From a virus: a DNA stretch of 46,185 nucleotides. The first letter of the stretch is position 1; each line of letters begins with the position of its first letter. The stretch lies in IMG/VR virus record IMGVR_UViG_3300045988_161343; one strand, given 5' to 3'. The notes beneath the pieces are model-generated. The model saw nothing but the letters and a program-made list of their open reading frames with translations. It searched no databases and had not been told where the DNA came from. Both the position numbers and the translations under genes were made by a program. This document shows, piece after piece, positions 1 to 46,185 of the stretch.

Positions 1-95
1 TTAATACAATTTTTATCAATTTTACTCCACTTTAATACAATTTTTATCAATTTTAATCTACTTTAATATATTTTTTTTATCAATTTTAATATAAT
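1..95. repeat. Three tandem ~30-bp direct repeats (TTTAATACAATTTTTATCAATTTTA...) at the window edge
   Basis: Copies at 1-30, 31-60 and 61-95 share the TTTAATA(C/T)A(A)TTTTTATCAATTTTAAT core. Confidence 0.5.
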
Positions 96-182
96 TATAT
101 TATAATTTTAATATGCTCTATAATAATTTTTAATTTATATACTATTTATTTAATCTTGCAATTTATTCATTTCATATCACTA

Positions 183-809
183 TTATTTTAGATAATTATT
201 TATCTAAAATTTTTTTTTATGTCTCATGATACCTATAAGGCTATAATCTACCAGCTATATTTCCAATAGGCTAATACAATGTAATAAGTGCAAGCTCCAT
301 ATCCTCTATATCTCTACTTTTACATCTTTAGTTTTAATTAATGGCTTATACTCAATTATGTCGCCTTTCTAAATAAGTTTATATACATATAATTCTTTAC
401 TATCTGCTCTTAATTTAGCCTAATGTTCCTTAAATCGTTTCTCAAAATCATATGTACTACCAATATAATATAAATGTCCATTTACATAAATACCATATAC
501 TCCACCTTCAACCATTTGCCTTTTCTTTTCTTCTTTTCCAAACAATTCATTAAATTCTTCTTGGGTACATACAATATCAAATGCTTTATTCCTAAACTGC
601 CAAAATGGTTTATTTAATTTTTTCTAATGTTCTGCAATTATTTCTTTATAGTTATCCTATACTATCCAAGCTCTTTTTAAGCCTGATGGAGTAGCATAAT
701 TCTTAATAGGTCCATTTAATTTCTCTATAATTTGCACTAATTCATTATAATTCTTTATATTTGTGCTAAATCCAAAACTATCAATTTTCAATTCAATTTT
801 TCCTTTCAT
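183..809 (-). CDS. GIY-YIG family endonuclease (homing-endonuclease-like), 208 aa, with in-frame TAG codons read as sense
   Basis: Minus-strand translation contains GGVYGIYVNGHLYYIGSTYDFEKRFKEH, the GIY...YIG...R motif. The ORF from ATG at 809 to TAA at 185-183 is continuous only if about 6 TAG codons are decoded. Confidence 0.5.
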
Positions 810-839
810 TTTTCAATTCATTTCTCTGCTGCCACAAGG

Positions 840-1135
840 TCAATACTGCCATTCAAGAAAACACCCCGTTATGTCCTATTTTCCCCGAAGGGGTAAATGG
901 GACATTTTGTCTGTCTCAATGAGACATTTTGATAAAAATGGGACATTGGGACGGGACATCTTCTTTACTTCGCTTATGTCCCATATGTCCCAATGTCCCA
1001 TTTTACTTAAAATTTTAAATAAAACATTTAGTGCTTATGTCCTTATGTCCCATTTTATCTATGATATTCCATTTAAAATGGGACATTTCTCGTGTCCCAT
1101 TTTTTTGGGACATTTATTGCTTATGTCTCAAAAAT
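840..1135. repeat. Array of ~15 copies of a GGGACAT/ATGTCCC core, often as AAATGGGACATTTT, in both orientations; iteron/operator-like
   Basis: Repeated ttatgtcc, aatgggacatttt, gggacattgggacgggacat, atgtcccatatgtcccaatgtccc and similar. The plus-strand ORF 763-1152 over it is judged spurious. Confidence 0.6.
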
Positions 1136-1628
1136 TAAATTCATTTTTCTAATTAACAAATGTTCCTTTTAATACTTTATCACTTATTTTCTTTATACTT
1201 TCTGCGTCCCCTATACCTTCACGGCGTCCTAATGTTTTTCTACTAACTGTTATATTATATAATTCCTAACACATTTGTATTACATCATTCTATGTAGGTT
1301 TTTTATTCTTCTTTTTAGTTGCTTCAACTACAGCATTTAACATCTATCCATCAGTAATTTTTTCTTTTTCTCCGCCTTTAGCCCCTGAAGCAGCCTTTTG
1401 TTCACTAACCTCTTTAGATTTATCAATAGTAAGTTTCATAGACTATAACAACATCATAATAATTCCATAATCTTTATCATTCTCATCAGGCTCAATACCA
1501 TATAATCCATAATTAGTTAATGCACTATATAATTTATATTTTAATTCTACATCTTCATTCTATTCAATAGTTTCTCTCATATTAGCCCAGAAGGTAAATT
1601 TTTCTTTATTCGGCTTTTCAACTGCCAT
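1128..1628 (-). CDS. HTH DNA-binding protein, 166 aa, needs read-through of 5 in-frame TAGs and ends at TGA
   Basis: SD GGAGG lies 9 nt upstream of ATG at 1628. C-terminal ...ELYNITVSRKTLGRREGIGD resembles a resolvase/sigma-region-4-type HTH. If TAG were a stop the ORF would be 22 aa. Confidence 0.45.
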
Positions 1629-1634
1629 AAATAA

Positions 1635-1793
1635 TTACCTCCTTTGAGCTTCAACAAAATCCCTCATAAAATCATCATCAACTTTAAATATCCAACAATT
1701 ATATTCAGGATACTTGGGATTGGGCATAGTCTATATAGGGAAATGACCATTTTCCACCAGCTTTTCCATAACAGCTAATGAATAAATAATCAT
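1635..1793 (-). CDS. Small hypothetical protein, 52 aa, one in-frame TAG
   Basis: Minus-strand ORF MIIYSLAVMEKLVENGHFPI(TAG)TMPNPKYPEYNCWIFKVDDDFMRDFVEAQRR. Its stop overlaps the SD of the downstream gene. Confidence 0.3.
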
Positions 1794-1823
1794 ATTTTTA
1801 TTTTGTTCTTTGTTCACTTTGTA

Positions 1824-1976
1824 TTACTTCTCCTTATCCATATATTCTTTAATAGCTTTTCTAATTAATTGCGAGACACTCATATCATTTTCTTTGCAGA
1901 ATTCATCAATACGGGCCTTTTCCTCATCCTTAACACGAGTCGCAATGTTATGATAGCCTTCACGTTTACTTGGCAT
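1824..1976 (-). CDS. Ribbon-helix-helix (CopG/Arc-like) transcriptional regulator, 50 aa
   Basis: Strong SD AAGGAG. Protein MPSKREGYHNIATRVKDEEKARIDEFCKENDMSVSQLIRKAIKEYMDKEK has the RHH beta-strand and two-helix pattern. Confidence 0.5.
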   Translation of the reverse strand: MPSKREGYHNIATRVKDEEKARIDEFCKENDMSVSQLIRKAIKEYMDKEK

Positions 1977-2191
1977 ATATATTCTCCTTTTCTTTTATTA
2001 ATCTACTATATATAAAAATATGAATAATATCTTTAACCGCGGTGGCCCAAAAAATTTTAAGTTATTTATAACGAGTTTAATTGATATAAGTTGAAATAAA
2101 AATATACCTATTGGTTTTATAAATAGTGGAAAAATATAAAAAAATTTGATAAAATATATATAAGATAAAAGATAAGAAAGGAAAATCTTAA
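1977..2191. promoter_or_regulatory. Divergent AT-rich control region between the leftward RHH gene and the rightward gene array
   Basis: 215 bp non-coding region with TATAAT-like boxes in both orientations and a GC-rich aaccgcggtggcccaaaa element. Confidence 0.4.
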
Positions 2192-2659
2192 ATGCCAAAT
2201 TATCGTAACGAAACCGGCGAAGTTGGTAGCTACAACAATCTTAAAGTCTGGGTCCTTAATGGTGAAGAATTCCAAAAGAGACTACTCATCAAGGGCGGAC
2301 TTAATGCTACTACTATCTACTGCCTTAAAGATTATGACCCCTATCATAAATTACTGCCCGACTGCATGTATGCCTATATGATTAACCCTAATGACCGCGA
2401 CAATCTTTACTGCCTTGGCACTATGGGCAATTATGGAAAAGTGAATTTCAAGAAAAATATTGCAGCGTGCGAAAAATTCTCACTCGCCCCTAAGCCTACT
2501 CCTAAACCCGCATTTGAAGTAGATACCACTAACTATGGTGATGCACCTACTCTTGCAACCATTGACAGCATTCTTGCCGATATCCAAAAGTGGAATACAC
2601 AAATTAATTATGCCGATTATACCAAAACAGTGGATAAATACTTGGAGGCACTTGTATGA
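2192..2659 (+). CDS. Hypothetical protein, 155 aa
   Basis: ORF track entry, SD present, TGA stop overlaps the next ATG. Confidence 0.55.
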   Translation: MPNYRNETGEVGSYNNLKVWVLNGEEFQKRLLIKGGLNATTIYCLKDYDPYHKLLPDCMYAYMINPNDRDNLYCLGTMGNYGKVNFKKNIAACEKFSLAPKPTPKPAFEVDTTNYGDAPTLATIDSILADIQKWNTQINYADYTKTVDKYLEALV

Positions 2660-2865
2660 AAAGATTTATGTAGTTTGCCCTAGATGATAATAATATATTT
2701 TTCTATGCCGTTAATGATATTGTAAACGTAAAATTCTATACTCAAAATGAATTAAATAATGAATTAACAATGGAACTTACAACTAAATCTAACGGTATTG
2801 AAACATTTACATTCGATAACATAAGAGACTATCAAGACGCTATAGATACATTTAATGACTTATGA
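2656..2865 (+). CDS. Small hypothetical protein, 69 aa, with one in-frame TAG; missed by the standard-code ORF track
   Basis: ATGAAAAGATTTATG TAG TTT... is a continuous frame to TGA at 2863-2865. Start overlaps the upstream stop as ATGA. Confidence 0.35.
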
Positions 2866-3158
2866 TTAATCCATATTTTACATTTACAACAGATAATAAA
2901 AATTTTTGCTGCTATAAAACATCAGCTATCCTCTATATTAGTTTTTATACCGACCCAAATGAAAAATATAAAATGCAAATTCAAACTACGGGAGATATTA
3001 CACAAGAAACTATAGCTGTTTATTCCTTCAAAGATAAAAAATATTGGGATGTTGCACAAGAAAGATGGATGGATATCATGCGGGCAGTGCGTAATGAAGA
3101 AAGAAATAATACCAATATGAAATATTATGGTAGCTACGGAGATGTTGACCCATGGTAA
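2862..3158 (+). CDS. Hypothetical protein, 98 aa
   Basis: ORF track; translationally coupled starts. Confidence 0.5.
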   Translation: MINPYFTFTTDNKNFCCYKTSAILYISFYTDPNEKYKMQIQTTGDITQETIAVYSFKDKKYWDVAQERWMDIMRAVRNEERNNTNMKYYGSYGDVDPW

Positions 3159-3352
3159 AAATTTACACAGGTCTTCAACGCCAAAAGCATGTCAAGACAA
3201 CAAACATTCGAGCCATCGGTTTCCACCCTACTGAATGTGCCGTCAATCTCTACTATTGGAATAATCAAAAAGAAACTATCAAATTTGATGATGAAGACTA
3301 TTGCCGTGCCGCATATAAAAAACTACGCGAATACATTGCTTATCCGTTTTAA
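3152..3352 (+). CDS. Hypothetical protein, 66 aa
   Basis: ORF track; ATG overlaps the upstream stop. Confidence 0.45.
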   Translation: MVKIYTGLQRQKHVKTTNIRAIGFHPTECAVNLYYWNNQKETIKFDDEDYCRAAYKKLREYIAYPF

Positions 3353-3357
3353 TTGAA

Positions 3358-3406
3358 AAATAAATAAAAATATTATAAAATATATATATAAAAAATAGAG
3401 GAGAAA
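3358..3406 (+). promoter_or_regulatory. Conserved phage promoter element (…TATTATAAAATATATATATAAAAAATAGAGGAGAAATAA)
   Basis: One of at least 15 near-identical ~50-bp AT-rich elements in this window, each directly upstream of an SD and ATG. Confidence 0.55.
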
Positions 3407-3412
3407 TAAGAA

Positions 3413-3703
3413 ATGGATAAAACTTTATTCGCCAAACTTACTACTCTTACATCTGAAGCAGAAGTCAATAAAGAACGTCGGGCAACTGAAAAGGCAGAGC
3501 AAATCATCGCAAATAATACACCAGCAATGTTGCAAGCGGCAACAAATGGTGCTTACGCTTATACCATTGTCATTTCTCCCGATGATACTCCCTCGTCAAA
3601 CAATTATACCGTTAAGAAACTTCAAGAAATTCTTAACTCTAATAACTTCACAACTCAATATTTCCAAGATAATACAATGATTGTTAGGTGGCGTGACGCA
3701 TGA
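3413..3703 (+). CDS. Hypothetical protein, 96 aa
   Basis: ORF track; SD GAGGAG. Confidence 0.55.
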   Translation: MDKTLFAKLTTLTSEAEVNKERRATEKAEQIIANNTPAMLQAATNGAYAYTIVISPDDTPSSNNYTVKKLQEILNSNNFTTQYFQDNTMIVRWRDA

Positions 3704-3975
3704 ATCTTGATGAATATCTTGACCGTGCAACTGAAATGCGAAACGAGATTGCCGCATATGATGAGAAGATAGTACGCCTTTTGGACGAAAGAGTTCAATT
3801 GGCAAAAAACTTGGTAGAACTCAAAAAAGAACATTCTCGTCCCGCATATACACCAATAGTAGAAGAAAAGAAGATAGAATATTTGAGCACTCTAACTTCT
3901 TATCCAGATTTAATCAAAATGGTATGGCCTATGATTATGGGCTATAGCCGCATCCCCTATAACGAAAGGATTTAA
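3700..3975 (+). CDS. Chorismate mutase-like (AroQ-class) protein, 91 aa
   Basis: MNLDEYLDRATEMRNEIAAYDEKIVRLLDERVQLAKNLVELKK...RP...EEKKIEYL follows the AroQ helix pattern (L..LR..ID.ID..I..LL.ER..L....K). Size is typical of AroQ. Confidence 0.5.
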   Translation: MNLDEYLDRATEMRNEIAAYDEKIVRLLDERVQLAKNLVELKKEHSRPAYTPIVEEKKIEYLSTLTSYPDLIKMVWPMIMGYSRIPYNERI

Positions 3976-3977
3976 TT

Positions 3978-4130
3978 ATGAGAATGAAAAACGTTGTCTC
4001 CGGTAAGACTTACACGATTGCACAAATCTTCCGAGACGATACAGGATATTTCCGTGTCCTTTACTTTGACCCCGAAGCAAATAGATGGCAAACCGAAAGC
4101 CTTGACTTTTTTACTCCAGCAGAAAACTAA
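3978..4130 (+). CDS. Small hypothetical protein, 50 aa
   Basis: ATG with SD AAAGGA; MRMKNVVSGKTYTIAQIFRDDTGYFRVLYFDPEANRWQTESLDFFTPAEN. Below the track's 60-aa cutoff. Confidence 0.4.
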   Translation: MRMKNVVSGKTYTIAQIFRDDTGYFRVLYFDPEANRWQTESLDFFTPAEN

Positions 4131-4155
4131 TTAAAATTAAGAAAGGAAGAGTACA

Positions 4156-5505
4156 ATGGATATTAATCACTGTGGTTATATTGTAAAAGTTAAAGAACTG
4201 CGGGCACACCCTAATGCAGACAAGCTCTACATCGCAACTTTCTTCGGCAATGATACTTGCGTTTCCATTGATACGCAGGTTGGCGATATTGGTGTCTACT
4301 TCCCCTGCGACCTCCAGCTTTCCCTCGAATTTTGCATCGCCAATCATCTGTGCCGCAAGCTTCCCGATGGGACTGCTGACACTGGTTATATGGAAGTAGA
4401 TAAGCGTAATATTACTGCTATCAGACTGCGTGGCGAACGTTCCGATGGTCTGTATCTGCCGATTAGCTGTTTCAATTATTGCTATGACGATAATGCAAGT
4501 GCTTATCTAAAGGTGGGCGACATTATTAACGAAGTTAATGGTCATCCTATCTGCAATAAGTATATTCCGCGTACTAGAAAGCAGAATAATACCAATAACT
4601 CTAATGTGAGCAAGACTCGCAAGCATAAGGATCCGATTGCTCCTCTGTTCAAAGAGCATATTGATACTGCCCAGCTTGCTTATAACCTTAATGCATTCAA
4701 GCCTGGCGACCTTATTGAAATTACTCGTAAGCTCCATGGTACTTCTGCACGAATCGGCTATCTGCCTGTTCTCAAGGGCTATAAGCGTACTCTGTGGGAT
4801 AAGATTACTCGTAAAGATGGCAAACCTATCTATCAGTATGATTACATTGACGGCACTCGCCGCACTCTGCTAGTCAGCTATGATGGCGGCTTCTATGGTT
4901 CTAATGAATTCCGTAAGCATTTCCATGAAGCAATTAAAGGCAAGCTGCATGAAGGCGAAACCTGTTATGCTGAAATTATTGGTTTTACTGATGATGGCGT
5001 GCCGATTATGGGTTCTGTTTCCAATAAGAAAACCAACGATAAGGCATTCATTAAGCAATATGGCGATATGACTACCTTCTCTTATGGCTGCGACCCTACT
5101 GGTGTTACTGCTCCGAAGAACGATTTTTATGTTTATCGTATGACTCTAACTACTCATGATGGTTATACTGTGGAATATTCTCCTGAATATACTCGGTATC
5201 GTTGTGAACAGATGGGCGTAAAATTCGTTCCTGTTGAATGGCGTGGCTATATCCCCGAGCATCCGGCATCTGAAAATGATGATACTATCACCGCAGGCGA
5301 ATGGATTATGAATAAGGCAGAACAGTATTATGATGGTCCTGAGCCGATTGATCCGCGACATGTGCGTGAAGGCGTCGTTGTGCGTCTGGTTGATAAGCCT
5401 TCTTTCACAGCATATAAAATCAAGAATTTCTCCTTCAAGTGTATTGAAGGAATTGCGGTTGCTGATACTACTCCAGTAGATGAAACAATCGCGGAGGAAC
5501 TGTGA
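4156..5505 (+). CDS. ATP-dependent RNA ligase (Rnl2/Rnl5-like nucleotidyltransferase) with an N-terminal tRNA-binding OB (Myf/EMAP-type) domain, 449 aa
   Basis: N-terminus HPNADKLYIATFFGND...VSIDTQVGDIGV...RGERSDGLYLPISCF matches the tRNA_bind fold. Ligase motifs: I RKLHGTS (KxHG), IV EGVVVR, V YKIKN. Confidence 0.7.
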   Translation: MDINHCGYIVKVKELRAHPNADKLYIATFFGNDTCVSIDTQVGDIGVYFPCDLQLSLEFCIANHLCRKLPDGTADTGYMEVDKRNITAIRLRGERSDGLYLPISCFNYCYDDNASAYLKVGDIINEVNGHPICNKYIPRTRKQNNTNNSNVSKTRKHKDPIAPLFKEHIDTAQLAYNLNAFKPGDLIEITRKLHGTSARIGYLPVLKGYKRTLWDKITRKDGKPIYQYDYIDGTRRTLLVSYDGGFYGSNEFRKHFHEAIKGKLHEGETCYAEIIGFTDDGVPIMGSVSNKKTNDKAFIKQYGDMTTFSYGCDPTGVTAPKNDFYVYRMTLTTHDGYTVEYSPEYTRYRCEQMGVKFVPVEWRGYIPEHPASENDDTITAGEWIMNKAEQYYDGPEPIDPRHVREGVVVRLVDKPSFTAYKIKNFSFKCIEGIAVADTTPVDETIAEEL

Positions 5506-5575
5506 TGATAGTTGTGTTAATTTGTGCCGTAATTGGCATAATCATGGGAATTGTATTAGCGAGGGCCACTGATTA
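5504..5575 (+). CDS. Tiny hydrophobic peptide, 23 aa (MIVVLICAVIGIIMGIVLARATD)
   Basis: ATGA overlap with the ligase stop; single predicted TM helix. Confidence 0.25.
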
Positions 5576-5647
5576 ATGGGACTATTTTTCTTAACCATTT
5601 TTATTTGTCTTATCTTTTATGCTCTTGGCAGTTTGTACAATGATTAA
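5576..5647 (+). CDS. Tiny hydrophobic peptide, 23 aa (MGLFFLTIFICLIFYALGSLYND)
   Basis: Tandem with the previous peptide; single TM helix. Confidence 0.25.
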   Translation: MGLFFLTIFICLIFYALGSLYND

Positions 5648-5716
5648 AATACTTATTTTTGGTTTTGTAATCATTGCATTTGTAATGTATTTATTTTGTA
5701 AAACAAATGATTTATA
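5639..5716 (+). CDS. Tiny hydrophobic peptide, 25 aa (MIKILIFGFVIIAFVMYLFCKTNDL)
   Basis: Third tandem mini-TM ORF; overlaps the previous stop. Confidence 0.25.
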
Positions 5717-5728
5717 AGGAGAATTAAT

Positions 5729-6031
5729 ATGAGAAGTAGAAGTGGTAGTGTTGCAATAATTCTTGTTGTAATTATTCTTGTAATTGGCCTTTTGGTTCTT
5801 ACATTCAACGGTGCGAATTTCCAGCGTACCATTAAGAGCTGGAGAAGTAATTACACCGGCGGTCTTTATCGTATTGTGTCTGTCTATGATTACAATGGTA
5901 ATCTCTTGCGGGAATACGGTCCGGCAATGATTGATATTAGTGAGTCAGAAAATGAAACATTCTTTGATTATAATGGTAATCGTATTGTAATTCATAATGC
6001 TATTGTAATCGTTGAAGAAGTAAATAGATAA
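5729..6031 (+). CDS. Small membrane protein, 100 aa (N-terminal TM helix)
   Basis: ORF track; SD AAGGAG; AIILVVIILVIGLLVL TM segment. Confidence 0.5.
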   Translation: MRSRSGSVAIILVVIILVIGLLVLTFNGANFQRTIKSWRSNYTGGLYRIVSVYDYNGNLLREYGPAMIDISESENETFFDYNGNRIVIHNAIVIVEEVNR

Positions 6032-6039
6032 GTGAAGAG

Positions 6040-6072
6040 TCAGAGCAAATCTGGCTCTTTTATTTTTATAAA
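6040..6072 (+). terminator. Rho-independent terminator
   Basis: agagtcaga-gcaaa-tctggctct 9-bp stem followed by TTTATTTTTAT. Confidence 0.6.
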
Positions 6073-6110
6073 AAAATTTGTTAAAATATATATATAAAAA
6101 ATGAAGGAGA
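6062..6110 (+). promoter_or_regulatory. Conserved phage promoter element
   Basis: TTTTATAAAAAAATTTGTTAAAATATATATATAAAAAATGAAGGAG directly follows the terminator. Confidence 0.55.
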
Positions 6111-6116
6111 AAATCA

Positions 6117-6443
6117 ATGAAACGTTATGTTGTATATCATCAGGAATGGCAAGATGATGCTGAAATCGAAACTGTATGTGATACAAAAGCAGACGCTGAA
6201 GAATTTCTCCTTGCCCTTATTGAAGGACAAGATTATGAAAACTTCTTCTATGAATATGTAGCAAGAATTTGTATCCAAAACCCTATGCAAGCTTATCTTG
6301 ATACTTGGAAAAATCGCACTGAATGGCATAATGAATACCTAAATTATGCGTCCTATAAGAAGAAAAACTCTTTAAGTATGGAAGCATATATCCTTTATGA
6401 TTTATCTATGAGTTATTATATTTGTGAAGTGGAGGGCTATTAA
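6117..6443 (+). CDS. Paralog 1 of a tandem small-protein family (C.T.ADAEE.L motif), 108 aa
   Basis: VCDTKADAEEFLLALIEG motif shared with the next four genes. Confidence 0.55.
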   Translation: MKRYVVYHQEWQDDAEIETVCDTKADAEEFLLALIEGQDYENFFYEYVARICIQNPMQAYLDTWKNRTEWHNEYLNYASYKKKNSLSMEAYILYDLSMSYYICEVEGY

Positions 6444-6445
6444 TT

Positions 6446-6778
6446 ATGAAATATGTTGCTTATGATTATTTTGATAATTTCTATCCAGGTATTCTTGGTA
6501 TTTGCAATACTGAAGCTGATGTGCAGGAACTGATTCTTGCCGCCGCCGAAGAAGAAGCATATAGGGCATTCCTTGATGATTATTATTATGATGAAACTGG
6601 AATTACCGTAGAACCTGGTGAAAACCCTATGGAAGTTTATCTTAATGATAAAATTCTTGACTGGAAAGAGTATAACAAATTTAGGTTTCCATTTGACGAT
6701 AAAAATATTTCTTTCTATGGTTGGACCCTTGTTATGGCTGGTGAATATTATAATTATTCTATCGGAGAGGAGTATTAA
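6446..6778 (+). CDS. Paralog 2 of the tandem family, 110 aa
   Basis: ICNTEADVQELILAAAEEE. Confidence 0.55.
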   Translation: MKYVAYDYFDNFYPGILGICNTEADVQELILAAAEEEAYRAFLDDYYYDETGITVEPGENPMEVYLNDKILDWKEYNKFRFPFDDKNISFYGWTLVMAGEYYNYSIGEEY

Positions 6779-6780
6779 AA

Positions 6781-7056
6781 ATGAAATATTTAATTTCTGA
6801 AATTGATGATGATGCTTGTTGCGAAATCCCTCGATATATTTGCAACACTCGAGCAGACGCCGAAGAAGCTATCCTTGCATTAACTGAAGAAGATGTATAT
6901 TATCAAGCAATGTATGAAGGTGTAGATAATTTCTTCAATAACAGTTTTGAATTTAGAAAATCAAGACATCCAAAAGTGAAATGCAAAACTCATTACGGCA
7001 CAGCTCTTTGGTTTATGAGTGGTCGATTTATTATTGACGAATTAGGAGAATACTAA
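6781..7056 (+). CDS. Paralog 3 of the tandem family, 91 aa
   Basis: ICNTRADAEEAILALTEED. Confidence 0.55.
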   Translation: MKYLISEIDDDACCEIPRYICNTRADAEEAILALTEEDVYYQAMYEGVDNFFNNSFEFRKSRHPKVKCKTHYGTALWFMSGRFIIDELGEY

Positions 7057-7058
7057 TT

Positions 7059-7331
7059 ATGAAAATTTATACAGTTGTTGAAGCCGATTATGAAACTATT
7101 CTTAATATTTACTCTTTTAAAACTCGTGGTGACGCAGAAGAATTTATTCTTTCGTGTGTAGAACAAGAAAGTCTAAATACATATAATTATCTAATATCTA
7201 TTTATACTGAAGAAAATGTTTTAACAGAATGGAAAAGATTAGCTTCCAAATATAATAAAACTCTTGAAGGTTATATGCTTTATAAGGGTGGATATAATTT
7301 AAATGGAATTTATGAAAGTGAGCTTAACTAA
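7059..7331 (+). CDS. Paralog 4 of the tandem family, 90 aa
   Basis: SFKTRGDAEEFILSCVEQE. Confidence 0.55.
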   Translation: MKIYTVVEADYETILNIYSFKTRGDAEEFILSCVEQESLNTYNYLISIYTEENVLTEWKRLASKYNKTLEGYMLYKGGYNLNGIYESELN

Positions 7332-7607
7332 ATGAAATATGTTGTTTGGAATAGCTGCAATGATGATTTAATTTGCTGTGATAGCCGAGCTTCCGCTGAA
7401 GAACTTGTTCTATCTATCGCCGAAGAAGAAGCATTTATCGAATATAATTATGGCATTAACAAACTTGATGATGCCGATACTCTTGAAGAATATACAGATA
7501 CATTACGTGATTGGTGGAAGAAATATCAGTGTAGTAATGAATGTATTGCTCTTTTCTTTGGCGGAATTAATTACTATATTAGAGCTATTCCAAGTTTGGA
7601 GGATTAA
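7332..7607 (+). CDS. Paralog 5 of the tandem family, 91 aa
   Basis: CCDSRASAEELVLSIAEEE. Confidence 0.55.
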   Translation: MKYVVWNSCNDDLICCDSRASAEELVLSIAEEEAFIEYNYGINKLDDADTLEEYTDTLRDWWKKYQCSNECIALFFGGINYYIRAIPSLED

Positions 7608-7609
7608 AT

Positions 7610-7840
7610 ATGTATTTTAGATATAAAGTAAACTGGAATTTTGATGACAAGTCAAAAGATGAGACAGGACTTGTGTATTCTGATAATGACGTTGATGAAG
7701 GATATACTAATGCTATGGAAAAGATTTGCCAGTATTTTGATAGCATCAATAAGGTAGAGCTTGAAGCATTTGCTCCTGATGATTGTCTTGAAGTAAGTGC
7801 CGAAGCACTTGATGCAATTCAGGAGAATGTATTGTGGTAA
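7610..7840 (+). CDS. Hypothetical acidic protein, 76 aa
   Basis: ORF track; 3-nt spacing from the previous gene. Confidence 0.45.
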   Translation: MYFRYKVNWNFDDKSKDETGLVYSDNDVDEGYTNAMEKICQYFDSINKVELEAFAPDDCLEVSAEALDAIQENVLW

Positions 7841-8049
7841 ATTTGCGTCGATGCGGCAGATGCGGCTATCGTGTTCAAGGCCAATGCCGCATTGTCTCTG
7901 GCTTGCGTGTTGATGATGAAGACCCAGGCTGCAAATTCTTCTGCTCTAACCCGCCGCATTGTACCAGGTGCGGCACTATCCTTCAAAATAATCAAGTCCT
8001 TATTGTAGATGACAAAATTTATTGTAAAAATTGTGGGAGTAATATATGA
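7834..8049 (+). CDS. Zinc-ribbon protein, 71 aa (four CxxC pairs)
   Basis: CGRCGY...CKFFC...CTRCG...CKNCG. Confidence 0.5.
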   Translation: MVNLRRCGRCGYRVQGQCRIVSGLRVDDEDPGCKFFCSNPPHCTRCGTILQNNQVLIVDDKIYCKNCGSNI

Positions 8050-8252
8050 TTTATAAAATTAAAGCTGAAGGATATCCATATCCTATTCATGTTAATACTG
8101 CTGTTATTCCTATTATGTATATCATTAAAATTGAAAAAAATTTGTACGAATTAACAATAGTTGAATCTTTATCAAAAAGATATAAACTTACTATTAATGC
8201 TCTCGAAAACCGCGATTTTATTGAATTTATGGGAGGAAAAGTAGAAGAATGA
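8046..8252 (+). CDS. Hypothetical protein, 68 aa
   Basis: ORF track; overlapping start and stop. Confidence 0.45.
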   Translation: MIYKIKAEGYPYPIHVNTAVIPIMYIIKIEKNLYELTIVESLSKRYKLTINALENRDFIEFMGGKVEE

Positions 8253-8746
8253 TTTTTTTCTTGATTGCTATAGCTATCACTATTGTTTATAGTATTCAAC
8301 AGTATATTAAATATTATAGCTTTTCAAAAATTTGGAAGTGGTTTAAGGCCGAATTCCTATGGGCAGCTGTTTGTACTTGTATGGCAGCCATGGCTATTAG
8401 TGGACTATTTGCTGTTGTTTATTGTGGAATTCCTGATAGTAAAGAACATTCAGCAATTGAAGTAGAAAACTATCACGAGCTTAAGCCTATATCAGAAGAT
8501 ACTTATATTCAATGGGGTGCAGATAATTCCGCAATTGTTCTTTTAGATAATGGTTATTATCAGACATATAAACTTGATAATAGTTCAGTATTTATTAAGA
8601 CCTGTGCTGATGGCGAAGTACCTAATGTAAAAACAATTAATTATACAAAATATAATGATTATCGTCAGTGGCTTTGTCTCTGGAATGCCTTGGATAGTGA
8701 AACATTTATTACACTTCCTCCTGGAATTTATAAACCTATTACATAA
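8249..8746 (+). CDS. Membrane-anchored protein, 165 aa
   Basis: N-terminal TM helix; ORF track. Confidence 0.5.
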   Translation: MIFFLIAIAITIVYSIQQYIKYYSFSKIWKWFKAEFLWAAVCTCMAAMAISGLFAVVYCGIPDSKEHSAIEVENYHELKPISEDTYIQWGADNSAIVLLDNGYYQTYKLDNSSVFIKTCADGEVPNVKTINYTKYNDYRQWLCLWNALDSETFITLPPGIYKPIT

Positions 8747-8786
8747 GGTCGGTTGGTTAGCCCAATCGGCCTTATTTATTTTTATA
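8747..8786 (+). terminator. Rho-independent terminator
   Basis: aaggtcggttgg...cccaatcggcctt hairpin followed by ATTTATTTTTAT. Confidence 0.55.
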
Positions 8787-8845
8787 AAAAAATATTATAA
8801 AATATATATATAAAGAAATGAGAAATAAAAAAATTGTCAAGGAGG
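8787..8845 (+). promoter_or_regulatory. Conserved phage promoter element
   Basis: AAAAAATATTATAAAATATATATATAAAGAAATGAGAAATAAA. Confidence 0.55.
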
Positions 8846-8852
8846 ATATATC

Positions 8853-9206
8853 ATGAGTGTTGAGTATGAAGCATTTGTAGGCCGCGGTTTTATGTTTGGT
8901 GAAGATAATGTTCCTACATTTAAAGAATACTGTGAACGAGTAAAGATTGACCCGAATGAAGCATTTGAAATTCTTCAAGAAGATGACCTTGTAATTTCTG
9001 ATTGCTATGGCTATGATTGGCTAGACCATATCTTTTTTGGTTATCGCCTTTTTAGTATTGACCTTGATTCGTCATTTAATTATAATCGTCTTAACCATTT
9101 TGAAATTGATGTAAATAAAGAGCATGAAATGGAAAAGAAATTTAATGAAGTATTTGGCGAATACCCGCCGATTTTTAGCAATTATATTGTAGAGAGGGCA
9201 TATTAA
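8853..9206 (+). CDS. Hypothetical protein, 117 aa
   Basis: ORF track; SD AAGGAGG. Confidence 0.55.
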   Translation: MSVEYEAFVGRGFMFGEDNVPTFKEYCERVKIDPNEAFEILQEDDLVISDCYGYDWLDHIFFGYRLFSIDLDSSFNYNRLNHFEIDVNKEHEMEKKFNEVFGEYPPIFSNYIVERAY

Positions 9207-9538
9207 TGGATGGCTTAATTGTTATTAATCATTTGCCGCTTGACGAAGGCAATTATGATTTTATGGACACCTATGATTTCATTGCTCTTGGACGCAAACC
9301 AACATGGAAAGAGACATTTGCCGAAATTGAAGAAGTGCGGCGGGCAGTTGTAGAAGATGTAGCAGATGAACTTATCTATTACATCCAAAAGCAAATGTAT
9401 GAAACAAGTCTGGAAGCAACAGAACAGTGGTTCCTCTATGAAACCTCTTGTCTCTTGGGCGAAGGTAAATTGGCATTTATGTCTTATGTGGACAGATATC
9501 TTGAATTTATTTATGTGGAGGATGTAAAACAATGGTAA
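9206..9538 (+). CDS. Hypothetical protein, 110 aa
   Basis: ORF track. Confidence 0.5.
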   Translation: MDGLIVINHLPLDEGNYDFMDTYDFIALGRKPTWKETFAEIEEVRRAVVEDVADELIYYIQKQMYETSLEATEQWFLYETSCLLGEGKLAFMSYVDRYLEFIYVEDVKQW

Positions 9539-9867
9539 GGACTGATGAAGAGAAGCTGATTGCAGAAGGCGTAATCGGCGAAAAGGATTGTGCGAGTAGA
9601 GTTATTTATAAAGCATTAAAGTCTATTCCTGATAGTGCCATGATGGTACAGGCAAATCTGGCCAATACTCATAGTATTTGGATTGTACGTGAAGGCATGG
9701 TACAGACAGTTAAGATTGCACTTGATAGATGCGGTTATCATAAAGATATTGATTATACCATTATTGACAATCCGCCTTATTATGATGCAATTTTCGTTGT
9801 AGTGAAAAACCCGACAGATTATTCTAAAGGTATGTATCAGTACAGAATTAAGGAGTGGAAGAAGTAA
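9532..9867 (+). CDS. Hypothetical protein, 111 aa
   Basis: ORF track. Confidence 0.5.
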   Translation: MVRTDEEKLIAEGVIGEKDCASRVIYKALKSIPDSAMMVQANLANTHSIWIVREGMVQTVKIALDRCGYHKDIDYTIIDNPPYYDAIFVVVKNPTDYSKGMYQYRIKEWKK

Positions 9868-10208
9868 TGGATAAGAATGATAAGTATTGGGAAAGTTCTC
9901 ACAGTTCCAATAGTAAGAAGAATCTGAAACGTAAGGTTGTTAATCGTATCAAGAAGATGAATAAGAATCTGCATGACGACCCTCTGTGGAAGGGCAGATT
10001 TGTAATTCATTGTGATGATATTTTTCATGGCAATTATGAAGATGGCAGCGGTAATTATGCTGTTGTATATCTGACTATTTGGGATAAAGAAAAGAAACTG
10101 CTTGACAGTAAGAGATTTGATGACCTTGATTTTACTATGTTCAATGGTTATCATTTCTGGGAATGGGTAAATCAATTCGTCTGTGATTGTATTATGGAGG
10201 ATAAATAA
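9867..10208 (+). CDS. Hypothetical protein, about 113 aa
   Basis: ATG at 9867 preceded by AAGGAG; track ORF 9855 is in the same frame. Confidence 0.5.
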   Translation: MDKNDKYWESSHSSNSKKNLKRKVVNRIKKMNKNLHDDPLWKGRFVIHCDDIFHGNYEDGSGNYAVVYLTIWDKEKKLLDSKRFDDLDFTMFNGYHFWEWVNQFVCDCIMEDK

Positions 10209-10670
10209 ATGACTATTGTGGCTCTTGTTATTGGCATTATTCTCATTATTGTTGGTGTCATGCTTAATTTAAGATATGGCTCTTATGAAGGAAAAGGTGT
10301 AGGCTGGGTAGCAATTGGCGGCATCCTCGCATTTGTTGCAGCTGTTGGCATTATCGTTTGTGCTGTATCAATTAGTAAAGTGCCTGAATACAATAAGAAA
10401 ATTGAAGTATATGAAACTGAAATGCAAACCATCCAAGTGACAATTAATGATGTGGTCGCTAATTATCTTGATCACGAAAAAGATACATATGCTGCATTGA
10501 CTCCTGAAAATGCTGTTATCTTCGCATCTATTTATCCTGAATTGTCCAGTAGTGAATTAGTTAAACGGCAGTTGGAAATTTACAATAATTATTTAGTGAG
10601 CATTAAAAATTGTAAACTTGCCCTTGCAGAAGTATCTACGGCAAAGTGGTGGTTGTATTTTGGTCATTAA
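10209..10670 (+). CDS. Membrane protein (two N-terminal TM helices), 153 aa
   Basis: ORF track; hydrophobic N-terminus. Confidence 0.5.
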   Translation: MTIVALVIGIILIIVGVMLNLRYGSYEGKGVGWVAIGGILAFVAAVGIIVCAVSISKVPEYNKKIEVYETEMQTIQVTINDVVANYLDHEKDTYAALTPENAVIFASIYPELSSSELVKRQLEIYNNYLVSIKNCKLALAEVSTAKWWLYFGH

Positions 10671-10780
10671 ATTAATGTTGGCAATTATTCATTCTACATT
10701 AGACCCGTTATGGTTTCTCATTCCGGGTCTAATCCTATTAGGAGTAGCTATTTATTTGCGGTTACATTTGGAGAATTAAT

Positions 10781-11233
10781 ATGATTTGGTTAGCTATTGG
10801 TTTTGTATTTTTCATTGTATGCCTTTGTATTTCTTCTAACCCCACTATTAAAGAAGTTGTTTGTTTATTTGCAATTATTTGCATTATTCTTCCTCTACTT
10901 GTTGGCGGTGTAATTGGTGCATTTGTTGTGCCGAACCAAGAAACACGAGAGCATATTATAGAAGATTATGAATTATTGAAACTTGACGAAGATAATTATA
11001 TTTGGTATACTCGGAACGGAAATATTGTATATAATACTAGAGAAACAGGTTTGGCAATAAATCATCTGGATTATTATACTAATTTTGAATTAACAGATGA
11101 AACGCCACACGTAGTTAATATTATCTATAAAAATTTTGTCCCATTCACTACACCTTGGTGGTTCGGTATTGAATTTGGTAAAGATATTATTACAACATTC
11201 TATTTAAACAATTTGGATAGAACTATTTTCTAA
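10781..11233 (+). CDS. Membrane protein (two TM helices), 150 aa
   Basis: ORF track. Confidence 0.5.
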   Translation: MIWLAIGFVFFIVCLCISSNPTIKEVVCLFAIICIILPLLVGGVIGAFVVPNQETREHIIEDYELLKLDEDNYIWYTRNGNIVYNTRETGLAINHLDYYTNFELTDETPHVVNIIYKNFVPFTTPWWFGIEFGKDIITTFYLNNLDRTIF

Positions 11234-11291
11234 ATATATTATACAAAAAAATTTTAATTATGTCAAGCCATTTTGGGCAAAGGAGGACAAT

Positions 11292-11729
11292 ATGTCATAG
11301 GACTATTTATATGAATTTTGGTCGCCAGAAGGCGATTATAGGAAAGTGCGTGCAACACCTGCCGAAGCACGAAGGTATGATATTACTGGTCAGATGTTAA
11401 TGGAAGTAGCTTGCGATTGTTATCATGAGCATTATATGGAATATCGTAATGTAGCTGATGTATTAAGTAAATGTTATTATAATAGAACTCTTATTACAGA
11501 TGAAGCACGTGACAAGAAAGATGAAGATTGTTTTAGACTAATTGGTTATACACCTTATGGCGAATCTAATACCTGGATTGTAGCGAATGGGTCTGATAAT
11601 ATAGAACAATTTGAACATGGAATGAAAACAGAATTAACAGTAGAATGGTGGCCGGAACATCGTGATGAATACGATGAAAAAGAAGATTTTTATAATGCTT
11701 GCTATTGTAAGGTGGAACCTGTAAAATGA
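11292..11729 (+). CDS. Hypothetical protein, about 145 aa; N-terminally extended, with TAG as its third codon
   Basis: AAAGGAGGACAAT ATG TCA TAG GAC... is in frame with track ORF 11346. The track start (GTG) lacks an SD; the ATG at 11292 has a perfect one. Confidence 0.45.
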
Positions 11730-12151
11730 TGAATTATTATATTTTAAACTTCTATACACCAAAAGATGAAATGGTAAAAGAAGTTTTTATAGATAAAGAT
11801 ACCATAACTCAATCATTTATTAATCGTATTCTATTGGATATTGCTGAAAATTTTTTCGGACATAAGTATGATAATTCTGCGGCAATGGTTAATTATTTAG
11901 AGCATTGCTATTATACTAAAGAGAAAGTAAATCAAAACAGAAAAAAAGAATACTGGAATATTATCGTTGCCGACCATCAAGGTAATACTGAAACAGAAAG
12001 TTATCTTGCTACTGAAGATTTTAATTTAGATAAAACTATTGATTGGCTAAAACATTATTTAGCATTTATTCATAAACCAACAGATATGAGTGAACAAGAA
12101 TATGTTGATAAATATTGTTATTTAGTGTCGGCAGAAAAAATTGAAAAATAA
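11726..12151 (+). CDS. Hypothetical protein, 141 aa
   Basis: ORF track; ATGA overlap. Confidence 0.5.
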   Translation: MMNYYILNFYTPKDEMVKEVFIDKDTITQSFINRILLDIAENFFGHKYDNSAAMVNYLEHCYYTKEKVNQNRKKEYWNIIVADHQGNTETESYLATEDFNLDKTIDWLKHYLAFIHKPTDMSEQEYVDKYCYLVSAEKIEK

Positions 12152-12152
12152 A

Positions 12153-12192
12153 AAATAATATTATATAATATTTATATAATAAAGGAGGAAAT
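12153..12192 (+). promoter_or_regulatory. Variant of the conserved promoter element (ATATTATATAATATTTATATAATAAAGGAGG)
   Basis: Variant 2 also recurs at 16771, 28537 and 34517. Confidence 0.5.
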
Positions 12193-12197
12193 ATTAT

Positions 12198-13355
12198 ATG
12201 AGTTATTTATTTACCAGTGAGAGCGTTTTTGCCGGTCATCCTGATAAGGTTTGTGATTAGGTAAGTGATGCTATTCTGGATTATGTCCTCCAGCTTGATC
12301 CTGATGCCCGAGTAGCTTGTGAATGTACTATTAGTCCAGGTCTTTTCCACATAATGGGAGAGATTACAGCTAAAACAGAACAATCTATTCCTTATCAGGA
12401 AATTGCAAGAGAGACTTTAAGGTTTATTGGTTATGACAATGATGAAGCAGGATTTAACTGCGACACTTGTTCATATATTATTAATGTAGTAAATCAATCC
12501 CCTGACATCGCTGCGGGTGTCGATAGAGATGGTGCTGGAGATCAAGGCATGATGTTTGGTTATGCAACTAACGAAACAGAAAATTATATGCCTATTGCCC
12601 AGCAGCTTGCTAACAATATCTCGGTCATTATGTTTAGTAAGTATAAAAATGATTTGCTACCTTGGGCGTTACCTGACGGCAAATGTCAGATAACTGTCCA
12701 ATACGATGATGATGGCAACTTTGAAGGGGTAGATACAATTGTCGTATCGGCCCAACACAAAGACAAGTATAGTATTAAGGAAATAACGCCCGATATTACG
12801 AACATTTGTAATATTGCCCTTCAAGGTTATGCCATTAAAAAAGATTGTAAATTTTATATTAACCCAACAGGTAAGTTTGTAAAGGGCGGACCTGCGGCTG
12901 ATACCGGATTAACAGGACGTAAAATCGTTGTAGATACATATGGTGGTTATGCACCACATGGTGGCGGAGCATTTAGCGGTAAAGATAGTTCTAAAGTAGA
13001 TAGATCTGGTGCTTATATGGCACGTTATGTAGCTAAAAATCTTGTAGCTTCTGGTGTTTGTGATAAATGTATGATTCAAGTTGCTTATATTATTGGGCAG
13101 ACAGAACCTGCATCTATTGATATTAATTGTTTTGGCACAGAAAAGAAACCTATCGCTGAAATTCTTGAAGCAGTTAATCAGACATTTGATTTTGCACCGC
13201 GTAGTATTATTCATAAATTTGATTTAAAGCATACTCGCTATTTACCCTATGCTTGCTTCGGTCATTTTGGTCGCATTGAATGTAATAGCCCTTGGGAACA
13301 GCTCGATAAAGTAGAAGAATTAAAAACAATTTTTGATTTTAAAAAGGAGAACTAA
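12198..13355 (+). CDS. metK: S-adenosylmethionine synthetase (MetK) homolog, 385 aa, with one in-frame TAG at a conserved Gln position
   Basis: MSYLFTSESV..GHPDKVCD(TAG)VSDA matches the MetK motif HPDKIADQISDA. Downstream GAGDQGMMFGYA, KGGPAADTGLTGRKIVVDTYGG and GGGAFSGKD are MetK hallmarks. The track only shows the part after the TAG. Confidence 0.8.
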
Positions 13356-13356
13356 T

Positions 13357-13443
13357 ATGGACCCCGTAATTATTCTGGTTATTGCTATTGTTATCATTGG
13401 CGGATTGTATTTTTATAACTATAAGAAAGGGACTAAATATTAA
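13357..13443 (+). CDS. Tiny TM peptide, 28 aa (MDPVIILVIAIVIIGGLYFYNYKKGTKY)
   Basis: SD AAAAGGAGAA 6 nt upstream; directly after metK. Confidence 0.3.
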   Translation: MDPVIILVIAIVIIGGLYFYNYKKGTKY

Positions 13444-13444
13444 T

Positions 13445-13678
13445 ATGATTTATTGCCTTGTTCCAAAAGATGAATTAAAAGATTTGCTCTATGATAGTTT
13501 GAAGCTCCAAGCACTAGAGGTCGCAGGAGTGGACAACTGGACGTGGTATGGAGACTCTATTGGAGATTTTATTGATGCTGCCAAGGCAGACTATAATGTT
13601 CCAGAAGATGATGATGATTTCGACATTAGCGATATGGCTGATGTAGATGTTGAAGGCTACAGAACAGTGGAGGAATAA
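13445..13678 (+). CDS. Acidic hypothetical protein, 77 aa
   Basis: ATG at 13445, same frame as track ORF 13382. Confidence 0.45.
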   Translation: MIYCLVPKDELKDLLYDSLKLQALEVAGVDNWTWYGDSIGDFIDAAKADYNVPEDDDDFDISDMADVDVEGYRTVEE

Positions 13679-13680
13679 TT

Positions 13681-14091
13681 ATGTTATTGTATTTGTTGGC
13701 TATTGTTATCGGTGTAATTTGTTTTATCATTGCAAAATGTTTGAGTGATAATTTTAGTGATTGGAGTGCTCTTCCATTCACTATTGGCTGTTTACTTGTT
13801 CTTGTAGTATTTATTAGTACAATTGTTTTCATTAGTCAGGGAGCAACTGCATCTATTGACCGTGCTAATATAGAAGCTGAACGTGATGTTATTGTTTATC
13901 AGGTAGAGCATCATGATAGTTTCCTTGAAACTTCAAGAGTTGGTGTAAATGAATTGTATTATACTCAAGTGAAAGAGTTTAATGAAAAAGTGCGTATTCA
14001 TCAGTTTTTCAGGACTAATCCTTGGACAAGTTGGTATGAGCAGCCATTTTGGTCAGAAATTGAATTGATTGATTATACAGAGGAGTCTTGA
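13681..14091 (+). CDS. Membrane protein, 136 aa
   Basis: ORF track; two TM helices. Confidence 0.5.
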   Translation: MLLYLLAIVIGVICFIIAKCLSDNFSDWSALPFTIGCLLVLVVFISTIVFISQGATASIDRANIEAERDVIVYQVEHHDSFLETSRVGVNELYYTQVKEFNEKVRIHQFFRTNPWTSWYEQPFWSEIELIDYTEES

Positions 14092-14115
14092 TAAGAGACT
14101 CCTCTTTTATTTTTA
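14085..14115 (+). terminator. Rho-independent terminator
   Basis: ggagtcttgataagagactcc hairpin followed by TCTTTTATTTTTAT. Confidence 0.6.
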
Positions 14116-14184
14116 TAAAAAAATATTATAAAATATATATATAAAGAAATGAGAGATATAAAGAATTTTAAAGGAGACGATACT

Positions 14185-14343
14185 ATGGACAAGATTAGAA
14201 ACGAAGAAGTTGTCAATGCTTATAATAAGGTCGTTGATCTCTGTGTAAGTAATTATGAGTATATTGACAATGCTGAAGCGGAAGAAATTGACATGGCTCT
14301 TGATATTCTTTATAAGCAGCTTTTTGAGGAGGGTGATAGATAA
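14185..14343 (+). CDS. Small acidic protein, 52 aa
   Basis: ATG at 14185 with SD AAAGGAGA. The upstream part of track ORF 14149 is promoter sequence. Confidence 0.45.
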   Translation: MDKIRNEEVVNAYNKVVDLCVSNYEYIDNAEAEEIDMALDILYKQLFEEGDR

Positions 14344-15053
14344 TGGCTCTTGTTGCTAAGTCTTATCAGGATTTGGAAATTGTCCGTGATACTTATATTG
14401 AAAATGGAAAGCGTTATTGTGATGTGCGGACCAAGGATGGCAAGGTTAAGCGTGTTAAATCATATACCACAGCAGAGTATGACCGCTATTATCCTCCTGT
14501 AAAAATTATTAAACCTGGTAATCGTAAGCATATTCTTGGTTTTGATAATGGATATATTACCCTGTTTAAAGGTAATACTTATGAAAATCTTGAATGGTTT
14601 GAACATTCTAATGCCCGTTTCCACACTACATTTAAGTGGTATGTTGTTTCTACAGAAGAAGTTCCTGCCGATGTGCCGGAAGGTATTACGCCCGTGCAGC
14701 TGCCTTGGGAGCTTGTAGGTAATGATGACGGCACTCTGAAAGATAATGCTGTTATTAATAAGGTAGTTGAAAATCTTATTTATGATGAAGGCAATAGCCG
14801 CTATCAGGGTGAAGTTGGCGATAAGATTGAACGTGATGTAAAAGTAATTAAAAACATTGAAGCAGAAAATTATTATGGTGTTAACCATATTATGACGTTC
14901 ATTGATGCCAATGAGAATCTGTACTGTTGGAGTACAGCCGCCAAGAATTGGGAAATTGGTAAGGAACTTACTATTAAGGGAACTATTAAGTCTCTTGGAA
15001 CTTACCAGAAGCAGAAAATTACTTATTTGACGAGGTGTAGTGAAGTTGGATAA
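14343..15053 (+). CDS. Hypothetical protein, 236 aa
   Basis: ORF track; ATAATGG overlap. Confidence 0.55.
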   Translation: MALVAKSYQDLEIVRDTYIENGKRYCDVRTKDGKVKRVKSYTTAEYDRYYPPVKIIKPGNRKHILGFDNGYITLFKGNTYENLEWFEHSNARFHTTFKWYVVSTEEVPADVPEGITPVQLPWELVGNDDGTLKDNAVINKVVENLIYDEGNSRYQGEVGDKIERDVKVIKNIEAENYYGVNHIMTFIDANENLYCWSTAAKNWEIGKELTIKGTIKSLGTYQKQKITYLTRCSEVG

Positions 15054-15318
15054 TTGGATGGATATATTTGATAAATATGTTGATGAAGTTTATCAGCGTA
15101 TGGTTGATGAAACACACTTCAAAGTTCTCAAATATGGCGAAATTACTAATGATTTCCAGTGGAAAGAGAATGGAAGTTGTTATCGTCTACGCATAATCCA
15201 TTGGGATGGTATTATCTATGCTGACTGGATGAAGGATGGAGTAACTATTTTCTGTGATACTGTTTCTGATAAGAGAAATTATGATAAAAGGATTGAAATG
15301 AGTAATGGAAGAATTTAA
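15040..15318 (+). CDS. Hypothetical protein, 92 aa
   Basis: ORF track. Confidence 0.45.
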   Translation: MKLDNWMDIFDKYVDEVYQRMVDETHFKVLKYGEITNDFQWKENGSCYRLRIIHWDGIIYADWMKDGVTIFCDTVSDKRNYDKRIEMSNGRI

Positions 15319-15736
15319 CATGAGTAAGGTAATGTCTGGTCCAGGCAATCCTTTTGTATTTAATCAAATGGATTTTTTAATGGGTCGTATTAAAAAAGAA
15401 GACACATTAAATAAATACCATGCGCTACTTAAATCGGGTAGAGTTATTCTTGAAGACTATTGGTGTTGGCATGATCATAAATGGTATAAAGCATTAATTA
15501 AATGCCTTAACGATTTTTATATTGTAATTACTACTGAAGAAGATGTAATTAGTATAGAAAGAATAGAAAATCCAACAGTAGATTCTATCTATATGGAATA
15601 TATATTGGCAAGTAGAATGAGAGGAGATGAAATTGATGGCGACTCTATATATGATGTGCGGCTTGAGTGCAAATGGAAAGACTACATTCGCGAAATCCTT
15701 CGCAAAGATGAATCACATCCGATATGTAAACCCTGA
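15305..15736 (+). CDS. Hypothetical protein, 143 aa
   Basis: ORF track. Confidence 0.45.
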   Translation: MEEFNMSKVMSGPGNPFVFNQMDFLMGRIKKEDTLNKYHALLKSGRVILEDYWCWHDHKWYKALIKCLNDFYIVITTEEDVISIERIENPTVDSIYMEYILASRMRGDEIDGDSIYDVRLECKWKDYIREILRKDESHPICKP

Positions 15737-16172
15737 TGAATTGTATGCTGTCTTTAATGGTGATGAATGCAACCGTAGTCATAAGTTCGAAGTTTGGCAG
15801 ACATTGTATCAGATTGTGCATTGTGCAGAACTGGATGGTGTAGATATTATTATTGACACTAACTGTTTGACTCTTGGACAGAGAGAAGAAATCAGAAGCC
15901 GTTTCCCCCATTTCGATAGTTATCAGCTTATGGTTATTATCGCCAGCGTAGAAAATTCAAAGGAATGGAACTCCAAGAGACATAGAGTAGTGCCGCAGCA
16001 GGAACTTGAACGGCAGGCACGTATTGTAGACTGGCCTAATTTGACTGACCATTATAATGGTTGGAATAATATTAGATATTATTACAATGATGGTTCTCTG
16101 TTTACTAAATATCGTGAAATCTATGATGGCGAAGACCATGACTTGCGACAGGAGAAGGAGGATAATAAATAA
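15636..16172 (+). CDS. P-loop kinase, polynucleotide-kinase-like (AAA_33/Pnk kinase family), about 178 aa
   Basis: Walker A CGLSANGKTTFAK close to the N-terminus, then D..TN..L...R pattern. Start is ATG 15636 (SD AGGAGA) or ATG 15651. Confidence 0.5.
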   Translation: MATLYMMCGLSANGKTTFAKSFAKMNHIRYVNPDELYAVFNGDECNRSHKFEVWQTLYQIVHCAELDGVDIIIDTNCLTLGQREEIRSRFPHFDSYQLMVIIASVENSKEWNSKRHRVVPQQELERQARIVDWPNLTDHYNGWNNIRYYYNDGSLFTKYREIYDGEDHDLRQEKEDNK

Positions 16173-16768
16173 TGTTTTTGATTGTTTTAGGTATTTTTGT
16201 TGTATTTGCTATTATCTGTTTTACAGTATTTAGCTATTTCAAAGACTGGGAAAATTATCAAGGTTTTAAAGAAGAGGGTATTAAATGGCATGAAAAAACT
16301 GTTGAACTTACCTTCGATGAAGTAATGAAATATTCTGCTATTAAGCCTGATAAATGGTGTATTAATGGTAGTAGCATTTCTTATCAAATTGATAAAAAAA
16401 ATATTATTGGCGAAAGCAGATTTTATGTGTATTTTGGTTCTTATAAGGAATACCGTAAATTTATTCAATGGTGGACAAATAAAAAGACTAAAGCAAAACA
16501 GGAAGCAGAACTGCTTAAGGGTCTTGAATTCTGCAATCTTATGAGAGAAGATTGCCAGGCACTTAAAGAAGAAAGCCAAGAGGCAATTCGTAAGGCGGCA
16601 ATTAGTAGTGCCCAACTTATTAAGCAAACAGTTGAAAATGATGCTGAACTTAAACATATTTATAAGTGTGTAGTTAATAAAGATGGCACTGTTGAACTTG
16701 TTAAATATGATTGTACTAAAACTGCACAATTGAGTGAGCAGCCGGAAGGTTCTATTTCTTGTTTGTAA
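16172..16768 (+). CDS. Membrane-anchored protein, 198 aa
   Basis: ORF track; N-terminal TM helix. Confidence 0.5.
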   Translation: MFLIVLGIFVVFAIICFTVFSYFKDWENYQGFKEEGIKWHEKTVELTFDEVMKYSAIKPDKWCINGSSISYQIDKKNIIGESRFYVYFGSYKEYRKFIQWWTNKKTKAKQEAELLKGLEFCNLMREDCQALKEESQEAIRKAAISSAQLIKQTVENDAELKHIYKCVVNKDGTVELVKYDCTKTAQLSEQPEGSISCL

Positions 16769-16828
16769 ATTTGAAAAAAATAAAAAAATATTATATAATA
16801 TTTATATAAAAGATAAGGAGTAATTAAT

Positions 16829-17053
16829 ATGTTTGGTTTTGATGATAGTTATTTTCTGTTCATGAATGAAGCAGAGGGTACTGGAATGGTAAACACTCGT
16901 ACTGGATGTATTAATATTCTGGTACATAAGATGCAGGAAAATCCTCGATGGTATGTTGAGGAAAATTTTAATATTATGTGTGAAGAGTGCGGGATTGAGG
17001 ATATCACACCTGCCGAAGAAGATATGGTATGGGAGATGTATAGTCGAGGATGA
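16829..17053 (+). CDS. Hypothetical protein, 74 aa
   Basis: Promoter variant at 16771-16822 plus SD AAGGAG. Confidence 0.45.
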   Translation: MFGFDDSYFLFMNEAEGTGMVNTRTGCINILVHKMQENPRWYVEENFNIMCEECGIEDITPAEEDMVWEMYSRG

Positions 17054-18630
17054 GAGCTTATTTAAAAGACACATGGCCAATGGACAAGAAAAGAACTTAT
17101 AGTCCAGTCTATGATGCCAAAATTTATAATAAAGAAACTTGGGAAAAGCTACTAGATGATTTTAACGAAAGTGTTAAAACCGGAGCTTATAATAAACTGC
17201 TTTATACTGATTGGAAAGTTCTTCATTTAATGGATGGAGACTATAAGGTAGTATGGTTTGAGATTGATAATACCTATCTTGCTCCTACTATAGTCCATAT
17301 TCAGGAATTTAAGTATTTAAAAGATTCAGATAATTTTAGAATGGTAGGTACTGATAAGAAGTATAATACTTCTAAAGATGATTATTCATTTGGTACATAT
17401 CTGGCCGATATGCTATTCTATGATTATTTTGATTTAGCGGTAGTTAATGAAAAAACAGATGATTATAGGCTATTTGGTTTAGCGGATTTAGGAGCAATTA
17501 ATTCAGAGGATAGTATCGGTTGGCGTGCTATTAATTGGGCACTTAATCCCGCGGTGGAGGATACAACTGGTCAAGTGATTTTTAGTGATGTAAAAAAAGA
17601 TATAAAGAAACTTAATTGCGAGTTTGATAAGACTACTAAAATTCTTAATAATTGTTATATTAAAAACAGAAATAAGGAATGGCTTAATAAAGTATATGAT
17701 GATTTAGATAAAGTAATAAATGTCGCATATTCTGATAATACAACTATTAATGTTAGTCCTATTGACCCAACCAAATTAAATACTAAAGATGAAACAGCTT
17801 CTACTGCTTCTTCTAGTATAGATTGGGGATATCGTACAACTACTGCTTCTATGGCCAATCCCATTGCTGGCGGAGGCGTTGCGGAAAATACTATTAAAAT
17901 TGGCAATGATGGTTCATATGCAACAACTATTTCAATTGATAGTGGTTTAACTAGCCGTCTTGATACAATGGAAGAAAGAATTAATAAACTTGAAACAAAC
18001 AATGATGATGTGAAAGGTAAAGGAAATAATATGAAGATGTTTAATTTTGATTTTGGTCCGATTAAGGATAATGATGCTGTTCGTATGTCGCCGTATGGTC
18101 TGGCTGTTAAGAACATTAATGGCACTTATCAGGCATATGATAAGAAGAACGGCGAAATTATGGATGTTGATATTTTCAACTTTAAGGCTGATAATATGTT
18201 CTTCAAGATGCCTGTTGGTATTGACGCTATTGAAGCTGGCGATGTAATTATTTTCAACAGACGTCCGTGCTTTGTCTTTGGTTTCTCTGAGCAGGGTGAT
18301 GTAATTGCAATTGATATTGCAATGGGTGAGAAGAAGACTATTATGCCGACACGTAGTCCTTTCGGTTTTAATTTCATTACGAAGGTTGTGTCTCTGGCTG
18401 ATGGCATGCTTGGCGGTACTCCTTCTGCTGAAAATCCCTTTGGTAATATGTGGATGTTTGCAATGATGGATGATAATTCCTCTATGAAGGATATGCTGCC
18501 GATGATGATGCTGATGAATGGCAATGCCGGCGGCACGATGGATCCTATGATGCTGTACTTCATGATGAAGGATGGCAATGGAGACACTGATAGTATGCTT
18601 CCTTTCCTTCTTATGATGAATAAGAAGTAA
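17050..18630 (+). CDS. Large hypothetical protein with a Met-rich C-terminal tail, 526 aa
   Basis: ORF track. C-terminus is MWMFAMMDDNSSMKDMLPMMMLMNG...MMLYFMM. Confidence 0.55.
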   Translation: MRAYLKDTWPMDKKRTYSPVYDAKIYNKETWEKLLDDFNESVKTGAYNKLLYTDWKVLHLMDGDYKVVWFEIDNTYLAPTIVHIQEFKYLKDSDNFRMVGTDKKYNTSKDDYSFGTYLADMLFYDYFDLAVVNEKTDDYRLFGLADLGAINSEDSIGWRAINWALNPAVEDTTGQVIFSDVKKDIKKLNCEFDKTTKILNNCYIKNRNKEWLNKVYDDLDKVINVAYSDNTTINVSPIDPTKLNTKDETASTASSSIDWGYRTTTASMANPIAGGGVAENTIKIGNDGSYATTISIDSGLTSRLDTMEERINKLETNNDDVKGKGNNMKMFNFDFGPIKDNDAVRMSPYGLAVKNINGTYQAYDKKNGEIMDVDIFNFKADNMFFKMPVGIDAIEAGDVIIFNRRPCFVFGFSEQGDVIAIDIAMGEKKTIMPTRSPFGFNFITKVVSLADGMLGGTPSAENPFGNMWMFAMMDDNSSMKDMLPMMMLMNGNAGGTMDPMMLYFMMKDGNGDTDSMLPFLLMMNKK

Positions 18631-18680
18631 GGTTAGTATAGATATTTCTAAATATTTGCCAGTTTAGAAAATCGCTTCCT

Positions 18681-18718
18681 TTACGAAATAGACCTCGGTT
18701 ATCCGGGGTCTATTTTAT
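18681..18718 (+). terminator. Rho-independent terminator
   Basis: agaccccg...cggggtct hairpin followed by ATTTTATTTTTAT. Confidence 0.6.
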
Positions 18719-18776
18719 TTTTATAAAAAAATATTATAAAATATATATATAAATTAAAGGGAAAAGGTGAATTAAA

Positions 18777-20495
18777 ATGACGGATTTGAGGACTCTTATT
18801 CCAGAAGAAGAAAAGAATCTGCTGCATGATTATATTAAAGAGTACCTTCATTCTGATAATTACTGTACAGTAGATGAAATCAATCATCTTCTACGGTTTT
18901 GGGCTGCTGAAAAGCTTGACCTGTATGAGTTGCTTGGTAATAATTTGATGGTCGAAGATCATATTTCCTATCAGGCATCTGGGGATGATTTGATGGATAA
19001 ATTCAATGCAATGTATGAAGAAATTTATAATAATCCTGAATTAGCAAACGTTAAAAAATTCATTGACTCTTACGAGCAGATTACTAATATTTATTATTCT
19101 TGGATGGATGCCACTCTTGACAAGGATGAACGGGCTATGTGTTATAGTATGATTGAACATTGCCTTGATACTGAATCTCTTGTAGCCAATAAAAATTTGT
19201 ATATGTTTGATTGGGGTACCAAATCTGTCACTATTCGCCGAGGTCCACATGCAGATACTTCGAAGCCACTTGAACTGAAAAGTGATATGAAGCTGATGCG
19301 AATGATGGCTAAAATTGTCGATTGGTTTGAGCTGGATAAAGAAGCATTTGAGCAGTTTCGTATTCTTCATTCGCGTGTTTTGAATGACCGTATGATTAAT
19401 GCTGATATTGTACTGTCTATTCATCCGCTTGACTATCTTACTATGAGTGATAATGCTTGTGACTGGGAGAGCTGCATGAATTGGTATCAGGGTGGTGATT
19501 ATCGTCTTGGTACTGTCGAAATGATGAATTCTCCTGTCATCCTTGAAGCATATGTTGAATCTGAACATCCTTATCATCCTATTGACCGTGATACCAGAAC
19601 TTGGAGCAATAAGCGTTGGCGGTGTCTCTATATTGTTAATAAGGATATCATTACTGAAATTAAGCAGTATCCTTATAATAACATTTATCTGCGTGATTAT
19701 GTGCTGAATAAGATTAAGCAGTTGGCTGAACAAAATATGGGCTGGCATTATGATGATAAAATGTATGAGGTTTGGCAGAATCAGAGCAATAAAACTGATT
19801 TTGGTCAGGTTTATATCCGCATGAGGACTGGAGCTATGTATAATGATTATTATGATAATCATTATGCTTATATTAATCCAGAAGTAAAAGAAGTAGAAGT
19901 TTGCTATTCTGGTGTGGCTGAATGTATGTGTTGCGGTAAAGGCTATGAAGCTGACCCGAGTGGAAATGTAGACGCATTTGTAGAATGTGATAAAGTTGTA
20001 TGTGCAACCTGTGAAGGTAAAGTCCAGTGTGATGATTGCGGTGCTTGGATTGATAGTGAAGACGCTTGGTTTTGTAGTGAAGATGGTGCAACTTATTGCA
20101 GCTGGTGTGCAGAGGGCCGCACCCAGGTTTGTAGCTGCTGCGGAGAAACTAAATGGCTTGATTATGATTTCAAGAAACAGACTCTTCCCTACATGTTTGA
20201 GATAAAAACTCCTAATGGTAAGCATCGTCGAGATGTTGGAAATCCTATTGATGTTTGTGATGATTGTTATGAAGATTATGATTTCGATGATGTGCCGAAG
20301 GAGCTAGACTTATGGGGCGATTTTCAGTATATTGATGTTGACAAGGTAGATAAGAAGGTATGGGAGCCATTTCTGTCCCTTGAAAGAATTGCTAATGCCA
20401 AGGTGCGGCTAAAGGCAATTTACCCTGATGATTATGTTTAGTTTAAATTCTTGCCAAAATTGAATACTCGAAAATTTATAAAAAATTTGATATAA
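18777..20495 (+). CDS. Paralog A of a large family (HPLDYxxMSDN...WxSC core plus C-terminal multi-CxxC zinc ribbons), about 572 aa
   Basis: SIHPLDYLTMSDNACDWESCMNW core. The track ends at TAG 20439-20441; reading TAG as sense gives TAA at 20493-20495. Confidence 0.5.
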
Positions 20496-20520
20496 TATAT
20501 ATAGAAAGGATGGGAGAGAG

Positions 20521-20976
20521 ATGGAACGTATTTATAGATTGACATATGGTCCTGAATATGAAGAGCAGGAACTTGGTTATCTTACTGAAGATAAGTTGAA
20601 TGATTACCTTGAAGAGTTGTTTAATTCTGCTCTAATTCAGAGTAGTATTCGTAGCCATATTGAAACTCTTAAAGTGCAAAAAATGGTATATGAAACTCAA
20701 CGGCATCATATTGTTCAAGATATGAATAAATGTCTTCCTATCCTTCAAGACGGCAAGACAAATCCTAAATATAAAGAAACTAAAAAAGAATATAGAAAAT
20801 ATGAACGAGCTGTTATTGATTGTAAACGGCAGATAAAGAAAATAGATAAGTTACTTGAAGAATGTGATAAATGGACAGCAACTGATTGGCTTCATTGGAC
20901 TGATTATAATTGGGAACCTATTGAACTTAATATAGTTAAACCGGTTAATGAAAGGGTAAGCGAGGATTGGATGTAA
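20521..20976 (+). CDS. Hypothetical protein, 151 aa
   Basis: Promoter element at 20466-20512; ORF track. Confidence 0.55.
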   Translation: MERIYRLTYGPEYEEQELGYLTEDKLNDYLEELFNSALIQSSIRSHIETLKVQKMVYETQRHHIVQDMNKCLPILQDGKTNPKYKETKKEYRKYERAVIDCKRQIKKIDKLLEECDKWTATDWLHWTDYNWEPIELNIVKPVNERVSEDWM

Positions 20977-21212
20977 TGGAAAAGAAAGAAATGGTAATTA
21001 AAATCCTTAAAGAAAGTGGCACTCTTACTGCCAAGCAAATTTCAGCATTCGCAAAGCGTAAGTATGATTTTGATATTACACCACAGGGTGCTTCAGGTGT
21101 CATGCGTGGCCTTATCGGTCAGGGGTTGGCGGCAAGTTCTAAAGATGGCAGCAATCAGACGCGATACTGGCTTAATACTTGTACATGGAAGGATATAATG
21201 GCAAATGATTAA
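20967..21212 (+). CDS. Probable winged-helix DNA-binding protein, 81 aa
   Basis: TAKQISAFAKRKYDFDITPQGASGVMRGLIGQGLAASSKDGSNQTRYWL. Confidence 0.45.
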   Translation: MDVMEKKEMVIKILKESGTLTAKQISAFAKRKYDFDITPQGASGVMRGLIGQGLAASSKDGSNQTRYWLNTCTWKDIMAND

Positions 21213-21435
21213 AAAGTGTATTATAACAATCCTATTGGTTATAGTTGCCGGGATGATTCTTATTTCCTCTTGGAATTATACTTCTAATAGGATTCGTATT
21301 TTCCCTGATGCTATTGGCTCTCAAGGCGTTGAAATTCAAAAGCGAGATGGATATAAAATTGATCTTCATCATCCATATGAAATGGTTGAAACGGAAGAAG
21401 GTTATGATTTAATTATTCATTTTGTAGAGGAATAA
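21205..21435 (+). CDS. Membrane-anchored small protein, 76 aa
   Basis: ORF track; N-terminal TM helix. Confidence 0.45.
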   Translation: MIKKCIITILLVIVAGMILISSWNYTSNRIRIFPDAIGSQGVEIQKRDGYKIDLHHPYEMVETEEGYDLIIHFVEE

Positions 21436-21437
21436 AC

Positions 21438-21608
21438 ATGGCTGAATGTATCTATTTTAGGTATGAAGATACAACTCCTTGGCATGGTGATGTATTCGAC
21501 CATCCTGATTATGAGTATTATTGTTTAAAGAATGAAAAGAAAAAAGAAATTTTTTCTTGGACTTGTTCAAAATGCCCTTATTATAAGGAGAAAAAAAATG
21601 ATTCATAA
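21438..21608 (+). CDS. Small Cys-containing protein, 56 aa
   Basis: ATG at 21438; MAECIYFRYEDTTPWHGDVFDHPDYEYYCLKNEKKKEIFSWTCSKCPYYKEKKNDS. Not in track. Confidence 0.35.
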   Translation: MAECIYFRYEDTTPWHGDVFDHPDYEYYCLKNEKKKEIFSWTCSKCPYYKEKKNDS

Positions 21609-21870
21609 AATGATTGCATGTTCAGAAGAATGTCTCCGCTTCGCCTGTTGCGACTTTTGTAGGTATGTTATTCAGGATTATTTTTTTAGTGAAGATAAAG
21701 ATGGAAATATGCAGATTGTGAATGGCGGGCCTAATGGATGTTCTCTTCACAAAGATAAAAAGCATCAAAGGATTGCTAAAAATTGTGGGTATTGTAAAGA
21801 TTTTCATTGCGTAAATGCAACTGAAGATAATAAAGATGATTGGGTTGTAAAGGAGTTCGCTGATGACTGA
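21598..21870 (+). CDS. Cys-rich small protein, 90 aa
   Basis: SD AAGGAG; CSEECLRFACCDFC...CGYCKDFHC. Confidence 0.45.
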   Translation: MIHKMIACSEECLRFACCDFCRYVIQDYFFSEDKDGNMQIVNGGPNGCSLHKDKKHQRIAKNCGYCKDFHCVNATEDNKDDWVVKEFADD

Positions 21871-22111
21871 ATATAAATGTAAAGTATATGTGATTGAACC
21901 GCAGATAGGCTGGCATGGATTTAGTCTGATTGCTGCCCTTGATGCTGAACATGCTAATCAAATTATTCGTAAAGCCGCAGGAGAGAGTAGATATTATTGG
22001 GGCTATTCACACGTGCGAGAGTATGATGCTATTGATAATGTTTATTCTGATACTATTGGATTTGTATATGAGGGGATTTTTGAAGACGATGAATATAGCA
22101 GAATTGATTAA
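21863..22111 (+). CDS. Hypothetical protein, 82 aa
   Basis: ORF track. Confidence 0.45.
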   Translation: MTEYKCKVYVIEPQIGWHGFSLIAALDAEHANQIIRKAAGESRYYWGYSHVREYDAIDNVYSDTIGFVYEGIFEDDEYSRID

Positions 22112-22328
22112 ACTGGTTGAAAAAACTGATTGGAATAAATATCATAAAGAAGATATTCTCGATTTGGTTAAAGAGCATCCTGAACTTCTGAATATGACAC
22201 CTGTTCAGCTTCGTACCAGAGCCAGAGATTTGGATTGGGATGCTGATGGATATATGAATAAGGTTAATAGCCTTGAAAATGAAGCGTCTTTGACTAGAGA
22301 TTTAATTGAAATCATGTATGGAGAGTGA
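22089..22328 (+). CDS. Hypothetical protein, 79 aa
   Basis: ATG 22089 in frame with track ORF 21930; the earlier part overlaps the upstream gene. Confidence 0.4.
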   Translation: MNIAELIKLVEKTDWNKYHKEDILDLVKEHPELLNMTPVQLRTRARDLDWDADGYMNKVNSLENEASLTRDLIEIMYGE

Positions 22329-22333
22329 TAATT

Positions 22334-23140
22334 ATGAATTACCATTCAGATAAATGGGTTATGGATAAGGTAGAAACTCATTTAGAAGCAGCTAATGTTA
22401 AAGGAGAAAATTGGGTTAGTTTAATGGCTTATGGTAGCCAGAACTATGGTCTTGATACTCAATCGTCTGATGTAGATACCCGACTTATTGTTCTTCCTTC
22501 ATTTGAAGATATTGTACTAAATAAGAAGCCAGTATCTTATACCAAGATTCTTCCTAATGATGAACACATTGATTTTAAAGATATTCGTTTGTTCATTGAT
22601 TGTTTGAAGAAACAGAATATGGCATATCTTGAATGTATCTTCACACCTTATAAAATGGCATCAAGCGTGTATTGGAATGAGTGGCAGGTACTGCTTAATG
22701 AGCGTGAAGCTATTGCACGTTATAATCCTTACAAGGCAGTTAAGACAATGAAGGGTATTGCTATGGAAAAATATCATGCAATGGAACATAGATATCCTAC
22801 TAAAACTCATCTGATTGATACATATGGTTATGATAGTAAGCAGCTTATGCATTTGCTTCGTATTGAACAGTATCTTGGACGTTATATTGATGGGGTTAAA
22901 TATGCAGATTGCCTTCAGGCTCCAATGGGTGATTATCTTCTTGATGTAAAAAATTATCACTATGATCTTGAAACTGCACGAATTATAGCAAATACTGCTA
23001 TTAATAATATTACAAGAGTAGCTGATGATTATTGTTCTAAGACCAAGGATGAAGGTAATGAAGAACTTGAAGATTTTATGAATAAGATTGTTTATCTTAC
23101 TATGAAAAAAAGAATTGTAAAGGAAATGTTAAATGTCTGA
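22334..23140 (+). CDS. Pol-beta-superfamily nucleotidyltransferase, about 268 aa
   Basis: GSQNYGLDTQSSDVDTRLIV fits the hG[GS]x9-13D.[DE] NTase signature. Confidence 0.5.
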   Translation: MNYHSDKWVMDKVETHLEAANVKGENWVSLMAYGSQNYGLDTQSSDVDTRLIVLPSFEDIVLNKKPVSYTKILPNDEHIDFKDIRLFIDCLKKQNMAYLECIFTPYKMASSVYWNEWQVLLNEREAIARYNPYKAVKTMKGIAMEKYHAMEHRYPTKTHLIDTYGYDSKQLMHLLRIEQYLGRYIDGVKYADCLQAPMGDYLLDVKNYHYDLETARIIANTAINNITRVADDYCSKTKDEGNEELEDFMNKIVYLTMKKRIVKEMLNV

Positions 23141-23324
23141 AGATAATATGACTATTGAAATTGATAGTCGAGATATTGAAGAAATTGAAAACAATTTTGA
23201 TGATCTTGGTAAATGGTTGACTGAACATTTTACCAGTTTTGGGGCTCAAGCTGTTGTGCTTAGTGCAGTTATAGAAAAAGTAGAAGAATTAAAGGAAGAG
23301 TTGGCTAAAGAAGAAAATACGTAA
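23133..23324 (+). CDS. Small acidic protein, 63 aa
   Basis: ORF track. Confidence 0.4.
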   Translation: MSEDNMTIEIDSRDIEEIENNFDDLGKWLTEHFTSFGAQAVVLSAVIEKVEELKEELAKEENT

Positions 23325-23337
23325 GGAGGGAACTTCA

Positions 23338-24117
23338 ATGTTCAAGGACTATCTGATTAGAGGCGATTGTCATGGTGATTTCACATGGCTTAATGCAAGA
23401 ATGTTTAGAATTTTAAATCCAAAAGACTATGCAATTATTATCCTTGGAGACTGCGGTTTTAATACTGGTAGTGCATTCAGAGATAATATGAAGAAAGAAT
23501 ATGCAAGCCAGTTTGGATATTTTATTTATTGCGTGCATGGCAATCATGAAGTACGTCCTGAAAATGTTGAAGGTATAGAGCGTATTTGGGATAGCAATGT
23601 TCAGGCTAATGTATGGTATGAGCCGACTCACCCTCTGATTAGATATTTTGATAATTACGGGATTTATTATCTTAAAACCGAAGATAGAGAATATCGTACA
23701 TTAGTTATTGGTGGTGCTTATTCTGTTGATAAATATTATCGTCTTAAAAACAATCTGCTTTGGTGGGAAGATGAACAATTAAGTGATAAAGAAAAAGTTG
23801 ATGCTGAAATGCTTATTCGACAAACTAATAAGCATTTTGATCTTGTACTATCACACACCTGCCCTTATTCTCTTAGGCCAGTTGATAAATTTCTTTCAGT
23901 AGTAGATCAATCTACTGTAGATACCTCTATGGAAGAATGGCTTGAAGAAATTAAGAATATGATTACATATGATGTATGGCTCTTTGGTCATTATCATTGT
24001 GATAGATTTATTAATAAGCATAATATTATCTTTTTTAATTGTATTGACCCTTTGGAGGATATTTTTCTCTGGCATGATAAAATGGATGATGCTGTAAATA
24101 ATATTGACCGCTTTTAA
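23338..24117 (+). CDS. Calcineurin-like metallophosphoesterase, 259 aa
   Basis: GDCHGD ... ILGDCGFN ... VHGNHE motifs. Confidence 0.6.
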   Translation: MFKDYLIRGDCHGDFTWLNARMFRILNPKDYAIIILGDCGFNTGSAFRDNMKKEYASQFGYFIYCVHGNHEVRPENVEGIERIWDSNVQANVWYEPTHPLIRYFDNYGIYYLKTEDREYRTLVIGGAYSVDKYYRLKNNLLWWEDEQLSDKEKVDAEMLIRQTNKHFDLVLSHTCPYSLRPVDKFLSVVDQSTVDTSMEEWLEEIKNMITYDVWLFGHYHCDRFINKHNIIFFNCIDPLEDIFLWHDKMDDAVNNIDRF

Positions 24118-24135
24118 GTGGTCAATTCTTTTTAG
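24103..24135 (+). terminator. Rho-independent terminator
   Basis: attgacc-gcttttaagt-ggtcaat hairpin followed by TCTTTTT. Confidence 0.5.
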
Positions 24136-24210
24136 CTATTAAATTTGACTTTTCATATGAAATATAGTATTATTTACTAGTTATTTATTTTATATTGAAG
24201 GAGAATTAAT

Positions 24211-24798
24211 ATGCGAAAATTCTTAAATGTCATTCTTGTAATCGCTATGGTTGCTTTAATGATGATGCCAGTAAATGCTTTTAACATAAAAAGTTATAGT
24301 GCTGATGGCGGAAGCAGGTCAGAAATCGAATACGGTCCTACAGAATATTGTAATTGCGGAATCGACCATACTAATAAACCCTTTGAATGGTGGACTGATA
24401 TTACATCTACTGATAGTTCTCAATGGGATTTAATTCATAATTATTTAACCATTTAGGAGAACGGCACATTAGCTACTGATGATGGCTATACTGCTTGTGC
24501 TCTTGGAAGGTATTTCGGTAAGATTGGTTCAAAATGGATTTTTATTTGTGAAGATGGTTCAGAGATTAAGGTCGTTAAAGCTGATGAAAAGCAAGACCGC
24601 CATACAAAAAACTGGGATTTAATTCATGGTATTATTTGTGATGAATTAATTGAGCTTGTTGTAGATAGTAAGATTAGTCAAACTTGCCCAACTGGTAATT
24701 TCAAAGACCTTGAAGGTTTTGAAGGTAATATAATTGGGTGGAAAGAAGTTCTTAATAATGAATTACCTGATTTGTTAAAAGGAACAATTTATAAATAA
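24211..24798 (+). CDS. Secreted protein, 195 aa, with one in-frame TAG; track shows only the N-terminal 81 aa
   Basis: Signal peptide MRKFLNVILVIAMVALMMMPVNAF. After TAG at 24454-24456 the frame continues 114 codons without TAA or TGA to TAA at 24796-24798. Confidence 0.5.
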
Positions 24799-24824
24799 AA
24801 TAATATTAAATGAGGTAATATAAA

Positions 24825-25325
24825 ATGAGCGTAGTTGCCGCGAAGGTATATGATAATAATATTCAAATGTCTGCGGACAGTATTTTAACTAATGGATGGG
24901 AAAAAGACCCTAATACTAACTTTACTAAAATTATTTCTTTAAATGATATGATTGTTGGTAGTGTTGGTAATGCGGATGAATGTAGTCTTATGTGGCTGTA
25001 TATGGAAAATCATCAACCGCTTAATGCTACAGAAAGAGAAATTCTTAATTATTTTACTGAATTTGGTAAATGGAAAGGCGAGATTTCTAATACTCGTGAG
25101 ATTAGGAATAGTTATTTAATGGCTTTTGAAGGTCATCTTTTTCAGATTTGTGGATACTTAGTTAGAGAAATTAAAGATTATTATGCTATCGGTGCTGGCG
25201 CTCCTTATGCTTTGACAGCACTTCATCTTGGACATGATTCAGAAGAAGCTGTTAAAGTTTCTTGTGCTATGTGTTGCTTTGTTTGTGAACCTATTGTGAC
25301 ATATAATCAGAAAAAAGATAATTAA
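24825..25325 (+). CDS. HslV/proteasome-beta-like Ntn-hydrolase peptidase homolog, 166 aa
   Basis: MSVVAAKVYDNNIQMSADSILTNG resembles the HslV N-terminus (TTIVSVRR..VVIAGDGQ.T.G). GAGAPYALTALHLGH resembles HslV GSGG.YALAAARAL. Confidence 0.45.
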   Translation: MSVVAAKVYDNNIQMSADSILTNGWEKDPNTNFTKIISLNDMIVGSVGNADECSLMWLYMENHQPLNATEREILNYFTEFGKWKGEISNTREIRNSYLMAFEGHLFQICGYLVREIKDYYAIGAGAPYALTALHLGHDSEEAVKVSCAMCCFVCEPIVTYNQKKDN

Positions 25326-25335
25326 ACATAGATAA

Positions 25336-25372
25336 AAAGGGATAAAGATTTGATTCTTTATCCCTTTTTTAT
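25336..25372 (+). terminator. Rho-independent terminator
   Basis: gggataaagatttgattctttatccc hairpin followed by TTTTTTATTTTTAT. Confidence 0.6.
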
Positions 25373-25428
25373 TTTTATAAAAAAATATTATAAAATATTT
25401 ATAGAAAAAATAAAGGGAGTAAATAATC

Positions 25429-26784
25429 ATGACGCCTTATGAAGCATTAACGGCACAAGATAAGAAATATATTACTGAATATATTGAAACATGGGGTGGT
25501 GTTAATTCCCCTATTAAACTCAAAGCATCTCTTGATTATATCCTTCGAGAATGGAATAAGAGTAAACAAACTCTATTTAATATTTTTGGCGAAAAGTTAA
25601 TGCTGGAGAAGGAAATCCAGGTTGAAGATGGAGATAACAAAAAAGTAAGAGAAGTTAATGAGTATCTCTATAGCACTAATCCTGGTATCAATTTTATTAC
25701 AAATCTTCGTAGATTATTTGAATCTGATACTACTTATTTTGAAAATAGTTATGCAACAAGACATGCCATATATAATTTAACTCAAGCTTATCAACTTTTT
25801 ACTAATAGAGTTGTTAAAGGATTTGCTTATCACAATAAAGATGGTAAAGTAGTTAAAGTTCCAGAAGGAGCTAAGGTAATGAAAGTTCTTCAGAAAATGG
25901 CTAAAGAATTTGATTTGCCTGATTTTGAAATTTTTCGCAATCATGTTTCACGTATTACTGAAGTACGCAAATCTAAAATTAAATTTACTCTGTCTATTCA
26001 TCCCTTGGATTATATGACTATGAGCGATAATGCAAATTGCTGGGAAAGTTGTATGAATTGGACTCAAGGGTCAGGAAGCTATCGTGCAGGTACTATTGAG
26101 ATGATGAATAGTCCATTAGTTGTTGTAGCATATATTACTACTAAACCTTACTATCCAGAAAATACTTCTATTGAATGGACTTCCAAAAGTTGGAGAGAAT
26201 TAATCATTGTCCATCCGAATGCTATTTGTTCTGTAAAATCTTATCCTTATTACAATATTGCATTTGATAAAGCTCTTGTAAATTGGCTTGTTGATTTGGT
26301 TGAAGAAAAAACTGAATGGCGTTATAACAGAAAAAAGCCACAAGAGAGTTTGGAAAGTTGCTCTTATATTGGAGCTTGGCAAGATAAAGAAGATAAGGAT
26401 AATCATTTTCTGTTGGATTTTGCAACAAATGAAATGTATAATGATTTTGGTAATACAGAGAATTATGGAATTTTTTCAATTAATCCACCAAACAATAAAT
26501 ATCGTACATTTACAATTAATTATTCTGGTTTAATGACTTGTATGTGCTGCGGCGAGGATGGTTATTTGTCTGACGACACTGAAATGGTGATTTGTGAAGA
26601 CTGTGATCCACCTACTTATTGTTATTGTTGTGGTGAACGAGTTAATACAAATGATGCAATTGAAGTAGACGGCGAATGGGTCTGTGAAGATTGTTATTGT
26701 GATTTGCATAGATGTTTATGCTGTGAGGATACTCATTTTGATGAAGATTTCACTCCCGTATTTATTGGACATATTGATAATTAA
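25429..26784 (+). CDS. Paralog B of the HPLDY/zinc-ribbon family, 451 aa, ending at TAA
   Basis: SIHPLDYMTMSDNANCWESCMNW core; C-terminal CxxC clusters. Confidence 0.55.
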   Translation: MTPYEALTAQDKKYITEYIETWGGVNSPIKLKASLDYILREWNKSKQTLFNIFGEKLMLEKEIQVEDGDNKKVREVNEYLYSTNPGINFITNLRRLFESDTTYFENSYATRHAIYNLTQAYQLFTNRVVKGFAYHNKDGKVVKVPEGAKVMKVLQKMAKEFDLPDFEIFRNHVSRITEVRKSKIKFTLSIHPLDYMTMSDNANCWESCMNWTQGSGSYRAGTIEMMNSPLVVVAYITTKPYYPENTSIEWTSKSWRELIIVHPNAICSVKSYPYYNIAFDKALVNWLVDLVEEKTEWRYNRKKPQESLESCSYIGAWQDKEDKDNHFLLDFATNEMYNDFGNTENYGIFSINPPNNKYRTFTINYSGLMTCMCCGEDGYLSDDTEMVICEDCDPPTYCYCCGERVNTNDAIEVDGEWVCEDCYCDLHRCLCCEDTHFDEDFTPVFIGHIDN

Positions 26785-27072
26785 ACTATTAATATTGATT
26801 ATGATGAGCATTATATTTGCAACGAATGTCTTGCCAATAAAGAATATTTAAAGTATCTTGGAGATACTGATATTAGAGCTGAAACAATTCGATTAGATGG
26901 CGGTCCTTATTATGGTATGGTGGCTCTCTTAATTGAAGAAGATGATTTAAATGTAGAGGCTAAAAAGATAATTTCTAATGATCCTTATTCTACTATAATT
27001 ACTGATTATACTTATGCTATTCGTCGTTATCCTGAGCGTTTTTATAGTTACAATAGGTCAATCGCGATTTAA
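26785..27072 (+). pseudogene. In-frame stop-free continuation (96 codons) beyond the TAA of paralog B. It is homologous to the post-TAG C-terminal zinc-ribbon extension of paralog C, so it is a possible truncated remnant or a read-through extension
   Basis: ...HIDN(TAA)TINIDYDEHYICNECLANKEY... aligns with paralog C ...GDNY(TAG)ICDNCNMYYDKKD.... There is no ATG-initiated ORF of its own. Confidence 0.3.
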
Positions 27073-27143
27073 TTGAAATTTTTAAAATAAAATAATATAA
27101 TATATACATAAAATAAAGGAAAAATAAAAGGAGTTATTAAATT

Positions 27144-27539
27144 ATGGAAAAGAAGTTTACGAAGCGTGAGCTGTATGATGCTCTGATTGGCAAGCTGTGC
27201 GGTGAAGAGGTTGAAGTTGATGCACAGACTTTGGTTGATTTTTGTCAGGCAGAGATTGACCGTATTGATCAGCGTAATGCCAAGGACCGTGAGAAGCGTG
27301 AGGCCAAGAAGGCAGAGCCTGATGTTGCACGCGAGAAGGTATTTGCCGCACTTGACGAGCAGTTCCGTACTGCTGATGTGATTCATGATTCTATTGATGA
27401 TGAAGATATTACTCTGGGTAAGGTTCGTCATCGTCTTGCAGGTCTTGTCCGCGATGGTCTGGTAAAGAAGCAGGAGATGAAGATTCCTGGCGGCGAGGGT
27501 GAGAAGGCACGTCACGCTATGTGCTACGCAAAGGCTTAA
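27144..27539 (+). CDS. Hypothetical Lys/Glu/Arg-rich protein, 131 aa, in a GC-rich island (foreign composition)
   Basis: GC content is clearly higher than the flanks (many overlapping spurious ORFs in other frames); followed by a GC-rich terminator. Confidence 0.5.
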   Translation: MEKKFTKRELYDALIGKLCGEEVEVDAQTLVDFCQAEIDRIDQRNAKDREKREAKKAEPDVAREKVFAALDEQFRTADVIHDSIDDEDITLGKVRHRLAGLVRDGLVKKQEMKIPGGEGEKARHAMCYAKA

Positions 27540-27543
27540 TACA

Positions 27544-27575
27544 TGAAGGGTCGGGAAACCGGCCCTTTTGTTTTG
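27544..27575 (+). terminator. Rho-independent terminator (GC-rich)
   Basis: gggtcgggaaaccggccc followed by TTTTGTTTTG. Confidence 0.6.
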
Positions 27576-27705
27576 CAATTTAGGGTGCTGCTCCGGCCAA
27601 GGTCAGGCGTCTATACCGAACGCCAAAATTAAAAAATGGTTTAAGAATTTTCTTGACTAAATGTTAATAATATGATAAAATAATATAAAAAAGGAGTAGA
27701 TAAAA

Positions 27706-28533
27706 ATGAAAGTTTGTTTAAGACATAATCAAGAAGAACAATATCTCCAAAAGGCAGAATAGATTGAGGTTAAATGGGCATTTATTGACCATCTTCTTGA
27801 TTTAGTAGAAAAATATCCTGATAAAGATTTTGTCATAGATGCTCCAAAAGGCAAACCAATGGATTGGAAAAGTATAGCCACTTGTAAGGCCGGCCTACAT
27901 TAGGGCCGCACCTTCTATGTTCGGTTGCATGATTTAAATCCTTTGCTTACATTACGCTGGATGGAGAAATATGATCTTAAATTTTTTTATAGTGAACCAG
28001 CAAAAACATATTATGAGCTGTATAATCTAAAAAAATTAGGTGTATCATATGCTTATATTGATGCTCCTATTTTCTTTGATTTAAATGAAGTAAAAAAAAT
28101 AGATATTCCATTAAGACTTGTGCCAAATCGCGCATATATTCAAGGGCATATTCCACAAATGAGTGGCTTACATGGCACTTGGGTTCGTCCAGAAAAACTT
28201 GATATTTATAAACCATATTTTGATGTTTGTGAATTTGAAAATGATGGACCTACACAAGAACGAGCCTTCTACCGCATTTATTTTGAAGATAAGTCTTGGC
28301 CCAATGACATGAATTCATTAATTTTTGGACTTAATACTAATATTGATGATAGATTGGTGTATGAAGGTCTTGATGAAATGCGTCTTAATTGTAGACAAGT
28401 ATGTGAAACACCTAAACCTTATTGCCAAATGTGTGATAAAGTATTGTATTTTGAACGGGCCGGACGTCAATGGGCCAAGGAGTATATTGCCGAACATGAG
28501 GGAGAAGACCAAGAACAGATAAGCCCTAATTGA
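27706..28533 (+). CDS. Hypothetical protein, 275 aa, with two in-frame TAGs; track shows only the 3' part
   Basis: AAGGAG + ATG 27706. The frame runs continuously through TAG at 27760 and 27895 into track ORF 27925. Confidence 0.45.
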
Positions 28534-28587
28534 TTATTTAATAAAATTATTATATAATATTTATATAATAATAGAAGGGAATAAGAA

Positions 28588-29586
28588 ATGGGTAAAAAAG
28601 TTTTAGTTCCTGATTTTACTGAAAATTGTAGAGGGATTTTGGAAGGGTTATTCAAGATTAGTGAAGTAGGTCTTTTGAAAGCTCTCGGTGATTTTGTATC
28701 TAATAAATATTCTAATGTAGAGATTACAGAAGATTATGTATATGCTGAAGGTAATATTCCTGTTATGCTTATTGCACATGTAGATACTGTATTTAGACAA
28801 CCAATTCGTCAATTTACTTATAATGAGAAAAGAGCTGTTTATAAAGGCAAGGAAGGTCTTGGAGCAGACGATAGAGCAGGTGTTTTTGCGATTATTCAGA
28901 TTTTACGCAAAAAGTATAGACCTTATGTTCTTTTTACAACAGATGAAGAAATGGGTGGCTATGGTGCGCATATATTTGTTGAAGCACATCCAGTAGCTCC
29001 AAATATTAAGTACATGATTGAGCTTGATAGAGCTGGTGAAAGAGATTGTGTCTTCTATGAGTGTGAAAATTTTACATTTATAGATTATGTTGAAAGTTTT
29101 GGTTTTAGACAAGCAATTGGATCATTTACAGATATTAGTATTATTATGCCTGAATGGGAAATTGCCGGAGTAAATTTATCAGTTGGCTATCATCATGAAC
29201 ATACTCAAAATGAAGATTTGCATATTAGAACATTGTATAATACAATTAATAAAGTATGTAAAATGCTTGATGATATTGAAAATGCAGATAAATATAAATT
29301 TATCCCCAGCAAGGAATATCTTCAGTGGATTACATTGACTAATAAATATCATATGCCTTATGATTTTGATGATGATAAACTTATTAATTGTAGTTTTTGT
29401 AATCAGTTGTATTATGAGTGGGAAGATTTTCCTCTTGATATTGATGGAGTAAAGGTTCATGTATGCCCTGAATGTTTGGCACTTGATCCTAATATTCATC
29501 AATGTGAAAGGTGCTATAATTTATTTTATTCAAATAATATGAAAGAAAGAGTATGTGATAAATGTCGAGTCCCTGTTGTAATTTAA
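28588..29586 (+). CDS. M20/M28/M42-type metallopeptidase-like protein with C-terminal Cys4 zinc ribbons, 332 aa
   Basis: MLIAHVDTVF ... GADDRAGVFA motifs (HxD, GxDD) of the zinc-peptidase/deacylase fold. C-terminus CSFCNQ...CPEC...CERC...CDKC. Confidence 0.45.
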   Translation: MGKKVLVPDFTENCRGILEGLFKISEVGLLKALGDFVSNKYSNVEITEDYVYAEGNIPVMLIAHVDTVFRQPIRQFTYNEKRAVYKGKEGLGADDRAGVFAIIQILRKKYRPYVLFTTDEEMGGYGAHIFVEAHPVAPNIKYMIELDRAGERDCVFYECENFTFIDYVESFGFRQAIGSFTDISIIMPEWEIAGVNLSVGYHHEHTQNEDLHIRTLYNTINKVCKMLDDIENADKYKFIPSKEYLQWITLTNKYHMPYDFDDDKLINCSFCNQLYYEWEDFPLDIDGVKVHVCPECLALDPNIHQCERCYNLFYSNNMKERVCDKCRVPVVI

Positions 29587-29666
29587 ATGAAATTAAAGAA
29601 CAAGTAAAGAAGGTTATTGCCTATTCATAGGGACTGGACATTAACCTTTTAAATATTGATAAATTA

Positions 29667-30987
29667 ATGAATGATTGGGAAGAGAATAAATGCAAATTTT
29701 ATAGCAGACTTCCTGGTAATAAATTAATTTATCAAAGTCATGCACCTATTACAATGTCTATTTCAGAAGATGATAAAAAAGCTGAATTAGATTGTTTTAT
29801 TGACAACATTCGTTGGCGTTATGGCTTATTTGAATTAAGAGATTTTGTTGAAAATAATAGAAAAAATTTTTATAATAATATTTTAAGCGAAGATTATTCA
29901 ATGAATAATGGAACTATCATTCCAAAAGGAATGAAAATAATTAAAGCATTTAAATATTTTGTAGAAGATAAGGAAATTCTTACTGAAATACAAGATAAAG
30001 CTAGTATGCTTATTCAAAATACAAAAATTAGTGGATATTTTTGTATGTCAGTTCATCCATTGGATTATCTTAGTTTAAGTGAAAATACGCATAATTGGCG
30101 GTCATGTCATGCTCTTGATGGAGAATATCGTGCTGGTAATTTATCTTATATGGCAGATAATTGTACGATTATATGTTATATTAAGAGTGAACATGATGCG
30201 GTTTTACCTAGATTTCCAGATGATGTACCATGGGCAGATAAGAAGTGGCGTATGCTTCTTCATGTATCTGATGATGATACTATGGTTATTTCAGGTCGGC
30301 ATTATCCTTATGAAAGTAAAGGATTACAAGATTTTGCTCTTGAACTGTATGAAACATTTTTCGGGCAAGGATATCGGTTTACCGATTGGTGTCATGAAAA
30401 ATATAATACATTTACAATAAATGATAAAATCTTTTCTAATGAAGTTCGTTTATTACCTACTGGGTATATGATGACCCCAGATATTAAGGTTATTGTTGAC
30501 CCAAAAAATCCTTTACATTATAATGACCCTCTTCATTCTACTGTATATGACTATTGGTTTAGTATTGCTTATAGTGAACCTTATTGGCATGAAGAAGGTA
30601 TTCCGCAAGATAAATTAATTCTTCCAAGAACTCGTACCACTACTAAAGTTAATATAGGACATGATGTAAAATGTTGTATTTGTGGTAAAAATGATTGTGT
30701 TTTAACAGATACGATGCTTTGTATTGATTGTGAACTTAAATATGGTACAGAAGAAACAGAAGATTTTACTTTCTGTAGAGAATGCGGTAGACGTATTTAT
30801 ATTCCTGAAGCAATATCATTAGATGATGATGATGGTTATGTATGCCGTAGTTGCGGAGACAATTATTAGATATGTGATAATTGTAATATGTATTATGATA
30901 AAAAAGATTTAATTTATGATGAAGAAAACAATGCTTACTATTGTGAAGCTTGTTATGATGAAATTTTATTTGATAGGGAGAATGAAT
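29667..30987 (+). CDS. Paralog C of the HPLDY/zinc-ribbon family, about 440 aa. TAG at 30867-30869 is read through into a further Cys4 ribbon ending at TAA
   Basis: MSVHPLDYLSLSENTHNWRSC core. Extension ICDNCNMYYDKKDLIYDEENNAYYCEACYDE continues the CxxC module. Confidence 0.5.
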
Positions 30988-30988
30988 A

Positions 30989-31297
30989 ATGGCAAAAGGT
31001 AGTATTGCTAAAGATGCTGTTGTAGAAAAAATTGCAGAAGCATTTGGTGAAGATTTCCTCGGATCTTATGATAAAAAGTATTATGTGCGAGCTAAAGAAA
31101 ATGGACAATATATTCAGATTGCAATTAGTCTAACGTGTCCGAAAACTCCTGTAGAAAATTTTGGTTCTATGGATTTTGGTAATAATGAACTTAATTTTGA
31201 AAATGGAGCAACAATTCAGTCTGTAAAGAAGGCTACAGAAATTAGTCCAGAAGAAGAAGAAAATTTAAAAGCTTTAATTGAAAAGCTTGGTTTATAA
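30989..31297 (+). CDS. Hypothetical protein, 102 aa
   Basis: ORF track. Confidence 0.5.
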   Translation: MAKGSIAKDAVVEKIAEAFGEDFLGSYDKKYYVRAKENGQYIQIAISLTCPKTPVENFGSMDFGNNELNFENGATIQSVKKATEISPEEEENLKALIEKLGL

Positions 31298-31330
31298 GAG
31301 AAAGTCAAATTGACTTTCTCTTATTTTTAT
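31292..31330 (+). terminator. Rho-independent terminator
   Basis: gagaaagtcaaattgactttctc followed by TTATTTTTAT. Confidence 0.6.
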
Positions 31331-31404
31331 GTTATAATTATTTATATAGGGCATATTATATTAATTAAATAATTAAATTTCTTATATAAGAAAGGAATAA
31401 AAAT

Positions 31405-31686
31405 ATGAAGAAGATTATAATTCCTCAAGAAGAAGTAAATTATCTTTAGAAATTAAATTATGAAATTGAAGCTAGAAAAAATTTATGTCAATTTTTAATT
31501 AGACAAAATATTAGAAATAAAGCTTTTAATGATTATCATAATGAGTATATAGAATTATTTGCTGAATATGAATTAGCTAAATTAGAATTAGAAAATAATT
31601 ATATCAAACCAGAAATTGGGAATCAAACTTGCAATTGGAATTTAGATTTTTATACAAATGAGGTAATTATTGATGTTATTTCCTAA
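31405..31686 (+). CDS. Small protein, 93 aa with one TAG, first gene of the rSAM cluster
   Basis: SD AAAGGA; continuous frame ending at TAA; overlaps the rSAM start. Confidence 0.4.
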
Positions 31687-33013
31687 AATAAGCCACATTC
31701 CTGAAGAATTTTCTGATTTTATAGGTCGTTTATATCCTGAAGATTGTTTAAATTCTTAGTCTGTATTTACATTAACATTTTAGGTTACAGATGATTGTTG
31801 TTTAAATTGTACTTATTGTTATCAAGGGCATAAAGGTAAACATAAATTATCTTTTGAAACAGCTAAACAGATGATTGATTAGATATTAACCAGAGATAAT
31901 AAAATTATTGGTTATATTGATTCTTATAAAATACCAGGAGTAATAATAGAATTTATAGGTGGAGAGCCATTTTTAGAAATTGAATTAATTGATTAGATTA
32001 CTGATTATTTTATTAATAAAATGATTGAATTGCGGCATCCTTGGGCTACTAAATATAAAATTTCAATTAGTTCTAATGGTATTTTATATTTTGAACAAAA
32101 AGTACAAGAGTATATTAAAAAAAATAATGAAAATTTAAGTTTATCAATTTCTATTGATGGAAATAAAAAATTACATGACGCTTGTAGAGTTTTCCCTGAT
32201 GGTAGTGGTAGTTATGATAAAGCATTGTCTGCCGCATTACATTATAGCCATAATTATAATAAATGGATTGGGAGTAAAATGACTATCTCTCCATTTAATA
32301 TAGATTATTTATATGACGCTGTTTTAGAAATGATAAACAATGGTTATAGTCAAATCAATCTAAATTGTGTGTATGAAAAAGGTTGGGAACTTAACCATGC
32401 CACTACATTATATTATTAGTTAAAAAAAATTGCTGATTATTTATTAAATAATGATTTGTGGGATAAAGTTTATTTATCTATTTTTTATATTAATGATGGA
32501 AGTAAAAATTTATCTAATGATAATTGGTGTGGCGGGAATGGTCGTATGTTAGCCTTAAATTGGAAAGGTAAATATTATCCATGTTTACGTTATATGGAAG
32601 ATAGCATAAGTAATCAGCCAGAATATTATATTGGAGATATTTATTAGGGAATAGGCCAAGATAATTTAACCATCAATAGATTAAAAGATTTATCTGAAAT
32701 AACAGTTATTAGTCAATCTCCTCAAGAATGTTTAGATTGTGAAATTTCTGGAGGATGCTCTTGGTGTACAGCTTATAATTATCAAGAAACAGGTAATGTT
32801 AATAAAAGAGTTACTTATATTTGTGATATGCATTATGCTACAGTTCTAGCTTCTTTATATTATTTAAATTCTATTTTAAAAAAAATAAACTCGAATAAAC
32901 GATTTAAATTTAATGGAGATATGGAAAAAGCATTAAAAATTATCTCTTAGGATGAATATAATATAATAAAGGAGACAATGACAAATGAAAATAGGAACGA
33001 CAATAACTTCTGA
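31673..33013 (+). CDS. Radical SAM enzyme with C-terminal SPASM/twitch domain (anSME / RiPP-maturase-like), 446 aa with about 7 in-frame TAGs; fragmented in the track
   Basis: CCLNCTYC = CxxxCxxC cluster, GGEP motif. C-terminal Cys clusters CGGNGRMLAL...YYPCLRY and CLDCEISGGCSWCT. Frame is continuous from ATG 31673 to TGA 33011-33013 only with TAG as sense. Confidence 0.65.
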
Positions 33014-33635
33014 TAGATTCAATGAATTAAAGAAAAAAATAAAGGCTGAATGTTTACGTCGTAAATATACCGGTAGTGTAAGTTCATATGGAGGGACTTC
33101 TTATGATTATACTACTTAGCCTGATAATGGAAAAGTTATTTCAAAAGAACACATAACAAAACTGGTAGAACCTATGGCGGCAATAAATATTGAAAATCAG
33201 AATGAAAATATAAATGTTATTAAAGATGATGATTTAAGTACATTAGAGGCAAAAATTACAGCTTATCAAGCTATGGGATTAACTGATTCGAATACTGGAT
33301 GTTCAGCTTATTGCACTGGATTATGTTCTACCAGTTGTAGCGAAAGTTGTGGAGTACAATGTTAGGAAACTTGTTTAGGTAGTTGTAAGAATACTTGCCA
33401 AGGAGGCTGTCAAAACACTTGCAGAGGCGGATGTCAAAGCAGTTGTAGTGGTAGCTGTAGCGGATGTAGTGGTTCTTGCTCAGGTGGATGCTATACAGGA
33501 TGTAGTGGATGCAGTGGTAGCTGTACAAGACATTGTGCTAACGATTGTACTGGATTGTGTGGAGGAAGTTGTTCAGGTTTATGTACAAGCTGTACTGGCA
33601 CATGTAGTGGCACAGGTAGAAATGAACCATTATAA
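32985..33635 (+). CDS. Cysteine-rich repeat peptide, 216 aa: ~100-aa leader followed by ~27 tandem C-x3-C units; precursor-like
   Basis: SD AAGGAGA 9 nt upstream. Core is CSAYCTGLCSTSCSESCGVQC(TAG)ETCLGSCKNTCQGGCQNTCRGGCQSSCSGSCSGCSGSCSGGCYTGCSGCSGSCTRHCANDCTGLCGGSCSGLCTSCTGTCSG; two in-frame TAGs. Confidence 0.55.
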
Positions 33636-33753
33636 TTTAAAAATATTTATCGAAAATACATATAACTGTAAGATATATTATATGTATCTTATACAAGATA
33701 ATATTTTATTTTGTATAAGTAATTATAAGAATATAAATTTTCAAAAATATAAT

Positions 33754-34323
33754 ATGGATATTTAGATTTTATCTGTTTATGAATATTTATGTCAAAAATA
33801 TATTTTACATAAGGATATATTAAAACAATATAAAGGTATAGAATTATATAAAATTATGGAAATTCAAGATAAAATTTTTATTAATAGATATAAATTATTA
33901 TTGTAGATTATTAATAATAATTATAATTTTGATAATTAGTTAATATACACTGATTTTAATAATTTTAATTTTGAACAAAATATTAGTTATATAAATTATT
34001 GTTTAAAATTGCTATTTAATAATTTTAAAAAAATAGATAAACAATTTTGGAAAATTTTAGATTAGATTTATTTTTTAATTAATGGTAAAACTAATTTATT
34101 TTTATTGTTGGGAAATTTTTATTTGAATAAAAGTAATTTATAGCAATTTACTGAAGAAATAAAAAAAATTCCTGGAATTAAAGAATAGCTCTCTTTTAGT
34201 TATACAGCTTTAAATTTAGCTATTGAAATTGATAAAGTTGCAGAAAATAAAAATTATCTTAATGAATTAATTGAAATTATTGATAATCATTCACAAGAAA
34301 AAATTTATAAATTTGATATTTAA
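33754..34323 (+). CDS. Very AT-rich hypothetical protein, about 189 aa, with 6 in-frame TAG and no TAA or TGA
   Basis: In an AT-rich stretch, 570 nt free of TAA and TGA in one frame is unlikely by chance. The N-terminal part of track ORF 33448-33765 is in the same frame. Confidence 0.4.
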
Positions 34324-34378
34324 TAAAAATTAATATATAATATATATACAAAATAAAGAAAATAAAGACTTTAACAGC

Positions 34379-34491
34379 AAAAAATGGACAGTAAATCCGT
34401 CGCGAATGCTACGCAGGTTCGAATCCTGCCCTCCCCACCATTATATGGCGGAGGTAGGGAAGCGGTTAAACCCAGCGGAACCAAACCAAAT
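34379..34491 (+). ncRNA. Promoter-driven tRNA-like element with circularly permuted arrangement (T-arm + 3' acceptor + CCA, 6-nt linker, then 5' acceptor + D-arm), flanked by the inverted repeat AAAGACTT/AAGTCTTG
   Basis: gcaggttcgaatcctgc cctcccc a cca ttatat g gcggagg ta ggg aagcggttaaa ccc a gcgga. Acceptor strands are complementary with one C-C mismatch. The candidate anticodon stem tccgt/gcgga is split across the ends. Confidence 0.25.
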
Positions 34492-34585
34492 AAGTCTTGT
34501 TTGAATAAAATAATTATTTGATTTTTAATAAAAAATATTATATAATATTTATATAAAAAGACTTTTACAGCAACTTAAACTTTTT

Positions 34586-34660
34586 TCCGTGGTCGAATAA
34601 CTGGATAATTCATCAGAGTTAATTCTGAAAATAAGGATTCGAATTCCTTCCTTGGAGCCA
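34586..34660 (+). tRNA. tRNA-like gene with canonical acceptor, D and T arms, CCA, and a 6-nt anticodon loop (gTTAat); own promoter, flanked by AAAAGACTTTT/AAAAGTCTT inverted repeats
   Basis: tccgtgg tc gaat aactggata attc a tcaga gttaat tctga aaat aagga ttcgaat tcctt ccttgga g cca. Confidence 0.35.
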
Positions 34661-34742
34661 AGTATAAAAAGTCTTGGGTAAATTTCTTAATTTGAAAAAA
34701 TTAAAAAAATATAATATAATATATAAGTAATCAATAAGAAAT

Positions 34743-34891
34743 CAAATAAATGCTCTCGTAGCTCAATTGGTCAGAGCCGGCGACTTATCCAAGATTAGTT
34801 TAAATGGCAAAATAGTCTATGCGCAAGAAAGATGTAAGTTCAAATCTAACATCTTGGGCCAAATCGCCAGATGTGGGTTCAAATCCCGACG
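34743..34891 (+). tRNA. tRNA carrying a ~73-nt tRNA-like insertion inside the anticodon loop; anticodon after excision is ambiguous (UAU, UAA or CAA depending on junction)
   Basis: Outer: gctctcg ta gctc aattggtca gagc c ggcga cttat[...]aa tcgcc agat gtggg ttcaaat cccga cgggagc a cca. Insert 34780-34852 is ccaagat...gtaag ttcaaat ctaac atcttgg g cca (acceptor-like stem + T-arm + CCA). Confidence 0.45.
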
Positions 34892-34926
34892 GGAGCACCA
34901 TATTCCAATAGAAAGGAATTAAAATA

Positions 34927-35166
34927 ATGAAGTTGACAAATATTAAGCAGGTTGAAGATTTTATCGCAGCAGTTAATCGCGCACATAGTAATGTATGGCT
35001 GGTTAGTCCACAAGGTGATAGATATAATATGAAATCTGCACTTTCACAGTATATCGCGCTTGGCGCATTACTTGGTCAGCATGGTGATGAATTGGAACTT
35101 TTCTGTGATAGTAAGCAAGATGAAGGTTTGTTTATTGAATTTTTTGTTCGTCACCCTGAAGTTTAA
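34927..35166 (+). CDS. Small hypothetical protein inside the tRNA array, 79 aa
   Basis: ORF track; SD AAAGGAATTAAAATA ATG. Confidence 0.45.
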   Translation: MKLTNIKQVEDFIAAVNRAHSNVWLVSPQGDRYNMKSALSQYIALGALLGQHGDELELFCDSKQDEGLFIEFFVRHPEV

Positions 35167-35234
35167 TTGAAAAATTAAAAAAAATATTATAAAATATATA
35201 TACAAAATAAATGAGAAATAAATTCTCATTTGTA

Positions 35235-35312
35235 TGGGACAGTAGCTTACGAGGTCGGAGCATTGGTCTGAAAAACCAAAGGATGGAGGCTCGATACCTC
35301 CCTGTCCCACCA
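35235..35312 (+). tRNA. tRNA-Phe (anticodon GAA)
   Basis: gggacag ta gctt acgaggtcg gagc a ttggt ctgaaaa accaa agggat ggagg ctcgata cctcc ctgtccc a cca. Preceded by a promoter element and the aatgagaa...ttctcatt hairpin. Confidence 0.7.
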
Positions 35313-35390
35313 ATTGGTCTTATACATGGGGTTTCCGATTTGAACTAGGCAGATTAGTCACCTGCCGTTGGCAATAGACCAATTAAAAAT
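35313..35390 (+). ncRNA. Structured ~76-nt element closed by a 9-bp stem (AATTGGTCT/AGACCAATT) with an internal ggcag-attagtcac-ctgcc hairpin; not a canonical tRNA
   Basis: Immediately 3' of tRNA-Phe. Perfect 9-bp terminal helix. Function unknown. Confidence 0.25.
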
Positions 35391-35563
35391 AAACTGAGGC
35401 AAAGGGAAATCGGGTTTTAATGTATAGCTATAAAGAAATTTTATAGTTAGCTATGATGAACTTCATAGCAAAATCCTCTTGTAATCAAGCTAATTGGGAG
35501 AGGGGTAGCGCGGGAACGGGGAGAAGCGCGCTATAAAAGGTGAAATACTTCTTTCCACCATAT

Positions 35564-35639
35564 GCCGGTGTAGCCGAATGGCATAGGCGAATGATTTAGG
35601 ATCATTAATCTGAAGGTTCGAGTCCTTTCACCGGTACCA
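35564..35639 (+). tRNA. Class-I (short variable arm) tRNA with anticodon UAG; formally Leu(CUA-reading) but lacks the long variable arm of Leu tRNAs
   Basis: gccggtg ta gcc gaatggcata ggc g aatga tttagga tcatt aatct gaagg ttcgagt ccttt caccggt a cca. Confidence 0.55.
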
Positions 35640-35721
35640 ACAGTGAAGTAGTAGCTATATTCACTATAATCAAGGCTCGGTGGTTGGTGGCTCCATCGTT
35701 ATATAAATAAGCCATATATAT

Positions 35722-35792
35722 TACTTCTTGGTGTAATGGAAGCATGCTGCCTGAAAGAGGCGGAGGTATTGGTTCAATTCCAATAGAAGGAT
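35722..35792 (+). tRNA. Atypical tRNA-like gene (T-arm attgg-ttcaatt-ccaat). Anticodon arm is ctgcc-tgaaaga-ggcgg without U33, or a 6-bp stem with a 5-nt loop; no encoded CCA
   Basis: tacttct tg gtg taatggaag cat g ctgcc tgaaaga ggcgg aggt attgg ttcaatt ccaat agaagga t. One A-G mismatch in the acceptor. Confidence 0.3.
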
Positions 35793-36142
35793 TAATTAAA
35801 GCTGGGAAATAATAGTCGCCCATAACTAATTATTTAATATAGGACTATTATTAAAGGTTATTTAAGTTAAAGAAACGCGGTTGAAGTTATTACTTACTTG
35901 ATTATAAAATAACATGACCGCAAGACGAGTGTTTGAAGCTTGTCTATAAACAAATTCTTCATATGTTGTCTTTTTATACTTACTCTTTGGTTGTTTCTTG
36001 ACATATAAGTAAAAACGGAAAGGGAGTTAAAGGTTTAGCTATAAAACCGGTTTGTTTTTAATAAGATTTTTAAAATTAGGTGACAAAATCTTATTTGAGT
36101 GATGCTGCTCAAGAGGGTCCGGAACCTCTAAAATGCGTATAT

Positions 36143-36275
36143 GCGCCAGTGGCCAAGTGGTATGGCACCTGCCTTTGTGGGATTGATGTAAGTAGCATTT
36201 TAATGTATTGGTTCAAATCCAATATTCCGCACCATAAGCAGGGCAACGCGGGTTCGATCCCCGCCTGGCGCACCA
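36143..36275 (+). tRNA. tRNA with Gln-like D-arm carrying a 58-nt tRNA-like insertion in the anticodon loop; the residual loop could read UUU, UUG, UAU or CAU depending on junction
   Basis: Outer: gcgccag tg gcc aagtggtat ggc a cctgc cttt[...]taa gcagg gcaac gcggg ttcgatc cccgc ctggcgc a cca. Insert 36177-36234 is gtgggat tg atg-taagtag-cat tttaatgt attgg ttcaaat ccaat attccgc a cca. Confidence 0.45.
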
Positions 36276-36596
36276 GGTCAAGTTTGAGAAATTTCATAGA
36301 GCATCGCTGACGTTAAATGGTTCTTATATGAAAACGCGCAATTAGTATAAGATAGCAAAATTCTCGTAGTTCATCCATTAGAGAACCTTAAAGAGTAATG
36401 GAATAAGATTATATCATGAGAAATTATGTATATAGTTTTATTTAATTTGGTGTTGAACCAAATATTGTGAAATTCAAGCGAGTCTACCTTATTAGCCCTA
36501 CTGTAATAGCCAGTCTAATATGCCCTCCATACCCAGTGAGGATTTTTATAAAAGTCTATTTAATTTTTCTTGGCAGCTTAATTAAATAGACTATAT

Positions 36597-36673
36597 GCGG
36601 GATTAGCTCAGCTGGTTAGAGCGTTTGGTTTACACCCAAGAGGTCATTGGTTCAAATCCAATATCCTGCACCA
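36597..36673 (+). tRNA. tRNA-Val (anticodon UAC)
   Basis: gcgggat ta gctc agctggttag agc g tttgg tttacac ccaag aggtc attgg ttcaaat ccaat atcctgc a cca. Preceded by a 13-bp hairpin at 36555-36595. Confidence 0.75.
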
Positions 36674-36726
36674 ATAAATTTGAAAATTTAAAAAAAATAT
36701 TATATAATAATAAAGGAGATATTTGA

Positions 36727-36900
36727 AATGGCAACTACTAAGAAACCTGCAATTAAAATGGATAGCACAGAGTTGAACGAGTATCTTCTGTTCCGCCGTC
36801 GTAGATCTATTGTTCCGGCCAAGAAAGGTAAGGGTATGGAATATGATAGGGCGAAAGAAAAAGAGAAATCTGAAAAAATGATTTCTGATGAATAAATCGG
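36727..36900 (+). CDS. Small basic protein, 57 aa, within the tRNA array
   Basis: Promoter variant + SD AAAGGAGA; MATTKKPAIKMDSTELNEYLLFRRRRSIVPAKKGKGMEYDRAKEKEKSEKMISDE. Below track cutoff. Confidence 0.4.
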
Positions 36901-36990
36901 GTGTCTCTTTTCGAGAATTTATATAACGCATACTAATAACTTTGGAGTTGCGTCCAACGGTCAGTGAGTAGTTTTCAGGCTGACATTTAT

Positions 36991-37066
36991 CGGGCTGTAG
37001 AGTAATTGGCTAATTCAGAAGCCTTTCACGCTTCAAACCTGGGTTCGAATCCCAGCAGCTCGACCA
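36991..37066 (+). tRNA. tRNA-Glu (anticodon UUC)
   Basis: cgggctg ta gagt aattggcta attc a gaagc ctttcac gcttc aaac ctggg ttcgaat cccag cagctcg a cca. Confidence 0.75.
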
Positions 37067-37074
37067 TATGGTGC

Positions 37075-37151
37075 TATAGTTCAGTTGGCTAGAATGTCGG
37101 ACTGTCTCTCCGAAGGTCAGGGGTTCGAGTCCCCTTAGCATCGCCACATGC
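37075..37151 (+). tRNA. tRNA-Asp (anticodon GUC)
   Basis: ggtgcta ta gttc agttggcta gaat g tcgga ctgtctc tccga aggtc agggg ttcgagt cccct tagcatc g cca. Confidence 0.75.
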
Positions 37152-37247
37152 TTTTTCCTATGTAAACAATTTTGAAACATAGAACTTGATGGAGCGTTCT
37201 ATTAGTCTGATGCCTGCATTAGATTAAGTTTTATAACCATCATATTT

Positions 37248-37321
37248 GGGGACATAGTTTATGGTAGGAAAACGTTGAATTTAATTCAAAATCGAGGGTG
37301 CAATTCCCTCTGGCTCCACCA
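37248..37321 (+). tRNA. Atypical tRNA. The anticodon arm folds either as 5 bp + 5-nt loop or 4 bp + 7-nt loop ATTTAAT (anticodon UUA, ochre-type); assignment unresolved
   Basis: ggggaca ta gttt atggtagg aaac g ttgaa tttaa ttcaa aatc gaggg tgcaatt ccctc tggctcc a cca. One A-G mismatch in the acceptor. Confidence 0.35.
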
Positions 37322-37446
37322 TTTATGAAAGACAATACAGCAATTATAAATTTGCTTTGGGAGCCGTGTGTTGTAGGTTCGAGTCCTACTGTCTGGTCGA
37401 AGATCGGATATAGCGTAATTGGTAGCGCAACGTATAAAAATTGTCT

Positions 37447-37519
37447 TGTTAATATTGCGGGATCGTCAAGTGGTTAAGACACCAGCCTCATAAACTGGTT
37501 ATCATGGGTTCGAATCCCA
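37447..37519 (+). tRNA. tRNA-Met/Ile2-type (anticodon CAU), no encoded CCA
   Basis: tgcggga tc gtc aagtggttaa gac a ccagc ctcataa actgg ttatc atggg ttcgaat cccac tcccgca a. 31-39 is a C-A mismatch. Confidence 0.6.
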
Positions 37520-37729
37520 CTCCCGCAAGAGATACATTAATCAAGCCTCCACGGGGCGTATCTTGGGTAATGCTAATTGATTAAATGAGTATAATTAATA
37601 ATGTTTTATGAAAAGCCCACACAGCAACTTTTAATAGGATAAATAAGAAATTCTGCAAAAATTTTTTAGAGTTGGTTCAAATCCAGCAAATGATTTTAGG
37701 GCTTTGTTAAAATTGTTAAGGAGAAAATA

Positions 37730-37915
37730 ATGAAGTTTAATCCAGGAGATAAGGTCTGGTGTAAGAGGTACGGTAAGGGTAAGTGCCGCAAGGCTGATAA
37801 TAAAGATAATTTTATGACTTATCTTTTCAGATTTTATGATGGCACTTTGATTTGGATGCCGAAACATCTGGCTGAACATTTTGTAAGAGTTCGTTCCACC
37901 GAGGCCACGGTGTGA
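37730..37915 (+). CDS. Small basic protein, 61 aa
   Basis: ORF track; SD TAAGGAGAAAATA ATG. Confidence 0.45.
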   Translation: MKFNPGDKVWCKRYGKGKCRKADNKDNFMTYLFRFYDGTLIWMPKHLAEHFVRVRSTEATV

Positions 37916-38064
37916 ATATAAAGTCCGGTTATAGGAAATCCTGTCATTAGGCGGCAGGCTACCGGTAATCCTTTCTTATATATTTAAATATGTAAGGAAC
38001 AAAAACTATACAATAGATAGAGTTTTTACGCCTTGGCGCAATGCTTGTTTTTTACTATCTATTT

Positions 38065-38165
38065 TTCTATATCTGTTGGGTTGGCTGAGAGGTCGATAGC
38101 GGCTGCCTGCTAAGCAGTTGTCCCTGGAAACGGGGACCAAAGGTTCAAATCCTTTACCCAACGCC
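38065..38165 (+). tRNA. tRNA-Ser (anticodon GCU), class II with long variable arm
   Basis: gttgggt tg gct gagaggtcgat agc g gctgc ctgctaa gcagt tgtccctggaaacggggacc aaagg ttcaaat ccttt acccaac g cca. Confidence 0.75.
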
Positions 38166-38171
38166 ATTATA

Positions 38172-38256
38172 TGTAGGAGTGCCAGAGTGGTCGATTGGGT
38201 TAGTCTCCAAAACTAATTGTAGCTACACGTCCAGGGTTCGAATCCCTTGCTCCTAT
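38172..38256 (+). tRNA. tRNA with anticodon CCA (Trp-type) but an unusually long, 15-nt variable region and a possible 8-bp acceptor stem
   Basis: gtaggag(t) gc ccag agtggtcga ttgg g ttagt ctccaaa actaa ttgtagctacacgtc caggg ttcgaat ccctt gctcctat g. Confidence 0.45.
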
Positions 38257-38659
38257 GCGTTATCAAGTAAGAGCCTTCCCGTGGCGATGATGTTTAAACT
38301 AATCTTACATTAACATACCCCTACTTTCGTATAATACGGTTAAACCTTGTCGAGGGCAAAGACAACAAGGTATTCCTTTCCGCCCCTCATATATTAAGAC
38401 TCATTTTCAGCAAACTTTTGCCTACAAAGGCTCTACAATACTTACTTATCAAATAATAGATGAAAAAGTATAATAAAGAAAATAAAGTATATTTTGAAAA
38501 GTTTTTTCTTTTTAGCTGGTTTAGTAAGCTAAATTCCGCGTTTTTATTTTGGCTTTTCAATGAGTCTTGTTTTTAAAATAATTGGTATCGCTAAGCTTCA
38601 TGGTAATTGTGGCGTATTTAAATCATAGATAGTTAAGGGTCTATAGCCAATTATGATAT

Positions 38660-38748
38660 GCGGAATTAACTTGCCCGGCGGTAAGCCTTGTCTTGAAAAC
38701 AAGTGGTCCTGTGATAGGGATGGGGATCGACACCTCAGTTCCGCGCCA
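38660..38748 (+). tRNA. tRNA-Ser (anticodon UGA), class II, atypical T-loop
   Basis: gcggaat ta a cttg cccggcgg taag c cttgt cttgaaa acaag tggtcctgtgatagggatg gggg... gttccgc g cca. Overlaps spurious track ORF 38653-38901. Confidence 0.5.
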
Positions 38749-38788
38749 CTCGTTTCAAATTCGTTCATTGCATTTCATCCTTTCTATA

Positions 38789-38830
38789 AAGATGGACTGA
38801 TTAGATTAATCAATCCATCTTTTTTTTTAT
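38789..38830 (+). terminator. Rho-independent terminator closing the tRNA array
   Basis: aagatgga-ctgattagattaatcaa-tccatct followed by TTTTTTTTT. Confidence 0.65.
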
Positions 38831-38980
38831 ATATTTTAAAGACAGTAGGTTATAGATTGCTCGGGCCGGCTTGGACCATTAAAACCGAATGCTTAAATTA
38901 AAATTCCATTTAAGAAATTTTCGGTCCAACAGGTATAGAGCAATATAAAATAATTTTAAATATGAAAGGAGAAGGACAAT

Positions 38981-39094
38981 ATGAAAATGTTTATTCTTTC
39001 ATATAAGGGCGGCAAAGATGGCGGCGATATTGACAAAGAAGATACTTCCAAGTCAACAGGCGGCTGGGATGGCGGCTCTATAGATGATGATTAA
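38981..39094 (+). CDS. Small Gly/Asp-rich protein, 37 aa, first gene of the late block
   Basis: SD AAAGGAGAAGG; MKMFILSYKGGKDGGDIDKEDTSKSTGGWDGGSIDDD. Confidence 0.35.
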   Translation: MKMFILSYKGGKDGGDIDKEDTSKSTGGWDGGSIDDD

Positions 39095-39111
39095 AGAAAG
39101 GAGAACACGAG

Positions 39112-40185
39112 ATGGCTGAAATTATTAAATTAAGACGCGGTAAATCAACTAGTTGGTCTAAAAAGAATATAGTCCTGGCAGCTGGTGAAATCGGCGTAGA
39201 ACTTGATACACATTAGATTAAAGTCGGCGATGGTTCAACCCCTTGGAATGAACTATCTTATGTAGGCGGAACTAAAGTTGTTAATGTTCAAGAATACACT
39301 GATAATCCAGCAGTTGTAGATGACGTGCCTTATCAATCTATTGATGTAGCATTTGTGAAGGCTCCAGCAGGAAGTACAATTCGTCTTAATGCTAACTTTG
39401 ATAACAGTGTTTCTATTGATAAAGCATTGACTATTGAATTAAATGGTAATGATATTATCAATAATGAAAAAACTCCAATAGATATCAAAGCAAATGGCGA
39501 TTTAACTATTAAGGGCCAAGGCACTATTGAATGTAATAAGAATGAAAATGCCGCAGTTTTTAATAATGGTAATATTACTATTAATAATGGTAAATTACAA
39601 CGTACCACTGATGTATCAGGCAATGGCTATTATACTGCTGTTAATCATGGTACTATGACAATCAATGGTGGCATGTTTATGAGTGGTGGCGAATTTTCTA
39701 GCATGATTGAAAATGGCTATTGGGATTATCACGCTGGTAATACTACTAATGGCTATGTTCAAGGCCAAAATGCTGAAATGCCTACATTAACTATTAATGA
39801 TGGTACATTCGCTGGTGGTTTATATGCTATAAAAAATGATGATAATGCTGTTTTAAATATTAATGGCGGCACATTCTATAATACTATTCTTGCTAATGGT
39901 AAGTCAATAACTATCACTGATGGGTATTTTGAAAATAGTAAGCCAAGTCAAGGCGAATATAATTTTTATCTTCGTAAATTAAGTGAAGATTTAAATCCTC
40001 AAAATACATATATTAGTGGCGGTACATTTATTACTGCACAAGATAAGAATTTCAAAGTTGAGGGCGATCCTCATATTGAAATTAGCGGTGGCCGTTTTAA
40101 TAGAGAATTAGATCCTTCTTATCTAGCTCCTGGCTATAGACAAGTACTTGTCAATGGCTTCTATACTGTCTAGAAGGAGGAATAA
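39112..40185 (+). CDS. Tail spike / fibre protein with conserved N-terminal anchor domain and a parallel beta-helix (pectate-lyase-like) repeat region, 357 aa, one in-frame TAG
   Basis: MAEIIKLRRGKSTSWSKKN...ELDTH(TAG)IKVGDGSTPWNEL is paralogous to the N-termini of 40189, 40727 and 44704. Repeats INGGMF, INDGTF, INGGTFY, ISGGTF, ISGGRF. Track starts at 39325 (GTG) after the TAG. Confidence 0.6.
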
Positions 40186-40188
40186 TCT

Positions 40189-40704
40189 ATGGCTGATATC
40201 ATCAAGTTCAAAAGAGGTCGATCAACTACATGGCGTGAAAAGAACTTATTGCTTAAGGATGGCGAGCCTGGATTTGAATTAGATACTCATAAACTGAAAA
40301 TTGGTGATGGTAAAACCTTATGGAATGATTTACCATATATCGGTGGCGAAAGTGGTACAATTGATCTTCCTGATAATGTAATGGAATTTTTAGGCACAGT
40401 TGATGCACTTCCAGCTACTGCTGAAGATGGAGAAATGTGTATTTATGATGGTAAATTATATATTTACGATGGTAAATGGACAACTACAGAAACTTCTTCT
40501 TCAGCACAAAATTCTTTCAATTCTTTAGTAGATGCAATTAACTATATTACTTAGCATAATTGTGTTGGTCAAATTGTATCTATTTTTTAGAATAATAAAT
40601 GGTTGCCTTATATTGTAGATGTAAATAATAATCTTGTACCTATTCAATATGGAGAAGATCATTATGATATTCTTAATGGCGGCAACGCAAATACTCTTAA
40701 TTAA
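40189..40704 (+). CDS. Tail fibre paralog with the same N-terminal domain, 171 aa, two in-frame TAGs
   Basis: MADIIKFKRGRSTTWREKN...ELDTHKLKIGDGKTLWNDL. Continues through TAG at 40552 and 40588 to TAA at 40702-40704. Confidence 0.55.
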
Positions 40705-40726
40705 TTTTATAGGAGGAAAATAATTT

Positions 40727-41950
40727 ATGGCTGAAAATATTCTTAATACTCGCATTCAAGTATTAAATGATACGGCTGAAGCTCTTAAAGCAAAAGGTAG
40801 TGCAGTCCCAAAAGCTGGTGAAATTGTTTACGAGAACGATACTCGTAAAATGAAAATCGGTGATGGTACTACTACTCTTGAAAACTTAAAATATTTTGGT
40901 GGCGAAGCCGCTCAAAATTTTGAAGCTATTCCAACAGGTGAAGAAACTGACGTTCAGGCTATTACTCGTATTGTAGCTTCTGCAGAACTTCACAATGGCG
41001 ATACTGCTATTGTAAAGCGTGTTATTACTGGCGATAAGACTTCTTATACTGCTTACGTATATGACGGTGAATGGAAAGCTATGGATGGCAATTATCGTGC
41101 TGATAATGTTTATTTTGATGATGACATTACTTATACTGTTGCTATTGGCACTTTAGCTAAACCATCTGGTTCTGCTAAATTTGCAGCTAAAGGTAAGAGC
41201 GTTGAACAGGTCCTTTCTACCTTAATGGCCAAGGAAGCTAATCCTTCTAAGTCTGATCCTGCTGTTAGTTTCAGCTCTACTAGCGGACTTGGTACATTTG
41301 AAATTGGCACGAAGAAGAATTTAACATATACAGCAGCTCTATCTGCTGGTAGTTATACTTATGGTCCAGCTACTGGTATTACAGCTCAGAGTTGGAGTGT
41401 AAAATGCACTGGTGTTGAAGATGTCCTTGCTACTGCTACTGGTTCTTTCGATAATGTTGTTGCTGAAGCAACAGCTAAAAAAATTACTGCAACCGCAACT
41501 TATGGCGACGGCACTATTCCTAAGACCAATCTAGGTAATTCTTATCCTGCTAGCCAGATTAAGGCAGGCTCAGCATCTAAAGATAGCAATGTCCTTTAGG
41601 GTGTCCGTCATATGTTCTATGGTCCTATAACTACTGATGCAGCTCTTGATAGTACTACTATTCGTGGATTAAAACATGAAGCTGCTAGTAAAAAGCCTAT
41701 TACTACATTTGGTGCAGGTGCTGGAGCAAAGAAAGTTGTTATTGCTTGTCCTGCTGGATATAATGTAAGTAAGGTTCTTATGCCTAGTGCTATGAATGCT
41801 GATGCTACTGCTAATTTTGTAAAGCAAGCTGGTACTGTTAATGTTGAGGGCGCTGAAGGATATACTGCAGCTCCTTATACTGTTTGGGTATATTAGCCTG
41901 CTGCAATTGATAGTACTGAAACTTATGCTGTCACAATTGGTTAATTTATA
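40727..41950 (+). CDS. Tail fibre protein, 407 aa, two in-frame TAGs (joins track ORFs 40727 and 41612)
   Basis: N-terminal ...GEIVYENDTRKMKIGDGTTTLENL domain; same frame through TAG 41597 and TAG 41894 to TAA 41948-41950. Confidence 0.55.
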
Positions 41951-41968
41951 AAGGAGGAATAATATAAT

Positions 41969-44668
41969 ATGGCTACTATTTTAAAAGATGCTGCCTATAT
42001 GGCTCTTCCTATGAATATCAAGCGTGGTAATCCTATCCCTCTTGATACTACTGCTGTATGGTACGATAAAACTGAACTAAATAAGTATGCAGCTTCTGGT
42101 GCTACTGCATATGTTGGTCAGATTCTAACATTATGCGCCGATAATAAGTGCGAAGCTTATATGATTTCTAATGAAGCTGGTACATTAATTAAACTAGCTT
42201 CTACAACTACCTCTGGTGACCTTGCTGGCGATGTTGCTACTCTACAAGGTCAAGTTACAAATCTTATTTCTAAGGTTGGTAAAGCAGCTGATGGTGAAGT
42301 CGCAGCTACTGGTCTATATAAAGAAATTGCTAATGTTCTAGCTATTGCTAATGGCAAGGTTGCTTCTGTTAAGGCAGCTGATAAGTCCATTATGGTTGGT
42401 GGCAATGCTACTGAGCCTACTGTTAAGGTAGCTATTGCATCTGGTGAGGATAATGCTCTTTCACTTGCAGCTGATGGTCTGAAGGTTGTTATTCCTGAAG
42501 TGACAGTGCCTGAATATAGCATGAAGAAGCTGGATGCCGCTACTGAGGGCATGTCCGCATCTTATCAGCTAACTAAGGATGGCACAGCTATTGGTGCAGT
42601 TATCGACATTCCAAAAGACATGGTTGTTAAGTCTGGTTCTGTTCAGACATTTGCAGCTGGTGAAGTACCCGCTGGTGTTACTGAGGCTGGTACATATATT
42701 GTATTAGTTCTAGCTAATACTACTAATGATAAATTATATATTAGAGTCAATGATTTAATTGAATATGTCACCTCTGGTTCTGCTGCAGATGATATGGTAT
42801 TCATCAATATTGATCCTAAGACTCATAAGGTAACAGCAAAAATTACTGACGGTAGCATCACTGAAGCTAAACTAGCAAAAGCTGTTACCGATAAGCTCGC
42901 TTTAGCTTCTTCTGCTATTCAGAAGGTCGAATCTGGTACTGCTAATGGCACTATTGCTGTTGATGGTACTGATATTGCTGTCACTGGACTAAAGAGTGCT
43001 GCATATACCGATTCCACTGCTTATGATACTGCTGGTACTGCGGCTGGCATAAAGACAGCTCTTGAAGGTGCTGATGCTGATAAGGCTGATGCTCTTACCA
43101 TTAAGGGTGCTAAGAAATATGCTGAGGAAAAAGCAACTGCAGCTCAGAGTGCTGCTGAAACAACTGCAAAGGGTTATATTGATAAACTAAAACTAGATGA
43201 CGCAGCGGTTGCTAAACAGCTCGTTTCTGCCGTTACGCAGACCAATGGTCAAATTGCAGTTATTCGCCGTGAATTAGTTGCTGATGATATTCCTACTCTT
43301 GGTATTTCTAAGATTGATGGTCTTCAGACCGCCCTTAAAGGTAAACAAGATACAGTAACCTTTGATGGTAAATACGATGCTGGCGTTAATAAGGCTGCTA
43401 CTGTATCTACGGTAAATACTGCTGTTGATCATTTAATTCACACTCTTGGTGGAGAAGATAATCAGACTGAAATTGATACTGTAGATAGTAAAACTATTCG
43501 TGGTGCTAAACTTTATGCTGATGAAGTCGGTAAGACTACTCTTGGTTAGGCTAAAACTTATGCTGATAGCTTAGTCGGTGATAGTTCTGCTATTGCTGGT
43601 CGTGTAACTATTCTTGAAGGCAAAGTTGATGTAGCAAAGGTTAGTACTGCTATCTCTACTGCTAAGAATGAGGCTATTGAGGCCGCAGCAACAGATGCCG
43701 CATCTAAGGATACTGCTTTAAAGGTTGAGATCCTTGGAGACGGATATACTGGTACTGTAAAGGAAGCTTATGACCTTGCTAATAAGAAAACTACTATGAC
43801 TGAGGTTGAAGCTAAGGGCTATGCTGTTAAGACTGAAGTTGATGCAGCTGTTGCTGATGCAAAGCAAGCTGGCACTGATGCTCAGACTTCTGTTGATACA
43901 TTAAGCGGTAAAGTTGGTACTATTCCAGTAGGCGCTAAAGCTACTACTGTTATTGGTTATGTAGATGAAAAAATTGCGGCTATTCCTTCACAGGTTAATT
44001 ATACCGTTACTGCTGATGTTAGTAGTCCTACTGGCATTGCCAAACGTTATGTCCTTAGCCAGAATGGTAGTGATATTGTAACCATTGATATCCCCAAAGA
44101 TATGGTGGTCAGCTCTGGTACTGTTGAAACTAAGGCTGATGCCGGTGTCTGGGGTGTTGCAGGTACTTATCTAGTTCTTACTCTAGCTAATGAAACCTCT
44201 GACAAGGTATATATCAATGTTGGCGACCTTATTGAATATGTAACTAGCGGCTCTTAGGCTGGCGATATGGTCGAAATCAAGATTGATGCCGAGCATAAGG
44301 TCACTGCCGTTATCAATGATGGTACGATTACAAAGGCAAAGCTAGCTTAGGCTGTACAAGATAGCCTAGATAAAGCTGATACAGCACTATAGGCTGCCGA
44401 TCTTGCACCATATGCAAAGACTGCTGATATTAAAGCTGGCTATGTTGCAAAAGAAGATGGCAAACAGCTAATGACCGCTGCTGAAAGCACTAAATTGGCC
44501 GGTATTGCTGCTAATGCACAGGTCAACGTGATTGAAGTCATTAAGATTGGCGGCACTGCTCTTGAAATTGCTGATAAAGCTGTTAATATTGAAGCAATCA
44601 GTACTGATCTATTAACTCAAGGTGCTAAAACTCTTATTCTCAATGGTGGCACCGCTGCTTCTCTTTGA
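41969..44668 (+). CDS. Large tail fibre protein, 899 aa, with internal sequence repeats and four in-frame TAGs (joins track ORFs 41969, 43796 and 44471)
   Basis: Single frame verified codon by codon across TAG 43547, 44255, 44348 and 44391 to TGA 44666-44668. Repeat GTYIVLVLANTTNDKLYIRVNDLIEYVTSGSAADDMVFINID / GTYLVLTLANETSDKVYINVGDLIEYVTSGS(TAG)AGDMVEIKID. Confidence 0.6.
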
Positions 44669-44703
44669 TATATATACTAGGGAGAGAGAAAGGGGAATAA
44701 AGA

Positions 44704-45045
44704 ATGGCTCAAAAAGAATTTAATACACGAATTAAATTAAAGTATGATACTTTAGATAAATGGTTAAAGAATACATCAGTTGTACTGCTTAAAGGCGAAA
44801 TTGGCTTATGCTATGTGCCGGCGATTACATCTGGTACAACGACCACAGCTCCTACTGTACTATTTAAAGTTGGTGATGGTACAACCACATGGGAAAAACT
44901 ACCTTGGGGTGCAGGGCTTGGAGCAGATGTCCCGGCATGGGCTAAGGCACCTGCAAAGCCATCTTATACCCTTGATGAAATAGGTGCTAATCCTGATACC
45001 AACTATGTAATTTTCGATTGTGGTTCTTCTACTATAAATATATAA
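44704..45045 (+). CDS. Tail fibre paralog (N-terminal anchor domain only), 113 aa
   Basis: MAQKEFNTRIKLKYDTLDKWLKNTSVVLLKGEIG...FKVGDGTTTWEKL. Confidence 0.55.
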   Translation: MAQKEFNTRIKLKYDTLDKWLKNTSVVLLKGEIGLCYVPAITSGTTTTAPTVLFKVGDGTTTWEKLPWGAGLGADVPAWAKAPAKPSYTLDEIGANPDTNYVIFDCGSSTINI

Positions 45046-45049
45046 GAAT

Positions 45050-45081
45050 AAAGACTCCATTTTGGAGTCTTTATTTTTTTT
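45050..45081 (+). terminator. Rho-independent terminator
   Basis: aaagactcc-atttt-ggagtcttt followed by ATTTTTTTTT. Confidence 0.65.
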
Positions 45082-45163
45082 TACCTGGACTAATTTTATT
45101 AATTTAATATTTTTATTTTTTATATAAATTTAGAATAAGAAACATTGAAAGGAGGAACTTTCA

Positions 45164-46185
45164 TTGGCAGATAAACAATTAAAATCATCATAGTTTCCTA
45201 ATATAAGTGATAAATATGTCGTTAAATTAACAGTAGAAGAATTACAAAATTTATTATCTGATATTAGACTTAATGGCGGAATAGCTTATTAGAAAGATAT
45301 AGTTACAAGCTACAATGATTTAAATGATAAACCTAAGATTTTAACAGAAAAAAATTTATCTGAAGAAGTAAATAATAAATTTGTAGAACTAAAATGTGTA
45401 ACATTAGATGATTTAAAAAATCATACTAAAATGTTAGAAGCAAAATTTAATGGTAATGAAGAAAATGATTTAAGTGAAACCTGGATTATTCATAAAGCCC
45501 CATCTTTCTATTTTAAAAGTAATATTGAATTTGTTTCTAATGGAATAACTTATTCTTCTATAGAATATAAAAAAAATACTTAGCCCAAGAAAGATGGTAT
45601 TATTCTTGAAGATATGTTATATTATGATACCACTTGTGTTGGTCATAGTCCTCAAGATAATTCTGCTATTAATTACAAAGAAATATCTTGGGAAAATTAG
45701 GCTTATAATATAATTAAATTTACCAAAGAAAAGCCAACAGGTGATTTATTAAGATGGTTACAAGAAGATGGAACAATTAAAGGACCTAATACATTTCAAG
45801 GATTATTTAATTATGTAAATAATTAGGATAATGAAACTTTAAAAAAGGCTAAAACGTATATAAATGATGTCATGAATAATTATCATGCTCCAATAGCTAG
45901 TGAAAATACATTAGGTATAGTTATGGGCGGCGGAACTGGTATCGGTATTGATGAAAATGGTAGATTATATGCAACAGGAGAAATTATAGCTGATGCAAAT
46001 ATCTTATGGTCTAAGATAGTAGAAAAACCTACTACTTTAGAAGCAATCAGCAAAGATGCAATGTGTCGAGCTATTATAAATAGTTTACCATCTAGTAGTT
46101 AGTCAGGTAATTATGCTGATTTATTAAATAAACCAGATTTATCTAAATATGCTTTAAAAACAGATATATCTGAATATACATTACC
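45164..46185 (+). CDS. Late structural protein, 3'-truncated by the window end, at least 340 aa with at least 6 in-frame TAGs
   Basis: SD AAAGGAGG 8 nt before TTG at 45164. The frame is free of TAA and TGA to the window end and is the same frame as track ORF 45872-46102. Confidence 0.45.

Follow-up and report, generated by a model that had tools for sequence, protein, structure and literature searches.

tRNA-shaped introns in the anticodon loops of phage tRNA genes and their possible removal by tRNA end processing

Two tRNA genes of a human-gut phage, in the viral sequence IMGVR_UViG_3300045988_161343 (46,185 nt, the whole stretch of DNA analysed here and referred to as the window) are interrupted in their anticodon loops by inserts that are themselves shaped like tRNAs. 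Comparison with related alleles shows that both inserts, as delimited in the sequence, extend from nucleotide 1 of their own 7-bp acceptor stem to the A of their own 3' NCCA, and that their precise removal would restore canonical tRNA-Ile(UAU) and tRNA-Lys(UUU). They belong, without an ORF of their own, to a family of mobile introns found in phage tRNA genes, in the anticodon loop. There is every appearance that they are genuine mobile introns that are precisely excised, although splicing is inferred in the absence of RNA data. The best explanation overall, which falls a little short of being probable, is that these mobile, tRNA-shaped introns are removed by tRNA end processing and a ligase.

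To our knowledge, all known tRNA introns of bacteria and bacterial viruses are self-splicing group I introns, and protein-spliced tRNA introns are considered an archaeal and eukaryal trait. Ribozyme-free tRNA introns in phages, whose ends are the ends of an embedded mimic, would point to a third way of removal, based on borrowed RNase P, tRNA 3'-end processing and RNA-repair ligases.

Two interrupted tRNA genes and the limits of their inserts

The features of the two genes and of a neighbouring tRNA are as follows.

34692..34720, plus strand: promoter-like site TTGAAA-17-TATAAT, 11/12 consensus matches (consensus match only)
34752..34788, plus strand: 5' exon of tRNA-Ile(UAU), 37 nt, its last base being the third anticodon base (loop CTTAT up to the junction)
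34789..34861, plus strand: intron 1, tRNA-like, 73 nt, Rfam tRNA 33.1 bits when searched alone
34862..34900, plus strand: 3' exon of tRNA-Ile(UAU), 39 nt, from AA TCGCC to ACCA
36143..36176, plus strand: 5' exon of tRNA-Lys(UUU), 34 nt, stopping after the second anticodon base (loop CTTT up to the junction)
36177..36234, plus strand: intron 2, tRNA-like, without anticodon arm, 58 nt, Rfam tRNA 30.4 bits alone
36235..36275, plus strand: 3' exon of tRNA-Lys(UUU), 41 nt, from TAA GCAGG to ACCA
36597..36673, plus strand: tRNA-Val(UAC), T arm and adjoining bases identical to intron 2

The outer tRNA-Ile gene possesses an acceptor stem (GCTCTCG/CGGGAGC), a D arm, an anticodon stem (GGCGA/TCGCC) and a T arm, and is covered by the Rfam tRNA model from 34752 to 34897 (42.7 bits). 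The promoter-like site lies 32 nt upstream of this gene; its extended motif is seen again at 35167-35195 and 36680-36708. Intron 1 is composed of an acceptor stem CCAAGAT/ATCTTGG (7 bp), a D arm GTTT-AAATGGCA-AAAT, an anticodon arm reduced to the remnant TCT-ATGCGCA-AGA and a T arm GTAAG-TTCAAAT-CTAAC, followed by the discriminator G and CCA. With regard to intron 2, the acceptor stem is GTGGGAT/ATTCCGC, and a D-like hairpin (ATGT-AAGTA-GCAT) and a T arm (ATTGG-TTCAAAT-CCAAT) precede the discriminator A and CCA.

A sequence-only reading of the same DNA had described the first gene as a tRNA split in its anticodon loop by a 73-nt tRNA-like insert with a perfect 7-bp terminal stem, a TTCAAAT loop and a terminal GCCA, and every one of these elements is present. 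The coordinates it gave, 34743-34891, were off by 9 nt, the gene being 34752-34900 and the insert 34789-34861; those of a second tRNA with the same architecture, 36143-36275, were exact, with a 58-nt insert at 36177-36234. It had also considered that tRNA prediction with intron detection might instead find two ordinary adjacent tRNAs. In its default mode ARAGORN finds no tRNA at either interrupted gene; with intron search, both genes are detected, with nested inserts of 73 and 58 nt and not as adjacent tRNAs. The exact boundaries, the Ile-UAU and Lys-UUU identities and the existence of a mobile family with HNH and GIY-YIG relatives go beyond that reading.

The boundaries of the inserts are fixed because related gut-phage contigs (cited by their L numbers where needed) hold intron-less alleles. 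One tRNA-Lys gene exists in three states at an identical site: intron-less in L001 (4873-4947, loop CTTTTAA), with a 58-nt insert in L004 (3800-3932, CTTT[GTGAGAT..CTCGCACCA]TAA) and with a 735-nt HNH insert in L015 and L025. A single boundary choice is compatible with all these alleles, and the first two set the limits of intron 2. Likewise, a tRNA-Glu gene is intron-less in L003 and L015 and holds an 863-nt insert in L020, which also runs from +1 to CCA. Phage tRNA-Ile(UAU) genes without an intron have their D, anticodon and variable arms in common with the window gene, and no Trp-type allele of this gene was found among the related phage tRNA genes compared. Exons of interrupted and intron-less alleles differ by 0-1 nt. 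The predicted exon-exon junction of the spliced tRNA-Ile joins GGCGACTTAT to AATCGCC (junction 30-mer GAGCCGGCGACTTATAATCGCCAGATGTGG), and that of tRNA-Lys joins CCTGCCTTT to TAAGCAGG (junction 30-mer GGCACCTGCCTTTTAAGCAGGGCAACGCGG).

The identities assigned by ARAGORN, Trp-CCA and Met-CAU, were rejected, as the intron-less alleles give Ile-UAU and Lys-UUU; they are wrong because the boundaries are ambiguous to this program. Standard tRNA finders would thus overlook such genes or misassign their anticodons (here Trp and Met for Ile and Lys), so that phage tRNA inventories, as well as analyses of codon usage and recoding, are biased.

It seems barely tenable that the inserts are functional decoding tRNAs nested in tRNAs, or that the loci represent two adjacent tRNAs or an assembly artefact. 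Both inserts do meet the cloverleaf criterion of Rfam RF00005 (gathering threshold 29 bits), with 33.1 bits for intron 1 alone (34789-34858, E = 5e-6) and 30.4 bits for intron 2 alone (36177-36231, E = 2.3e-5), and both have CCA ends. However, neither satisfies the criterion for a functional decoder (5-bp anticodon stem, 7-nt loop, U33 and a purine at 37), since intron 2 lacks an anticodon arm and intron 1 has a 3-bp stem, the loop AUGCGCA and a C at 37; nor is either insert called as a tRNA by ARAGORN. The nesting is unambiguous, and the arrangement is no assembly artefact, because the same nested genes recur in independent IMG/VR and ENA human-gut assemblies.

Another reading, which appears improbable, is that no splicing takes place: the tRNA genes would have been killed by a selfish element, or tRNA halves would be made together with a free tRNA-like small RNA that has a role of its own, for example as a decoy against tRNA-targeting host defences. 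Splicing indeed lacks RNA evidence, and the affected tRNAs include tRNA-Lys UUU and tRNA-Glu UUC, which are classic anticodon-nuclease targets. Moreover, in some relatives (L002, L020 and L023) the corresponding position of the array is occupied by a different tRNA-Lys(UUU) gene without an insert. In L002 the Lys gene was destroyed by recombination between intron 2 and tRNA-Val(UAC), which have 19 nt in common in the window (ATTGGTTCAAATCCAATAT, the T arm and adjoining bases); the recombinant lies at 5361-5437. Against this reading, every copy has intact canonical exons, which differ from intron-less ones by no more than the single nucleotide given above, and removal of the insert exactly restores the 7-nt loop. 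Furthermore, ARAGORN detects no other tRNA-Ile(UAU) or tRNA-Lys(UUU) in the window, where AAA is the commonest Lys codon (44.7 per 1000), and the family is maintained in many phage lineages.

A family of mobile introns with a tRNA-like framework

The suggestion that the same inserts should be sought in related genomes was borne out, as the architecture is present in at least 24 distinct introns of gut-phage contigs, hosted by genes for tRNA-Ile, Lys, Glu, Gly, Asn, Thr and Arg. Common to these introns are an acceptor stem of 7 bp, the D and T arms, with TTCAAAT as the T loop, and a 3' end formed by a discriminator and CCA. In 27 distinct cases, removing the segment from the acceptor stem through the T arm to the end of the acceptor plus 4 nt yields a canonical tRNA. 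A geometric test, whose sole assumption is a 7-nt mature loop, implied the 4-nt tail in 28/28 real cases; it was used in place of a control on tail length with ARAGORN, since that program accepts odd loop sizes. The predicted 5' splice site differs by tRNA, at 34/35, 35/36 or 36/37, and the 3' splice site always falls 4 nt beyond the acceptor helix of the intron. Both sites hold a fixed relation to the intron helix; as far as predicted sites can tell, the ruler is the intron and not the outer tRNA.

Compensatory changes are seen at 10/12 stem pairs, with 97.6% of cells paired and a covariation score of 0.81 against 0.25 in shuffles, in an alignment (A2) for which acceptor pairing was partly a selection criterion. 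In the acceptor stem of intron 1 alone there are three compensatory pairs among 8 variants. The 3' tail of the intron was not among the search criteria. Its discriminator is free (G, A, T or C), while C74 is found in 24/24, C75 in 21/24 and A76 in 23/24; in three lineages the tail is ACAA or ACCG in place of NCCA. One intron with an ACAA tail, in L035 and L078, lies in tRNA-Thr(UGU) according to its array position and helix register, although no intron-less allele was recovered; on the same grounds its placement in tRNA-Pro, as called by ARAGORN, was dropped.

Only the tRNA-like framework is conserved across the family. The internal region is absent in intron 2 and is replaced by ORFs of 600-800 nt in relatives. 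This bears on the idea that the insert is a novel small RNA able to splice or cleave itself without a protein endonuclease, which we regard as very improbable. The insert is small, highly structured and conserved, and intron 1 contains invariant segments, such as TATGCGCAAG, without an assigned role. Nevertheless, a dispensable or replaceable internal region is not in keeping with a catalytic RNA of this kind, Rfam gives only tRNA and no ribozyme family, and we know of no tRNA fold that self-splices.

Long relatives at the same sites carry homing endonucleases of the HNH or GIY-YIG type in place of the anticodon arm. HNH ORFs were identified with Pfam in the introns of L015 and L020, and the motifs of an HNH in L115 and of a GIY-YIG in L042 were recognised by eye in the translations; the window introns, with 58 and 73 nt, have no endonuclease ORF. 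Loss of the ORF is documented by the 158-nt intron of L099, a deletion derivative of an 847-nt intron in the same tRNA-Gly gene. As alleles with and without the intron exist at one exact site in both tRNA-Lys and tRNA-Glu, and relatives bear endonucleases, the family is inferred to spread by homing and then to lose its ORF; cleavage by the endonuclease and copying are likewise inferred. A tblastn search with the HNH protein returned distant homologues only, one of which, in Bacillus phage SDFMU_Pbc, lies within a free-standing tRNA-like frame.

As a tentative part of our reading, members of the family may occur commonly in tRNA arrays of large human-gut phages with TAG recoding. No close relatives of the tRNA array were found among cultured phages by blastn. 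The sole hint of a host comes from three Clostridia-labelled MAG contigs, which point to Firmicutes.

Routes by which the introns could be removed

The sequence-only reading had set aside both a group I intron and a bulge-helix-bulge, and the analysis agrees. For a group I intron, a P3-P8 catalytic core of at least about 200 nt would be needed; the inserts have 58 and 73 nt and give no match to Rfam Intron_gpI at gathering or E-value thresholds. Known small ribozymes (hammerhead, twister, HDV-like/theta) were also rejected, with no Rfam match even at E <= 5. The bulge-helix-bulge, defined by two 3-nt bulges on opposite strands with a 4-bp helix between them and a splice site in each, is absent from both intron classes described here, as checked by hand. 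In the window introns, the predicted 5' site directly precedes the first pair of the 7-bp helix, and 4 nt separate the last pair from the predicted 3' site; both sites are at the base of the helix and not in 3-nt bulges. Since there is no ribozyme core or group I match, excision must be protein- or RNase P-dependent.

The window encodes four proteins with a potential part in such a process.

4156..5505, plus strand: ATP-dependent RNA ligase with an N-terminal OB domain (DRB0094/Rnl5-like); phrog_968, E = 9e-64; Pfam RNA_ligase, 32.7 bits
15627..16172, plus strand: P-loop kinase, polynucleotide kinase-like; Pfam AAA_33, E = 1.2e-12; phrog_505 polynucleotide kinase, E = 5e-8
22325..23140, plus strand: RlaP-type nucleotidyltransferase ('RNA repair pathway DNA polymerase beta family'); PF10127, E = 1.2e-6; phrog_388
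23338..24117, plus strand: metallophosphoesterase; Pfam Metallophos, E = 6.6e-12; phrog_1649

In the proposed route, the intron would borrow the tRNA end-processing machinery of the cell. RNase P would cleave at intron +1, so that the 5' exon ends in a 3'-OH. An RNase Z/BN-type enzyme, acting as tRNA 3'-end endonuclease, would cut just after the intron CCA, leaving a 5'-phosphate on the 3' exon, and the phage ATP-dependent RNA ligase would close the nick in the anticodon loop, where necessary after healing of the ends by the phage kinase and phosphoesterase. The ligase is a candidate for the resealing enzyme, its activity being inferred; the kinase is a candidate for healing 5'-OH ends, and the metallophosphoesterase for healing 2',3'-cyclic phosphate or 3'-phosphate ends. 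The action of RNase P at the 5' site, although inferred, is marginally favoured, and the three-step route as a whole is put forward as a possibility rather than a probability. With the same reserve, the introns might represent a distinct class of mobile introns, with no ribozyme core and no dedicated splicing endonuclease, excised via tRNA mimicry, rejoined by a ligase and carrying interchangeable HNH or GIY-YIG genes. A further role would thereby be suggested for the RNA ligase and repair genes of many large phages.

The features of bacterial RNase P substrates are a 12-bp coaxial helix, a T loop and a single-stranded 3' RCCA, a motif to which the RNase P RNA binds; both window introns show them, with an acceptor/T helix of 7 + 5 = 12 bp, a TTCAAAT loop, a U at -1 and GCCA or ACCA. 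As regards the 3' site, some RNase Z enzymes cut directly downstream of an encoded CCA, and an acceptor stem is sufficient (PMC7479834); for the Bacillus enzyme, CCA is a strong inhibitor (1520-fold with Mg2+; PMC7479834). The family of the ligase is conserved on many gut-phage contigs of 130-200 kb, and among the matches listed in a profile scan it is found in at least four intron-bearing contigs of different lineages; a single-sequence scan matched one contig. Matches of the ligase to the PHA02142 OB domain and to TIGR02306 were both below cut-off.

Several points speak against this route. Splicing, the cleavage sites and the end chemistry are all inferred, with no RNA data. No 3' endonuclease has been identified, and the inhibition of the Bacillus enzyme by CCA is unfavourable when taken with the hint of a Firmicutes host. 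The ACAA and ACCG tails of three lineages do not fit, and the ligase is nearer to the nick-sealing Rnl5 enzymes than to T4 Rnl1. Moreover, the presence of a kinase and a phosphoesterase would fit a chemistry of cyclic phosphate and 5'-OH ends equally well.

That chemistry belongs to a rival in which the same mobile introns are cut at both junctions by a dedicated or unknown protein endonuclease of host or phage, an explanation that is unlikely but not to be dismissed. The feature recognised by such an enzyme would be a helix-loop-helix, made up of the anticodon stem and the intron's terminal stem, and its cuts would leave 2',3'-cyclic phosphate and 5'-OH termini. These would be healed and sealed by the kinase, phosphoesterase and ligase of the phage, as in T4 Pnkp/Rnl1 repair. 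The resemblance to a tRNA would then be left over from how the intron arose, or would have a different purpose, for example in stability or in processing of the endonuclease mRNA. The full heal-and-seal set of the window, RlaP nucleotidyltransferase included, is consistent with this, as are the deviating tails. Conversely, the endonuclease reading does not account for splice sites tied to the tRNA-like helix of the intron instead of the outer tRNA, for the conservation of CCA while the discriminator drifts, or for compensatory changes that maintain the acceptor and T stems; nor was a candidate endonuclease, EndA-like or otherwise, seen in the part of the window ORFs that was scanned.

A second class of introns in the same phage arrays counts both for the endonuclease rival and against the three-step route. 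These introns carry a PD-(D/E)XK ORF and a simple terminal hairpin and have no tRNA-like fold; they must therefore be cut out, and the ends ligated, in some way that does not depend on a tRNA. A staggered cut of the RNase III type was rejected for this class, as overhang polarity and flush ends are incompatible with it.

Relation to known introns and tRNA mimics

Group I introns occur in the anticodon loops of bacterial and phage tRNA genes, for instance tRNA-fMet, often with homing endonucleases such as I-Ssp6803I. They and the window family share their location, homing ORFs, ORF loss, intron-less alleles and a tRNA that is disrupted and restored; unlike them, the window introns have no ribozyme core, and what is conserved in the family is the framework of a cloverleaf with CCA. 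Archaeal and eukaryal tRNA introns form a bulge-helix-bulge and are removed by the EndA/Sen endonuclease and the RtcB or Trl1 ligase. They resemble the proposed route in lying in or near the anticodon loop and in being cut and ligated with a general RNA ligase. In contrast, the predicted splice sites of the present family lie at the base of a 7-bp helix, offset by 0 nt on the 5' side and by 4 nt on the 3' side, and at 34/35 to 36/37 instead of 37/38; the setting is bacterial viruses.

In the T4 PrrC/Pnkp/Rnl1 system, tRNA-Lys(UUU) that has been broken in its anticodon loop is mended by a phage RNA ligase together with a kinase and a phosphatase. Analogous genes are present in the window, with a Rnl5/DRB0094-like enzyme in place of Rnl1; whereas the T4 break is damage inflicted by the host, breaks in the window tRNAs would be programmed, as part of removing the intron. 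Plant mitochondrial t-elements (PMC1920247) and the MALAT1 mascRNA are tRNA-like signals cut by RNase P and RNase Z. There, too, an embedded tRNA mimic recruits tRNA end-processing enzymes and defines RNA ends, but these elements punctuate transcripts and their flanks are not religated, while the flanks of the window introns would be rejoined and the element is mobile.

The closest parallel is found in the Lak megaphages, for which Devoto et al. 2019 (Nat Microbiol, PMC6784885) described "enigmatic" tRNA-like introns and remarked that one of them 'may encode a tRNA', without proposing a mechanism, mobility or a boundary rule. Literature searches for a described mechanism for such introns gave only that study. 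Like those of the window, the Lak introns are short, interrupt the anticodon loop of tRNA genes and occur in gut phages with TAG recoding; they are without an Rfam match as introns, vary in presence between genomes and have a tRNA-like module (an acceptor-like stem and a TTCGAAT-type T arm) beside the 3' splice site. The window introns accordingly meet the criterion for the Lak type, an anticodon-loop insert with a tRNA-like module at its 3' end. However, in the Lak introns the module is preceded by a further hairpin on the 5' side and by an A-rich linker (..AAATTAAA), and CCA is lacking, whereas in the window the whole intron is a tRNA mimic that starts with the acceptor stem and ends with GCCA or ACCA, and related copies bear homing endonucleases. 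The extra hairpin, which would not be removed by RNase P alone, is a further point against the three-step route. If true, the reading by tRNA mimicry would also explain the Lak introns, and it proposes a concrete answer, which can be tested, to what was left unexplained in 2019.

In two parsed Lak introns, those of tRNA-Gly(UCC) and of Lak-B5 tRNA-Tyr, the 3' boundary lies about 1-3 nt past the helix. CCA is encoded by 0/4 of the Lak-B5 tRNAs examined; it is encoded by 8/11 tRNAs of the window, and the 3' ends of the window introns are in the same style.

Detection and boundaries of the two interrupted tRNA genes

The phage DNA of the window is AT-rich (34% GC), has nearly all genes on the + strand and includes a tRNA array (34752-38258). 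Run in its default mode, ARAGORN finds nine tRNAs across the window and leaves 34752-34900 and 36143-36275 without a call. With intron search, as the sequence-only reading had proposed, it recovers an insert-bearing gene at each of these positions. That reading had described a tRNA gene at 34743-34891 split in its anticodon loop by a tRNA-like insert; the structure is present in the sequence, with its coordinates displaced by 9 nt.

Interrupted tRNA genes of the window
34752-34900, tRNA-Ile(UAU) gene with a 73-nt insert at 34789-34861 (intron 1)
36143-36275, tRNA-Lys(UUU) gene with a 58-nt insert at 36177-36234 (intron 2)

The first gene lies 32 nt downstream of a putative consensus-type promoter (TTGAAA-17-TATAAT), and the Rfam tRNA model covers 34752-34897 with 42.7 bits. 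A search of 34300-38600 against Rfam at E <= 5 returned no significant group I intron, hammerhead, twister, HDV-like or other non-tRNA family, and the inserts fail the defining tests of group I and bulge-helix-bulge introns.

The identities assigned by ARAGORN, Trp(CCA) and Met(CAU), were an arbitrary pick among equivalent boundaries, and related contigs decide otherwise. At the orthologous locus of the related contig L001, tRNA-Lys(UUU) is uninterrupted, with the loop CTTTTAA, and the interrupted gene of L004, whose exons differ from the L001 gene by one base, reads CTTT[GTGAGAT...ATCTCGCACCA]TAA. A single cut fits this pair: the insert starts with nucleotide 1 of the acceptor stem that it forms itself and ends with the A of the CCA that it carries. 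In L015 and L025 the tRNA-Lys(UUU) gene has an insert of 735 nt at exactly this site, and the same boundary rule applies to tRNA-Glu(UUC), which is intron-less in L003 and L015 (TTTTCAT) and interrupted in L020 (TTTTC[GTTAGAT...ATTTAACACCA]AT). With regard to the first window gene, a scan that admitted either an Ile-type or a Trp-type spliced loop recovered five phage tRNA-Ile(UAU) genes sharing its D arm, anticodon arm (GGCGA CTTATAA TCGCC) and variable loop, and no Trp-type allele. Spliced by the boundary rule, the window genes yield a canonical tRNA-Ile(UAU) of 76 nt and a canonical tRNA-Lys(UUU) of 75 nt. The inserts thus sit at position 36/37 in tRNA-Ile and 35/36 in tRNA-Lys.

tRNA mimicry, distribution and probable mobility of the inserts

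Searched alone, both inserts match the Rfam tRNA model above its gathering score (33.1 bits, E = 5e-6 for intron 1; 30.4 bits, E = 2.3e-5 for intron 2). Intron 1 folds as a complete cloverleaf: its D loop is of the G18G19 type, its T loop reads TTCAAAT and its anticodon arm is stunted. In intron 2 the acceptor, D-like and T arms are present and the anticodon arm is absent. Neither insert is able to decode. Thermodynamic folding of the inserts alone is unremarkable (z-scores -0.9 to -1.8), and the case for tRNA mimicry therefore depends on comparisons between related copies. In a set of eight variants of intron 1, both bases are changed in three of the seven acceptor pairs, and pairing is kept in every cell. 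Across 24 distinct introns, compensatory changes occur in ten of the twelve stem pairs, 97.6% of cells are paired and the covariation score reaches 0.81, against 0.25 for shuffles and <= 0.21 for slid partners. Most rows had been selected for 7/7 acceptor pairing; no selection was applied to the tail or to the T stem's 3' strand.

Scans for the pattern in IMG/VR, in JGI/ENA metagenomes and in GTDB genomes revealed many further copies, all on phage-like contigs, mostly of 100-230 kb and in several cases labelled human gut. Three copies were found in Clostridia-labelled MAG bins, the sole hint to the host. In a mechanical test, a T arm was matched to an upstream 7-mer pairing 7/7 with the 7 nt after that arm, the sequence from this 7-mer to 4 nt past its pairing partner was deleted and ARAGORN was run without introns; a canonical tRNA resulted for 27 distinct cases.

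Intron positions in the mechanical deletion test
Ile-UAU, 36/37
Lys-UUU, 34/35 and 35/36
Glu-UUC, 36/37
Gly-UCC, 35/36
Asn-GUU, 35/36
Thr-UGU, 35/36

Three further nested cases came from the GTDB scan, one of them in an Arg-UCU gene split at 35/36. A geometric test, with a 7-nt mature loop as its sole assumption, gave a tail of 4 nt for every genuine case (28 of 28), and the values scattered elsewhere. Within the tails of the 24 introns the discriminator drifts (G, A, T or C), with C74 found in 24, C75 in 21 and A76 in 23; three lineages have the tails ACAA or ACCG. The 5' splice site lies 3, 4 or 5 nt from the anticodon stem depending on the gene, and both splice sites are placed by the intron helix, not by the outer tRNA.

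In long members of the family, an ORF occupies the place of the anticodon arm. HNH endonuclease ORFs were identified by Pfam in the introns of L015 and L020 and, from sequence motifs judged by eye in the translated ORF, in that of L115; the L042 intron encodes a GIY-YIG protein, also recognised by eye, with a C-terminal DNA-binding segment common to the HNH proteins. In-frame TAG is the sole stop-type codon in these ORFs. L099 carries, in the same tRNA-Gly gene as the 847-nt L042-type intron, a 158-nt intron that visibly derives from it by deletion. In the window, the 58-nt insert resembles the ends of the L015-type intron and the 73-nt insert those of the L020-type, and both are best read as ORF-less family members. 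Furthermore, intron 1 is found in two different tRNA-Ile scaffolds. Although no RNA data are available, it is highly probable that these are genuine, precisely excised and mobile tRNA-mimic introns.

Among cultured phages, the intron HNH protein has its best homologue (34% identity) in Bacillus phage SDFMU_Pbc (OQ884030.1, ~36950-37720); that homologue lies within a free-standing tRNA-like frame (acceptor TGTCGTA/TACGACA, D arm, T arm GTAGG-TTCGAGT-CCTAC), with the ORF at the place of the anticodon arm; the frame is not enclosed by another tRNA and lacks CCA. In the contig L002, 5361-5437 and ~45 nt downstream form a chimera: tRNA-Val(UAC) contributes the 5' part and intron 2 the 3' part, with the fusion in the T arm that both share, and the orphaned 3' exon of tRNA-Lys comes next. 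Recombination of the intron with a resident tRNA has eliminated the Lys gene. Another tRNA-Lys(UUU), distinct and uninterrupted, lies just upstream of the chimera. Lastly, a 65-nt member with an ACAA tail occurs in L035 (3645-3784) and L078 (1299-1438), in a gene that ARAGORN calls Pro; array position and helix register suggest tRNA-Thr(UGU), provisionally, with no intron-less allele recovered.

Putative excision route and comparison with Lak introns

A three-step excision may be inferred. RNase P would make the 5' cut, and is proposed because the introns offer its textbook substrate, namely a 12-bp acceptor/T helix, a T loop, a single-stranded RCCA and a U at -1. The 3' cut would fall to a tRNA 3'-end maturation endonuclease, which has not been identified; some RNase Z enzymes cut just 3' of an encoded CCA and need little beyond the acceptor stem (PMC7479834), but the Bacillus enzyme is strongly inhibited by CCA (PMC7479834), which, with the hint to a Clostridia host, counts against this step. 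The resulting 3'-OH/5'-phosphate nick would be sealed by the phage ATP-dependent RNA ligase, which is nearly unchanged on many 185-189 kb assemblies, indicating that the phage is common. The RNA-repair genes are dispersed over the window, and since a kinase-like protein, a metallophosphoesterase and an RlaP nucleotidyltransferase are encoded, other end chemistries could also be healed.

RNA-repair genes of the window
4156-5505, RNA ligase, Rnl5/DRB0094-like, with an N-terminal OB domain
15627-16172, polynucleotide-kinase-like P-loop protein
22325-23140, RlaP nucleotidyltransferase
23338-24117, metallophosphoesterase

The same arrays contain a second class of introns of ~450-480 nt, which are nearly all endonuclease ORF (PD-(D/E)XK, Pfam PF11645, E ~1e-26), have no room for a group I core and are closed by a short plain terminal hairpin. 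As these introns are not tRNA-like, a tRNA-independent route must exist in these phages, which is a weak point for the full three-step route.

Second-class introns in related contigs
L001 5481-6037, in tRNA-Val
L015 4403-4941, in tRNA-Asn(GUU), site 36/37 fixed by the intron-less alleles of L013 and L025
L022 592-1122

The window inserts are closest to a known yet unexplained kind, the "enigmatic introns" of Lak megaphage tRNAs, previously unreported in phage tRNAs, one of which "may encode a tRNA" and for which no mechanism was given (Devoto et al. 2019, PMC6784885); full-text searches brought up nothing more on such introns. The phage groups differ, and the window introns are wholly mimic, carry CCA and lack a 5' hairpin, whereas the Lak introns have an extra 5' hairpin, another weak point for the proposed route. 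The window's family is further set apart by its documented homing-endonuclease cargo and allelic states and by an established boundary rule. CCA is encoded by 8 of the 11 window phage tRNAs and the intron tail is NCCA, whereas none of the four Lak-B5 tRNAs examined encodes CCA and the parsed Lak introns have their 3' boundary ~1-3 nt past the tRNA-like helix, a comparison that supports processing mimicry. Given the lack of RNA data, the unidentified 3' enzyme, the tails, the second intron class and the Lak hairpin, the full route through RNase P, 3' endonuclease and ligase remains tentative, with somewhat less than an even chance of being correct.

TAG recoding and further elements of the arrays

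Late genes of the window use TAG as a sense codon, and other gut phages are likewise TAG-recoded (bioRxiv 10.1101/2021.08.26.457843). Readthrough of TAG makes ORFs much longer at 31670-34323 and 38560-44668, including one of 899 aa with four in-frame TAG (41969-44668) and one of 447 aa with seven (31670-33013); late and structural genes appear to be recoded in this phage. No suppressor tRNA(CUA) was found in the window; it is present in the related arrays of L013, L022 and L027. The 31670-33013 ORF contains a CxxxCxxC motif (CCLNCTYCY), radical-SAM-like by eye only, and is followed at 32985-33635 by an ORF for a Cys/Gly/Ser-rich repetitive peptide (..CSGSCSGCSGSCSGGC..); both have in-frame TAG.

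Three copies of a promoter-like 30-nt motif, TTGAAAA(A/T)TTAAAAAAA..TAT(A/T)ATA, lie in the tRNA region (34692-34720, 35167-35195 and 36680-36708), each directly upstream of a tRNA or small ORF. The tRNA-like gene at 37248-37318 (Rfam, 47.7 bits; missed by ARAGORN) has ACCA as its 3' end, and the loop closed by its anticodon stem is 5 nt long (UUUAA); opening of the last stem pair would give a UUA anticodon. At 37365-37435, a weak YrlA (Y RNA-like) match of 29 bits, far under the gathering score of 69, has a T arm (GTAGGTTCGAGTCCTAC) before a D-arm-like segment (TAGCGTAATTGGTAGCGCA) and may be a permuted tRNA-like element. Two genes without an encoded CCA are conserved in related contigs: an 86-nt 'tRNA-Trp(CCA)' with a long extra arm at 38173-38258, which is tRNA-Sec-like in Rfam at 38.8 bits (the gathering score of 47 is not reached), and a 71-nt tRNA with anticodon AAA at 35722-35792. 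The tRNA array of the related 201-kb phage contig L013 contains a RAGATH-33 RNA (6133-6245), which scores above gathering (137.9 bits) and precedes the interrupted tRNA-Ile gene by ~300 nt.

Follow-up and report, generated by a model that had tools for sequence, protein, structure and literature searches.

How can a phage tRNA gene whose anticodon loop is split by a second, tRNA-shaped element yield a tRNA, and which tRNA would that be? The question is posed by positions 36143-36275 of the IMG/VR record IMGVR_UViG_3300045988_161343, a viral DNA of 46,185 nucleotides (hereinafter the window). The window has a GC content of 34% with its genes on the plus strand, and the gene in question sits in a tRNA array at about 34.5-38.3 kb. 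In public data the window has its nearest relatives among uncultivated viral contigs 137-201 kb long; the record IMGVR_UViG_3300045988_164317 is about 96% identical to the window, and a further close relative, the contig ending in 152007 (locus L084), codes for a radical-SAM protein with 98% identity. A megablast search with the 4-kb tRNA array found no match among GenBank phages. Introns of bacterial and phage tRNAs are thought to be self-splicing group I introns, and protein-dependent tRNA splicing is regarded as a property of archaea and eukaryotes. Our overall reading, in which our confidence is evenly divided, is that the locus carries a mobile tRNA-shaped intron in a tRNA-Lys(UUU) gene that is spliced by tRNA end-processing enzymes together with a phage ligase.

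The interrupted gene and its anticodon

An earlier inspection of the bare letters (hereinafter the sequence-only reading) described a complete outer tRNA whose anticodon loop encloses an element made of an acceptor, a T arm and ACCA. This structural description and its coordinates proved accurate, and each of the outer-gene elements that it listed is present in the sequence, as are the elements of the insert, namely the acceptor-like stem with G-U pairs, the T arm and ACCA within 58 nt at 36177-36234. The gene and its parts are as follows, together with a sister gene upstream in the array.

36143-36275, plus strand: the interrupted gene, very probably tRNA-Lys(UUU)
36143-36176, plus strand: 5′ exon, with the acceptor 5′ strand, D arm, CCTGC and C32 U33 U34 U35
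36177-36234, plus strand: tRNA-like mini-intron of 58 nt without an ORF, equal to the gap in the intron-less allele
36177-36183, plus strand: intron acceptor-like 5′ strand GTGGGAT, with U(-1) before G+1
36186-36198, plus strand: D-arm-like hairpin ATGT-AAGTA-GCAT, as read from the sequence
36207-36223, plus strand: intron T arm ATTGG-TTCAAAT-CCAAT
36224-36234, plus strand: intron acceptor 3′ strand ATTCCGC, A73 and CCA, with the 3′ junction right after A76
36235-36275, plus strand: 3′ exon, with U36 A37 A38, GCAGG, variable loop, T arm, acceptor 3′ strand, A73 and CCA
34752-34900, plus strand: sister gene, tRNA-Ile(UAU)-like, with a cloverleaf-like 73-nt intron at 34789-34861

The outer gene combines the acceptor GCGCCAG/CTGGCGC, the D arm GCCAAGTGGTATGGC, the anticodon stem CCTGC/GCAGG and the T arm GCGGG-TTCGATC-CCCGC, followed by A73 and CCA. 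The insert, located between anticodon positions 35 and 36, reads GTGGGAT-TG-ATGT/AAGTA/GCAT-TTTAATGT-ATTGG/TTCAAAT/CCAAT-ATTCCGC-A-CCA, and its acceptor GTGGGAT/ATTCCGC is paired at 7/7 positions, two of them as G-U. We rejected the possibility that the insert is the duplicated 3′ half left over from a site-specific integration: in the insert, the 3′ strand can pair with the 5′ end of the insert itself at 7/7 positions and with the outer acceptor at 4/7.

Standard tools handle this gene poorly. ARAGORN in its default mode missed it; in intron mode it called the gene and named it Met(CAT), with the junction placed arbitrarily. The default Rfam tRNA match (36143-36231, 31 bits) is chimeric, joining the outer 5′ half to the inner T arm. 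For the whole precursor, the thermodynamic z-score is an unremarkable -1.6; in its minimum free energy fold the outer cloverleaf coexists with the inner T arm and hairpin, and the inner acceptor helix is in a shifted register. Given that z-score, the case rests on comparative evidence rather than on thermodynamics. Across six sequences from four tRNA-Lys bodies, compared after splicing in silico, all 21 pairs of the exon cloverleaf are kept, 15 of them with compensatory changes, and both A73 and the loop CUUUUAA are invariant. With the ARAGORN intron-mode call and the covariation of both exon and intron (see below), the gene is, by all indications in the sequences compared, beyond chance. It is also the only tRNA-Lys gene detected in the window.

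Which anticodon the mature loop holds depends on the excision junction. The sequence-only reading had enumerated four outcomes, CTCATAA, CTTATAA, CTTTTAA and CTTTGAA, and these do exhaust the possible 7-nt loops; of the corresponding anticodons, however, only UUU fits the evidence from an empty allele, and UUG, UAU and CAU do not. This allele, at c[2026,2100] of L084, is an uninterrupted tRNA with the loop CTTTTAA, whose body differs by one D-loop base from the genes that carry the 58-nt insert in L082 and a 735-nt insert in L085. In the alignment (A1), the gap in the L084 allele coincides exactly with the intron, opening at the G of GTGGGAT and closing with the A of ACCA. Since only CTTT+TAA reproduces the L084 loop, the junction would be CTTT|TAA and the mature anticodon UUU; we thus consider this junction and the identity as tRNA-Lys(UUU) highly probable. 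The same comparison shows the insert to be precisely a tRNA-like unit extending from +1 to CCA76.

The sequence-only reading had instead taken the gene, with its Gln-like D arm, for the best candidate in the window for decoding recoded TAG. Its premise regarding the genetic code is supported by homologous proteins: in-frame TAG codons are numerous in the genes downstream of about 31.6 kb, and at the conserved TAG positions 37, 108 and 249 of the radical-SAM protein the homologues have Gln in 64-71 of the 73-77 aligned sequences. Thus, TAG does appear to be read as Gln in the phage of the window. The D arm is indeed similar to that of bacterial tRNA-Gln, and the window lacks a tRNA with a CUA anticodon: no hairpin with this anticodon in a tRNA context was found in it, on which ground we also rejected a hidden CUA suppressor. 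Against such a role stand the UUU anticodon of the empty allele and the fact that CUA arises from no junction, as the sequence-only reading had itself observed and as the enumeration of loops confirms. Moreover, the ‘Gln-like’ D arm GCCWAGYGGTAWGGC is found too in uninterrupted phage tRNA-Lys(UUU) genes. The comparison with tRNA-Gln and suppressor tRNAs that had been suggested earlier, when run on the clade's own genes, turned against the Gln assignment. The outer gene has A73 and a G-C pair at 1-72, whereas the clade's tRNA-Gln(UUG) (L083, 8460-8534) has G73, and a separate amber suppressor in relatives is Gln-like and intron-less, with G73 and an unpaired U1.C72:

L083, 9032-9106: amber suppressor tRNA(CUA)
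L283, about 11050-11125, minus strand: amber suppressor tRNA(CUA)

A role of the interrupted gene in decoding TAG is hence exceedingly improbable. When the spliced tRNA was compared with phages by blastn, the matches were all weak and annotated as Gln, Lys and Asn, and so say nothing about the identity of the gene.

A family of tRNA-shaped introns

With ARAGORN run in intron mode, two scans by DNA pattern and a filter on structure, we recovered at least 13 genes with at least six unrelated insert sequences. The introns, designated by the tRNA and their length in nt, are distributed as follows.

Lys-58: the window, L001 and L082
Lys-735, with an HNH endonuclease: L085
Lys-44: L089 and L090
Lys-69: the metagenome locus L218
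Ile-73: the window (34752-34900), L001, L082 and L083, and in a different tRNA body L084
Ile-81: L074 and L075

Their boundaries obey a single rule. When nucleotides +1 to 76 of the tRNA-like unit are removed, the anticodon arm is left with a loop of 7 nt and a perfectly paired stem of 5 bp in 13/13 genes among the matches listed, this loop being CUUUUAA in the Lys genes and CUUAUAA in the Ile genes. The nucleotide at -1 is U in 13/13 genes, and the insert acceptor is paired at 7/7 positions throughout. In all the introns the acceptor 3′ strand comes after a T arm whose loop reads TTCRAnn and before R73; positions 74-76 are CCA, except for a single CUA in Ile-81. The interior is far more variable: it can be anything between a linker of 9 nt and a complete cloverleaf-like fold, and in L085 it holds an HNH ORF. 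The Ile-73 intron, for instance, has the ends CCAAGAT...ATCTTGG G CCA and the loop CTTAT|AA. As a control, none of the 120 sequence-pattern matches listed from cellular genomes passed the two-stem filter. Among the fetched loci there was no intron-less Ile(UAU) allele (expected as GGCGACTTATAATCGCC), and the Ile junction accordingly follows from the 7-nt-loop rule only.

Nucleotide changes within the introns keep their pairing. In the minihelix of 12 intron sequences (7+5 bp), 97% of positions are paired and 11/12 pairs show changes on both sides, figures that are biased upward since the 5′ strands were located via their pairing; the intron-less allele of L084 and the exact 7-nt loop in every gene are checks free of this bias. 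Closely related copies tell the same story. The Lys gene of the window differs from that of L001 by one change in 133 nt, a G-U to A-U replacement in the acceptor stem of the intron, in a surrounding block of about 93% identity, and L082 has a compensatory G-C to A-U replacement in the same stem. Between the Ile genes of the window and L001 all four changes lie in the intron: two constitute a compensatory replacement of a G-C by an A-U pair and one preserves pairing in the form of G-U. Given such pairing-preserving changes in exons and introns alike, selection appears to act on the outer RNA fold as well as on the inner one.

Comparable insertions have been reported in the tRNAs of Lak megaphages as ‘enigmatic introns’, of which that in Thr(TGT) ‘itself may encode a tRNA’, is absent from some genomes and has no Rfam match (Devoto et al. 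2019, Nat Microbiol, PMC6784885). The Lak introns and those of the window share a tRNA-like unit in an anticodon-loop insert of a phage tRNA and the coexistence of intron-plus and intron-minus alleles. They differ in their boundaries: according to our reading of Table S6 of that study, in the Lak introns the tRNA-like part comes only after a hairpin leader of some 26 nt and an AUUAAA-type spacer; these introns are placed at position 36/37 and end at the discriminator or one nt past it without CCA. In contrast, the introns described here start at acceptor +1 and end with CCA76 in 13 genes, those of the Lys genes at 35/36; they can also shrink to minihelices of 44-58 nt and are linked to an HNH endonuclease. 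The phages themselves belong to a clade different from Lak, with genomes of about 137-200 kb and a GC content of 34%. In a literature search that took in few of the subscription journals we found no mechanistic account of either the Lak-type or the window-type introns. The intron in the window is therefore a variant of a described but unexplained kind of phage tRNA intron, set apart from the Lak type by its extent from +1 to CCA76.

Mobility and the HNH endonuclease

The 735-nt intron of L085 interrupts its tRNA at exactly the CTTT|TAA site of the 58-nt intron, with ends of the same type (GATTTAG...TTAAATC-A-CCA). It holds an ORF of 204 codons for an HNH endonuclease, preceded by AGGAG and interspersed with several in-frame TAG codons. 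At the place matching the D-arm-like hairpin of the 58-nt intron it has GCAT-AAGTA-ATGC, in which the stem covaries with that of the 58-nt intron while the loop is kept. The closest homologues of this endonuclease (52-53% identity) are coded next to tRNA-Lys(UUU) genes, at a distance of about 90 nt: downstream of a tRNA-Lys(UUU) with the 44-nt mini-intron in L089 and L090, and beside an uninterrupted one in L088 and L091. More distant homologues are free-standing within the tRNA arrays of other phages. We also considered an HNH gene in the window itself and rejected it, as the window has no homologue of this protein.

The distribution of the introns offers a complementary line of evidence. Occupied and empty alleles of the tRNA-Lys gene are both present in near-identical phages, the Ile-73 intron is common to two different tRNA bodies, and the Lys-58 intron to two tRNA-Lys bodies whose acceptors differ at 5/7 pairs. 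With an HNH endonuclease inside one member and its closest homologues adjoining tRNA-Lys(UUU) genes, these sequence data fit a mobile intron driven by a homing endonuclease, with miniature derivatives that lack the ORF. The element would spread between tRNA-Lys and tRNA-Ile genes via HNH homing and could shrink to a minihelix of as little as 44 nt; the 58-nt copy of the window would be such a miniature, for which the endonuclease would come in trans.

Possible routes of intron removal

Acceptor/T minihelices with a 3′ RCCA and U(-1) are minimal substrates of bacterial RNase P. The features common to all six intron sequences are only those that define such a substrate, and the introns have each of these: a 12-bp coaxial acceptor/T helix, the T loop, R73, CCA (CUA once) and U(-1). 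As the ends of the introns coincide with the ends of a mature tRNA, we infer that splicing borrows its nucleases from ordinary tRNA end processing. RNase P would cut between U(-1) and G+1 (U36176/G36177), giving the 5′ exon a 3′-OH, while an endonuclease acting on CCA-encoded 3′ ends, with RNase Z/BN or an RNase E type enzyme as candidates, would cut after A76 and leave a 5′-phosphate on the 3′ exon. For E. coli RNase E, one-step cleavage directly after an encoded CCA is documented (PMC5291269). The exon halves, held together by the outer cloverleaf, would then be sealed by a phage ATP-dependent RNA ligase, by analogy with the T4-type repair of anticodon loops, to yield tRNA-Lys(UUU) and a free minihelix ending in CCA. 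On balance we put this route of RNase P, CCA-end nuclease and phage ligase at a little less than an even prospect. The window codes for several proteins that might take part in it or in a variant of it.

4156-5505, plus strand: ATP-dependent RNA ligase with an N-terminal OB domain (PF09414 and PF21189; phrog_968, E = 9e-64)
15627-16172, plus strand: P-loop kinase of the polynucleotide-kinase type, possibly an end-healing enzyme
22325-23140, plus strand: nucleotidyltransferase of the RlaP RNA-repair family
23338-24117, plus strand: metallophosphoesterase, possibly an end-healing enzyme

We propose the ligase as the enzyme that might join the exons. It has an 84%-identical orthologue in an intron-bearing relative, the only close orthologue reached, and no sequence match in the PDB. 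Its presence is not specific to the intron, since large phages that lack such introns commonly have RNA-repair kits too. The kinase, the phosphoesterase and the RlaP nucleotidyltransferase would matter if the cuts left a cyclic phosphate and a 5′-OH, and any link of the last of these to the intron is speculative. The ligase also gives a weak match, below the cut-off of the model, to the DraRnl family TIGR02306. The nicks that ligases of the DraRnl/NgrRnl type are known to seal are in duplexes, not loops, and this resemblance counts against a loop-sealing role.

The tRNA-Lys(UUU) intron might, on the other hand, be genuinely spliced by a different route, such as a dedicated phage or host endonuclease, so far unrecognised, that leaves a 2′,3′-cyclic phosphate and a 5′-OH. 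The phage kinase and phosphoesterase would then heal the ends for sealing by the ligase or by host RtcB, and the tRNA shape would serve recognition, stability or mobility instead of cleavage by RNase P. The coding of a kinase and a metallophosphoesterase in the window, both superfluous for ends of the RNase P/Z type, speaks for this, as does the start of the Lak introns at a site other than +1 of their tRNA-like part. Indeed, with a leader of about 26 nt before that part RNase P alone cannot define the Lak 5′ splice site, and the RNase P/ligase model may thus miss the wider family. However, a route of this kind leaves unexplained why the junctions are +1 and nt 76 of a tRNA in six unrelated introns and why U is constant at -1, and the proteins scanned included no candidate for the endonuclease; we regard this route as unlikely. 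Less probable still, and in our estimate a distinctly minor prospect, is a selfish insertion that is never spliced, by which the tRNA-Lys would be inactivated and processed into useless halves and a minihelix, unless the minihelix itself were useful, e.g., as a decoy. The empty and occupied alleles in near-identical phages mean that the insertions are recent, and the host presumably supplies tRNA-Lys. Yet in 4/4 tRNA-Lys bodies the exons are intact and no cloverleaf pair is lost, the window was found to have no tRNA-Lys other than the interrupted gene, and the intron stems are maintained by compensatory changes that are sensible only if the RNA fold matters. Further, the exact restoration of a 7-nt loop in 6/6 intron types would be unexpected without splicing.

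The classical types of tRNA intron fare worse, and we hold a degenerate group I intron or an archaeal-type bulge-helix-bulge intron to be very improbable. The anticodon-loop introns described to date in bacterial and phage tRNAs are of group I, and like those discussed here they are preceded by U, are often mobile by means of homing endonucleases (here of the HNH type) and occur in some alleles only. Group I introns, however, are self-splicing and longer than 200 nt, with a catalytic core and a universal terminal G; the introns of 44-81 nt are too short for such a core (P3-P9), and the terminal nucleotide of the intron, at a junction fixed by the empty allele, is A (...ACCA). No Rfam intron or ribozyme family was detected in the array of the window (E<=1) or in the 735-nt intron of L085 (E<=10). 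The terminal A, the size and the missing Rfam match led us to reject group I, and with it self-splicing by that mechanism. The introns of archaea and eukaryotes, which are removed by EndA/TSEN and joined by RtcB or Trl1, are similarly short, lie in the anticodon loop and depend on proteins for excision and on an RNA ligase for joining. They differ in their bulge-helix-bulge motif and in the cyclic phosphate and 5′-OH left by cleavage, as opposed to the 3′-OH and 5′-phosphate predicted for the window intron, which is at a non-canonical position in a bacterial virus without EndA. Its junctions fall within an internal loop that is asymmetric, 4 x 7 nt (CUUU by ACCAUAA), and adjoins a 7-bp helix instead of in two 3-nt bulges around a 4-bp helix (3-4-3), and at position 35/36 as against 37/38. 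This internal loop and this position are the grounds on which we rejected the bulge-helix-bulge type.

The proposed splicing by end-processing enzymes and a ligase has parallels in two other systems. In the T4 repair system (PrrC, Pnkp and Rnl1), too, a tRNA-Lys(UUU) is broken in the anticodon loop, its halves are held by the cloverleaf and an ATP-dependent RNA ligase does the sealing, as we propose here, with a kinase and a phosphoesterase encoded alongside. The T4 break, though, is damage by a host nuclease between 33 and 34, whereas that in the window gene would be programmed by the intron at 35/36, and the ligase of the window is not Rnl1-like. In tRNA punctuation, as in mitochondrial transcripts and the mascRNA of MALAT1, a tRNA-shaped element likewise recruits RNase P and a 3′ tRNA nuclease. 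There the flanks stay unjoined; the element of the window lies inside a tRNA, and its flanks would need ligation to form the anticodon loop. The system may represent a third way of tRNA splicing, in a bacterial virus, that joins a tRNA-mimic intron to universal end-processing enzymes and a repair ligase, an idea that we advance tentatively and with somewhat more doubt than belief. If it were true, RNase P, a 3′ tRNA nuclease and a repair ligase would suffice for splicing, and the RNA-repair ligases of large phages would gain a housekeeping role. The rule of +1 to CCA76, U at -1 and an HNH partner would also turn the ‘enigmatic’ Lak introns into a biochemically testable hypothesis. For annotation, the consequence is more immediate: ARAGORN names members of the family Met, Gln, Trp, SeC or Ile, and with such genes missed or misnamed by the tools, as in the Rfam chimera above, the repertoires of tRNAs and the inventories of suppressors drawn up for recoded phages are misread.

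Possible origin and movement of the tRNA-like introns

The 58-nt intron of the tRNA-Lys(UUU) gene (36177-36234) has ends closely similar to those of a neighboring tRNA-Val(UAC) gene (36597-36673), with identities of 6/7 in the 5′ strand and 26/29 over the last 29 nt. Given this resemblance, we posit that a tRNA-Val with an internal deletion may be the source of the mini-intron. A cloverleaf-like intron of the same kind, 73 nt long (34789-34861), splits the anticodon loop of a sister gene between CTTAT and AA:

34752-34900, tRNA-Ile(UAU)-like gene, labeled Trp or SeC by ARAGORN

The same 73-nt intron is found in L084 (c[4012,4159]), from a relative, within a quite different tRNA body bearing a 'Gln-like' D arm. 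The presence of one intron in two such differing bodies suggests that it travels jointly with the anticodon stem-loop. Among the loci examined, no intron-less allele of the tRNA-Ile(UAU)-like gene was found.

tRNA genes and tRNA-like elements of the window and other phages

Three further elements belong to the tRNA array of the window:

34586-34660, tRNA-like, CCA-containing gene, labeled 'Stop|Leu' by ARAGORN, whose anticodon loop is 6 nt long (GTTAAT)
37248-37321, tRNA missed by default ARAGORN (Rfam, 47.7 bits)
37365-37435, Rfam hit to YrlA (Y RNA-like), weak at 29 bits where the gathering score is 69

The anticodon region of the second, GTTGA-ATTTAAT-TCAAA, allows two readings, a UUA anticodon of ochre type borne by a 4-bp stem, or a loop of 5 nt; this tRNA is retained in L004, a relative's locus. 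The third, flanked by two tRNA genes, contains T-arm, acceptor-like stem and D-arm elements whose order is permuted.

Amber suppressor tRNAs(CUA) of the clade are encoded at two loci on other phage contigs:

L083, 9032-9106, suppressor tRNA(CUA)
L283, about 11050-11125, minus strand, suppressor tRNA(CUA)

Both show the Gln-type features U1.C72 and G73, and the T loop is non-canonical, being GTCGGCA or GGCAGCA rather than TTCRANN. Just upstream of the L283 tRNA ends an ORF whose C-terminus is similar to that of the HNH homing endonuclease encoded inside a 735-nt tRNA-Lys intron. Other phage arrays with homologues of this HNH gene contain two odd tRNAs, namely a tRNA-Asn with a 191-nt insert in its anticodon loop (L098 2079-2357) and a tRNA-Lys(UUU) whose variable arm, at 15 nt, is unusual (L088 1328-1411).

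Protein genes of the window

An RNA-repair set of four genes is dispersed across the early region:

4156-5505, OB-domain RNA ligase
15627-16172, polynucleotide-kinase-like P-loop kinase
22325-23140, RlaP nucleotidyltransferase
23338-24117, metallophosphoesterase

Three genes (18777-20441, 25429-26784 and 29562-30989) code for paralogous proteins of 450-570 aa. The motif S-I/V-HPLDY...W-S-C...YR-G is common to all three, and their C-terminal tails are rich in Cys; their sole matches are PHROGs of unknown function. Three more genes are:

12198-13355, SAM synthetase (MetK-like), lying upstream of the other two
31673-33013, radical-SAM/SPASM-type enzyme, with 7 in-frame TAGs
32985-33635, Cys/Gly/Ser-rich peptide, following the radical-SAM gene

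The latter two resemble a RiPP maturase-precursor pair.

Follow-up and report, generated by a model that had tools for sequence, protein, structure and literature searches.

The DNA analysed here, which we refer to as the window, is the whole 46,185-nucleotide stretch of the IMG/VR virus record IMGVR_UViG_3300045988_161343. Positions 39112-46185 carry six collinear genes on the plus strand, which by their sequence appear to encode tail fibres or receptor-binding proteins; most of them have a predicted N-terminal anchor of the Mtd_N/HylP type (Table 1). Direct translation of the six genes gave 16 in-frame TAG codons and not a single in-frame TAA or TGA, in agreement with an earlier note on this DNA, which had described the fibre genes as intact only when TAG is read through. 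The same note had counted two to four standard-code pieces per gene, whereas the TAG-containing genes actually fall into 3, 3, 3, 5 and, for the gene that exceeds the window, 7 or more pieces. The third gene had been given an end at 41950, 6 nt downstream of its actual stop.

Table 1. Features of the window that bear on the reading of TAG, in order of position
Feature	Position	Strand	In-frame TAG	Stop	Remarks
GIY-YIG endonuclease and DUF6291 protein (two genes)	183..1628	-	7 and 6
Other TAG-containing middle and late genes	24211..35166	+	17 across 12 genes
Radical-SAM CXXX-repeat peptide maturase	31670..33013	+	7		Used to identify the encoded residue
tRNA array	34586..38748	+			Between middle genes and fibre block; no CUA anticodon
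tRNA, anticodon UUA (ochre type)	37248..37321	+			Rfam tRNA 47.7 bits; ARAGORN tRNA-Stop(tta); 1.8 kb upstream of fibre block
Small 38-aa ORF	38981..39097	+	None (translation)		Ahead of fibre block; public contigs call a 37-aa gene
Gene 1, fibre/spike, 357 aa	39112..40185	+	39214, 40171	TAA	Mtd_N/HylP-type N-terminal anchor, repeat-rich C-terminal part
Gene 2, fibre, 171 aa	40189..40704	+	40552, 40588	TAA	Mtd_N anchor
Gene 3, fibre, 405 aa	40727..41944	+	41597, 41894	TAA (41942-41944)	Mtd_N anchor, phrog_35541 domain
Gene 4, fibre, 899 aa	41969..44668	+	43547, 44255, 44348, 44390	TGA	Ala-rich
Gene 5, 113 aa	44704..45045	+	None	TAA	Weakly Mtd_N-like N-terminus (alignment)
Intrinsic terminator	45044..45078	+			After gene 5; 16-bp stem, then T run
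Gene 6, 380 aa in full	45164..46185	+	45191, 45290, 45581, 45698, 45824, 46100		Exceeds the window; TTG start, AAGGAGG Shine-Dalgarno site

The gene boundaries are as previously described: every gene closes with TAA or TGA, after which comes either a Shine-Dalgarno sequence with a start codon or the terminator. At the junctions, AAGGAG or GGAGG precedes ATG, gene 6 using TTG instead, and the complete gene 6 terminates at TAA in one relative (L002). Gene 2 shares the reading frame of gene 1, with only TAA-TCT between them. Public gene calls on related contigs already give products of 357, 171, 405 and 899 aa, that is, with TAG read through, and the exact 113-aa protein of gene 5 is present on contigs in 118 collection blocks.

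Homology in the fibre genes runs across the TAG codons, which bears out the reading of these codons as sense. The Pfam family Mtd_N (PF18454, gathering cut-off 26.3) matched residues 5-43 of gene 1 with 47.5 bits, spanning the TAG at codon 35. Genes 2 and 3 also scored above the cut-off (41.9 and 26.8 bits, respectively), and gene 5 fell below it (18.7 bits). Gene 1 moreover matched PHROG tail-fibre families, and its alignment to the HylP structure 6x3m passes over the TAG. In gene 3, the match to phrog_35541 extends over residues 84-394 and thereby over the TAGs at codons 291 and 390; a tblastn comparison with the Faecalibacterium phage FP_Brigit, the nearest isolate by protein (38% identity), covered residues 88-392. 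None of 50,697 phage records matched the fibre block by megablast. Gene 4 contains an internal duplication, 60% identical (E = 2e-40), which crosses two TAGs.

What the fibre genes share with tail-fibre anchors of the HylP/Mtd type (PF18454; PDB 6x3m, 2yvv) is the N-terminal 40-55 residues of genes 1-3, above the Pfam cut-off. Their C-terminal parts, in contrast, are unrelated to the hyaluronidase or the C-type lectin fold of Mtd and instead match phrog_35541 and phrog_38190, both of unknown function. Five anchor-domain paralogs had been proposed; four are found in the window, and the fifth lies just past its end. The paralog residues reported opposite TAG (K, K and A) were recovered: the column of TAG 39214 is K in three N-terminal paralogs, and the internal repeat of gene 4 has A and K opposite TAGs 44255 and 44348. 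These columns, occupied by K and A and not by Q, are variable.

TAA and TGA remain terminators, as had been claimed. The 54 genes of the window end in TAA (41) or TGA (13), and none ends in TAG. Because TAG accounts for only 17% of the out-of-frame stop triplets in the fibre genes, the probability that 16 of 16 in-frame stop triplets are TAG by chance is about 5e-13, a figure that is only rough since TAA and TGA had served to define the ORFs beforehand. The coverage of the sequence by ORFs of at least 100 codons responded in the same direction. Over the whole window, it was 0.67 with the standard code and 0.84 once TAG was treated as sense, and treating TGA in this way gave 0.75. The corresponding values were 86%, 99% and 90% for positions 40001-45000, and 4%, 98% and 4% for the last 1.2 kb (45001-46185).

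Genuine stops would be a different account of the same TAGs, which would then mark pseudogenes, assembly errors or short pieces that are expressed separately, and the standard-code gene callers of JGI/IMG do split the homologous genes into fragments of 63 aa and 132 aa. We consider this account extremely improbable. The frames are broken by TAG alone and never by TAA or TGA, independent assemblies of many samples show TAG at identical positions, homology continues beyond the TAGs, and TAG is never used at the end of a gene.

In the earlier note, TAG read-through had been attributed to the fibre block. It holds there, but the recoding is genome-wide and extends to the genes at 24211-35166 and, on the minus strand, to the two genes at 183-1628. 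A distant relative has a full-length counterpart (194 aa) of the 195-aa gene at 24211. The suggested bias towards late genes was confirmed by codon counts, with about 0-4 in-frame TAGs among 6183 codons in the set of 35 early genes versus 46 among 5661 codons elsewhere (Fisher p = 4e-11), 'early' and 'late' being assigned from gene content and order. In a wider set of late genes from this lineage, TAG makes up 111 of the 294 Gln codons.

A context preference for TAG-GCT had also been suggested. All four in-frame TAGs of the 899-aa gene 4 indeed precede GCT, but a general preference did not emerge, as GCT follows only 10 of the 111 in-frame TAGs across the lineage. The base 3' of TAG is A in 45%, G in 23%, T in 21% and C in 11%, near the first-base usage of all codons. 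Two TAGs close to C-termini, 40171 in gene 1 and codon 555 of the gene at 18777-20495, could be conditional stops.

The residue encoded by TAG was identified with the maturase gene at 31670. At its seven TAG columns, 107 homologues gave log-odds of +11.7 bits for Q, +1.3 for E and -6.2 for K, with all other residues lower, so that Gln is ahead of the next residue by 10 bits. One of these columns is 98% Q, and 117 of 120 homologues had Q there before the closest ones were removed. About ten substitutions of TAG were seen in relatives with 97-99% identity to the window, and five of them lead to CAG or CAA. Furthermore, CAG is depleted in late genes, where it accounts for 40 of 129 Gln codons, versus 81 of 145 in early genes. 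Glutamine, which had previously been put forward only as compatible with the paralog columns, is thus positively supported by homologue columns, by TAG-CAG/CAA swaps and by the depletion of CAG.

Relatives that are 97-99% identical to the window encode an amber-suppressor tRNA(CUA) in a second tRNA cluster, about 20.7 kb beyond where the window ends. This tRNA of 75 nt (TCCGGCTTTGGGTAACGGTTAGCTCAGCTGACTCTAAATCAGCAAGTCTCAGTTCGACTCTGAGAGCCGGTGCCA) is identical in nine related contigs and adjoins tRNA-Gln(UUG). It has U1.U72 and G73, and the pairs C2-G71 and C3-G70 of its acceptor stem are not those of a textbook tRNA-Gln. Its sequence was read from close relatives and not from the window's own contig, and it is presumably present in this exact genome as well. 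No CUA anticodon was found within the window by ARAGORN (default, intron mode and low threshold) or Rfam, and there are no tRNAs in the 7.8 kb upstream of it. Neither a release factor nor an aminoacyl-tRNA synthetase is encoded inside the window, and no RF2 or synthetase was noticed in gene tables covering about 85 kb of the roughly 185-kb genome.

Could TAG encode a residue other than Gln? Lysine is hinted at by the K opposite TAG in fibre paralogs, and the tRNA(UUA) of the window bears A73 and G1-C72, which we take to resemble identity elements of tRNA-Lys. Tyrosine, serine and pyrrolysine are further candidates; for the last, the name 'Pyl' is ARAGORN's label for any CUA anticodon. Any such assignment is very unlikely given the strongly positive score of Q and the negative score of K at the maturase columns, the TAG at a nearly invariant Q position, and the predominance of swaps with CAG and CAA among close relatives. 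Pyrrolysine decoding was rejected since tRNA(CUA) has an ordinary 7/5 cloverleaf whose variable loop is of 4 nt, unlike the tRNA-Pyl form; no pyl genes (pylBCD/pylS) appeared in the gene tables examined, which represent part of the genome.

The window is very probably the first 46 kb of a human-gut tailed phage of about 185 kb that uses genetic code 15, with a fibre block written in this code and decoded by the phage tRNA(CUA), and with late genes gated by it. TAG is a sense codon for Gln, leaving TAA and TGA as the sole terminators, and the phage-encoded suppressor tRNA would decode it after being charged with Gln, presumably by a host enzyme (host GlnRS or an equivalent). Early genes avoid TAG, so a naive host could read them. 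As the suppressor tRNA accumulates, the TAG-containing middle and late genes would become translatable, and the outcome would be a translational gate that probably acts on the timing of late gene expression.

The tRNA(UUA) within the array upstream of the fibre block is a possible auxiliary UAG decoder via wobble. If it read TAG wholly or partly by U34-G wobble, the lineage would have two stop-decoding tRNAs, and TAA would still terminate translation solely because release factors win over the tRNA at UAA. The gene is well formed (Rfam 47.7-52.3 bits), lies a short distance upstream of the fibre block and has an invariant anticodon loop (AUUUAAU). Relatives retain it, and between lineages with about 65% protein identity its stems carry two compensatory changes. 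We nevertheless regard TAG reading by tRNA(UUA) as unlikely, because the gene is absent from two TAG-recoded relatives (L001 and L014), a dedicated tRNA(CUA) exists in the lineage, and in-frame TAA was not seen. Back-up stops after TAA are not enriched either, a result that carries little information. Recoding of TAA itself, as in code 6, was also considered and rejected: outside the tRNA array, no stretch lacking ORFs calls for TAA to be read through, and same-frame gene pairs split by TAA each have their own start.

It is a quite unlikely idea that the lineage keeps two stop-reading tRNAs, the universal tRNA(CUA) and a conserved but dispensable tRNA(UUA) just before the fibre block, either as a state midway between code 15 and the ciliate type of code 6 or for programmed TAA read-through on top of TAG recoding. 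If tRNA(UUA) were charged and active, termination at UAA would need protection, for example by RF2 outcompeting the tRNA, or UAA would be deliberately leaky late in infection. Since a single TAA is all that separates the shared frame of fibre genes 1 and 2, a leaky UAA could fuse them into a product of about 530 aa. We found no account of TTA-anticodon suppressors in recoded phages in the literature searched.

Other unusual tRNA genes lie near the fibre block. In two of them, a tRNA-like element ending in CCA splits the anticodon loop (34752-34900 and 36143-36275). Every possible junction was tried in both, and none yields CUA or UUA; the anticodons restored are UAU and UUU. An RNA ligase is encoded at 4156-5505 and might rejoin the halves if the inner elements are excised. 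No account of tRNA-like insertions in phage tRNA genes was found in the literature searched. Sec-like tRNAs with sense anticodons are also present. The window copy of the second one has no Rfam match, and the copy in the relative L012 (88/90 identical) reaches the tRNA-Sec threshold. In our view, tRNA(UUA), the interrupted tRNA genes and the Sec-like tRNAs are more interesting than the TAG finding they adjoin.

Code 15, in which TAG encodes Gln, was reportedly described in phages by Ivanova et al. in 2014. The TAG recoding of late genes here is this already known habit of gut phages, and the earlier observation is correct but ordinary, because code-15 recoding of gut-phage late genes has already been described. 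For annotation, the contig must be translated with table 15, since gene callers set to the standard code break the fibre, maturase and other late genes into fragments, as IMG does for the same phage. Biologically, it adds one more case to a known strategy, that of late genes which would be gated by a phage suppressor tRNA, and it opens no new question.

The same pattern is known from alternatively coded gut phages (Borges et al., bioRxiv 10.1101/2021.08.26.457843; Peters et al., PMC9523058), among which code 15 is used by crAss-like phages and the Lak, Jade, Sapphire, Agate, Garnet, Amethyst and Topaz clades (bioRxiv 10.1101/2021.08.26.457843; PMC9523058). Incorporation of Gln at UAG has been demonstrated by proteomics only for crAss-like phages (PMC9523058). 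Our phage shares with them an accumulation of in-frame TAG in late and structural genes, early genes that the standard code can read, the alignment of TAG with Gln, a phage-encoded tRNA(CUA), the human-gut source, a low GC content (34%) and TAA as the dominant stop. Its genome size of about 185 kb falls in the range of 154-210 kb reported for large clades with Firmicutes hosts. We found no difference in kind; this lineage additionally keeps tRNA(UUA), and RF2 and synthetases, optional in the published clades, were not seen in the 85 kb examined.

A similar case is phAss-1 ('Phassvirus'; PMC10607447), a gut phage of 136 kb whose predicted host belongs to the Clostridia. Its tail-fibre genes and other key genes contain TAG, and it carries three CTA tRNAs (tRNA-Sup(CTA)) and encodes no synthetase. 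The phage described here likewise is a gut phage with TAG in its tail-fibre genes, a CTA-type suppressor tRNA and no synthetase in the part examined, but it differs from phAss-1 in its larger genome and in the three CTA tRNAs of the latter. The ciliate-type code 6, in which TAA and TAG both encode Gln and are read by tRNA(UUA) and tRNA(CUA), has both anticodons in common with this lineage. Unlike in code 6, however, TAA is here the main terminator and never occurs in frame.

Translation of the fibre genes gave exactly the pattern that the earlier note had proposed from the sequence, namely that they are intact only under TAG read-through, with TAA and TGA kept as terminators. A recount with the standard table found no in-frame TAA or TGA inside the joined ORFs of the block. 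As described, the genes end at a TAA or TGA followed by AAGGAG or GGAGG and ATG or, after gene 5, by a terminator hairpin, downstream of which AAGGAGG precedes the TTG start of the last gene. Two details had to be corrected: gene 3 ends at 41944 rather than 41950 because its TAA stop sits at 41942-41944, and TAG breaks the genes into 3-7 pieces each, not 2-4. TAG makes up 17% of the stop triplets at out-of-frame positions of these genes, and the chance that 16 of 16 in-frame stop triplets would be TAG is about 5e-13, a rough figure only, since TAA and TGA had been used to bound the ORFs. With TAG read through, ORF coverage rose from 4% to 98% in the last 1.2 kb (45001-46185) and from 86% to 99% at 40001-45000. 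Fibre genes 1 and 2 (39112-40704) share a reading frame with TAA-TCT alone between them, which may be due to chance (1 in 3); read-through of this TAA would join the 357-aa and 171-aa fibres.

Features of the window and of related phage contigs (L handles, in contig coordinates); fibre-block genes were read by translation
Feature	Position	Strand	Details
Fibre gene 1	39112-40185	+	TAG 39214, 40171
Fibre gene 2	40189-40704	+	TAG 40552, 40588
Fibre gene 3	40727-41944	+	TAG 41597, 41894
Fibre gene 4, 899 aa	41969-44668	+	TAG 43547, 44255, 44348, 44390, each followed by GCT
Gene 5, 113 aa	44704-45045	+	no TAG
Hairpin	45044-45078		16 bp, T run; after gene 5
Last gene	45164 to past window end	+	six in-window TAGs
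Radical-SAM CXXX-repeat peptide maturase	31670-33013		seven TAGs
Maturase-substrate pair	31670-33635		two TAGs in substrate
Radical-SAM/SPASM-like genes	L018 10468-13340; L030, L031
Divergent intergenic region	1824-2168		345 nt, ORF-free with TAG as sense
tRNA array	34586-38748
tRNA(UUA)	37248-37321	+	Rfam 47.7 bits
Split tRNA genes	34752-34900; 36143-36275; L011 13658-13803
Sec-tRNA-like tRNAs	38173-38258; 38659-38748
tRNA-like gene	34586-34660
ROOL and RAGATH-33 RNAs	L020 11529-12122, 14023-14135
89-91-nt tRNA(CUA)	L021 12722-12810; L022 14197-14285; L024 233-323
RNA ligase	4156-5505		phage-encoded
Nucleotidyltransferase	22325-23140		phage-encoded
Metallophosphoesterase	23338-24117		phage-encoded
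Homing-endonuclease gene	183-809	-	GIY-YIG, 7 in-frame TAGs
Homing-endonuclease genes	L001-L006 1-4000; L018 17853-18500

Homology also ran across the TAG codons. The Pfam Mtd_N match of gene 1 (residues 5-43, 47.5 bits) spans the TAG at codon 35, as does its alignment to the prophage hyaluronidase HylP (PDB 6x3m). The phrog_35541 match of gene 3 (residues 84-394) includes both of its TAGs, and Faecalibacterium phage FP_Brigit matched residues 88-392 of the same gene product by tblastn. The previous statement that K or A stands opposite TAG in paralogs was accurate, since N-terminal paralogs show K opposite TAG 39214 and an internal duplication of the 899-aa protein (60% identical, E = 2e-40), spanning two TAGs, places A and K opposite them.

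The recoding extends beyond the fibre block. We counted 17 in-frame TAGs in 12 genes at 24211-35166 and 13 in two genes on the minus strand at 183-1628. Across 2192-24117, 35 genes hold four in 6183 codons (Fisher p = 4e-11), three of which sit upstream of likely true starts. All 54 complete genes terminate with TAA (41) or TGA (13), and none with TAG. When TAG was taken as sense, stretches of 200 nt or more without an ORF occurred only in or beside the tRNA array and in the divergent intergenic region, and these stretches gave no sign of TAA recoding in the window. The suggested TAG-GCT context preference held for all four TAGs of the 899-aa gene but not as a general rule, GCT following 10 of the 111 in-frame TAGs in the lineage. 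GCT constitutes 10.9% of the codons in that gene, and the 1.4e-4 chance of four in four is only nominal, as the pattern was picked post hoc. The base after the 111 TAGs was A in 45%, G in 23%, T in 21% and C in 11%, compared with 38%, 28%, 24% and 10% for the first base of all codons.

Column scoring of the maturase, which has thousands of homologues, favoured Gln at TAG. We kept 107 homologues and removed the closest ones because they were possibly recoded themselves. Over the seven TAG columns, Gln scored +11.7 bits, Glu +1.3 and Lys -6.2; one column was 98% Gln (TFQVTD motif) and two others were 65% and 48% Gln. Among six genomes mutually 97-99% identical, CAG or CAA was involved at five of the roughly ten sites with TAG in some genomes and a sense codon in others. 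CAG accounts for 81 of 145 Gln codons in early genes (CAA, 64) and for 40 of 129 in later genes (CAA, 89), which carry 46 TAGs besides; in a broader set of late genes from the lineage, 111 of 294 Gln positions are TAG. The late-gene usage fits CAG-to-TAG transitions, looking like CAG converted to TAG. A Cys-rich CXXX-repeat substrate of 216 aa comes after the maturase, the two forming a RiPP-like pair, and several further radical-SAM/SPASM-like genes lie 3' of the fibre genes.

By exact-protein look-up, the window corresponds to bases 1-46185 of a human gut metagenome scaffold 185,023 bp long. A second contig of 184,981 bp matches it without differences in the 11.5 kb of shared sequence compared, and one phage protein is present on contigs in 118 collection blocks. 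The CUA anticodon is absent from the in-window tRNA array. We read the downstream region by walking through IMG/VR relatives, 97-99% identical in overlaps, and found a second RNA cluster about 20.7 kb beyond the window end with tRNA-Thr, tRNA-Gln(UUG), ROOL RNA, a 75-nt tRNA(CUA), RAGATH-33 and tRNA-Gly. This amber-suppressor tRNA, with unpaired U1.U72 and G73, is identical in nine contigs. The ROOL (323 bits) and RAGATH-33 (139 bits) RNAs flank it about 19-22 kb beyond the window end, and drum and skipping-rope RNAs also occur in the second tRNA cluster of related phages. Distant relatives have an 89-91-nt tRNA(CUA) with a long variable-region insertion and the acceptor stem UGGGG...CCCCA-G (U1-A72, G2-C71, G3-C70, G73), similar to that of E. 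coli tRNA-Gln; this suppressor is distinct from the 75-nt tRNA of the window's lineage.

The window itself encodes the ochre-type tRNA(UUA), which should read UAA, the main terminator of the phage, as well as UAG by wobble. Its presence is puzzling where 41 of 54 genes terminate with TAA. The anticodon loop is invariant, and a lineage with about 65% identical proteins shows two compensatory changes in the stems. This tRNA is missing from two TAG-recoded relatives and is thus not the essential decoder; its discriminator A73 and G1-C72 pair differ from tRNA(CUA).

The tRNA array next to the fibre block is a more unusual feature than the TAG recoding itself. In two tRNA genes, a tRNA-like element of 58-73 nt with an acceptor stem and a CCA end of its own splits the anticodon loop. 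When the inner element is cut out exactly from its first acceptor base through CCA, the loop regains 7 nt and reads CUUAUAA (Ile-UAU) in one gene and CUUUUAA (Lys-UUU) in the other. Intact tRNA-Lys(UUU) genes of relatives have an identical anticodon arm, and in a distant relative, removing a different element at a shifted position restores the same loop. Possibly, RNase P and RNase Z excise the elements before the halves are ligated. The papers searched contained no description of tRNA-like insertions in phage tRNA genes. Two Sec-tRNA-like tRNAs combine G73 with a long extra arm and an acceptor stem of 8 bp, and the 38659-38748 tRNA has a 6-bp D stem in addition. They carry the sense anticodons CCA and UGA, respectively, and resemble 'allo-tRNAs'. 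Against the Rfam tRNA-Sec model, the 38173-38258 tRNA, present in all relatives, gives 38.8 bits; a copy of the other in the related contig L012, identical at 88/90 positions, attains the tRNA-Sec threshold with 47.6 bits. The tRNA-like gene at 34586-34660 has a CCA end, its 6-nt anticodon loop reads GUUAAU, ARAGORN labels it 'Stop|Leu', and it is kept in the relatives L007 and L010. GIY-YIG and PD-(D/E)XK homing-endonuclease genes are variably present in the tRNA arrays of genomes otherwise 97-99% identical, so the tRNA content of the arrays is mosaic.

Both the earlier observation of TAG read-through and its interpretation are correct. Such recoding has been described before, and public gene calls for this phage already incorporate it; the full-length 357, 171, 405 and 899-aa products stand in the calls on carrier contigs, which were thus made with a TAG-sense model. 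The tRNA(CUA) would be charged by a host enzyme and might gate late translation in time. In common with code-15 gut phages, this phage lineage has a low-GC genome, has lost TAG as a terminator and encodes a suppressor tRNA; TAG likewise accumulates in late, structural and lysis genes, leaving early genes readable by a naive host. The size of ~185 kb and the Faecalibacterium-phage affinity fit large clades with Firmicutes hosts. Gating of late-gene translation by recoding was proposed by Borges et al. (bioRxiv 10.1101/2021.08.26.457843), and Gln at TAG was found by proteomics in crAss-like phages (Peters et al., PMC9523058).
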